In this document: in pieces, positions 1 through 58,835 of the stretch | Numbering within the stretch: the first letter of the stretch is position 1 | How the letters are laid out: each line of letters opens with the position of its first letter | Origin: Girardia tigrina | Taxonomy: Eukaryota | NCBI GenBank assembly: GCA_001938485.1 | Contig: MQRK01235089.1 | Coordinates: forward strand, 1-58,835 | DNA: 58,835 nucleotides | Reading direction: 5' to 3' | Notes under the pieces: model-generated | Told to the model about the DNA's origin: nothing | The model's database searches: none | What the model saw: the letters and a program-made list of their open reading frames with translations, nothing else | Translations under genes and position numbers: made by a program

Positions 1-2299
1 TGACCGTTCACATCGCTTCATGGGATAGTTTCACTCTGGCTATTTACATTTGTACATTGAACTGATCCTCCTCGCTATGCTCTCCTTATTTGTTTACAGA
101 TTCGATCCTCCTTAGTCGTTTCTCGACGGCCGGAACTACTTCTCCTTGTCATGCATAGTTCAATCGGTAATAACTGGCGATAGCATAATCGTTGTCCGAC
201 GTGCCGGTTGACGCACTCATCAAAACGCGACCTTGTGTAACCCTAGATTCTGCGGTGAAACGTGTTGGAGGATTATCTTGATTGGTATCCAAGTTCAACA
301 AGCGTTATCTCCATATTCTCAACGTATAGAATCTCAATTATTAGGTGATATAATTTTAGACTCGAGAACTGAAATATATTAAATAAATTAATGATTAATA
401 ATGAGGGTCGGATTCAATTTTAAGAGACGGAATATGTTAAATAATAAAAAAAAATAAATCGAATAAAACAAATTCATTAAACCAAAAATATATTAAACCA
501 AGAAAATTAAAACGGATTGATAAAATAACAGATTAGTTCAGTCATTCGTTCAGCAGTCAAACCAAGTACATAGACAAAGGAAATATATATATTATAATTC
601 GGAATCCCGGAGTATTTGTTGAAACGTGCGGTCGCAGGTTCGATTGATTTAGTCCGGTTATTATTTTATTAGATTCTCTTTTTTCTTCTTCTATGAGTTG
701 AACGCACTTTTCGTTCATCCCGTTAGAGTTTTAGTCTTGTTGCTTATTTTCTTGCGTTTGTCTTTCAATCAGGATAGTTTATTTTTTCTTTTGTATTTTG
801 CTGTTTCGTTTTTATTATTTTGTTTTCTGTCTCTGGTGTGATGAAATATGTCGTATTTATAATGGAATTTTCGCAGTCAGGTTCGTGTTGTTTGTTCGAT
901 TCTATCGGCCATTCACCGTTTTTCCCATAATCTTTTCATAGGCCGTTACTGCCTTGTTTCCAAGTGTGTCAAGACTATACAGGCGCTCTCGATGTCAGCA
1001 GCTTTCTGTGAATCATTGGTGATTCATAGTGATTCATAAAATGAATGGTAGTTTTGGATTTTCGCTTGACTCATCGTAAATCTTAATTAAAACTTTTGTA
1101 TTCTAATTATTTTTTGCCTTTTTTTAAAGGGTCGATAACTTTCGGGAATGGATATATTTTTGAACGGACTCGAGACACATGTGGCTGCCGACAAGACCTT
1201 CATAGGGAGTGTCGGATGACCGGAATGGGCGTCTGGTATGTTCTACAACTGCTTTTAATCGATTGTACTGTATGCGTATATTTCTAGGACACGGAAAGCG
1301 TTGTAAAGAATCAGCGGAACAACATGAAACTCCAAACGATGTCGAAATCGCCCCGACAATTTCTTTTATTCAGAACTCTGGGTGTCGAAATTTCTGCTTA
1401 AATACATGTATCATCTGATCGACGTCTTTTCTTTCATTTGTTGTTTGTTGTTCCTTTAAATTATGAAATGATTAAAGTGTATCGAACTATCCACCGCAAC
1501 ATAAGGTAATAGAAACCGAACTGGATATATTTTCTTGCTTAAACCTCTGAACGTTATCTCGGTCAGTTCTATCACGATCGGGTAATCCCTACGCTTAAGC
1601 ATAAGAATTGATACATAAAACTTTTATGAGATTCATGAACAAAATCACCTCCTAGTTTTGTCTTATTTGAGTAAAATCTAACAAAATGGTCCAAATTATC
1701 AACTCCCGATTATAATTATTCTTGTAGTATATAATTATTTCCTGCAGTGAAGATTGATCATAATGTCTAAGGGTGGCTTGTACATTGATGACTATAATGA
1801 CAGGTAAAGTAGGCTGTGAAGGACTCAAGTGAAAAGCTCATTCTTTAAATTTTTGAATAAATAATTTTTATAAATAATATTTGAAATAAGTAAATATTTA
1901 AAAGCAAATTTTAAATGAAAAAAAATATATATAAATACAAGGATAAAATAAGTTGTAATAATTTTAAAAGTTATTCTAAATAGTTTTGTAAAAAAAATTT
2001 AATTAAGACTTTTATCATTAACGTATCGTAATAATAATAAAATTTGTAAATTACTGTAAAATACTATAAATTATTTTTTGGTATTTAAATTGTATGATAT
2101 TTAAAATAATTGTAGGTAAAAATGTTTTTAAATATTAATAATAAAATTTTTAATATTGAAAAAAAATAAAACGTTAAAATCTTTATTAATTAGAAATGTT
2201 TCACAAAAAAAGAGAAATAACATTAAACTAATTCTAAAATAATAAAAAAATCATTAAAGTTAATTTAGTAAAAATATGACAACAAAATTTTGTTGGTTT

Positions 2300-5131
2300 C
2301 AGGGCGTATTTACACACTGGGGGCCCATGACGGAAAATATTTGTGGGGGCCCTTGCAAACTCAGATTGATCATTTTCAAAAAAAGCACTTCTGTATACTG
2401 CGATGCCCACTCACAATGCTCAGATTACGCAGATGTGAATAACACAGATACAAAGTATATTGTGATAGATTCATAGTACATTCATACAGCACAGTAAAGC
2501 ATGCGGAAATCATGAAATGTTCATTACCAAAGGAACTCTGCGGGATTTGCTAGTGGAAAAATCACGGATAATGTCACTGAAGTCTATGTCTCTCAAAATG
2601 TCACTCTCAATGCTCATGAGTGTTAGGTTAGTGAGCCTGTCTTGAAGCATGGAGGTANNNNNNNNNNNNNNNNNNNNNNNNNNNNNNNNNNNNNNNNNNN
2701 NNNNNNNNNNNNNNNNNNNNNNNNNNNNNNNNNNNNNNNNNNNNNNNNNNNNNNNNNNNNNNNNNNNNNNNNNNACATTTTTTTGAAGAATGAGAGTGTA
2801 CATAAATTGCGCGAAGCTCTCTTCCACTTTCTTTTCACCTTCAAACACCTTGAGAAACTCTTGAAATTGGACCATTTCATCCCCAAGGCATGATTTCAAG
2901 TCATTTTGGTATGCGTTTGCAAGCGTATCTCCTGCTTCTTTGAGCCCTTGATGTTCAATCTGTGCAAAATTCGATAGGAAGCCAAACAGAGATGACACAT
3001 TGTCATAAGTAGAAAGTCTGCGTTTCAAAGCAGACACATAGCTATCAATCACCGGATTGAAGCATTCAACTTGAAATGTCTTCGAAGGCGTAAGTTGAGC
3101 CGCAGGAGCACGGGCATATTCCAATGGTATCAAGCGCACATTTTGGAATGTCTTACGGCCACTCTTATATTCCGTTGTGCCTGCCATTTCTGATGCCCTC
3201 TTTTCATAGTCACCATACTGCTCACGCTTATACTCGACAAACCTTGTTAGCGACTGCATACTCGCGACAGCAGTATTAATGTCAACATTGGGATTTTGCA
3301 GTGCTTTATTCGTTGCTTCTGTCCTTTGCAAAATGTCGTTCCAAAACAGAGCATAGATTGTAATCTCCAAAAGAAGCATGCGTTTATGGAGTCCAGTGGC
3401 TTTGCAACGCACCTCTTCTGGTTCACCCTTATCTTGTGCCATTTTATGTAGTGTATCTCTTATTTGTGAATAGCCGTTTACAAGAGCTTTGGTGGCATCA
3501 GCTCTACAAGACCAGCGTATGGCGATGAGCCTTTTAGGCACATGTTTTACCGCTCTCTGTTTCTTTCAATATGTCAGTAAGAATTTGAAAGCGGTGTGTT
3601 GAGTCAGTGAAAAAAACATATTACTCCTCAAGGAAATCAAAGAATTTCACCGCACTTAAGCAGCTTTTTGCAGCAGCTACTCCAACCAAATTTAGCGAAT
3701 GTGCAGCGCATGGTTGCCATAAAGCTAAGGGATTCAAAGCCNNNNNNNNNNNNNNNNNNNNNNNNNNNNNNNNNNNNNNNNNNNNNNNNNNNNNNNNNNN
3801 NNNNNNNNNNNNNNNNNNNNNNNNNNNNNNNNNNNNNNNNNNNNNNNNNNNNNNNNNNNNNNNNNNNNNNNNNNNNNNNNNNNNNNNNNNNNNNNNNNNN
3901 NNNNNNNNNNNNNNNNNNNNNNNNNNNNNNNNNNNNNNNNNNNNNNNNNNNNNNNNNNNNNNNNNNNNNNNNNNNNNNNNNNNNNNNNNNNNNNNNNNNN
4001 NNNNNNNNNNNNNNNNNNNNNNNNNNNNNNNNNNNNNNNNNNNNNNNNNNNNNNNNNNNNNNNNNNNNNNNNNNNNNNNATAGACAATGAGTAATATTTT
4101 GACTTCTTGATTCGCGAAACGATCTCTGCTAGTACTCGTTCTCCCATGACTTCAACAAGCTCTTCACAAACTATAGGTGACAGATAGTTTGTATGACCGC
4201 TTCCACAACTACGAAACCGATCAATGTGCTGCTTTAAAAAATCATCGTACTCTGCCAGAAGTTCTAGCAAGCCCAGATAGTTCCCATTAGAGGGAGATCC
4301 CACATCTATATTTTCACCGAAAAGAGCAAGACCCCGCTCACAACAGAACCTTATGACACTAAACAACCTTTTCAGGACTTTACGCGAGTACGTCGCCTCT
4401 CGCCCAACCTGTAACGCTAATTCAGTATCAATGCGGCCTTGTTCTTTAGCTCGCCGAGCGAGTGCCACAACAGCCTGCAGATATTCCTGAGACTTTTCAT
4501 GAGCACTCATTCTATAGCCATAGTGCTTCCAATCACAGAAACCTTCATCAGTGAAGCGAGATGAAGTTGCCCCCATAATTTTGCAAACAAAACAATACAA
4601 CTTGCCGTTTGAAGGTGAGAAACACACCCATGACCTTTGTTCTTCCTCACCATTTTGGTTCTGTCGTTCAAACATTCCCACATGACATCTGCGGTCACAA
4701 CCATCGACGTTTTGCACATATGATTTCTGCTGAAGAAGGGTTTCATCGCAATGCTGCACATCCTTTACACCTTTCTTAATCCAGAATTCCCCAGCAGATG
4801 ATGACAGGTTTTTAGGCCATAGACCAATATCCTTCTCTTTTAATGCAGAATCAGTACTATCGGAATACTGCATGACTTCCATCTGTGCAATAGTGTCTTT
4901 ATTACATTGTACCTCCACAGCTTCAATGACATGCTCACTAACATTTTCAGCAACTGTATCAGTAACGTCATGCACCTCACTGATTGCCACACTTTTAGCC
5001 ATGAAGTCAGTTATGCGTCGCGTTTTCGCCATTACAGCAGCCTCCTTCTCATCTTTTTCTTTGGCCCTTTTCCGCTTTCAGCACCACTGAGATATACACG
5101 AGGACATCTATGGCGATCACTATCCATAGAG
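2300..5131 (-). mobile_element. hAT DNA transposon (ZMYM1-like/TTF-finger transposase), one end missing
   Basis: Terminus CAGGGCGTA at 2300 with GGGGCCC subterminal motifs. The transposase on - has a TTF-type finger (RSWVCFSPSNGKLYCFVCK...GFCDWK), GNYLGLLELLA...YLSP, CAAHGC, RW and the hATC tail (TSMLQDRLTNLTLMSIES). No matching opposite TIR found. Confidence 0.9.
2510..5127 (-). pseudogene. hAT transposase, frameshifted and gapped
   Basis: ORFs 3734-5032 and 2510-3541, plus an upstream MDSDRHRCPRVYLSGAE start at 5127 that is frameshifted. Two N-gaps. Confidence 0.85.
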
Positions 5132-5424
5132 TGAGAAGAACGACTTTGAAAAATCCTTTAAAAACCGTTTTAAATATTTATCGACATTTTTGCATTATTT
5201 TAATTAATATAATGTAATTGTTAACTCTCTACAAAATATATTTTCACAAAGTAAGAAAATTTTTAAATAATACATCGATAGAAGAATTAAAAATCTTTTT
5301 CTCAAAAATTCTAAAAAATAATTTTAATTATTCAAATAATAACATTGAAGAATTAATTAACACAAATACATCAGAAATAGACAATCAAATACCTAATTTA
5401 ATTTCAAAAAATAATATTACTGAT

Positions 5425-6863
5425 TGGAGCGGAGAATTGCCAATTTGACCGAACATTTTTGCCAGTTTCAGAAATTTATAAATAAAACATATAATAAATT
5501 AAATAAATTAAAATAATTGAATGGATTAATTAAATAAATTGATTAAATGAATAAATATCTAAATATAAAAAAAATTAAATAAAAGAAAGACATTTAGGTT
5601 TTTTTTTAAATTGTCGAATTTCATAAAATTTCATTTGACAGAATTGTTTGTATTTTTGAGGTATTCGTGATAGTCAATCGATTGTTAAATGAAATCAAAT
5701 TATGTAATCACAATGTGATTAAATTAATTGTGAGCCTCATTAATTTTATTTTAATTATAATGAATGGAAAATTATTCTCTCCATGTAAGTATGTCTTTAT
5801 GTTTGCATGTTTGTTTGAATGTGGTTGCAGTGATTGCGTGTTAAGCGTGTCTTTGTTTGTATGATTGTGGTTGCGTCATTCTTTGTTTAATTTGAATGAG
5901 CCAATGGTGTGTTTCTTTTGTCTTGTCTGTGGTGTGAGGAGTCTATGTATGCGCAATGTATGATTTGTCTGTGTCGAGTTTTATGTGATTGGGTAAATTG
6001 GTTATGTGTGTGAGGAATTTTGTGCTTTGTCATAGGAATTTTGAATTTTAGTCACAATTAAAAAAAAGTTTCAATGTCAATTTCATTTTACTTAATAAAA
6101 TTTTATTTTCTAAAAAAGAAAATAATAATGAAAATGTTGGAATTCGGACCTGTAAGAGTAAAACCAGAGGAAACAATAGATGACCAAATCACCTGGGATT
6201 GTCAGTATAAGTCTTGTAAAGCAAAAAATGGTCCAAATAATTCTTATCGCAAAATTTGCGGACTTGAGAAATTGAATAGTGGAAAATACATCACACACGT
6301 TTATTGTTTTGAGAATAGCCGTCTTGAAAGTGTGTGGGTTTGCGGTGAGTGCACTGTGAGAAATAAAGTCGAAAACAATAAATCTGGTAAATTGAAATGT
6401 AGCACGTCTGAAATGTTTGCTGAGATTAAAATTTCTGTTCCTGAGATACAAAACAACCATCCTATAATCAATGATTTGAGTATCGATATGTCAAATAAGT
6501 GGGAGTATTCCCGTTGTCAATTCATGAATGAGCAGCAATTATTCACCTGTAAAGTGTGTTATGAAGTTAAAAGCCAATATAAAGATGAACAACTGAAAGT
6601 CATTTGTTCAGCCAATTTAAAATTGGTGCTTGAATCCATCATAACACCGATAAAGAGTGCGCTATCACTCGAAGTTTTCCCGGTAGATAAAGATGCGTGT
6701 CATCATTTTCTCGGTTGGGATATCGCCACATTTAAATTGCGTAAACGAGATGGGATTCCGCTGAATATTTTGTTCAATGAAATCAAAAGCACCTTTCAAC
6801 CGACATGCACAATGAGAAACATTTCTTCTCCCAAAATATCGTGGAGACACGGCTTCCTGTCCA
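5425..6863 (+). mobile_element. Unclassified 1439-bp TG...CA insertion with 5-bp TSD (CTGAT), carrying an NZF zinc-finger ORF
   Basis: CTGAT at 5420-5424 and 6864-6868. Ends TGGAGCGGA / TCCTGTCCA form an imperfect 9-bp IR. Removing the element and one TSD restores aatattactgatgaatct, which matches aatattgctgaagaatct in the intact RING gene. Confidence 0.8.
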
Positions 6864-6901
6864 CTGATGAATCTTGTTTTTGGATTACAAAACAAAATTA
6901 A
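6074..6901 (+). CDS. ORF with three degenerate RanBP2/NZF-type zinc fingers (element cargo; more likely start near 6128)
   Basis: W-x-C-x2/4-C-x3-N-x6-C-x2-C-like repeats: WDCQYKSCKAKNGPNNSYRKIC, WVCGECTVRN...CSTS, WEYSRCQFMNEQQLFTCKVC. Each has one Cys substituted. The ORF reads through the element end. Confidence 0.65.
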   Translation: MSISFYLIKFYFLKKKIIMKMLEFGPVRVKPEETIDDQITWDCQYKSCKAKNGPNNSYRKICGLEKLNSGKYITHVYCFENSRLESVWVCGECTVRNKVENNKSGKLKCSTSEMFAEIKISVPEIQNNHPIINDLSIDMSNKWEYSRCQFMNEQQLFTCKVCYEVKSQYKDEQLKVICSANLKLVLESIITPIKSALSLEVFPVDKDACHHFLGWDIATFKLRKRDGIPLNILFNEIKSTFQPTCTMRNISSPKISWRHGFLSTDESCFWITKQN

Positions 6902-7289
6902 AATATATACGTTTAATTTATTCTGCATAGGAAAACATCGACTTCAAATATATATTTATTCAAGAGATGTTCCCGAAATATAAAAACGTCTATAATTTGG
7001 ATATAAACACTTTTTTTATCAAAAAATATATTTCTGGAAGTTCTTTACTAATGGAATTTTACATTTGCAATTCGAATAAAAATATATTTGATTTAATAAA
7101 ATTTAGTAGATCTTTATATATTATCAAAATATAATCAGTCGGACGAAGCCAATAAATTCCAAAATGATCTTGAACAATGTGTGATTTATCGTGAAGATGT
7201 TAAGAATAAAAATATTTAATGGATTTGAAAACTATCATCACAAAATTTGTAATGAATGTAAATGGTTAATGAAAAAGAGATGACTGAAA

Positions 7290-8001
7290 CAGTGGCGTCG
7301 ATCTGTTTTCATNNNNNNNGGGGGGGGGCAAGGGCGAGATATGCAGATCGCATTTTTAGTTTGTTCGATTTCGCCTATTGATATCCTCGTGCTTACAAAA
7401 TCATACGGTATGATTTTACCTACTGGGGCCCAGTAACTGGGCCATAGTCACATACCACAATGTAAAAAAAAACAAAATCCAAATACTAACAATTTATTCT
7501 TTGTCCACAAATTTTTTAAGAAATTATAGCAAACGTCTTGCCACGAAGATCATTTTTCTGAATCAATTCATTAATCAACTCCTTCAATTGTAGGTTGTCC
7601 ACCTCATCGGGATATGTTGCAAGGATGAGAAGGTGATTCTTTCTCTCTTGAATCATGGTGCTTCTCATGCGAGTTTTAAGTTGGCTGAAAGAACGCTCGC
7701 CGGTTGCAGTTGAGCCTGGCAGACCAAATACAATTTTATGAGACGGACCACCTGCAGAATCATATGCGTCACTTAGCTGCTACCAATTTGCTTAATGATC
7801 TGCATGGGGATGGTAGTGATGTTTTCCTTTCCAGCAGGTTTTGATGATCCTCGCATAAAAATTATGAGTTCGTGAATGAATTGAAGGAAGTTACGCATAA
7901 GGGTAATGCAAATTATTGAGGGGGCGAAAAGATGCTCTTGCTCCATAAAATTAATATTGGGGGTCGGTAGCCCCTTCGCCCCCCCAAGATTGACGCCACT
8001 G
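7290..8001 (-). mobile_element. Non-autonomous hAT element
   Basis: 15-bp TIR CAGTGGCGTC(G/A)ATCT. Degenerate 8-bp TSD GACTGAAA/AACTGAGA. Internal hATC fragment on - (PGSTATGERSFSQLKTRMRSTMIQER). Confidence 0.9.
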
Positions 8002-8829
8002 AACTGAGACTTATGTTTGCGTGAACTCTTTTTATCAAAATAAAAAATAAATAAAAATATAAAACTGAACTTTAAAACTTTTAATGAATGTTAATTCAAA
8101 AACGGACGGAAAATGTATAAACAGATTACAACACGATTCAAAAGGAAATTAGTCTGTAAGAGAACTGATAACTAGTAAAATTACTTAGTCAATTAATGAT
8201 AGTTTCTTTATGACAAAATTTCTGTTGACAGCTTGATGAAGGACTTCTCCTTCCGCTTCGTATCGAAAATTTCTCGGAGTGGAAAGTTGAATTTGAATTA
8301 TAAAACGTGCAGCAAAAATAAAATAGATGTAGTGCGTATACTAATTGGCCGAATTCGAATTAAAATCTCATTGCCAAATAAGGTATAAAATAAAACCAGA
8401 AATAATATTTGTTATCGATTTTTAATTATCGATGTTGATATTAAAGTTCAGTTTTGAATTTTAATTTGTATTGCCTAGCGGCGAAATAATAAACAAATAA
8501 TTAAATATAATAATAACTAGACGTAAAAGTAATATAAATAATATTATATAATGCAAATATAAATAATAATAATATAAATAATGTTAACGATAAGCCTAAC
8601 ATAATAATAAATGATATCTTATTTAGGTAAAGATGATAATGTATTTACCATATATTAATATGAAATGAGCTAATATAAATAAGACGTTAAGCGTATAATA
8701 TAAATAATGTTAAATAATCTAAATAATATAAAAAACAATACAAATGATAATAATAAGTAATTAATAATTATTAATAAGAAATTTAAAGAATAATGGCAAA
8801 ATTTTATAATTAAGAACACCATTAAAATC

Positions 8830-8895
8830 AAATTTTATTGCAATATATTTCGGTGGATTTTCCACCATCTTCAGGCTGAATTAACAACAATTTCG
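8830..8895 (-). ncRNA. Minimal hammerhead ribozyme (PLE type), copy 1
   Basis: Minus strand reads GC-CUGAAGA-U-GGUGGA aaa UCCACC-GAAA-UAUAUU-GC-AAUAAA. This gives the core, stem II and a palindromic minimal stem III. Confidence 0.8.
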
Positions 8896-9603
8896 CTGTC
8901 TTATATATAGTAAATTGATGATTATGCACACATCTTGCATAATAACTAATTAAATATTTTCAACAAATTGGAAGTATGAGGGGTTAATTTTAATTTTTTA
9001 TCTCGCCTGAATAGTTTATTATTTTTTAATTTAAAGGGTAAAATATTTTTATATTAATTTGCTTGTTAAATATTTTTAAAAATTAANNNNNNNNNNNNNN
9101 NNNNNNNNNNNNNNNNNNNNNNNNNNNNNNNNNNNNAATTAAATTAAATTAACAGGAAAATTTGTTTTAGAAATGTGAATTGTTATATTAATAAAATTTT
9201 GGTGTTTAAAAAAAATGAATTCGGATATAGACGTTGCAACCACTTCTCACAGGAAGAGAGACTTGTTTGTACATTAATGGACGGATTATGTGATTTAATC
9301 AATCACAAGTAACTCTTTCCAAATATTTTTTAAAATTACTGCAAAATATTTTAAAATTAGTTGTTTTCACATCCGATTTACAACCCTTAATATGTCCAGC
9401 AATATTACTCCCATTACCCAATCGTCCATGCTCCTGAATCCGTTTACAGAGATGACGAGACGTCTCTCCAATATATGTAGCGTTGCCCCATTACACAAAA
9501 ATTGATAAACCAGATTGGAACATAAACTCAAAGGTGTACGAGATTTATTACTGAATATACTTTGAATTTTGTAAGATTAGAAATGATTTTTAAATTCAAA
9601 TTT

Positions 9604-10125
9604 TTACTTTGGACCAAATTTTAGTAAATCCAATTCATTTTTAGATAAAACAATTTTACTTAAATTTAAAACAGTATTTTCTACATTAAAATTACAAATT
9701 CCAAATAATTTTCTTAAATTGTTAAGTTTTTTATTTTGTGCAGTAATTTTATCATTAATTAATTTGTCGGAAATACTATCAGAAAATTCATTACATAATT
9801 GAAAGCAATAATCATCACTTACATTTCTAAGAGTAGCTTCAACTATTGTAAATTCATTCATCAGTTGACTTCTGTGTTTCTTTTCTAACTCGATCATTCT
9901 TCTCAGAATTTTTCTGTTAATTCTTCTAATATCCTCCATCAATAAGCAATCATGTAATTTTGATTTAAAAATGAAAGAAGGTATCATTTTTTCTTCATTG
10001 CACGCTTCAAGAAAATATAAATCCGCGTCTTTTCTTTTAAGAGAATTCATGATTTTCATATATCTCTTGAAAGGCTGCATTACATTACGATAATTCTTAA
10101 TAAGAAATTTAAAAAATAATGACAA
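9604..10125 (-). pseudogene. N-terminal part of Penelope-like ORF
   Basis: FLEACNEEKMIPSFI and NLSKIVLSKNELDLLKFG motifs. Truncated before RT. Confidence 0.8.
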
Positions 10126-10504
10126 AATTTTATAATTAAATAATTAAAAAAAATTAAAAAATTAATTAAAAAAAATTAAAAAAATTTATAATTAAACGTA
10201 ATTAAACGCAAAATTTTATAATTTTAAAAGTAAAACGGATTCAGTAGCATGGACGATTGGGTAATGGGAGTAATATTACTGGACATATTAAGGGTTGTAA
10301 ATCGGAGGTGAAAGGAAATAATTTTAAAATATTGTGCAGTAATTTTAAAAAATTGGGAAAGAGTTACTTGTGAGCATTATTGATTAAATCACTTAATCCG
10401 TCCATTAATGTACAAACAAGTCTCTCTTCCAATTTGTTGAAAATATTTAATTAGTTATTATGCAAGATGTTTGCATAATCATCAATTTGCTATATATAAG
10501 ACAG

Positions 10505-10570
10505 CGAAATTGTTGTTAATTCAGCCTGAAGATGGTGGAAAATCCACCGAAATATATTGCAATAAAATTT
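10505..10570 (+). ncRNA. Minimal hammerhead ribozyme (PLE type), copy 2
   Basis: CTGAAGA at 10526-10532, stem II GGTGGA/TCCACC, GAAA at 10549-10552, palindrome AATATATT at 10551-10558. Predicted cleavage after 10558. Confidence 0.8.
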
Positions 10571-11366
10571 GATTTTAATGGTGTTCTTAATTAATAATTA
10601 GTTACTAAAATAATATAAATAATAATAATAATTAAATAGTATAAATAAATAATTACATTACATTAAATTGTGTCATTACAGTTAACAAACTTTTTATCAT
10701 TTAATTGTCCACTTAAAAACCGTGAATGAAAGAAAAAAAACTTAAAATTAACTGATTTATCATACTTTTTCATTAACAAACTTTCAATATGTATTGAAGG
10801 ATATGATGGAAGACAATGTTCAAATAATTGAGTTTATAAATACTCGTTTTCTATTTATTATTAAAATTATTATTTTATTATTTAAATTATTTATTATTTA
10901 AATTATTAAAGATTAAAAATTATCAAAGTAAATCGAAAAGTCCTCATTTAAACTTTTTTTTACTGAGGACCATTTTTTAAGATTTAGATCTAATGTAATT
11001 AGATATCACAAAATTATCATTGCTGCTATCACAAGTTGTATGGATTTACCACAATCAAGTCAAGACAAATTAAAGGGGCTTCGAGGTATATCGCGTTTGT
11101 TTAAAATCGTCTGCTAATATATATTTTTATGAGAGTTTTATGAAAGAAATAATATTAACTGAGATTTCTTTTTTAAAAATTAACTTTGATAATATCGAGG
11201 AAAAATTCAAATTCTTCGAAGACCTAAAATCAAATCAATCATCAAATTATAAAGAATCGGAAATAGAAATTATTAGAAATTATTAGAATCGGAAATTACG
11301 GTTAATTGAATTCGGAGACATTGAAAGATTCGAATTTTCAAAACAGTCAACTATTTTAAAGATGTA

Positions 11367-12667
11367 CGTGGTTGAAGCATTAAGTCCCCGGACTAAGTAT
11401 ACAAGGGAAATCACAGGCATTTCATATATTCTACAAGTGATAACAAACATGTAAAGGTTTACTTCTCAATGTAAGAACCATTATTGGCCACGCACTTCTC
11501 CCAGCGTACCACTAATTTCGAAAACTCATCTTTGAAGAAGTTTGAGTCACATTCAGCAAAGAAATGCATAACTGCACCTCTCACTTCTTCATGGGATTTT
11601 AAGTTTTTGCCACGAATCGCCTTCTTCAGGTGCCAGAATAACCAAAAATCACTTGGCGCCAGGTCAGGACTGTATGTAGGCTGAGGGACAAGGTTGAAAC
11701 CTGCATCATCAATAGCCGCTGGGGAAAGGGCACTTTTGTGAATTGGTGCGTTGTATTGCAACAGCCACAGTGATGAGACTCTAAGCTTCGTATGCAGTGA
11801 TCTGGTCTCAGTATCAAGTGAGACATAGTAGGCGCTATTCAGTTTCACTGTTTTGTCTGCGAAATCCAGGTTTATGACACCATCACCGTCACAAAATACA
11901 GTCAGCATAAGACATCGCCGATGGTTTGTCCCGGACCTCATTTTCAGTGCTGGTTTTTCATTAGGAAGGCGCCATTCTGAAGATTATCTTTTGCTCTCGA
12001 TACATAGAGGCTTAGCGGTGTCTCATCAACAGTGACAATGTTGGATAGATATCGGTGTCCATGTTCTTGACACAAATTCTGGTTTCGTTGAGAACACTGC
12101 AAACGTGCCTCGCACATCTCTATCGACAGAAATCGTGGCACAAAGCGAGATGTCAGCTTCCTTATTCCAAGGGATTTCAACAACTCACGTGTTTTCCCTT
12201 CACTGATGTTCAAGCTAGCTCCAAGCGCCTTTACAGTGATTTTTCTCTCTGTTTTAATGATTTCCTCGCAACGTTTCTCTAATTTGTCTTGATCGATTTC
12301 CAGTGGTCGTCCTGGCCTCTCTTCATCAAAAAAATTTGTCCTTCTACGTTTAAACTGAGCAATCCAACTGTCCTTTTAGAGGGACAATTAATCATATAAT
12401 TATCCCTTAACTGTTTGATATTATCCTAGCTGTCTACCCTTCGTAGCACAAGAAATTTAATCACACTGCGATACTCAAACAGGATTCATTTTGAAAAATG
12501 ACGAAATGTGCGAAATTTTGTTTCAATGCCTGTAGAACACGTTAACATAATGATGCAATAAAACAAATTGCATTTTCATTACCTGTAGATATTATAGTTT
12601 AATCACAAAAAATCACTAAATTATATTTAATGCTTTCTATCCATTCCGGGAAATTGCGTCAACCAAA
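11367..12667 (-). mobile_element. Mariner (DD34D) element, full length but defective
   Basis: Imperfect TIRs (cgtggttgaagcattaagtccccgga / tccgggaaattgcgtcaacca) flanked by TA. Transposase motifs SRFVP, IVTVDET, YNAPIH, TYSPDLAPSDFWLF, RWEKCV...GSYIE. Contains stops and frameshifts. Confidence 0.93.
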
Positions 12668-13049
12668 TAAAAAATTGAAATTTCACTTACGGAATGAATA
12701 ATGACTTTAAAAAGTATTCGTCCTTTTCGATTAAACACAATTTCAAATGCTTTATAATTATCTTGTCAAAAATATATTTCCAAATTTTCATTTTAGTCTC
12801 GTTTTGTTCCTAATAAAATTAAAATTTGAAAAATCTTTGTCCTGTTTTTTTTATTTTTTTATTTCATTTGGAATTTAAAATGTTCGAATTTTGAGATATT
12901 CTTAGTCTTGGAATAATAATTTTCAATTATTTGTTTTTTGAGGCTTCAATATCGTTTGATTGTTTATGATCTCAAAAGAGAAAATTAGATAGTGGAGCGG
13001 AAACCGTACCTACACATTAAACTTAGAACTAGAAAACAGAGTTTTACTG

Positions 13050-14160
13050 ACGGGTTGTTGGACAATCGTTGTTGTACAACTACGTTCGGGCTACTCTTGT
13101 AGCAACTCATGCAGCAAGAGTGGACAGATCAATCACATTTGCTGAGATCCGCCCAGCATTGGTTGACCCAGACATGATGGAGAAGGATATAACTATTTAT
13201 ATATACTCTCACAGACTCATAAAAAGGAGAAATCTCTACGTTGGAAGCATCACTAATGAGTAAACCAATTAGGATCCCGGCCTGAGGAAGATGTATAAGA
13301 ATCATCCAAGGAAGGTGGTTCAATTTATTTTGAACAACACTATTGCAGACACCACACCGTCAACAGTGGCAATTTTGGAGCACTTTAGCTCCAAATCAAT
13401 CGCCCAACCGATCAGTGTCGAATCTGGGCCATTACCATAACTTGGCAGAAATTTGACATTGGGCCATGCAATAAACCCCGGTGTCGGTGCACAATCTTTT
13501 GGTGGGTGCTTTAGGAACTTTGTCGAAGAGGAGCACCGATATATTGACGAATCTAAAGATCCCACCAAAGGCGATACGACGAATAGAAATTGACTGCTCT
13601 GTATCAAATTTTAAATACTCGGCAGACAATGGACGAATCACCAGGATGGTTTGATCCTTAGTCCGACTCAGAGATTAAGAAAGATAGTGATAGAGGGCAT
13701 AGAACCTCAGGAATCGATGCTCATGACGGAGGAAAGGAATTATGAACATGCAGAGCCTAAGGACACCGGGGATTTTCATCCAACCACCCTGGATGCACTC
13801 CTACAAGCATACAACTTTAAGATTCGAGTGCAACAAGGGGTGAAAAAGATCAAGTCCAGGATAACGAATCACCTGACGACGAAGCACAAGTTTCCTTCTC
13901 ATATAGGAGGCGGGTGGGAGACCCATCATGGAAGGAAGAATTATCTTTCTATGATGAGTTGATAAGATGGTGAGTAGAAGTGTCGGGCTTGGTGGAAACG
14001 ATCACCCAATTGAAGGGTGCGGGGAAGGTCGCGAATAAAGAACCCCCGTGAAAGCCAGGGAACATGTTGAAGACGGCTTTGGCCCGAAACATGGTGCGAA
14101 TGAATTCATGTAACAACCGGGCGCTTTTGCTCACAGACAAAAAACTACTCGTTATTTATA
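13050..14160 (+). mobile_element. Degenerate RLE-type (R2/NeSL-like) non-LTR retrotransposon fragments
   Basis: GC-richer block. Translated pieces: MYKNHPRKVVQFIL (pre-RT region), VGALGTLSKRSTDILTNLKI (RLE tail), GDFHPTTL and IRVQQGVK (RT-like). Confidence 0.5.
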
Positions 14161-14699
14161 AGTAGATCTTTTTATGCTAATATTGTTCAGGAACTCCGAT
14201 GGGACCGCTTTGTGACAATTATGAGACCTTTAAAAGTTTTTTTTGATTAAATTTTTACATTATCATTTATTGCCATCGAAAATGAGTAAGTGTGGAAAGT
14301 TTGGAAAAAATTGATTGAGTAAAAGGCCTTCAAAAATAGGTTTCTAAATTTCATGGATATATATATATATATCTAATAAAAAGAATGTAAAAAAGAAATA
14401 TTGTTTTGAAAATTTTGTTTTGTTTATCTTTAGTGATAGAATCTGAAAATATTATTATAATCAATTTATATAATATAATTACACTGAAAGAGAAACATTT
14501 TATGACAGACAAAAAAGCTCTCGTAAACAGTCGCGACATTTAATAAAAATTGGCTAAACTGAGCTTTAGTTTATTAATTGTTTTAATGAATGCTTTTTCA
14601 TCCAGGAAATATAACGATACACATTAGCAGTTTCCAAGTCAACAAAATATGTGATATAAAAGGGAAATAAAGTGTCATATTTAATTGTTCTTTTAGCAG

Positions 14700-14762
14700 A
14701 TGAATCCAACAATTTTCAAGTTTGCAAATGGTCTTTTAGTGATACTGAATATAATGGGACTG
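14700..14762 (+). CDS. Tetraspanin exon 1 (MNPTIFKFANGLLVILNIMGL)
   Basis: cag|ATG ... CTG|gtaagc. 63 nt, first half of TM1. Confidence 0.8.
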
Positions 14763-15052
14763 GTAAGCTTCATTTTCGTTGCATTACATCTAGAATTGTA
14801 TATGTAATTAAGTTATATTAATGATTAACATAAATTAATTTTATTTATTTAATTAAGGTTTTGAAGACATTTATTTAATAAAAGTTTTCTTTTTATAAAA
14901 ATGTTTAAATAAAAATTTTTTTATACTTTCTATTGATAAAAAAATAATGAAAAAATAATATAAAAGACATTTTTGATTATATATGTATATATATATATAT
15001 ATNNNNNNNNNNNNNNNNNNNNNNNNNNNNNNNNNNNNNNNNNNNNNNNNNN

Positions 15053-15087
<35 letters not shown>

Positions 15088-18000
15088 TTATTATATAATA
15101 TATAATATTAGGTTGTGAAGTTGAAACTTTTTAGGCATAATTACAATAAATAAAAATGGGTATAATTTGACAATGACTTCACATTTTATTTCTCAGTTTT
15201 TTGTTTGATTGCTACAAAAAATTAATTGAAATTATTGAACACTTGTTTTAATAATTAATACTTTAAAAACTGGAAAAGGTAGAAATTTAAACTATTATGA
15301 TTCACGATATATGAAGTATGAGTTCCTAGATAGAACCTCAACATCAGAAACCACGCGACACATCAATAGTGTATTTGGATACCACACTACTACGCAATAG
15401 AAGTCTCAAATTATTTCAGGAAATTCGTGAAAGGTAATTTTAAAGTTAATAACGAGTATCGTGTTGCCCAGGCAACGAAGAACTGAAGATAACCCTGGCG
15501 ACGGATCCATCACAAAGGGCTCATGATGGTTCGTTTGTGCTTAATGTCACCCGTTCTTCTTTCGTAGCTATTGTTATTGTCTTACCTCTTTGTCACGCTT
15601 CACATCGTTCAATTACTTCTTTTATTCTTTCATTGCGTTTGGTCATGTCGTATTTGTCTGCGATATTTTTTTATTAATTTCTCTGCACCTGGGTGTGATA
15701 ATAGTGTATGTATTCGTTTCATCATTTTTTCTCTCTTTTTCTGCAATCAAAATGAAAGCATTTGTCGATTCAAGAGCCTTTTTAACAACGAATAGTGACG
15801 CAAAATTGACAAAAGTTTGACCCTTCATTGTACCTTCAGTGAAATAAGTGACTTGAAATGATATACTGCTGACTCGCTAGATCAATCGGCAAAGCCGGCA
15901 TACAAACTAATTAAAACGTCTTTTGAAGCTTTTTTTGCCTATTTTATCTTTGCGTGATTTAAATATCTCGTTTATCGATATATCTAGATTTTTGTTATCT
16001 GGTAAGGGGATGTGATTTGACTCGGATAAACTCCATTCGATCTGATCAACAATATTGATTACTTCTTTCACTTTACCGAATCCTTCTTCAATAATACAGT
16101 ATGATGCACTTCTCTTCGATTTATTACTAATTTCCTTTAAAGATGAGATGGGTCTGAATGCAATATAGGATTTGCAATATTTTTTTCTCACAAATATTTC
16201 ATCTATAGAAATGGTTTCCTTCGGTTTATTGATAAATTTGTAATGAGATGCTGGATTAATCAAAGAAATTTTTTCCTCATTGAGTCTATTTGAAAAACCA
16301 TATCATTTCCTTCTTTGCTCTGTGATTTAGAAAATTTCGATTTTTTTTCTTTTTTTGAGTTCTGGAACATTAACTGCGATTTCGTTTAATAATTTATTTC
16401 GTCGACTTATCTCTTGCTAAATGACTATTAGATTTTTGCTAAAATCTGCTTCTTCTGACTGTCTCATAGGTGGAATTTTATCAGTTTTTTCTACTTTACG
16501 TAGTAATATAATTTAATTTACGCTGAAATTCTTATTAATATTTTTATTGTCTGAAAGACAATATACTTCAAAATTTTCAATATCATGATCATCAGCATCT
16601 ATTCTTCCGGATAAATGATAAACCGTCCTAAACGTCGCAAAACACCATTTCTTATTTCAGCTCCATAAACTAAAAATACAAACTGCATTCCGATTATGAC
16701 TGTTTTGTGTGTCTTACCAGTTTAAAAGAATTACTCGAAAATGATTATGACTAAATAATATTATTAATAAAAAAAATTTTATAAAAACAACCACGTTTTT
16801 CAAGCATTACCAATGCACTAAAAAGAGGAAAATAATTTTTTTTTCTAGACATGTGCGAAATTTTATTCCTAACCAAAAACGTGGGGCGGATTTCTGAATT
16901 ACTGCTATTAGTAACTGCTATTTCCTCTTTACTACTTTTTAGTAACAATCGATCATTTCTATTCCACACGTTTTTGGTTAGGTATAAAATTTCGCACATG
17001 TCTAGAAAAAAAATTATTTTCCTCTTTTTAGTACATTGGTAATGCTTGAAAAACGAGGTTGTTTTTATAAAAAATTTTTTATTAATAATATTATTTAACT
17101 ATTTTTAGTTATCATTTAGGAATTCAAATCTTTCGATTGATTTCAAATAACAGAAATGATAATAAAACCAAAATAACAAAGTTTTATTTTAATAAAAGCA
17201 AGTTTTATTTCAAAATAATTTTTCAACCTAATTTAATACTTCTACACTTAATTATCACTTGATTTTCACAATATTTGTTCAATTTATTATTTTTTTCCGT
17301 ACATCCGTAAAGTATTTGTTATAAAATATTGTATTGTCATCGGAAGCAAGCCTGTATAAAAAAATTCAGCTTAATTGGATGACTGAAAGTGGTCGAAAAA
17401 TCAATCGCAAGATTTGTTCCAGAAAGACAAACAGACAGACAAGAAACCAAGCTAAGAAAAACGTGGTAACGTGGTAAAAAATAGATTCAATTTCTGTGAA
17501 TGAAGGAAAGACGTACGTAAAGGTTGTAAAATGGACGAAATTAATGATATGTAAGAATTGGAAAATTTTACAATTCTTGATATTCTGGATGAATGGGAAA
17601 CTCACCTCTGAGATCTTTCTAGGAATTTTCAACCATCCGTTAATTATAATCGACTCAAAGTTTGTATCTAGACATTGAAGTTGAATGATGATGATTATTA
17701 CAAATTTGAAATCAAAAATGGAAAAGAACTTAACCAAAGATTCGATGATTTCATCCAATCGAGATCAAAAAAGATGAGTTGGAGAATCTTGACGAGTTTA
17801 GTGAGTTTGAATGAGGAGTTAACCAACCAAATAATGGATACAGATATAATGCCCTCGAAAACATCTATTTTAAATAGCGTTTAGTAAATTTTAGCTAATC
17901 TCAGTTTTCAGAATAAAAATTTATAAACTCCTTTTATTTTTATAAGACTTGCTTCATTTTTACTTAATTCAGTAACAGCAGTTTCAACTAGCATGAGAAA

Positions 18001-21000
18001 AAAATTAAAAAGACTTTGGAATGTGTCAATATCATGTTCTGAAATTATATACGAATCCATGTTGACTACAGTCTTGTTTGCACATTCTGAAAGAACTGTT
18101 ATTCTGAAATAACAGTCGTCGAATTATTACAGATAACAAATTCCATTGAGTTTTTATATCTAATTTAAGCTTAAGTTTCTCCCTATTTTTTGCTGCAAAA
18201 TTGAATTATTTTTGGACGGTATCTTGAACTTTCTTATAACTCTTCTTAAATTGTTAATGATTTTTCCAAAGTCAATATTCAATGTCGTAATACTTTCATT
18301 TTCATCAATAAGCTCCAAATTGAAATCATAATAAGTTATTACTTAAAATTCATTTTGTTTTCTAACAGGAATTATTGATCATCTTCAAATTCACTCATCC
18401 ATTTCCAAATAATACTTCTGTAAGAATAATCAATAACTATATATTTATACCCTAAAATTAAAATCCATACACAATATTCATAACATTAATTTAATATCAA
18501 AAATAATTCTGATTTATAACTTTTGTGTGTTATATTATTTTTAGGTGATGAAATATTTTTTCTATGGGTCAGGTTTGTTAGATTTTTAATTTTTTTTAAC
18601 TTTATTGTTCTATGGATATTGTTGTCCACTATATGACTTGATTCATTGAAATAAGTGAAAACCTTGTTGTGAATAAAATGCAAAAAAAAATAATGGGTTA
18701 TGATTGTTTGGAAAGGTTCGTCTTGAACGAAGGTCACAGACTGGAACTAACATCGTGAAAGTTTAGAAGAATAAAAATACAATGCTTAATTTTTAATAAT
18801 GAAAAATAATTTTAAACAACAGCAAAATTTATTGGCAACGTTTTATGGGTCATTATTCTTAAAATGTAGAAACAAATATGAATTTTGTATTTATTGCTAT
18901 TATCAAATTTAGGGATTTCTTATTCTCTACATAACGATTGTTTTGGGGATTATGTACGGTAACAATTTGAACATGACACAGTCAATCATTCAAAATCAGT
19001 TTAAAAACCCAAGCTTCTTACAATCTCAAATCACGGACCTGGACAGTGTCATGACTTCCATGAAAAGTAAGGGTCAAGTATTATTATTTTTATTATTACT
19101 ATTAGAACTATGTTTCTGTATGAGTTAAAGAATAACAAGAAACTTCCATTTTTAAATAGAATGAAGTGGGATTTAATAATATTAAACTTAATATCAGAAG
19201 TTTATATAAATATTTAAATTGTCAAATGTAAAGTTCCCTTCAAATCGAGATTGGGGAAGTGTAGAAATATATTAATTAAAATAACTAAAAATATATTTTA
19301 ATCATTCAAAAATAATTTGTTTGTATATTCAAAAGAATGTTATTTAATAAAATCTTATTTGACTCTTACTTCTATAACTGTTACAACATGAAGTTTAACA
19401 TTTTAACATTAACTACATCCTCAGAACTTCTAGTTTTAATTGGTATTTTTAAAAAAAGTTTGAATCAACTTTTTTTAACACTCATAGAAAGAGACACCGA
19501 GAGCAAGAAATCCTTAAATTAATAATTTTTCTAAATATGAATAATTGCATCAAGACTTTTAAAAAAAAATTAAAAAAAATTAAAAAATTAAAAAATTAAA
19601 AAAATTAAAAAAATTTTAAAAAATTAAAAGTATTTGAATTTGCTGACTGTCTGCCCCTAAATTTCACTAAATATGCAAATCTTACTTTGTTCTGTCAAGA
19701 CCTGCTCTTGACGGAAATGATTGACCAATGTGTAAATTGTAGGATGACAAGCAATAGATGACTGAAACGCTTTTTGCAAACCCTCAACTGCATGATTAGT
19801 TTGAGGGAAACCTTAAGCAATAAGTTTTCACATAAACACCACTGACATAGGAAAAAGCACCTGGACACATCCATTGCGTCTCAATCTTTGCTAATACCTT
19901 AATTATACAGGGTTCAGACATTAATTTAATCCATTTAAATTTAAATTTATTACACTTTAAAATACATGTATTAAAATTATATTTTAAAAAGGTATAAATA
20001 TTACATTTATTAATTTCAAGATTACAATTCCAAGATTTAAAAATACAATCACAATTTCAAATAAAATGTAAAATATCCGATGAGGAAGGATGTTGTTATT
20101 AAAAACACAGAGAATGAAAAAATCCCGGCCAAATTGCTATGGAAAAATACATAAACTGAAAAACAATCTCATCATTTTTTTCTTAACACAAAATACTGGA
20201 AGATTCATAGCGTAAAGAGAAAGGACATCCATAATAAAAAGGTTGACTTCTAAAACTATGGACTTGAAGTGCGTTGAAATTGATAATGATGTATCAATTA
20301 CTCTAAAAGAAATATAAACAAATTTCAGAGAAATAAATGTATATGTATCAGTACAACCATAAATAAATACCTAGTGTATTGAACTCCCCTTTTGAAAAGT
20401 TCGATATGATTCCAGAAAGAAAAAATATTAAAAATGACTATCAGGAACGATGAGAATAATGTGTACAATGTCTGACTTTAATGAAGAAAACATTATTTTC
20501 CTAGATGACTTTGTCATTAGTTGTCCGACCAGGTAAAAATAAAGCCGGAGTAGACGTGGATCTTTTTCAAGGAAAAATATGATAGTCATAAGATCCCAAA
20601 ATTTTTCTATTTGGACAAAAATTTCCAAATCAAAAATTGTTCATTTTGAAGTAAAAGAGTTGTCTTATAACAGAAGATTTTCTCAGTTATTTGAATTGAT
20701 TATGTTTGATGTTGCTTGTTAGGGGTATGTCAAATTAAAAAGTTATTTTGGATAATTGTGTCATACAGAAAGTCGCATGTGGTTAAGAACTTGTTTTCTG
20801 GGTATGGACTTCTGTTATTTTTGCCCATTTATAGTCTGCAATTAAATCCCATTGAATAAGTTTTTTTCTAAATGGAAAAAGAATATTAAAAACCACAGTT
20901 GTAGCAACAGAAAAAATGATGCTCGCAATCAATCGCATTGCTGTTATGATAACAGAAGAAGATATTAAAATTATTTCAGTTTTATGACACAATTTGCTGT

Positions 21001-21022
21001 TACAAGTTTTTGAAAAGAAAAG

Positions 21023-21062
<40 letters not shown>

Positions 21063-24000
21063 NNNNNNNNNNNNNNNNNNNNNNNNNNNNNNNNNNNNNN
21101 NNNNNNNNNNNNNNNNNNNNNNNNNNNNNNNNNNNNNNNNNNNNNNNNNNNNNNNNNNNNNNNNNNNNNNNNNNNNNNNNNNNNNNNNNNNNNNNNNNNN
21201 NNNNNNNNNNNNNNNNNNNNNNNNNNNNNNNNNNNNNNNNNNNNNNNNNNNNNNNNNNNNNNNNNNNNNNNNNNNNNNNNNNNNNNNNNNNNNNNNNNNN
21301 NNNNNNNNNNNNNNNNNNNNNNNNNNNNNNNNNNNNNNNNNNNNNNNNNNNNNNNNNNNNNNNNNNNNNNNNNNNNNNNNNNNNNNNNNNNNNNNNNNNN
21401 NNNNNNNNNNNNNNNNNNNNNNNNNNNNNNNNNNNNNNNNNNNNNNNNNNNNNNNNNNNNNNNNNNNNNNNNNNNNNNNNNNNNNNNNNNNNNNNNNNNN
21501 NNNNNNNNNNNNNNNNNNNNNNNNNNNNNNNNNNNNNNNNNNNNNNNNNNNNNNNNNNNNNNNNNNNNNNNNNNNNNNNNNNNNNNNNNNNNNNNNNNNN
21601 NNNNNNNNNNNNNNNNNNNNNNNNNNNNNNNNNNNNNNNNNNNNNNNNNNNNNNNNNNNNNNNNNNNNNNNNNNNNNNNNNNNNNNNNNNNNNNNNNNNN
21701 NNNNNNNNNNNNNNNNNNNNNNNNNNNNNNNNNNNNNNNNNNNNNNNNNNNNNNNNNNNNNNNNNNNNNNNNNNNNNNNNNNNNNNNNNNNNNNNNNNNN
21801 NNNNNNNNNNNNNNNNNNNNNNNNNNNNNNNNNNNNNNNNNNNNNNNNNNNNNNNNNNNNNNNNNNNNNNNNNNNNNNNNNNNNNNNNNNNNNNNNNNNN
21901 NNNNNNNNNNNNNNNNNNNNNNNNNNNNNNNNNNNNNNNNNNNNNNNNNNNNNNNNNNNNNNNNNNNNNNNNNNNNNNNNNNNNNNNNNNNNTGTGATCA
22001 GTTTCTTTTTGGGATTCCGACAAATACTTTTTTACAAAACGTTCACCATACACATCATGTTTCGAAATATGCCATTCTAAACAATTGGCAGAAAAGCCTG
22101 CTGCATTAATACACCTACTATTTGATTCCACCTACTATTTTAATAGTAGGTGGAAAATTTTTTGAAAACTTCATTACACCTACTATTTCATGTCCACCTA
22201 CTATTTGATGTTATCCGTTATTTTTGAATTTAGGTAATTTTTAGTTTTTATTTTTTTTAAATTGATGGAGGTTTTGGAACATCATCAAGACTGCCGATCT
22301 GTCGATAGGTAACGGTAGGGGCTTATACTGCCTACCGAGACTATTTACAATATGAAAAATGTTTGAGGTAATTTTAAGGCTGTCGTTCTGTCAATGGATA
22401 ACGGCAGGTGCTAATAGTGCTTGTAAGAATATTGACGATTCAGTGTTGATAAAGAGTTATCATCAGAATCTAAGACCTGGGATTGTTTTACCAATGCTCT
22501 GTCTTCTTAACATTTTTTGTATGCTCTACTGTTTAATCAATTTACCCATCGTAATCATAAATTACAGAACGACTCAAATTCAATGAATAACAATCAAGTT
22601 AATAGACAGTTACAGTAATGTCAAAAGAATTGTACCTGGCTGACCAAAGAGTTAGCAGAGAAGACAGCTGAACATGACGAGTACAGGAGAAATTCAGTAC
22701 CTTTATCAGTTCTTAAAATAAATATTTTGTTGATAAATATTTACGAGCCCAACAATCATAACATCTTTACAGGACGAAATCACTGAAATCCGGATAAGAC
22801 AAAACATATCTAATTATCGTTAGAAGATTGTTGAGATAGTTTCTTAAATAGTTTCTTAAATAGTTTGTTGAATAGTTTCCTAAGAGGAGCCGGAAACAAT
22901 CTTGGAGATGGCTTCAAAAATCGGAGCAAAATCAGATAATGATTCGGAAAGGAAAACTTTCGTTCTTTCCCAAACATGATAGGAATATGCTATCATCTGT
23001 GACCCACCACATGAGTCGATCTAAAAAACGCCGAGAAAAAAGGAAGCGAAATGCTCAATTATTCCAACAAGCCGAGCTTGAAATGAAGAAAATTTATGAG
23101 CATGAGCACTCAATTCCTCATTTTGAAGAATAGAATATCATTCATCAAGACGATTCTGATTCAAAAGAGACCGTCGAACTTGAAATCAATTTGCAACTAA
23201 CGCTACCATTGATTTTAATCTCTGGCGAGGGATTTGTAGAGAAACAAAAATGGCTAGATTGCAAAAGGAAACTTCAAGCTCTGCAGGGATAATAGCACAG
23301 CCTCCGCTATCGATCCATCACCTCTGGACAAAGGGAGGAATTCATTAGTTTATCCGATCTGGACGATTAATGGCGATGGGTGGATTTTTTTAACATTTTA
23401 TTTTGGTTTTTTGTTATATTTTATTAAAACAATGTCTACATCTAATTTGTCCATGTTCTTATAGCTTTAATCTGTTATCAAAATGTTAAAATCATGATAA
23501 GAAATATAACAATCAAATAAAAAACATGTTGAGAAATAAATAGATTATTATTAATTAAATAGAAGTAGCCTGAGCTGACTTTCATATACTTAATATCTTT
23601 AAATATAATATTATGTAGAACCCAATAGGTACTTCATCAATTTCACTAGCGAAATCAAAGGACAAGATTGAGTTGCTTGGGTACGATATGGATCTCTGAT
23701 AAGTGTGAGTTAGAGACACTTTGCGGAGAGACATATCCAAATAATATGTTGGGTCAAATTACTTTCATATGGGAACACTTACAGTAAAATAAATTAATCT
23801 ATATAAATAAAATTAAAATAATAATATAAAATCCAACAATATTGTATTTTATTTTTTGTACTTTCAAAAATGTATACGTCTTTAAAATGTTACAACTAGT
23901 ATAATTTTAATTTATTTTTGATTTATTAAATACATTTAAATATATATAGTCAACCCTGTTCAATATGAACACTAATTTTCCAATTTTTTCAAATGTTTAT

Positions 24001-27000
24001 ATTAAAAATAATGTGAACAATTATTAACATAAAAATGTCAAATATTTCACGAAAAATTTATTTATTACACATATTTATCACAATTTTTATTTCTTGGACA
24101 TATTTACATAATTATATATTTTAGTCGGTAGTTCCAGTGTAAATTTTTAAAATGTCTTTCTTTAATCATATAAGGGTTATTTTTTCCGAAAGCATATTAC
24201 TATTTGGATATAAAAATTTAATATAAAATCCACATTTATTTAATAAATGTTTAATTAGGTTCATGGACGATGTATTTATTGGGTTTTGTGATTCTGTGCT
24301 CATACATGCATCTATGCGCATTTCTCTCTTTGGTTCTGAAATGGCCCTACTTCTACGGCCAGGTTAGTTGTATATAAAGTTGTATATTTTACGGTCTATT
24401 TGTTTGACTTTCGTAAGATTTTAAAGTAAGATTCTGTTAGAGATTTTAATTTCTTAATAACGATATATTAATATCACCAGGCATTATTCTAAGTTTTTTT
24501 TTCAACTGCACATTCTTCAACTTTATATGGAGATCTCTATATCTATAGATTATATAGAATGAGGTACCTGTAAACATTTGCCTTTGATAATTGGCATTTT
24601 ATTTATACCACATTAATATATTATAAATGAAATTTAAAATTTTTATATCACGCCTTTATTTCAATAAAATATAATATGGATATGATTGCGTTTTAATGAA
24701 TCAAACAATTTAAACTTTTAAGCGCAACTGATTGAATTACTCACTTCTGGTGTCCTTAACTTGCATATACGTATCTAAGTGTTACTGAGTGAGTGAGTGT
24801 CACTCTCCAAGTAAGTCTTACGAAAATTACATTAGATTACTTTGTATTTAAATATTTTGATGATTGGACAATTGGATTTGTAGTTGAGGTGGAACATATG
24901 TTTCGCATGCATGTGAAACTGTCAACATATTTCCACTCATCCAGTCTCAGAACAAAGGAACTTCGAGATATTGCTGCTGCCGAAAATGTGAAGGTCATGG
25001 CACTTCCAGCGCTGTTCGAAGTGAGATGGACAGAATTTTCGTATAATCTGTTGAATGCTGTCCTGGTGTCGTGGCACGCGTTGGTCCTGCAAATGCAAGC
25101 GTCTAGTGACAAGGAGGCGCGCGGATTTCTATCGTTTCTCTTGGATCACGACAAACTTCTTCTACTATGCTTCCTCGCCGACATCCTTGCAGTATTCAGT
25201 CGATATGAAAGACAGATGCAGAGCAATGATGTCACCATAGTGGATGTTGACAGGCTTACAGGCGTTGTGAAAACACGACTCCTAGCTATGGAATTGAAGC
25301 ATTTGCCTGGTAGATGGGGGAAGGCTATGCAAGACAGCATCACCCAGGAGTGCAATGGGAGCAATGCTGCTGAAAGGAATGAAACTCACTTCCCGTACAA
25401 GACGGCTTAAAGAGCATTATCTGTATAAATATACGATGTATCTGATAAGCTGGATGTGAAAGCAGTCTGCAATGAAGTGCTGTATTCTCTTGTTGAGTAC
25501 CTCAGCCAGCGACTGCACATTGACGCGGAATTGGTGTCAATGTGCAAACCTTTCGTCCAATTACAGCCTCAAGTGAATCTGTAAATGGTTCATCAATGGA
25601 TTTCCGCAGACCTCGGCTTCACTGAGCTCTCCCTCGAGTACGAGGAGATTTTGCAGTTGGACAATATTGAAAACCTTCGCAAGATGACATTGACTGAGAG
25701 AGTGTTATTCCTCGCAAGATCCACAGAATACCAAACTGTCACAGTGACAATGGCTCGTCTTCTTACTGCTAAGCCGCATAGTGCGGAGGTCGAACGGGTG
25801 ATCAGCACAAACAATGCTTTGAAGACAAGTAGCCGGAGCCGACTAACAATTGATTCCGAGAATGAGTACGTGTATCACAACATGCCTCCTATTGTGAACT
25901 GGGACCCAAGAGAGGCAGTGCGACAACAAAGCACGGCGACATAAAGACATACCCAAAGCAAGAGAGCAAGCATGGTATAATGGTATTTCTCAGAGGCATC
26001 CTACGCTAATCATTGTGAAAATATGGAAGGCGATAGATCCGAGAATTTGACGGCAATAAAACAGTGAGTCTTTTAATGGTGGACATTTTTGCAGTTGTTT
26101 CTCCATGTATATGTGTGTGCAGAATATATGTTGTATTATACACTGGTTACCAACAACAATTGATTCCTATTTTCACTAAAATACGTTGTCAGACTTGGGA
26201 TAGTCGATCGACGAATAACACGTTGCTAATTTTTCAACTGCACATAATTCTGATTTCAACTGCGCAAACCACTTTCTCAAATACACATTTTTGTCTCAAC
26301 TACGCCTTAGAATAATGCCTGAATATCACATCATATATTTATTTATGCATAAATAAGATCTAGAAATAAGATTTTAAAATAAGACTTTAAAATGAGATTT
26401 TAGGCTTTAACGTTTCATTGTAAATATTTTAATATTATATCATATATTCATTGATAAAAACGGTTAAATTAATGAATAACAAAAACCTCCTTAATTTGTT
26501 TAAAAACCCTATTAATGATAGTAAATAAATTTTGTGGAATTTCTTGATTTTAATTCCTAATGTTTGAAAAAAATATTTGTGCTGCATATGACGTACACAA
26601 CAAATTTTATACAATATATATTCATTCATATATACAGTTTTCATTAATTATTATTACTTGTCATGATTATAAAAATTATAAATTTCAATATTGATTTTAT
26701 TATCTATTGCTTATAATTTATTATCAGTGATGTTGCTTTGATATATTTGCATATTTATTTAATTCAAAAGTAGTTTTTTTCGAACTAAAATTTTGAAACC
26801 AAAGTTTAAAATATAATTACCAATCTCTTTTAAAGTATTTACAAATTAATTTTGAAACTAAAATGGGAACTAAAATGTTTTGATTATTTTCGTAGGGTCA
26901 AGTAATGGAATCAGTCTAAATCCCCAAATTACTGGTGAAATAAGCTTGAAAATTTATAAACTGCGCTTAGCTCCAGACATTGCATTTAATGCAATTTTCT

Positions 27001-30000
27001 GGATTGTCACTAAACTACTGGATAAAATTTTCGGTCAGGAATACTTATATTGTGTTTGTAATGCTGTTTTTAAGATTGTGTTTCTCTCACCCAGATGGAA
27101 GATTGATATTTAAATATTTTGAACAATTTTGGACAATTTTAAAATTTAAACAACAACTTTAAATTAAATTAATATATTTTAACACGTTGACGGACAGTAG
27201 AAACATTAATACATATATTTTACATTTTAATGACGGCTATAGACGCAACTGTCCGTCAACGTGTTAATCAAAATATGTTAAATCTATTTAAAAATTATTT
27301 AAAATATTTTCATATTTGATAATAACTTTAAGGTTTATTTAATCATAAATGACATATTTTAAATGAATTATAAATCTTTTTTGCAAATAATTTAAAATTA
27401 TTGTAATTTAAATTTATTCGAATAATAAGAGGTTTAGAAGTAGAATGTAAAAAACCTCTCAATCAAGAACGATGTCTAGCTATGAAAGTTTTATGGAAAA
27501 TTGTCCTGGAGGCCATTCGACTGGAGGTATCAATAAAAGTAATGCAAATCATATTAGCGTTCTTAATACGGTCATTAATTTTTTAAAGTGATATTATCCA
27601 ACTGAAATCTCGAGGCTTTTGTGTTAATAAATGTTACAGTGAACTGTAAGTAATTGTTTTGTAAAACAGATATGTCATATAAGCATTGGAAAAGATGCCC
27701 AATAAAAACGGTATTGAAAACTAGGTGTTTGTACTCATAAATAAATAATGACGTGGTTTTTTATTTACTTATTGTTATTATTAGTTTGTCTGTAGCTGAA
27801 TCACATAATAAATGCAACATTATTTTAAATGAGGCTTAATAATTATTTATTTTTCAGTTTTTAATTCTATTGTTCACAGTTTTGGCCGCAATAATTGCCT
27901 ATACGACTCTTACTGCTGTTTTTAGACAAACTGTAAGTCGATAAATTTACGTTAATTTATATGTTGTATTCAAAATAATCATTATTTTAATCTTAAGAAT
28001 AATCATAGTTTGAACAATATTTTTATCATTACTTATTTATACTTTGGACCACGAAAGAAATAACTCAGATAAAATTGCAATGATAAACGTTTTTTTCAAT
28101 AGGTTTTATGTAAATTAAATCTATAAATTAAAAAATGTTCTTTATATATTAAATATTTCATTTAATATCACATTTCCTTCTTCTTGGGTTCCGCATAATT
28201 CTATTTGTGCAGCTTCTCTCATTTACCTGAAACGTGTTATTCTCATTTGTTCTCCACATTCATACACTGATCGGAGTTTTGTTTTCTCATTCTCATTTTC
28301 GGCTTCTATCACATCTTTCATCTAGTAGTAATTTTGTTGTATTTCCTTATTTGTCCTTTCGTGATGTAAAATAAATATCCAAACCTTATTAATTTTCCCG
28401 AGAATGAATTGTCTGACAAACTTATTTTACAATCCATGTGTTCCTTGATTTTAAACATCACTTTCCGCCAAGCTTGCATTTTTATATTCTTCTAGTGCTT
28501 GTCATATGTCGATTTATTTCTTTCAATCTGACCCCTTACATTTCTCGTGATGACTTCATTCGCATTAATTCAGAAAATTATTAGGAAGTAATTGAATTGG
28601 ATTCGTGGTTTTTGTCCAAATAACACTTCGTATGCATAACGTTTCGTAGTTTTTCAGTTTTGTCGTTTGTAATTTGAATACATTTTTCTTGAATATAAAT
28701 ATGATGAGTTAGTTAATTAACTTTTTGCTGACAAATTTTAATACTTAGGCTGTCTAATAAGTTCCCGGAATATGTCATGCACACACACATGCATACATGT
28801 ATACACATAAATATTGTATTAGAATGAAGCCATCAATCAGCTGCTTTGGTCAATCATAGAGTCACACACTTATCCACTTTCTTCTCATTGTGACAGCCCA
28901 TTATTGCTGCTAACACAGTGTAAGGTGCACCGTTGACACGTTTTGGATTTACAGAAAGAACATTTTCGTACATACATTTACTTAGAAATGCTACGGGGAC
29001 GTAAACCATGTGAAATATATAAGCAGCTGCTAGATACTAACCTAGATGTTTCTTCACAGACAACTGTATTCGAGTGGTACAAACGATTAAAAGAGGGAAG
29101 ACAATCCTTGGTTAATGATCCAAGATGCGGCCGCCCAACCACATCTTCAACCGCTGAAAATGTGCAGATTATCAAAGCGATTGTGGATGAAGAACCAAGA
29201 ACATCTCTTAGAGCAGTGAGTGAATCTACTGGCCTGTCTAAAGATACTGTTAGACAGATTTTCACAAATCAGCTTGAATTGCGAAAGATTTGTTCGACAT
29301 AGATTCCACGGTACCTCTCAGAAGCAAACAAACGGGACAGGATTTTATGTACACAAAGCATCATCGCCTTATTTGAAAACCATTCCATCGATTATCTGTT
29401 ACACCATTGGGCGACAGAGGACATTCATTTCGAGGGCAGAAATTCGTGGACGGTGAATACCTCAGTAATTTTAACAGGAGGTAGCTCCTGTTTCTTATAG
29501 GTACAACCTCCATATGGAGTGGACCTTTTATATTATGGCTATAGATAGCTTTATTTGTACAATCGACCAACAATTTGAAATGTGACAAAAATCCGAACCT
29601 ATTATAGGTTGAGAAACCTCCTCAATTACAAAATTCCACATATACCATCAACCTTCCAAACACAACTCTAACGGATAACAACCGAAAGTACGAATTAGTG
29701 AACCGTTAGCTGCTCTAACCGACAAAGCAGTATCATGAACTACATTATTAAAACAAAAAAAATTTGTTGGAACAACGGAAATAGCAGAACCCGTGTCTAT
29801 GAGAAATGGATTCTGCAAATTTTCAGGGCATACCGTAAACACCGAACAAATACATCCTCTACTAGTGTGATAGGGGATAGTACACTGAGTTTAAATTTTT
29901 CTTTGAATATGAACAAGGCAGGGAACATTTGAAAACCCGATCCCCGAAACGTGAATGGTAGTAACATAAACCATCTTTACTAATAACAGGGTTTGACGGG

Positions 30001-33000
30001 TGTCTCACATCTGAATTAATTGGCTGTCTCCATGCCTCAATTTTTTTCTCTAAAGAAACTATTTTATTATGTAAAGATCGGTTATCTTCCAAAATTTCAT
30101 CTAGTTTATCATCCAGACTAGATTGCCTCTTTTTGAACATCATGTTTCTCTTGTTTGGTTTATCTATGGATTGTATTGGGTGACATTTTCGAAAACACAT
30201 TCTGTCCGCTATTTCAGCTAAATGATCCAAATCTTGATCGTTTTTTTTACCAAAACAGATAGCGTAACAGACTATGCGATACCATACCATTAATTGATTT
30301 CAATTTCTGTTTTAATTCTCTCAACAAATCTGAAGGTCTGCGATCACCTAAATTTAAATTCCCAAAACAATCTTCAATAATCGAATCTTGAGAGACAGGA
30401 TAAAGTTTAGTCAACAATTCAGTTTGTCTAAAGGTTTCTTAGCGTTTTAAATGAGAGATAATTCTTCCCCTAGTTTATTTAATAGATGAACCGAAAGTTT
30501 ATTGATTATAAAGGAACATTGTTTAATCTCGTTAATTACACCATGGAACTTACATAAATTCAAACAGAGGTGAAACCAACCCCAAATGTTTAACGCAGAA
30601 TCGAAAAAAAAATCAGGCAAAAAAGAATATCTATCCTGTATGGGGAGAAAATCTCTATTTTTCTGATCAGATATCTTCTTCTGACAAACATTTATCGGTT
30701 AAAGTATCAAAAGTTTGTTTTTTTCGGGCCATTTTATAAAAATAATTATCCCACTTCTAACACCAATTGTAAAACTCAGTTAAATTAAAGATAACAGTAA
30801 TGTGACTGATTTTTACCTTTGATTATAGAAATCTCAGAAGTAACACTCGTAGTTTGTTTGATAATAATATAATGTTAAAAACAATTACAACGTACTATAT
30901 CACACTGGAAAACAAAATACAGTTCAAGCAGGATAAAAAAATAATAATGATATAACCTCACAATAACAATTACCAAATGGAGTACGGTACTCAATTATAT
31001 GAGAATATTGTCACGAGAAATCGTATGCGAATATTTATTCGGTGTATAACTTAGTTTTTTGGATTTTCTAAGAGATGGTGTAACCTTTGTAATAAGCATT
31101 ATTTTACAGTCGTACGTACAGATTTTTAAAGTGCTGAAATCGAGGCATTAAAATTAAGTNNNNNNNNNNNNNNNNNNNNNNCATAAACATATTTTTAATC
31201 ACGTTTTAGCATGACAACTTTCATACCAACAAAACAGCATTTGCGGGAAGCACTACTGTTTTGCTTTAATCAAAAGAAAAAAGTTGCAGACAGTTTTCGG
31301 CTTCTTGAAGAAACTTATGGTCAACATTCACCAACTCAACAGATTTGCGAGAACTGGTATAAACGTTTCAAAAGTGGATATTTCGACATAAGTGACAAAG
31401 AGCGTTCCGGTCAACCAAAAAGATTCGAAGATGAAGATTTGGAATCATTACTGAACGAAGATTCTACTCAAACAGAGAAAGAGCTTGCAAAACAGTTTAA
31501 TGTTACTCAAGCAGCCATAAGTAAACGTCTACATGCTATGAAAATGATTCAAAAAGAAGGAAAATGGATACCACANNNNNNNNNNNNNNNNNNNNNNNNN
31601 NNNNNNNNNNNNNNNNNNNNNNNNNNNNNNNNNNNNNNNNNNNNNNNNNNNNNNNNNNNNNNNNNNNNNNNNNNNNNNNNNNNNNNNNNNNNNNNNNNNN
31701 NNNNNNNNNNNNNNNNNNNNNNNNNNNNNNNNNNNNNNNNNNNNNNNNNNNNNNNNNNNNNNNNNNNNNNNNNNNNNNNNNNNNNNNNNNNNNNNNNNNN
31801 NNNNNNNNNNNNNNNNNNNNNNNNNNNNNNNNNNNNNNNNNNNNNNNNNNNNNNNNNNNNNNNNNNNNNNNNNNNNNNNNNNNNNNNNNNNNNNNNNNNN
31901 NNNNNNNNNNNNNNNNNNNNNNNNNNNNNNNNNNNNNNNNNNNNNNNNNNNNNNNNNNNNNNNNNNNNNNNNNNNNNNNNNNNNNNNNNNNNNNNNNNNN
32001 NNNNNNNNNNNNNNNNNNNNNNNNNNNNNNNNNNNNNTTCACCAGATTGTGCCCCATCAGATTATCATCTGTTCCGATCAATGCAAAGCGCTCTTCGGGA
32101 CCAGCATTTCAGAAACCAGGAACATATAAAAAAATGGCTGGAACAATGGATCGCATGAAAAGACCACAACTTTTTTTTCGATGGAATTCATAATTTGCCT
32201 GAAAGATGATCGAAAGTCATAATTAACGATGGAAAATATTTTGATTAGAATAAAACTTATTGTGTCATATAAATAAACTTGTCTGTTCTGCAAAAAATCC
32301 AAAAAACTAAGTTATACACCTAATATGAAAAATGTTTGGTAAATAATCAAATATAAAATGAATAAGGAGACCTGAAACAATTATGGTGTATTCAGGAATG
32401 TAATTGGTATAACCGGAAGGTATTGGTGCATAAAATTTGGTAGTAAAACGATAATAACTATTGTCTTGATCCGTTGCGTAAATAACCAATCTGCTCGCCA
32501 AAAAAATAATTTCGGAATGAATATTAGTATTTGTGATCATTATATTGATCCTTAATTAAATTCAAATTACTATTGGCAATATTGAATTTTATTATTATTA
32601 TTATTATTATTCATTCCGAAATATGCTGAGTTATTAACTCCGTATCACTAAACTGAAACTTATAAACCTTTCAAGGAAAATAAAAGAACAATCGCATAAC
32701 ACCAAAAAAAATAAAATAAAAAATAAGTAAAAATGTTACAAAAGCGTAAAAAACTGTCACACAATTAAATCAGATTTATATTAATCCAGAGTATAAAAAA
32801 TCACACATAAACTTAAAAATAACGAATATTACAAAAAAATTGCATTAAAAAATATCGAAAAAATAAAATGATAAATCTAATACAACATTTTATATAATTA
32901 AGTAGTATTGATTTTATTATATTTAAGACGAATTAAATTGTTTCACCAGCAAAAACAATCTTAATTTCATCTGTCATTGGGGTCGTCGGTCGTAAAAATT

Positions 33001-36000
33001 ACAAATAAAATCAATCGAAGTTCGAGAATTTAAAATAAAGTGCTACCACTTTATTCCGCTCCACTAATTTAAATTATATTATTAATCTATTGTCCGAAGA
33101 ACAATATTCATTTTTCTTGGTCTAAAAGTCTCAGTGAATTAATCTGTAGAAACCTACATGGTTTATTTTTTAGAAATACTACTCCATTTCTGTTTTATAT
33201 TGTGATTTACGTTTCTTGTTTTTGTTTGTTTGTTTACTGCTGCGATTTAACCGTTTTAAGTCGGTGTAACCTGCAATACCAATTATTTTAAAATTGCTCA
33301 TAATTATAAAAACAACATTTTTGGTATTAAAATAAACAATTTCTTTTTAAATGAATGATTATTATTTTTGGATGAGCAATGATGCTTTTCATTTTCTGAT
33401 ATCACAAAGATGTTATTATCATGCATTTCTATGATAAAGCCATTACCATCAACGCTGATTATTATAGCCAACTCGTGGCAACCGCCAGAAAGAATAGACG
33501 TAAGCAGACGAACACGCAACTATTGTTTCTCAACGACAATGCTCCAGTGCACACAGCGGGCGTTTCTCAGACCACAATTGAAGGTGCTGGTGTAGTGCTT
33601 GTGGATCATCCGTTGTACAGCCCAGATTTTGTATCGAGCGATTTTTACTTCTTTCAGACACTTAAAGAAGCATTTGAGAGGGATCCAGTTTGGATACAAA
33701 GATGATTTAAAGTTTGTCGTAGAGGATTTTTTCGCGGCACGCTCCACAGAATTTTCGAAAATGCGTTTTCTAAGTTGATTATTCGTTGGAGGAAGTATAT
33801 GGAGCAAAACGAACGTTATTTTGAAAAGTAACGCATACGTAGTTTAAGCCTGTTCTGTTATAAAAATGATCCTTTTTGGAATTCGGTTTCTTTATCATGC
33901 CGGGTACTTATTGATCGTACCACTTCTTTGCGTTATTTAGTTATTTTATTAAATATTGTTTCATTAATAAAATTAGACTTATATGAAAAATTTTTTAGAT
34001 TTAATATTAAATACTATTATTAATTATTGTTAAGATTAAAAATGAAATAGAAAAGTATATCTTATGGATCATGTACAGTTACGAAGGGGTTGGAGGAACT
34101 TCATTCAAAACAGTTTTGGTCGATTACTTTCAAACGCAAGTTAGTGAAAAATTTTTTTGGTCTATAAGTTTTAAATTATTAGAAGTTGTCTTCCTTAAAA
34201 AAGCGGAAATTATAAAGTATACGTATACACAGAGTGACCCAACAGTAAACCATATAGAAACATTACTAAGCATTAAATAAATTGGAATAAAATAGTGATG
34301 GGGTCCTAATTAGGAAACTCTTCAACTTATTTCAACTGGTTAAACGAAATGTTTATTGATCAAAAAAATTATTCCTTCTTTGAAACCGAATGATAATTTT
34401 TATCCATCAATAATCTTTTCAAAATTGTTTTTCAAATTTCCAAATCCGAAATTATTGTTTTCTTCAATTCGGGAGTGTTCTTCGGTTTTGCTTCACAAAC
34501 TTTCTTTTCCTTTCAAAAGCATTCTTCTGTCAGATGAAAATTGATTGTGACATTAAAGTCAAACTGAGCTCCAACGAGACCAAAGACTTTCGTTTAGGTT
34601 TCGTCTCGTATGTCGCATTCAAAATTAAGTTTAATGTAATGTCAAAAGTTAACTGTTTTATACGTACAAGATTATTTTCGATCACAATCGTGATGGTCCG
34701 ACGAAGAACGTTTAGAAGAAGGTGAATGTTCCTATATAAATGTAATTTTGTTGCTTGGACCTTCTGCATACACATTTGAAAAAAAAACGTTTCGACGATT
34801 CATCAGAAATTTTATTTGTATATTTACTCTTTCTTCATTCTACATGTCTTCTGTGAGGAAATTTGTTGTTTTTAGTAATAATGTTAATATTGTTCTTTAT
34901 TATTAAGAATTCCTGTTGCGGTTATTCTAGCAATCAAGATTACAGTAAGTTCAACTGGAATAAAGTTGTAGATTCAGGAAAAAATTTGAGTAAAGTTCTT
35001 AGATGTATTTTGCTAATGAATTATTTTATCTTCAAGCTGTGGTCTACCCCCTCAGCTGCTGCCTCGACTCAAACTTGGCCGATATAAATTTGTGCATTCT
35101 GAATAGATCAGTCACCCAGGTATGTTATACTCATCATTTGACATATTCACGAAGATTAAAAATGTATTTTAAGTTTTAAATTCTCAAAATTAATCATTAA
35201 ATTAGTTACTTTTACTTTTTATAGTTTTGATAAACAACGGAATTTTCAGAAATGTTTTTGTAATATATTGCCCGATATAAAATGTTTGGGAGGGTTATTA
35301 TGCCAACAAATATTGAGACTTCTCTTTTCTTTCTTCTTAGTATGAGTAACTGTCCTCTAAATTTTAATACTTGACATTAAATTATATATGAACGAGACTA
35401 GATGAACCCTAGAAATAGCAGTATTCAGGCTTGTAAGTGAGATATATTACTTTTTACTTTCTTCTAGCTTGGCTCTTTTTGTAATTTCGGATTTATCGAT
35501 AAGCTCTAGTATTGCTCAATTACAAAACTATTGCATTTTTGATAAAAAAAACGGTCCCAAATTCTGTCAACAATGTCAGTATAAAGTTGAAGGTTCTTAG
35601 AACAGATTTGAAATCGTCTCTCACATATTTCAGAGCTCAGAAAAAAAGCAATTAATATTTAACATGATTTTCTAATTCTTAGTAACATTTAGCATATAAA
35701 AAAATCAAAGAATAAATGAACTATGCACATCCTTCAGTCACTAGTTCTTTACACTGAATATCTTTCCTTGTATATAATTCTTCTTCCAGAATTCGTCAAC
35801 TCTTTCATTAAATTGTTATTCGACCATGTATAACGTAACTGTGGTGATTGGTTCAAGTGATCGAGAAATATTTAATTAAAAAAAACAATAAACAATTAGA
35901 AAATTGTTTCAATAGGCGATGAAAATTTAAGGATTTTGAAATACAAAATGGATTTAATGGAATTAAATGTTAATTAGTGCGTTATCTTTATTGCCCTTTC

Positions 36001-37770
36001 ATCGCAATTGGTAAATAAAACTCTATAGCGACGTTTGCTGAACTACCTTATGTCGCGAACGAAGAACAAGATCAACTCGAATCCACCAACACCGCACTTG
36101 GGGGAACATCACACAAGCAACTCAGTCGGATTTATCGAGGTCGAACAAAGGGTCGCGAACCGATCAGTTGACCAAGCCGACCGTTATCCGTGACGGGGAT
36201 TATCACCACACGTAAGGGCACCGGTCCGCAAAACGATATCCGAGCTTATGCCGATCGGTGAGCACTGTGTGGTGCTGGTGCGTGAGCGCCCACCAAACGC
36301 TCATACAACACCTCCGGCCAGCGAGTACCCGTACAGTCAAGAGCTCCGGGTTACAGCAACTTTACCCGGTAGCCAAACACCTCAGTAATTAAATTACAAA
36401 TCAGAATAATAGCATGTCATGTAATATATATATATTATTGAGTCTTGTGGACGCTAATTTGACATTCTTGAAAAATGATTTTGTTAAAGCTTTTTTAAGA
36501 AATTTATTATAGAACATTTTTTAGAATATAATTTTCCATCATCAGCAATTTTAATTTTGCGTGTAAGATAATAAAATATTAATTAATGAGACATTTTTTC
36601 AGTAAATATTTTATTTTCAGGATTTTATTGGGTATTAATTGAAAATTATTTATTTATTTTAATTAAAAATTTTAATATATGAGATTAGTTTCAAACTTAG
36701 AACGTCAATGAAACCTCTTTGGCACTACATATACTGCTGTGTGATTTAAATTTTCTTATATGCTTTATATCAGGCCAGTCAAACATGTGGCCCGCGATAA
36801 CATTATGAGGGATAATTTTGGGAGATAACTAAAGAAATTAATTTTGAAAATTATATTGAATATAGAATTTTAAAAAATCAATACCAATACAAGTCCTTGA
36901 CAATTGAGTTTTTGGAACTGCTGGGATTTTATTTTATTGCCTCCAAATTAACGATTAAAATAGTTCAAGGAGATCCGAATTATTTTTACATTTCAGAACT
37001 TTATTTACTTTGGCAGATACCGAATATTGTTACAAACTATTTTTCCCTGTCATTTTTATAACATTTTAGAGAGAGTACTGTGTTTTTATTCGGCCATCCA
37101 TTTATCCATTCGGGGGTTTTCCATTGCATTTGTTTAATAGAGGACAGTCTCGACTATTACAACCTATTGGATTACCAAAGTAACTATTTTATTTATTTCC
37201 TCCAAAAGTTGGACTTGACTTTCTCGTTAAACGTGATAGAATATCGTTATTTCTTCTTTGAATCCTTTCGTTACTTTCGTTATAATATATTAATTATTAT
37301 TGCTAATTTATTTTTGTGTTTCCGTACTGTAGGAATCATTTTAGTATTATATATATATATATATATGTGTGTGTGTATATATATCTACGATATATATTTA
37401 TTCATCTGAGTAAACTGATTTCTACAATATCCAATAAAAACCTGAAAAATGAAATATAATAACAATAATAACATAATTCATTACAATATTTTCAATAAAA
37501 ATAAAAATTAATTTAATTAATTAATCATTTGGTCAACCTTTCAGGGGTGTAGTACAATTATTTGGGAAAAATTGTTCTCTTCTACAAACCTCTTTGGAAC
37601 AATCATTACCTATTTTATACCGCTACTTATATATGAGGTAAATTCTAGATTCATTTATTTTTTTATTAATAAACTCAATTTAGTTCACGATAGCGATTCT
37701 TTTGGTTATTTCGGCCATTGGAAAATGCACGACGAACATCTATACAAACTCGTACAATAAATTCCAATGA
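14700..37770 (+). CDS. Tetraspanin-family gene, 9 coding exons, 281 aa
   Basis: Exons 14700-14762, 18913-19066, 24259-24362, 27858-27932, 34035-34139, 34908-34989, 35037-35119, 37545-37637, 37684-37770. All introns are GT-AG with consistent phases (846 nt, stop TGA). Four TM segments; EC2 has CCG, PLSCC, C and GC (6 Cys). Confidence 0.92.
14985..15082. repeat. (AT)n microsatellite spanning a gap
   Basis: atatat runs on both sides of an N run. Confidence 0.9.
16762..17097. repeat. Long inverted repeat / foldback MITE
   Basis: Near-perfect arms of about 120 bp (16762-16884 and ~16964-17097) around a short spacer. Confidence 0.9.
17460..17610 (+). pseudogene. Possible chromodomain-like relic
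   Basis: W*KIDSISVNEGKTYVKVVKW followed after a frameshift by DEINDM*ELENFTILDILDEWE. Confidence 0.35.
17885..18420 (-). mobile_element. Degenerate hAT (Ac/BED-type) transposase relic
   Basis: Minus-strand LRRVIRKFK...KLKLDIKTQWN resembles the LxLDxxTRWNS motif. Confidence 0.6.
18913..19066 (+). CDS. Tetraspanin exon 2 (TM1 end + EC1)
   Basis: ttag|GGA TTT ... AAA A|gtaagg. Confidence 0.8.
19561..19629. repeat. (AAAAAATT)n simple repeat
   Basis: Tandem A6-8T2 units. Confidence 0.85.
19905..21000 (+). mobile_element. Degenerate Tc1/IS630-like element
   Basis: TA-CAGGGT-type start near 19905. FLPIYSLQLNPIE*VFSKWK at ~20818-20880 matches the YSPxLNPIE motif. Confidence 0.65.
21025..21062. 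repeat. (AT)n microsatellite before a 930-bp gap
   Basis: Direct inspection. Confidence 0.9.
22110..22208. repeat. Cluster of CACCTACTATT motifs, direct and inverted
   Basis: Four direct copies and one inverted copy, including the palindrome CCACCTACTATTTTAATAGTAGGTGG. Confidence 0.75.
24259..24362 (+). CDS. Tetraspanin exon 3 (TM2)
   Basis: ttag|GT TCA TGG ... GGC CAG|gttagt. Encodes SWTMYLLGFVILCSYMHLCAFLSLVLKWPYFYGQ. Confidence 0.8.
24478..26321 (+). mobile_element. Internally deleted hAT element (KIAA1586/ZNF862-like transposase) in tetraspanin intron 3
   Basis: 16-bp TIR CAGGCATTATTCTAAG. Perfect 8-bp TSD AATATCAC. Transposase pieces FEVRWTEF, FLADIL and KPHSAEVERVIS. Confidence 0.93.
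27183..27263. mobile_element. 81-bp piggyBac-type MITE
   Basis: TTAA|CACGTTGACGGACAGT ... ACTGTCCGTCAACGTG|TTAA. Confidence 0.85.
27858..27932 (+). CDS. Tetraspanin exon 4 (TM3)
   Basis: tttcag|TTT ... ACT|gtaagt. 75-nt exon encoding FLILLFTVLAAIIAYTTLTAVFRQT. Confidence 0.9.
28747..29430 (+). mobile_element. Mariner 5' half, truncated where a gypsy fragment begins
   Basis: TIR-like ggctgtctaataagttcccggaat. HTH ORF 28943-29302 (TVFEWYKRLKEGRQSLVNDPRCGRP). Confidence 0.88.
29430..30770 (-). mobile_element. Ty3/gypsy gag-protease fragment with tRNA-Leu-type PBS
   Basis: LCYYHSRFG...C...C gag knuckle and FLIDTGSAISVVP protease. PBS TGGTGTTAGAAGTGGGAT on - at ~30748-30765, next to an LTR-like ...ACA end. 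Confidence 0.88.
31038..32323 (+). mobile_element. Mariner, 1286 bp, Mos1/mauritiana-like
   Basis: TIRs tt(c/a)ggtgtataacttagttttttggatttt with TA TSD. ORF MTTFIPTKQHLREALLFCFNQKKK...GKWIP...SPDCAPSDYHLF. Premature stop at 32158 and a central gap. Confidence 0.95.
33390..33921 (+). mobile_element. Mariner 3' fragment
   Basis: NDNAPVH and HPLYSPDFVSSDFYFF motifs. TIR-like gccgggtacttattgatc near 33900. Confidence 0.85.
34035..34139 (+). CDS. Tetraspanin exon 5 (EC2 helices)
   Basis: taag|ATT ... CAA|gttagt. Ends VDYFQTQ, the DxxQ motif that precedes CCG. Confidence 0.85.
34908..34989 (+). CDS. Tetraspanin exon 6 (CCG motif)
   Basis: taag|AAT TCC TGT TGC GGT ... TTG A|gtaaag. Confidence 0.9.
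35037..35119 (+). CDS. Tetraspanin exon 7 (PxSCC motif)
   Basis: Follows a 47-nt intron. Encodes VVYPLSCCLDSNLADINLCILNRSVTQ, then gtatgt donor. Confidence 0.9.
37545..37637 (+). CDS. Tetraspanin exon 8 (GC motif + TM4 start)
   Basis: ttcag|GGG TGT ... GAG|gtaaat. Confidence 0.9.
37684..37770 (+). CDS. Tetraspanin exon 9 (TM4 end, tail, stop)
   Basis: Follows a 46-nt intron. Encodes FTIAILLVISAIGKCTTNIYTNSYNKFQ*. Confidence 0.9.
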   Translation, partial: FTIAILLVISAIGKCTTNIYTNSYNKFQ

Positions 37771-37954
37771 AACTTCGGAATTTATAATTGAATTAATATT
37801 TATTTCTCACATTTTTTTTACTAAAACATTCTCCGCTTTCCTATTTATAAACTTTGTTGTACGACGTTTTGATGGCCTGATAGTCAATTTTTATGAGGAA
37901 TGGTTGGACGTTTTTAATAAATGAAGATCATTAACTGAAAAATCAAACTTTTTA

Positions 37955-38036
37955 ATATATATATATANNNNNNNNNNNNNNNNNNNNNNNNNNNNNNNNN
38001 NNNNNNNNNNNNNNNNNATATATATATATATATATA
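37955..38036. repeat. (AT)n microsatellite spanning a gap
   Basis: Direct inspection. Confidence 0.9.
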
Positions 38037-39699
38037 TTGGCTAAAAATATAATAATAAATAAATAGTTTGCAGCTCTCAGTGTAACCACCAAACATTTGA
38101 CTTTCACGTACATTTTTGAAGATATCTTTATCTTTGTGGCTGAATACAAATATGATATCTGTGGACTTGAAGGAAACAAAATAAAAATTGGTTTGCAGAT
38201 TTGAATAAACTGCATGCGATAGAGAATTTGGTTAAAGGTATTTTTGAAAAATTATTTTTAATTAGTACGGTACCTATGTAATATAATCGAATTGAAAGTG
38301 CGATTTGATTATGTTAAGAGACTGTACTATCGAAGGACACGGTTGTCCATCATAAGTTATGCGTCCAAATACATAATTGTTTCAAGTCAGTTTTTGTGCT
38401 TCATGCCGTTCGTTCATGATTATTTGTTTATGTCGGGTTGGACGGTAGAAACGCCAATTTTACAATAATTTTAACCGGACGCGGCGGACGACAAAATAAA
38501 TTCAAAATATCACGGAAGCTAACACCGTTCATGTCGTCGAGAGATGATGAAACGATTCGAAATCTTATTTTTTCAAATTCCCTATTTTTCTTTTAATAAT
38601 ACATGTGTTTTTTTGTAAATTGTTGTTTTTAGGTTTTTTTTAATTATTTACGTTATTAGTCCAATCGATTTAGATTTTCTAATGCTATCGACACGCGTTA
38701 ATGAACGGAATTAAAGTAAAATTAAATTTCTTTTTTATAATTCGAAGAAATTACAATTTCCGACAACAAATTTGGCAAATGTGGCTGGAGTGAGCACGAC
38801 TTCCTGAGACAAATCGCTCTAACTTCTCTTAGAAATCTTGGTTATATTGATTAGCGCCTAACGATATCCCAAGTCAATTTTTATTTGCAAAAAATTACTT
38901 TTAATTGTTAGTCATTAGTAATTTATTTTTGAATATGAAAAAGTTTTCTCTGGTTACCGTATATCGATATAAGTATGTCCTTGGGTCACGCTATATGTTT
39001 TAGCTACATACAGTTGACACATAGCAATCTGTAGAGTGACTTAATGTTATCATTCGGGCTAAGGTACAATCCATAGCACAAATGTTTATTAAATGTTTCA
39101 GGGGATCATTATTCAACCCTGTCAGCACTCTACAATCTTTAAAAAAGTATTTACATGAAATTTGAATAAAAAACTATTTACAGAATCATTATAAATTAGC
39201 TAAATAAGTTTAAATTTGGACATTATATTCTTTTAAGTCTTAAATTAATTAGCAGCTTATAATAATATAAATTTTTTTAATCCGAACTTCTCGAGGACTT
39301 GGCTGAGGGACATCAGGAAATGTCGGAATATGGAAATCCTAACACGAAGAACGGATTAATGGTAATTATTTTTCAATCTCAACTTAAGCTGCTTGCAAAT
39401 AATTCATAAAATGCTTCGAAAATTAATCTTCTTTTATATTTAATGTTTTTTCAAGTGGACACATCTAAAGAAAGGAAATCGATGATAGGGGTCTTCCTTT
39501 TCTTCATGGAAAAGTAACATTTGTATTTCTTTTATTCTCAATCACCTGTTCTTATATAAAATGGTTCACATATTAAAATTACAGTCAAACAGCTTTTACA
39601 TTAAATAATAATAAAACAATAGTTGCACAATTATATGTTTTTATATTTGAATGTAACAAGATATAATTTCCTTCCTATGGTTATTTTTTCTTTTTTTAA

Positions 39700-40290
39700 A
39701 TAATATGACTTCTCATTTCGTGCCTTACTTTATTAAATTGGACAAATACGAGAAGCAACTTCTGTGCTTTCAAGCGAACCTCAACAATCATGCTGAAATA
39801 GATGATGGATTCCAGGATAATATCGTGACAGAGGACAAAACAAAACTCTCCTTCTGCAGCTCAAAATATAAAAACAATAAAAAAGGGAGACAACAATGGG
39901 AAGGGAGGACTCGAAAATTACGGAGTGTATTCTTTCAGGGACCATTTTTTAGGATTCACATGGCGTTGATTACACTGATCTCATTGAGAAAGCCACAAAA
40001 TCAATGGCAAATATCACGTGTGTGTTATTAGAAGAATTTCATCGGAAAAGGCGAAAGTCCTATGGCCATACACGGTTTTTATTCTATGAAAATCAGCTCG
40101 ACGACAAATCCACTGGGGCCCAGGCTGATATTCAACGAAGTGCCTTCTCGGAACATTTTCGTCCTCCTTGCAGTTCGGATCTTCCTCCAAGCAATCTCTT
40201 CCTGTTCTGCTACCTGTGGATGCATCTGGAATTGAAAAGTTTTAAAGACGAAGATAATTTAGTGGAATAATCTTCGGTTTTTTGACATAA
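39700..40290 (+). mobile_element. Highly degenerate mariner relic
   Basis: TSHFVP, NIVTEDKT and PPCSSDLPPSNLFLF echo the 11.4-12.7 kb mariner. Confidence 0.75.
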
Positions 40291-40629
40291 CCACGTAGAA
40301 AAAACTGAACAGAAATGTCTGCAGAATAATTCTTACAATTTACTATTAAATAAAAACAGATGTTCATTTGAATAATTATACTCAAAACAAAGTTATGGTA
40401 AGGACAACATGGGAGATGGACTTGGACATTCAGTATTTTTCTTTAAATTTTAACTTTCAAAATTAGCTTCTTTTAACTTTAATCAATGATGAAATGATAA
40501 AATTTTAGATATTTTTAATATAAATGATAAAATTTTAATTCTTCCAATTAATTGATGGAAGTGGAAGAATAAGATAATAACTCACTGAGGCTTTATAATA
40601 TCTGTTCCAGGAGTTCGTCAATTAATTCT

Positions 40630-42210
40630 CTTGAACTGTTAGGTCTATTTTGACTCATAATAGTTGGAACGGCGTTCAATCCGCACTCCATTCGAGTCAT
40701 AGCGTAATAAACCCATTTTTAAACAACTGCTTGATAAGTACATAGTTTCTCCGAGAACTTGATATAAAGATATGCTTCTTTCAGGTCTACAACGTCAAAT
40801 TTACTACATTTTGATCTCAATTTGCGATTTTTTTCAAGGCAGGCTTGATTTGACCCACTATATACATCAATAAATTTATTCAAGACACTCTAATCCATAA
40901 AAGGACGAACCTTACGTTTCGCCTCTTGTATTACAGCAAAGATAGGGATGTTGGAAGTTGGTGGACCCAATTTTGTCTCATCATATTTAGTAAATAACCC
41001 TTGCGTATCAACTAGTCAATTGTACACTCAAACTCATGTTTTACCTCAGGTTTGGGCTTATTATTTGCATATTTATTTACAAATGACGGCTTGACATCAT
41101 ATTTCCCCTGCCAATCAAATTCCCTCGAAGTTCCATTGAACCTGCGCAATAAAATATGACTCAATAATTCTCAAATTGTCCTTTTTAAGTATAGCCGCGC
41201 AACCAATGTGGTCAAAAGTTGCTATCCCGTCTATAATAAATACCACACCTAATTCATTTATCGTGTTTAGACCAATAATTATTTCTACTCCAGCAAGAAA
41301 ATCCTCTACCTTCAAGCAATATGTTATTATCTTTTTCGCCCAGCAATTTTAATACGAATCTTCTCGTTTTTGCTTTCTAAGCAATCACCATTCATTATCA
41401 CAATCCACTCATCATGCTTCCAAACTCCTTTCCATTATGACCGTGATGCTTCAGCCTGCATCTATCAGAGCATAAACCTTCCTACCCCTGTAAATGACAT
41501 CAGTCAAAATCATGGAACCCTTACTTAACGAAATACAATCGGTCCCCATTAATTAGTATCTCTCTGTTTGTTTCCTGAAGTGTTTTTTGCAAAATTGCTA
41601 ACAGCGTTATATTTAAAACATATCACTTGATAATTTGTTAGATGAAAGCTTTTTTGGTGACTAACATTCGCCGTAACACTACTTTGAACTTTTGCTGCAC
41701 TTTAGTGCTGACACTAACACCAACACGTTCTCCAGTAGCATTTAATCTTTTGGTTCCAAGAAGTCCTAACTCTATATCGTGATGCAATTCCACTAATCTT
41801 CTGCTATAGCTGATCATTTGATGGATATCATTGTACTTTGTTTTCACCAACTCCTATGCTACATGAGAAGGTATGCCATTAATAAACGCCATAATTATCA
41901 TATCACCGCTTGCTTTTCCAAGTGACTTTATCAAATTGTAATACACTTCGAAAGATTAGCCCTGTTGATATTTTCGATTAATAAAACTTACGATATGCTG
42001 ATATGTAAGACATTACAAGAACCCTTTTCATCGCATTTTTGATCTTCTCGTATGATTCTTTTGTTTCACCCGAGAAGTTCACGTACATTTTTTACGCGTC
42101 GTCAATGAATTGTAATGACACAATTTTATTTAGTTTGTCTCAGTTTCTAATCGAAAATGCGATTTAGAATTTGTCGAAAAATTCCCCTACCTCAGAACTG
42201 ATGCCATTAA
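40630..42210 (-). mobile_element. Degenerate Ty3/gypsy gag-protease-RT fragment
   Basis: KVYALIDAG protease motif. VDLKEAYLYI...YQAV...YAMTRMECGLNAVP RT motif. Confidence 0.8.
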
Positions 42211-43261
42211 ACTTCGGAGATTAATTTCTAGGATTAATTTGATATCTGTCTTGTTTCTGAATAGTTTGTAGAATGTGAAAAAAATCGAAAATAATCAAAA
42301 ACAATTCGAAATCAAAAAATAATATTTATTGAACTCCCAATTTCAAATACACACGTGTTTCCCGAAAAACTGCAGAATATTAAAACAAAATATATGTACA
42401 TGTGCACTATTGATTTGCACATGTGCAATATCGATTAGCACATGTGCTGACCTCGCCTCACCCCGGCGGGGTGAGGTAGAAAACCCATTATCAATTGGTT
42501 CAGTATCCACATTCAAATTTATTATGAATAAATATATTATGATTCCTCCAAGATGAATTCAACTATTCGAGGATCACTGGTAGACAGTGACAATCACAAA
42601 CAATCGTTAAACTTATCTGATAGAGCAGACTGATGAAAGTAACGGTATCATCTGGTTTCCTCAACCCATTGCAAGAGCAGATCTCTGTGGTCAGTGAATT
42701 TCAGTGGTCTTTGAAGGTTCTATTTAGTTATGAAATCCATGTTCTGTTACCAAATGCTTAGTGCATTACCCAAGTTGCCATATAGACTAACCGGTGGTAG
42801 CAGACTCAAGATTTTGTGGAGTCGTGTTGAACCATTTTTTTTCATTTCCTCATTAAGTCATTAAAATTACTTCAACTCATCATCATTTTTCCTACAATAA
42901 ATGTATTTCTTTAAAAACATTCTTTCAAAAAATTTATCAAAGTTCTTTTAGATTAAGAAAATCTAAAAATCAGAAAACTTTGAAAATTTCATTCGTATGA
43001 CAAAATACAAAATTACTTTTCGTTCAAAATACACAAAATTCGTTTCGTTCGTAAATATCTCAAAATTATTCATCTGACAAAATCTAAAAAATATTCGTTT
43101 GATATAAGTCGATAAAATTCGTTCGTTCAAAAATACAATAAAAAATCAGAATTCAAGAAATTCGTTTCAAAAATTAAATCGATAATGTCAAGAAAAGTTA
43201 GATTAAAAAACCAGTTTCAAGAAACAAACTTAACTTGGCAAAATATAAATTTGTTTGACAG

Positions 43262-43705
43262 TTAACTGGCCGTTTAATGCACCTCAACTCCTTTACGGTA
43301 TTAAGCCTGAGGCTTTTTAGGAGGCCTGGGACGCTGATGGTTCTCAATTAGCACTCTCCCATGTGAGGATCCATGCTTTAGCCCAGCCGGTTTTTCAATG
43401 CAACAGCCTCATTGCAAATACCTTCATCAGGATTGATTCATCCCAAATCATTACGTGGCAATCCAACCATCGACACTGGGGTCACTACTCCCCACGGCCT
43501 TCACACCCAGATCGTAAAGCTTAGCCTAGTGAATGGATTGCTAGCCCATTCCTGAATACGATACATTACCGGCTTTTTCCGCAATAATCGGCTAGCTTTC
43601 AGACACTTTAGCCTAGAGACGGAATCGAACCCAATCTAGTTTATCAGGGACACTACGTAGATAAAGCAGAATGTCTGCTAGCCGCACAGTTGATCCCTGA
43701 CGCCG
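43262..43705 (-). mobile_element. tRNA-derived SINE (putative)
   Basis: GC-rich ~440-bp island. On -, an A-box-like segment near the 5' end, then B box GGTTCGATTCC (~43621-43632). No full cloverleaf. Confidence 0.6.
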
Positions 43706-44309
43706 TTTCATAAATTATGCCACACGAAAAAATTACTTTTTAAATCCCCTCCCCCTGTCACAACGTGTCACAAAATCTCAATGACTCATTCCCACTTATG
43801 ACGTAAAAAAATCGTTAAATTTTTTTATGAAGGAAAAATACTATAAATAACATTTTTTATTACATAAATATCATTTTTATTTAAAATTCCATATATTTTT
43901 CAAGTGTGTTTCAATATTAATCATAGGAATGTTTCCATCGAAAGCGTATAGATCATGTTCATTTACTTTAGCATCGATATATTCTTCATTTATCCATTCG
44001 ACGTCTTCATCAATTTCAATCAAGATATTCTTTCGCTTTGCTTTTATTTTTTAGCTTCTTTTTAGTGTTGATAATACGATTATGGATGCTCTTACGATGA
44101 ACTTTTAACATTTCTAAAGAAGCACAATATAAATTACAGTCTACACAGACTCGAATGAAAAACTCGATGAGATTTTTTCATTTTAAATTGAGAATTATTT
44201 AGACAAAAACGATAAAATTGACAAAATTATATGATAAGTCGAAGCTGATTGCAAAGTTTTATTTTATCAATCAAAAATCTACACGCTCAAAGTTACCCCA
44301 ATTAATCAG

Positions 44310-46870
44310 TTCAGTTAATCAATCGTATTTAATTCCGATTGCTATTTCTCCACACACCCCCATGCCCTCAAGGCACACAAGCAGACACCGCTTGAGCAGG
44401 GGGACCCGATCACCGACACTGGCTTGAATTCCCGCACAGACGAATTCCTCGAATCTCACTGGACGGCGAATAGTTCTTTGTGGCCGCCCCACCAGAGACT
44501 CTCTTCGCTCTTTTAACTTGCATTCGACGGCTTGTGGCCCGTCCCGATCGCCACTTTCACTATTCGCGTGCGGATCACCCATATCCCTGATCTCGTTTTG
44601 TCCGATATCATCACTGCCCATCGCGGCTTGGGCCGACAGCACGGGACTTACGTGGTAAGGTCTGCCATCGACTTCCACTTGATGAAGCAAGTACAATACA
44701 GTAATCGTTGCGCGTCTCCACTGTGACATGTACGAATAAGGTAGTGCCGGTTTCACAAATACTTCATCTCCGATTCGAAATCTCTTAGTTCGTATTTCTC
44801 GACTCTGACGGATGTTAATGAGGTTGAACGCCTTCGGCAATATTACCCTCCATCTGTGTGCAAAGATGTTTGAGGTGGGAATGACCTACTTGCGTTTGGT
44901 GTTGCATTATACCACGCAAGCATCTCACCCACTAGCCTGTTACTCCGAGCTACCATTCGTTTAGTAGTCCTGTGACCACGTTCCACAATTCCATTTCCGC
45001 TCGGACGGTTCACGCATCTGAAGTGAGCTTCGATACTAACTCGTTCTAGTAGTCTCGACACACCCGCCCCCAGAATGTGCAATAGTTATCGAGAATTACT
45101 TCTTCTAGTGGACCGAATTCGTTCCAGATACTGTACATTGAGGAACAGATGTCTGCTACACTATCCGTCACAATTTAGCGCCATATCATAAATTACTCGG
45201 GATCGCAGTCAACCATGGCCAGAAATTTTGCAGTCCTGACGTGTGTTACATCCACAGCAACTCAGGTCCACGATTTCCTTACCCCGAGATCATTTTTCTC
45301 CCACTGAATTGGCGATGGATCGATTGATGCACACTGCTCACACTCCTGAATCACTCCTCTGAATTGGTCTTCAGATACCTTGCCCGGACACCATCTTTTT
45401 CTAGCTAGGAACATCGATCTTCTCCCTTCAAAATGATGCATCTCGTGGAGTTGCTTAAGACCGTTCACTGATTCTCGTTGATCTCCGACAGTTACTGCTG
45501 CTGCCACCGCGGGGTTTCTTGCCAACGTCCACCAGCTGGCTGGAACCCGAGTCAGTGCGTCCGCTTTGTTTTCTTCTGATCGGACCAGTGTTATGGTGAC
45601 TTTCAATTTCTCTTCCTCTACGACATGTTTAAATAGGTCCACCCGCCGCCTGATTAGAATCTCACTGAGTGTCTGAGATCTAATCGGTTCGCGTCCCGAC
45701 ATTGTCGATGAGAGTCATTTGGTGATTGTTGCTGAATCGGTTAATAATTCCAATTCTCGAATTCCCCATTTGATTCTTTCTTTGAGTGCGCAGTTTGCGG
45801 CGTCAAACTCAGCTAAATTGATGTGGTCAGTGTCGTCTTTCTTTCGCAACCAACATGCATCCTCGACGACGTCACCGCCTATTTCGATGCATATACCAAC
45901 CGCAATCGAGCTTGCGTCGCACCACACACGCCCTTCTCGATTTGCGGTATCTCCACTTTGCCCCTGGCTGGATCTTCCGTTTTGATTCGTTGCACCAACT
46001 GCCGAGCTATTTCCGCTATTTGAGGTTTCACGACCGTGTCCCATCCACAATCGCTGGCCATCGTTTTGATAATGCTCTACGCCGGTCGTAACCAAACACA
46101 GACCGGGTAATGTACCACCAACCGACCAATCCATACGAATAAATTGTGGCGAATGACTTACTCTGGTAGTGATGGAACTTCTCCGTCACGGTGCCACCGT
46201 AATTGACCACCTTCGTTCACCTTAACCGAGAGACCCAACAATCGACCGCCATCTATGGGAACTGGATCTTTCGCCTCTAACCCAAAGCCCTACAACACTT
46301 CTAGAACTCGATTTACTGGCATTTCGGCGATATTGACTGCGATGTCATTATAGTAAGCGTCTGTGTTCGCCTGCACCACCGGATCCAACCCCAACACGTG
46401 TGATAAAATTTTCTGCATTATTTTACCACAAGGTTAGATAATAAGATCTATACCGATGTTGTTTCACCTGGTAAGCCCACAAGGATTGGTTGACCTTTAT
46501 TTGTAGAAAAGCCCGCCGCAGATCCACAATGACGAGATTTCATCCCATTCTGCGGCATTTTTCAACTTTTTAGAGCACACCAGGCTCTCGGCCGTATGAC
46601 TTGAGATTGACTTGTTGAGCTCCCGGTAGTCGAGGTTTGGTCGAACCTTCGCTTTTGCTACTTAAAACACTGCCATGAAGGGCAGTGTCGGCTGCCGGTG
46701 TCTTTCACATTCCACCATCCATCCTTTCGCTTTCCAGTCTTCGAGTTCGGTATCGACTTCTAATTCATCCGTCCGAGCGAATTCATACTCCGACACTCGC
46801 CCATCTTTCCATTGCCACGTAACGGACCAAGATGATTCATCGAACACTGCCGTGAAATCCTGATTTTGAA
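44310..46870 (-). mobile_element. Ty3/gypsy pol fragment (RT, RNase H, integrase) with PPT and start of 3' LTR
   Basis: RT: LDYRELN and VDLRRAFLQI. RNase H: WCDASSIAVG...INLAE and NKADALTR. Integrase: H..HH..C..C and PSGNGIVERGHRT. PPT GGGGG followed by TGTG at ~44355. Confidence 0.92.
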
Positions 46871-47993
46871 GCGAGTTTTTTATATGTATACCAACTGAAA
46901 ATTTCCTTTCTCAAGATACCATACTAATTGTCTACTATAATCAAGAAATCCTGTGTTAAACATTTTAGAAATTGGCCACCATATTATAATTCCAAATCAA
47001 ATTACATTCAAAACTATTTATCCAGCTACAACCCTTAAAGAAGCGAATCACAATAAAAAATCATTTTTATTCCGAAACTTATCATTATAGATTACATATT
47101 TTTCAAAATATATTTCGAACGAACATTCTGAAATTAAGTAATCAAAAACCAAATTTAGTCCGACGCTTTCATTTATAAATATAACAGTTCAGCACAAGAG
47201 CCGTTATTAACAATAAATGCACAAAGAAATTAAGTAACGTTAACTCATTTGTTAATTCATTTTCTTCATACACCTTTTTTCTTGTTTACTGTGATTCAAA
47301 GTCATTGACTTTGTTTTATTTCTTCCGTTTGACTGAGGAAGCTCGCTCTCATAAGTCAACCAATCAGAGCTATTCCCTCGAGTCAATCTTCCCACTCCGA
47401 TGGACGATGACTCGACTAAAAATGACAGAAAACAAGAGTAATAATAACCAGAACAAAATAAATGTACGGCTTCAAATTCAAAATTCGATTATTAATTTTT
47501 ATATTTAATTGAATTCATTTTAATTAATTATTTCCATTTTATTATACATATCTTTTTTACAAGTATACAAAAGCAGCAAGATCATGTAAATTAATCAGTG
47601 ATAATGTCATTCGAAAAAAACAAAAACAATCCGAATCCGGATTGAAAGACTATCTTTGGACAGAAGAGGGAAATAAATAAAGATAACGACATATATTAAG
47701 ACAAATTCAGTTTGAAATTCTGTAACAATGCTACTGATGTAAAAAAATCGTATATTGTTTATTACAAGAAAATATTGATTTTTGCAAGTCAAATACGTCA
47801 GTGATACAACTTATCATGAAATGTTTGTCGAATCAGTAGGAATAGGGTTGTTTAGGGCCTGCAATCAACTTAAGATGTTTCATTAAAATTGTTCTTAACT
47901 TTATTCTTTATTAACTGAAACACAAAAATGTTTTTAATTCAAGAAGAAATATATCGTTTATTGTTTCACAATTTTTTTAAATAGTAAAAATGT

Positions 47994-49600
47994 GGATCCA
48001 TGACAATTCGACACAGACAATTTGACACAAATTTTTAATTCGACACATTTTTCATTCAATTCGACACAAATTTTTTAATTCGACATTTTTTTAATGGGAC
48101 AAATATTTTATATCGACATTTTTAAATTTCGATTAGTTTTTTTTAATTCAACACTTTTTTTTTAATTCGATCAATAACTAAAATGAAATATTTTCATTAT
48201 TACTACACATTTTTTGAAACTCGACATTTTCAATAACTATATTTTAGGTTAGACTAATGAGTTTTTCTGTATTTAATATGAAAAAAATATCAATTTAATA
48301 TGAAAAAAATCAATTTTTATGAAAAAAATATGTATTTACTATGAAAAAAAAGTATTTAATATAAAAATATGTATCTTATATAAAAATATCATTTTAATAT
48401 GAAAAAAACAATTTTTATTAAAAAATATGTATTTAATATGAAAAATATGTATTTAATAAAAAATATGTATTTAATATAAAAATATCAATTTAATATGAAC
48501 TAATTTTTATATATTTTATATATAAAAATATCATTTTAATATGAAAAAAATCAATTCTCACATATTTCTTATCAACTTATATTGAGGGTGCTCTTGGTAG
48601 AGCTCCTCAGTTTCCAGTAAAATGCTGGAACCATTTCGATTCTGGTGGTGAGCAGACACCAAAAACTACAAATTGTTGCGAAGGTTTCCACCATTCTCTT
48701 AATGCCATATTTCAATGCAGCCACCCCAGTGTTTGGACCTTGCTTGATGGACTTGGAAGAGATATAGCTTGTCACAGACTGACTTTCGAAAATGCTCTGT
48801 CAGGTAGCCCTGAGGTTGTAAAGAAAAAATATGTATTATTGAGTGAGGCTATTGCAATGACTGTGCAAGAATACAATTTAAATGCATCGAATGATGAAAA
48901 ACTGAAATACTTGCGTTGGCTAGCTAATTTGCAATGAATAAAATGTTAAAAATTAACTTTTATTGTGTCGAATTAATAAATGTGTAGAATTAAAAAATTT
49001 GTGTCGTTTTATTGTCGATTTAACTTTTACTTTTGCATTTTAATTATTTTTTAATGTGTCGAATTAAAAAATTTGTTTCATAAAAATTGATTTTTTTCAT
49101 ATTAAATTGATTTTTTATATAAAATATAAAATTGAAATATATGTTCAAAATAATATGGCAGGCTGAATTGTAAACGAATGCATTTTCAAAACATTAGTTC
49201 ATATTAAAGTGATATTTTTTATATTAAATACATATTTTTCATATTAAATACATTTTTCATAAAAATTGATTTTTTTCATATTAAATTGATATTTTTTTCA
49301 TATTAAATACAGAAAAACTCATTAGTCTAATCTAAAATATAGTTATTGAAAATGTCGAGTTTCAAAAATGTGTAGTAATAATGAAAATATTTCATTTTAG
49401 TTATTATCGAATTAAAAAAAAAGTGTTGAATTAAAAAAACTAATCGAAATTTAAAAATGTCGAAATAAAATATATGTCCCATTAAAAAATGTGTCGAATT
49501 AAAAAATTTGTGTCGAATTGAATGAAAAATTGTCTTGTGTCGAATTGTCTGTATCGAATTGTCTGTGTCGAATTGTCGTGTGTCCAATTGTCTGGTTACC
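47994..49600 (+). mobile_element. Mutator-like (MULE) foldback element, non-autonomous
   Basis: GG...CC ends and a 9-bp TSD TAAAAATGT/CAAAAATGT. Long modular TIRs. Core 48570-48937 encodes a MULE C-terminus (TYI...PQFPVKCWN...KTTNCCEGFHHSLN...HPSVW). Confidence 0.9.
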
Positions 49601-49774
49601 CAAAAATGTATAACTATTTTAAAACCACACAATGCATTTAGGTTTCAAAACAAAAAGTTGTTTCATTTTTAACTTCTTCAGTAAGATGAAATCTAGCAGA
49701 ATCGTATATTAAAAGTGATTTTGGCTTAAAAAAAAATTAACTGAAACACAAAAATGTTTTTAATTCAAGAAGAA

Positions 49775-50360
49775 GAAAAAGGAATCCTTTCTTTGAAAAA
49801 ACACTCTAACGCCGATGCAATGTCGAGAAATTCCTGTGAAATGTGTGTACAATGTCAAACTATGTATGAGAAAGCTAAGAAGGGTAAAGTTAAAACAAGA
49901 ATCCTAGCGTTAGACGATGAATCCAAAGGACTCAAATGGCAGAAAGATAATGACGAGATAAAACAAATTACATCAGATATCAAAACTGGGAAAACAAAGA
50001 AATGGTTACGGAAAGATGATATCGTAACGACAATGGATAACAAATACTGGATTCCGAAAGGTAAAATGACTGAATTCGTGGAAGAAATACACAAGATGCT
50101 GTGTCACGCTGGTAGCAAGAAAGTTTATAATTATTTGAAGGATGGTTTCGATATGGAAGATATGAGAAAAACGGTAAAAGAAATTGTGCAAAGTTGTATG
50201 AATTGTCAGAAAAGAAAGACCTTAACAACAAAAACAAAAGAGAAACATATTAAACAATCTGCTGATGAACCATTCGAAAAAATATATATGGATTTCTGTG
50301 GACCTTTTAAAAGAAATATTAATGGATGTCAATACATACTAGCGATAATCGACCAATTTA
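49775..50360 (+). mobile_element. Ty3/gypsy integrase fragment
   Basis: HSNADAMSR; HKMLCHAG...CMNC zinc finger; IYMDFCGP; ILAIIDQF. Confidence 0.9.
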
Positions 50361-50363
50361 ATA

Positions 50364-50503
50364 ATTTGAATTTTTGCAGTCAAATTTTACAAAAATGTAC
50401 TTTTACTTTTTTAAATTCAAAAAAATCATTTACTTTTAAAGAAATTCATTTTTGTATTTATTTTTGTATTTATATTTTTTAATTTGACTGCAAAAATTCA
50501 AAT
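50364..50503. repeat. 23-bp perfect inverted repeat (small hairpin/MITE)
   Basis: ATTTGAATTTTTGCAGTCAAATT ... AATTTGACTGCAAAAATTCAAAT. Confidence 0.75.
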
Positions 50504-51871
50504 CATTTCATACATGTCGTTTAAATATATTAAATATTTTTTTTATATTTTGGCGCAATTTTGAAATTTTGTTTCATTAAAATTAAAATAATTCCGAAGA
50601 CAATCATAGAAGAAAACCTAGGACTGTTATGAATTTTGAAATGTTCAGTCAAATCAAGAGACTTTATAAAATAGGATTATAATAAGTTCTTCAAATTATA
50701 AAATGAATACATTTAAATTTTATTATTAAAAATTTAAACTTTATACTGCAGTAAAAAAATTTATAAATTTATTTGACTAACATTCATAAGTTTTAATTCT
50801 AAAATAATATATAGATTTATTCTACGTTATTTTATTTATTATTATTATATAATAAAAAATATGAATTTTTACTTTATTTTGATTTATCTTAATATTAATA
50901 TTAGTTTTTAATTTTAATAAGTTTGTAATTTTTAATATGTTAAACAATAAAATTTTGATTAAAATTCACCTTCAACTATGACCCCAGTACGTTTTTGAGT
51001 TACTACAGCCAGTGTTTTAAGACATGTAATTTTACAAGAAGCCTTGACTTTGTTAAGCAAAGAATAGAATTCGAAAATACATATTTATTTCTACCGTTTA
51101 ATAATCATAAAAAATGCTATAATAAAAATGTTAAAAATAAACGTTAAAAGTCATAGGGGTCTCCGAAGACATCAGCATGAAATAAGGGGTTTTTTAAAAA
51201 AAATATTGATTAAATTTACTATTGAGTAATAGTCATTACTAATTCTTAAAATAATTATGTATTCCTGATAGGATAGTTTTTAATGTGATAATCATTTTCG
51301 TAACATATTCTCTATTTTACTGGTTAGCTTGTTTAAAACAAACTTATTTTTTGCTGTTTCGTGTGTACAGTGATAATTAATTAAATAAGAATTACATTAA
51401 GTATGGATTAATTTTAAAATAAGTTTAAAATTTATGGTATATTCACTTTAAAAAAAAATAAAACATAATTAAAATTTTATTATCAGAAAATATTATTAAT
51501 TTATATGATCATCATATATATATGTAAATATATCTACATTTTAGAGAAAAAAATTTTAATATAAAAAAATTCAATATTTTGTTTTCAAATTTTAGAAATT
51601 ATTGAAGTATTAACGATTCGGGCGCACAATCTAACAAACAATTTATTGAGCTAATCTTAAAAGTTTTCAATGGTGCTTGAATAATTCAAGTTGAATTTCT
51701 ATTAAAATGTATTTCATAATTCTGTTAACAATTTATTAAATTATTATTATTCAATCAAATCTAAACTTAATAATAAATATTATTAATTTAATTCCATATT
51801 AAAATTTACAATTAGTTATTTTTTATAAATCTAAAAAAATATTAATTGAGGTCAATAAAAAAGTAAACAAT

Positions 51872-53482
51872 ATGGATGATATTGAATGTTCAATTTGTGT
51901 ATATCCTTTGACGGAGGCTTCAGAAACAGTGAAAATTGATACATGTCAACACATATTTTGTAATTATTGTTTACAAAAATGGTTACTTGAAAATCAAACT
52001 TGTCCTTTAGACCGAAATCCAGTCGTAAACGTAACAATATTTAGTAAATTACAGAACAAACATGAAACTCTTTCACTAAGCTCTTTCATTTCAGAAGCAA
52101 TATCGATTGAAAAAAGAATGACTTTCAAAAGTCATATCAAAATCATTTCAGAAATTTTATCAAATCTTTTACTTTTCTTCAATCAATATAATTTAATTTC
52201 AAACACTCTACAAGATACATTTTCACAAAGTAACAAAGAGAAATTTCAAATATTATTAAATATGAGTTCTTTTTCATCAAAAGAAGAATTTCAAGTCTTT
52301 TTCTCAAACATTCAAACAATTAATTGCGATTATTCAAATAATATTACTAATATTAAAAAAATAATTCTCACAAATATGACAGAAATAAAGAATGAAATAC
52401 ACAAAATTACTTTTATTTATCGAAAAAATATTGCTGAAGAATCTTTGCTGTTGGATTACACGAAAGAATTAAAATATTTGTACGCAATTTATTATATCTT
52501 TGGAGATATCGACTTCCATTTCTGCAGGATCCAAAATATATTATCGAATTATAAATCATACATCAATTTAGATGTAGTCGACTTATTTACAAAAAAAATA
52601 TTTCTGAGAGCTCTTTATGAACAAATGGAATTTACCATTTGTAAATCGAATAAAACAATATTTGATTATATAAAATTTAGTAAATCGTTATATCTTTTTA
52701 TATTATCAAAGTATAATGAGTCGGACGAGGCCAATATATTCCAGCATGATACTGAACAATGTTTGATTTGTTGTGAAAATGTTAAGAAAAAAAATACAAA
52801 TGAATTCGAAAACTGTCATCACAAAATTTGTAATAAGTGTAAAAAGTTTAAAAATTTTTTATCATTTAATTGTCCATTTAAAAATTGTGAAGGAAAAAAG
52901 AATAATTCAGAGCAGAAAACTTATTTATCATCTTTTTTATTACAAGATGATAAAGATTTATTGATTATGTTTCAGAACATGATGGAAGACAATAATCAAA
53001 TCATTAAGTATATAAATAGTCGTCTTTCATTAAATATGTATAAAGACAAATCTGAGCATCTTAATTTTAACAATTCAAGTTTTAATCAGTTTTTCGAAGA
53101 TCATTTATTAAAATATAAAAATCATAAAATTAATTATCATAAAAACTTCATTGTTGTTTGGAGAAGTTGGAAGAATTCGCCCCACTCGAGTCAAGATAAA
53201 ACAGAGATACTTCATAATTTGTTGGACAAATGTGTTTATTTGTCAGGAGCGATCATCAATTTCCTGGGAGAAATGGTAGAATTCGAGTTAAAATTTTTAA
53301 GTATTGAATTTGATAGTATCGACGAAAAAATCGATTTTTTTCGGAAACAAAAATCCCGTCGATGTTCAAAATATACAAAATTTATGGCTATAGTTAACGC
53401 GATTCTGAACATCTGGATAAAGGAAAACTTACAATACCCTCAAATATATAAAACATTAAAAGAATTAAAATTTCACCTATGA
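51872..53482 (+). CDS. Intronless double-RING-finger protein (putative E3 ubiquitin ligase), 536 aa
   Basis: Uninterrupted ORF in very AT-rich DNA. RING1 is CSIC...CQHIFCNYC...CPLDR. RING2 is CLIC...CHHKICNKC...CPFKNC. AATAAA follows the stop. Confidence 0.88.
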   Translation: MDDIECSICVYPLTEASETVKIDTCQHIFCNYCLQKWLLENQTCPLDRNPVVNVTIFSKLQNKHETLSLSSFISEAISIEKRMTFKSHIKIISEILSNLLLFFNQYNLISNTLQDTFSQSNKEKFQILLNMSSFSSKEEFQVFFSNIQTINCDYSNNITNIKKIILTNMTEIKNEIHKITFIYRKNIAEESLLLDYTKELKYLYAIYYIFGDIDFHFCRIQNILSNYKSYINLDVVDLFTKKIFLRALYEQMEFTICKSNKTIFDYIKFSKSLYLFILSKYNESDEANIFQHDTEQCLICCENVKKKNTNEFENCHHKICNKCKKFKNFLSFNCPFKNCEGKKNNSEQKTYLSSFLLQDDKDLLIMFQNMMEDNNQIIKYINSRLSLNMYKDKSEHLNFNNSSFNQFFEDHLLKYKNHKINYHKNFIVVWRSWKNSPHSSQDKTEILHNLLDKCVYLSGAIINFLGEMVEFELKFLSIEFDSIDEKIDFFRKQKSRRCSKYTKFMAIVNAILNIWIKENLQYPQIYKTLKELKFHL

Positions 53483-53927
53483 AAATGTAATAAATATTGA
53501 ATTATGAGTATTGATTTGTATTGTAATTATTTCAAATTAAAAGTCGTTTATGTGCTACACTAAATGTTATTTATTTTTTGAAGTTTTCAAATGTTTTTTT
53601 TTAAATTTAAACATAATTTTAATTCATTAATTATGAAAATCCTGAAATAAATTTAATTTTTAAATATTAAATATTTTATTTTGTTAATTAAACAATTTTG
53701 ATCACGTAATACATTTTAAACTGACAAAACGAAACAATAATATATAAATTTTAACTTGTATATTGTGAAAATTGTAGGCATAATCCCAATGCCTAAATCT
53801 TAATATCAGACAAATATACTTTAATTTTAAAAATGCAATAATTGAAATTAAATATATTTGTTTAAATAAACAGAATTTCATAAAAATAAACATTTGGTAA
53901 AAAGCGTTATTTATATTATTTTTAATT

Positions 53928-54500
53928 ATGGATCAAAGTGACTACACTGGTGTCAGAAAAGTGGCTGAGTCCATTCACATTCAAGTCAGAATCCCTCTGT
54001 TTTTCAAAAATATTGCTAACAGGTTCATTCAAGTGGAAGCCGCATACGAACTCGCAAACATTTCCATCCAGAAGACAAAATATTTCAATGTTCTTACCAG
54101 CCTACCTCCTGATATTTTGGAGACACCTACATCAGCCATGGATCCCTCCTGAAATTATCCATATGAAAAACTGAAACAGGCTCTCCTCGAGGAAAATACG
54201 ATGACAGCAGCCCAAGCCTTACGCCGCTTGACCAAACTCGGAACTGAACATCAATTGAAACCCACCAAATTACTAGAAGAATTAAGGAAATGACACCTAA
54301 TAATCCAACCCAACAAAGATCTAAACAAGTGTGAATTGATCAAACAGTAATATTTAGCTACTCTTCCAACTTCAATCAGACGCCATCTGATAAGTTTTCA
54401 AACGCTCAGACTAGTGGAACTCAGCGCCAAAGTCGATGATCATTTCTCCTTAGAAGATACGCAATTGATGACAATCGAGCCCACAAATCAGTCTTCAAAA
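53928..54500 (+). mobile_element. Ty3/gypsy gag fragment, degenerate
   Basis: IPLFFKN...FIQVEAAY...TKYFNVLTSLP...PYEKLKQALL...KPTKLL. Confidence 0.8.
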
Positions 54501-54529
54501 ATAGCTACTTTCTAAATGAATCGATTGCC

Positions 54530-56460
54530 TTCTTGGTTTCAGACAAATCGGTTTACCTTTTGTTTCTATTTTATGGACCACAATATCCGTAAATCCCAAA
54601 TCGTATTCATGTTTCATGAAAACATCATCATATCATTTCATAAGGTTTTCCAGTCATTTGCTTTGCTCTTGCTGTTTCATATCTTTCTCCACTATCACAA
54701 CTAACTTTTTGGTAGTCTTTTCAAATTTAGTCTTTTCGAATTTATGCATGAAATTAACACATCCAATGACTGCCGGTCGGATTACTTTCACTTCTAAAAA
54801 ATCTACCGCGTGGCACTCTTCTTTCCATTTCAACTTCATTGTCATTTTTCCCAAACACTTATGGCCTTCTGAAAACTCTCCATTTAGTATAATTGGGCTC
54901 TTTTCTAATCTGGGTTGTCCGATTTCCAACCAAACATTCTCACTAATAACTGCTGAAACACCCGCTCCCCTATCCCACAACATTATCATATTGTGATTGT
55001 TCACCTTAACATCGCTCCATCATCTACCATCTTACCCCTCTACTATCTCTGCAATTCCATTTTTTGGATATTTTATGCCGACTCCACAGACGAAATTCTC
55101 ATCATGGAGTCTCTGGCATTTAAATCATCTTCATATTCATCTTTATATGATACGATATACACATTTTCTTCATTGTACACATCTTTGATGCATACTACAT
55201 TAACATTCTTAATATGATTACAGTTTCTGAACCCATGTCCACTTTTTCCACAGATTAAACAACGATTACTTAAAGGACAATCTTTCCTCAAATACCCATC
55301 TTTTCCACAGCAATAACAGTCACTCTGATTAAATGCTCCTCTTCTGGAGTCGGAAGTCTCTTTATTTTGCAATATAACTTCCTTGCTTCGTGCCAAACCG
55401 AATGCACCGGGTGATTATATTGTTGTTTATCTTCTGACATTCTACTGGATCCGTTTTCATTACTTTTATTAAATCTTTCCGATGGTATTCTACGTTCCGT
55501 TCTTAATACTGGTTGTATATCGTTTGTTTCATTCAATCGAGCTCTATTTCTTCTATTTTCAGGATTCTCATATCTTCTAACTTGATGTTTATCTTTCTTT
55601 GTCATTTCTGCATATGATGTTTTGACGGCTAAAACATCATTTCTTTCTTCTTTTGATATATTGTCCTCATAAATCTTAGCTTCTGCTCTCATTTCGTCCT
55701 CCGATATGTTAGGTTTGAAAACAAATCGATCTTTCAGAACTTGCGATTTTATCCGCATTTTCAAAAGTTCATTGAAAATTTCTTCATCGCTGTGTTTCCT
55801 GAAAATTTCAATTGTTTTCCGAACCCTTAATTCAAATGTTAAGAATCTTTCATTCTCACCTTGACAAATTTGTTTTAGTTTGTCCAATTCTGCCAACACT
55901 GGTACTTTCTTTATAAATGTTTTCTGGAACAAACTTTTGGATTCCACATCTGACATTTGTTTCTTACTCTCTTCCTTTGGATTCCCTTTAAAGAATTTTC
56001 GCTTCGTCTATCAACAAATAGTTACACATTTCTGAGAATGTTAACCCAAGAATTTCTAAGCATTGGCATATGCCTCTATACCATATTTGACCTTCTTCAG
56101 AATCCACTCCATTGTACTCCTTCATTTTCTTCTCGAGGGTTTTCTTAAAGATTGATGACAGTTCTAGTTTAGTAAGCCTCAAAACTTTTATTGGAACACC
56201 AGCGTGATTGCCAGTTAAATCTCCATGTTTCATTTCAGGATTCATAATACCAACAAGTAAAATTTATTTAATATTTACAATCTTTTTAGAATACTTAAAC
56301 AAATTTATAATCACAACTTCATACATACACAATTTTAAATATTCTTCACAGTGTGATTTAATGAAATTTATTGTTTTGACAATCAATCGACATTATGTGT
56401 TTCATTTTATCAATTTGATCCAAATGATACAATGGTCAGATTTGAATGGTTGTTTGTAAC
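54530..56460 (-). mobile_element. Ty3/gypsy gag-protease fragment with possible 5' LTR (~56255-56460)
   Basis: Two CCHC-type knuckles (CYCCGKDGYLRKDC, CLICGKSGHGFRNC) and protease-like MLWDRGAGVS. TGTTACA start on - at 56460. Confidence 0.82.
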
Positions 56461-56464
56461 AATC

Positions 56465-57040
56465 TTCAACGAGCTTTCTTTTCACATATGCAACAAGGTC
56501 TGAGGGTTACCCAGTAATTACTGCAGCACAAACTGTTATTATGCGAGCAAGTTTATTCCATCAGGATTTTATTTCCTTCAAAGCATTATTATTAACTTCA
56601 AACTTGAAACATAACTCTTAGAATTATTTTCAAGCTGTAATTTTAAATCATCTCCATGATCCTGCAAAGTCTTTTAGCGATTCTATTTCTTGATAGACAG
56701 ATATTGTAAGTATATGATGCATTTTCGTTCAAATATTTTTTAATGAATTCATCATCTTAAAAACGATTTGGAGCACCTTCCAATATCTAATTTTTAACGT
56801 CAACTGTAATGATAAACCCTTTGTCAGTTTTTCTTTTGCATTGATACTGTTTTCACCATGTTTCGTCTCATAATGACGACGAATGTTCTATTCTTTCCAA
56901 ACTGGGACTACAACCATAAAAAAGAGGCGCAGTGCTTTGCCGTTGAGAGAAGTAAAGAAGCAATCCAGCGACTTCTGTTGTTGGAAAACTCTGTGATCAC
57001 TTTTGACCCTTCTCTAATGTTGTAAAGATTTTATATTCAT
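56465..57040 (-). mobile_element. Degenerate hAT (Buster/SPIN, GTF2IRD2-like) relic
   Basis: DHRVFQQ...FFTSLNGKAL...KE*NIRRHYETKH. Confidence 0.8.
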
Positions 57041-57890
57041 CGATAAATTTTATCAATTTAATGTCTTTGAAAATAAATTAATGAAAAGTGATGAGAATAT
57101 CTTAAACTTTAAACTCATTTGTAGATTTGATTCTCGACTAGATATTTAATCATTGTATTCAATAGACAACAAAATTTATATGTTTCTTACATGGTTGACC
57201 ACGGGACAGATGTTTCGTTTACACAGATCCTTATTATAAATTAATTATTTCTTGAAATAAGGGGAATCTGTCAGAAATTATTTTGGTTTTTTATTCGATA
57301 TATCGTAATTTTATTTTTAGAGTTTTGTGTTATTTATAAAATACATGAACGGTCGAGTTTGCGTCTTTTACATCAATTTATTTAGAGAAATGATACTTCG
57401 TTTTTTTCATCGAAAAATGGATTGGTAATGATTTTTATTAATTTCCTGTAAAATAAAGGTAAAAAATTCTTGTAGGACTTCTTTTGATTTCATCTCCCTT
57501 TTCTCACGACCTTCCGGTTCTTTTCCAAGATGAAAGACTCTTTTACCATTGTCTAAATAATTGTATTTGTTCGTTCGAAGCAATAAACAATTTAAGTCTA
57601 AAAATTTTGAGAATTGTATATACCCCGATTCAATTTTTTTGCAATTCACAAAATATCTAGTTTCTCAACAATCTATATATAATGTTATATATCATTCGAT
57701 AGGGAATTTAAAACTGCATATTAAATATTCAACACATCTTTGTTTTAACGTATTACTTTAATTGTCTTTCCAATTTTGCATTTTTGAAAGTTATAAATCG
57801 ATTTAAAATTTTTGCATTAGTAATAAAAGTAAGCTGTTGTTTTTAATTTTAAAACTATATTAGTAATTTCATTTTTTTACAAATCTTTAG

Positions 57891-58835
57891 ATGACTTTAT
57901 CATCTGAATTACGAAATTTAATTTATGAAAAATTAAGGGAGAACATGACCAAAGTCGACATTGCTAAGACATATAATGTAAGTTTAAGGACCGTATATGG
58001 CATTCAAAGGCAAGGAGTAGAACCCAAACCTTCTGTTAAACGTTCGAAGAACGCTAGGAAATCAAAAAAGTTGTTAGAAGGGCTGTAATGCATTCAAAAT
58101 GAAAAATGAGCGCACATCTTGCACTAAAATAGCTAATAAAATTATTACACCTTTCTCTAAAAGTACTGTGAGACGAAACTTAATCTCACTAGGTTATAAA
58201 TATGTTCCTAGTGTATGTTCCATAATTTTAAGTGATGCTCAAAAAAAACAGCGCGTGAAAATGGTTAGAAGCTACATAACGCAGCACATTGATTTTCATA
58301 AAGTAGTACTTATTGATGAATCTCGTTTTTCTTTGGACGGTAATGATAATTATCATACCTGGTAAAAACAATCACGACCTATTGTCAATAGGAGACCTTA
58401 CAAAGGAGGATCCATAATGGTATGGGGTACTATGACTTATACAGGTCAATTACTACTGCGTATAATCGAAGGAAACTTAAACAGCGAGAAATATTGTGAT
58501 CTTCTCAGAGATGATATTTTCCCTGTCTTAAAATCATCAATGGAGTCANNNNNNNNNNNNNNNNNNNNNNNNNNNNNNNNNNNNNNNNNNNNNNNNNNNN
58601 NNNNNNNNNNNNNNNNNNNNNNNNNNNNNNNNNNNNNNNNNNNNNNNNNNNNNNATATCAGTCCAATTGAGAAAATTTGGTCCATATTAAAGAACAGAGT
58701 GTATGAAAATACTCAATTTAAGGATAAACAGTCTCTTTGGTCCAAAATCGAAAGTGAGGGAGAAAAGTTGACCACAAACGAACCAGATCTTTTTCAAAGG
58801 TTATATGCAAGATTTTACGAAAATATGTGTGACAT
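57891..58835 (+). mobile_element. Tc1-like (DD34E) transposase, defective, running off the window
   Basis: HTH N-terminus, STVRRNL, VVLIDESRFSLDG, GGSIMVWG and ISPIEKIW. Frameshift near 58090 and stop at 58365. Confidence 0.9.

Follow-up and report, generated by a model that had tools for sequence, protein, structure and literature searches.

The window, a 58,835-nucleotide stretch of DNA from Girardia tigrina, contains an intact RING gene and a broken RING copy, the latter interrupted by a mobile element whose open reading frame (ORF) includes three zinc finger-like segments. The features discussed below are as follows.

5136..5424 (+): RING pseudogene, part left of the insertion, recognized by similarity to the intact paralogue
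5420..5424 (+): CTGAT, target site duplication on the left of the element, from the sequence and the paralogue alignment
5425..6863 (+): mobile element, 1439 bp, TG..CA, with loose contig ends at 5425 and 6863
5425..5458 (+): 5' cap common to very many copies with other interiors, with a depth peak in bin 5390-5467
5459..5620 (+): A+T-rich stretch (87% A+T) containing two TATAAA (5477 and 5564) and several AATAAA, motifs that occur frequently in sequence of this composition
5785..6118 (+): G+T-rich stretch, beginning GTAAGT and ending AG after a pyrimidine run
6128..6901 (+): ORF from an ATG at 6128 or 6134, with no stop inside the element and a stop 13 codons into the flank
6150..6560 (+): zinc finger block, most likely captured, 411 bp, in frame, missing from the P0004 type
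6194..6259 (+): RanBP2/NZF-like finger 1, lacking one cysteine, with its first cysteines separated by four residues and K-A in place of TF
6335..6409 (+): RanBP2/NZF-like finger 2, lacking one cysteine and reading T-V in place of TF
6500..6559 (+): RanBP2/NZF-like finger 3, lacking one cysteine and reading Q-F in place of TF, with a weak TAB2 NZF likeness
6561..6863 (+): 3' part common to the whole family, with a frame open over 101 codons and a ferredoxin-like fold predicted at low confidence
6864..6868 (+): CTGAT, target site duplication on the right of the element, from the sequence and the paralogue alignment
6864..7262 (+): RING pseudogene, part right of the insertion, continuing at 10680-11090
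51872..53482 (+): intact RING paralogue, single exon, 536 aa, supplying the empty site near 52434

The element begins with TGGA at 5425 and ends with TCCA at 6863. The inverted identity of its ends is 4/4, 7/10, and 8/40 bases, and the element has no terminal inverted repeat (TIR) beyond the 7/10 bases. Its flanks are 70-75% identical to the RING gene at 51872-53482. When joined with one CTGAT, these flanks align to the paralogue ungapped at the site (score 345), whereas keeping both CTGAT copies opens a 5-base gap against the paralogue (score 330). By base composition, the chance of a CTGAT duplication is ~0.001. In addition, contigs from two public runs, X1 and X2, span both junctions with 0-4 differences, at depths of 93-120 (X1) and 49-64 (X2). 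Thus, the insertion is not an assembly artefact. An earlier note on this DNA considered the boundaries to be well defined by the empty site of the paralogue, and both the alignment scores and the junction contigs of the two runs bear this out, the 5-bp duplication having been verified against an empty site at one locus only, 5425-6863. The same note was also right that the element has no transposase or integrase of its own, as six-frame reading and Pfam gave no match within it.

The intact RING gene encodes an N-terminal RING and a second RING-like finger, and it may itself be retrocopied or element-borne. The broken copy (5136-5424, 6864-7262, and 10680-11090) is interrupted by several insertions, and an X1 flank depth of 200-1,000 together with joints from 5339 and 5392 to 6874 point to several more RING paralogues. 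On its left, this pseudogene is cut by 2510-5135 (-), a stretch of long frames that resembles a hAT-type transposase by eye, has no Pfam match, and is very deep at its end in X1 and X2. A short hAT-like element at ~7290-8000 has CAGTGGCGTC as its inverted ends, and 7519-7779 gives a weak match for hAT dimerisation (E 0.00075). Three long inverted repeats in the window (8807-10593, 168 bp, 99%; 16752-17097, a 346-bp palindrome; and 47993-49586, ~560 bp, 82%) are likely TIR elements or MITEs, the last being bracketed by an exact direct repeat of 39 bp (47910 and 49736). Mariner-type fragments lie at 11459-12375, 28937-29302, and 31036-32325 (Pfam matches at 11462-11983 and 28937-29299), while LTR-retrotransposon-type fragments lie at 44319-46185, 49745-50482, and 54654-56007 (by Pfam, an integrase zinc finger at 49745-50479 and a weak RNase H-like match at 45718-46185). 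None of the Mariner-type and LTR-type fragments in the window has the ends of the element, and a second copy of the element was not found within the 58,835 nucleotides. The first nine bases of the element, TGGAGCGGA, recur at 12993-13001 (+) and 33055-33063 (-), in both cases after TAG, giving three matches in the window versus 0.08 expected (0/100 shuffles). The two additional sites are possibly ends or primer sites of related elements; local alignment of the element to them scored no higher than background, and a search for partner ends combining a matching duplication with a similar terminus found none. Directly after the site at 12993, a G+C-richer broken coding stretch (13000-14200) looks by eye like a fragment of a non-LTR retrotransposon and has no Pfam match. 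No exact database record was found for the proteins of the window, including the RING paralogue.

Approximately 245 codons of the ORF lie inside the element. The protein searches, in which phmmer against 1.84 billion proteins returned four matches, yielded only P0003, P0004, and P0005, plus P0006 as a chance match. Like the ORF of the window, P0003 and P0004 read out of the same element end into unrelated residues. Since the frame leaves the 3' end without a stop, the unit is suggested to be part of something longer. The zinc fingers had been described as the only coding content, which is incorrect, as ~100 more open codons follow them and run out of the end of the element. Of 20,000 shuffles, 120 left 6560-6862 open throughout, and four interior length differences preserve the frame: the 411 bp, a single codon at the 5' joint, a single codon near the end, and 216 bp in an X4 contig. 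All 21 amino-acid differences between the window and P0004 are single-base changes, 19 of them transitions, and by their pattern these differences look like drift rather than selection. A 2-letter insertion at 6830 breaks the frame in X1 and X5 contigs, and it should be noted that P0003 and P0004 were detected because their frames are open. Low-depth RNA contigs of X5 match parts of the ORF, which does not in itself demonstrate transcription.

A model of the 3' domain, built from three sequences (pLDDT 53), adopts a ferredoxin-like fold. Its best match had a Z of 8.1 and an rmsd of 2.6 with 81 aligned residues, the matches being only commonplace ferredoxin-like folds, and Foldseek gave no match at E 0.001 with this model. 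An assignment of function from the model was dropped, as only commonplace folds matched it. On the minus strand of the 3' part, a slight resemblance by eye to a hAT catalytic motif was dropped for lack of a Pfam match. A metagenome scan with the 3' domain passed 1 of 167 pattern matches (L001), which was taken as chance, since its DNA is G+C-rich and bacterial in appearance and only 27 residues align, at 48% identity. The viral collection had no match to the 3' domain (0/600), the fingers (0/63), or either end of the element; neither end was found in prokaryote genomes, and phage records gave no match.

Upstream of this domain, the pattern W-x-C-x(2-4)-C-x3-N-x(6+)-C-x2-C is found three times, with one cysteine missing from each finger in the window copy. 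P0005, a protein of 672 aa without a useful name, matches all three fingers in order at its residues 432-551 (E 8e-14, 25% identity); it contains at least 10 fingers and does not contain the 3' domain of the element. Pfam zf-RanBP (PF00641) recognized finger 2 alone (E 0.0047) at 16.6/27 bits, which is under the cut-off, and had no match when the whole ORF was the query. Finger 3 resembled the TAB2 NZF at E 0.16-0.2. The Atlas score for a RanBP2/NZF-type finger was 0.85, which serves as a lead only, and Atlas returned nothing for P0005. Thus, the earlier identification of three NZF/RanBP2 fingers stands as far as the threefold pattern and its collinearity with P0005 are concerned, but each finger is short of one cysteine, and the zf-RanBP profile, which had been proposed as a check, detects finger 2 below its cut-off and the entire ORF not at all. 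Among the differences listed (40/142), other copies retain four cysteines in fingers 2 and 3, and, within the same listed subset (40/142), finger 1 has all four only in a diverged X4 record. The window copy is decayed. The predicted structure of the fingers was unusable (pLDDT 45).

With regard to function, the residues used by ZRANB2-type RNA-binding fingers are not evident in the fingers of the element. The earlier note had also raised a possible ubiquitin-binding module. Ubiquitin-binding NZF domains of the Npl4 type have Thr-Phe/Tyr after the second cysteine and a hydrophobic residue ~10 further, according to the available part of PMC12805371. The Thr-Phe/Tyr motif is absent from all three fingers (K-A, T-V, and Q-F), and because one cysteine is missing per finger as well, ubiquitin binding by this copy is not supported. 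For the family as a whole, we consider ubiquitin binding by the fingers unlikely, though credible, and unsupported.

The evidence for such a family comes from the assembled contigs of 4 of 15 listed public runs (X1, X2, X4, and X5), which were aligned to positions 5000-7312 with a threshold of 80% likeness. Contig records lose their match exactly before 5425 in X1 (40 records), X2 (46), X4 (15), and X5 (2), and 24 further X2 records match from 5424. At the opposite end, 26 X1, 11 X4, and 3 X5 records lose their match exactly behind 6863, among the rows listed. The sequences beyond both ends are unrelated between records (agreement 0.41-0.70). Because many unrelated flanks adjoin exactly both ends in public runs, we conclude that the element belongs to a high-copy family with conserved termini, as the earlier note had anticipated. 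The summed depth in X1 is ~680,000 in bin 5390-5467 with the 5' end, 188,000-635,000 over 6560-6871, and 600-34,000 inside the element, compared with ~100 for the locus-specific junction contigs; summed depth is not copy number and is inflated by overlapping contigs, and we take it as a family size of hundreds to thousands of ends. Depth over the fingers is 1,769 in X1 and about 590-710 in X2, corresponding to roughly 10-20 copies of the finger-bearing type. The copies agree over ~34 bp at their 5' end and over 130-300 bp at their 3' end, while their interiors vary. Loose ends behind 5458 were present in 10 records of X1 and 14 of X2, and 5425-5458 is likely the integrase attachment end. One X1 contig returns from 6863 to 6656 (depth 222), like a copy inserted into another copy.

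The interior of the element is modular, with sharp joints to other sequence in the run contigs at 5458, 6561, 6686, 6730, and 6768. P0004 matches the 3' 100 codons at 77% identity and has no fingers, and its N-terminal residues resemble those just ahead of the fingers. An X1 joint from 6142 to 6561 represents the same finger-less type, finger-less records in the run contigs begin at 6561, and this type appears to connect 6149 directly with 6561. The element was correctly described as carrying cargo; the finger block is in frame and absent from the P0004 type. In P0003, ankyrin repeats precede a segment that resembles the final 45-50 codons of the element, and this likeness ends exactly where the element does; accordingly, 6730-6863 is also common to this ankyrin type, and the joint at 6730 is present in X4 and X5 records. 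P0003 is known as a protein only, and its ankyrins may lie outside the element, in a host gene beside a truncated copy.

Diverged, donor-like records match 6438-6566 (X1 and X2) or 6175-6566 (X4) and then continue into other sequence, which in one X4 record apparently runs into a further finger, as read by eye. Since these records continue past 6566 and P0005 matches the fingers in order, 6150-6560 most likely derives by capture from a longer gene with multiple fingers, present in few copies in X1 and X2, where the depth of the likely donor gene is 221 and 167, respectively. P0005 is a relative of this donor and not the donor itself. At the 3' joint, six bases are common to the donor-like records, which end at 6566, and the finger-less records, which start at 6561; at the 5' joint, ~9 bases are in common, based on one X4 record and one X1 joint. 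Separately, X4 record 21, from another organism, is a diverged multi-finger sequence ~300-500x deeper than single-looking contigs, and its depth would reflect high expression of a gene in an RNA run or a high-copy element in a DNA run.

Between the 5' cap and the ORF are two stretches of biased composition. By its motifs, 5459-5620 is a possible promoter or polyadenylation region, and 5785-6118 is a possible 5' UTR intron. One X4 contig (depth 5.4) connects 5722 to 6119 with 14 other letters between them, although that X4 is RNA is a guess. Within the finger block, 6318-6349 contains six A-to-G differences in 32 bp (6/10 adenines) relative to all other copies listed, a cluster with a probability below 0.004 over the element at a 2-5% background. 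Four of the six sites face C in predicted local hairpins, and RNA folds were no better than shuffles (z 0.69 for 6250-6450 and -0.20 for 6730-6863). The cluster may reflect RNA editing before reverse transcription, hairpin correction, or an assembly error, and X1 and X2 are unable to confirm it because contigs drop rare variants. Just upstream of the 5' end, the X2 group of 24 records has a purine-rich majority (agreement 0.46). This purine run is not present in the four groups at 5425, and the other groups are plain A+T; it has a 7-mer in common with the start of the element itself and may be a local duplication. Behind 6863, no primer-binding site is present in the majority letters of the 3 rows listed (X1, 26 records; X4, 11; X5, 3), a further 449 loose-end rows lying outside the listing.

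Taken together, we consider it somewhat better than an even chance that the element is a solo LTR with a domain-capturing ORF that begins within it. Its TG..CA termini, its 5-bp duplication, and its dispersed copies with the same two ends are all features of solo LTRs. Target duplications are 3-6 bp for LTR elements, 4 bp for Ginger1, 4-5 bp for Ginger2, and 6 bp for Polinton and IS3EU/GingerRoot, as given in the accessible portions of PMC10045372 and PMC6839031. Thus, the termini and the duplication both fit the retroviral-type integrase to which they were originally attributed, and the open 3' frame favors the solo LTR, as it suggests that the unit belongs to something longer. The A-to-G cluster and the X2 purine run are two weak hints that agree with this reading. 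A full-length LTR retrotransposon would have been inserted by a retroviral-type integrase, with an ORF that starts inside the LTR and would continue into the internal region. Reverse transcriptase would have changed template at shared stretches of ~9 bp (5' joint) and ~6 bp (3' joint) onto another transcript and back, thereby adding three fingers as an N-terminal module. The finger-bearing LTR type would then have spread to roughly 10-20 copies, and LTR-LTR recombination would have left the solo copy, with decay since then. The ankyrin-bearing type would have arisen likewise at another joint. On the element's protein, the most likely role of the fingers would be that of a tag for binding proteins, less likely RNA, and canonical ubiquitin binding would not be expected. 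No full-length copy, internal region, integrase, reverse transcriptase, or paired LTR was seen.

It is unlikely, yet credible, that the element is instead a non-autonomous cut-and-paste DNA element with short unequal ends, moved by an integrase-like transposase in trans, in which case the 1.4-kb unit would itself be mobile and the capture Pack-TIR-like. In the run contigs both ends are similarly abundant and interiors vary, and no common internal sequence is visible behind 6863 among the rows listed, as this reading would have it; Dictyostelium TDD elements combine 5-bp duplications with TG..CA ends (PMC2836005, available part). The joints do not decide between it and the solo LTR, because both capture routes show microhomology: template switching at short shared sequences is the route of LTR-mediated capture in the excerpt of PMC5131818, and such sequences are also typical of capture by DNA transposons, with microhomology at one or more joints in 67.6% of Pack-TIRs (PMC8277862, in the portion available). 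However, the element has no TIR (8/40) and begins TGGAG rather than TGTNR, the stop-less frame exits the end in three copies as if part of a longer unit, and the upstream purine run of X2 and the A-to-G cluster also speak against a DNA element. We regard as improbable a more radical version, in which undescribed TIR-less units that are not LTRs are moved by a retroviral-type integrase at hundreds to thousands of copies and serve as domain shuttles with a promoter and a stop-less frame, having fingers, ankyrins, or nothing swapped in frame. If this were true, each insertion could fuse a binding module to downstream sequence.

Quite improbable, in our view, is a collapsed non-autonomous retroelement, in which captured sequence would lie between the outer end of a 5' LTR and an outer portion of a 3' LTR, as a result of deletion or template switching, with a helper element copying the unit. 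That only 34 bp (5') and 130-300 bp (3') are family-wide, with several sharp joints, would suit such a structure, and captured pieces between discontinuous LTR parts are a published pattern (PMC5131818, as excerpted). Yet the element contains neither an internal direct repeat fit to be an R region nor a primer site, and the finger-less type appears to run directly from 6149 to 6561. Chance boundaries, an assembly artefact, or a fragment of a SINE, Helitron, or non-LTR element are barely credible. Matching 5-mers do occur by chance at 18 of the 15,293 TGGA..TCCA pairs in the window, but the paralogue has an empty site, junction contigs exist in two runs, and loose ends fall at both exact coordinates. 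Helitrons are not known to make a target duplication. A SINE identity was dropped, as the element has no tRNA or Rfam match, and the absence of a tail further argues against this group of fragments.

For comparison with known systems, we draw on the available parts of the cited sources. Of the three classes originally offered (solo LTR, deleted giant gypsy, and Ginger-like DNA element), the solo LTR fits best and Ginger fails, for want of TGTNR termini and TIRs of 40-300 bp. Like solo LTRs of Gypsy, BEL, and Copia, the element has TG..CA, a 5-bp duplication, very short inverted ends, a similar length, many copies, and a variable interior between conserved ends; unlike them, it has ~245 ORF codons, a captured domain block, and a stop-less exit at its 3' end. 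Planarian Burro giant gypsy elements exceed 30 kb (PMC11410931) and are present in thousands of copies with ankyrin, BIR, MATH, and SUMO-like domains, a cargo tied to ubiquitination and apoptosis (PMC6431247). Compared by description only, Burro cargo resides in the internal polyprotein or accessory ORFs, and RanBP2-type fingers are not listed in the portion of PMC6431247 at hand.

Ginger1 and Ginger2/TDD are similar to the element in TG..CA and an integrase-type duplication (5 bp in TDD-4 and TDD-5), and their extra domains, OTU and Ulp1, are tied to ubiquitin or SUMO (PMC2836005, in part). Ginger1 has TGTNR termini, 40-270-bp TIRs, and a 4-bp CCGG/CCGT duplication, whereas the element has TGGAG, 8/40 inverted identity, and a 5-bp CTGAT; Ginger2/TDD has TGTNR termini, 45-297-bp TIRs, and a duplication of 4 bp in animals and 5 bp in Dictyostelium, such that the termini and TIRs differ from those of the element and the 5-bp duplication fits only the Dictyostelium elements (PMC2836005, same excerpt). 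Without real TIRs or TGTNR termini, the element does not qualify as a Ginger transposon. The 6-bp duplication, 100-150-bp TIRs, and mostly TA..TA ends of IS3EU/GingerRoot are also not those of the element (PMC10045372 and PMC6839031, in part). Pack-TIRs and GingerRoot share captured gene fragments and microhomology at joints with it, but both have TIRs (PMC8277862 and PMC6839031, in part). Repbase sorts non-autonomous DNA elements by ends and duplication (PMC4455052, in part), and the family may already be catalogued in Repbase/Dfam without its cargo being described. Among the titles listed in a literature search, there was none on RanBP2-type fingers in a mobile element or on an ORF starting in an LTR. 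If the unit is not an LTR, it would represent an unrecognised integrase-driven family.

Gene capture by LTR elements and DNA transposons is already known, and by analogy the element appears to work like gene capture by an LTR element. P0005 has the fingers of the element in the same order and spacing. As in LTR-mediated retroposition (PMC5131818, available part), there is a partial gene fragment, short shared sequences at both joints, and later amplification. In fruit flies, however, the fragments replace internal sequence between LTR parts, whereas the block of the element is in frame inside a putative LTR, and capture inside the LTR is not among the fruit-fly cases in the accessible text of PMC5131818. 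Thus, if the solo LTR reading is true, the novelty would be that the terminal repeat itself took up the captured sequence, in frame with an ORF running across the end of the element. The LTR would place the captured domain at both ends of new insertions and leave it at every solo site, thereby seeding the genome with promoter-plus-domain cassettes. With several joints in one family, the capture mechanism is testable, and the family would be a place to watch a retroelement trying host binding domains such as fingers and ankyrins.
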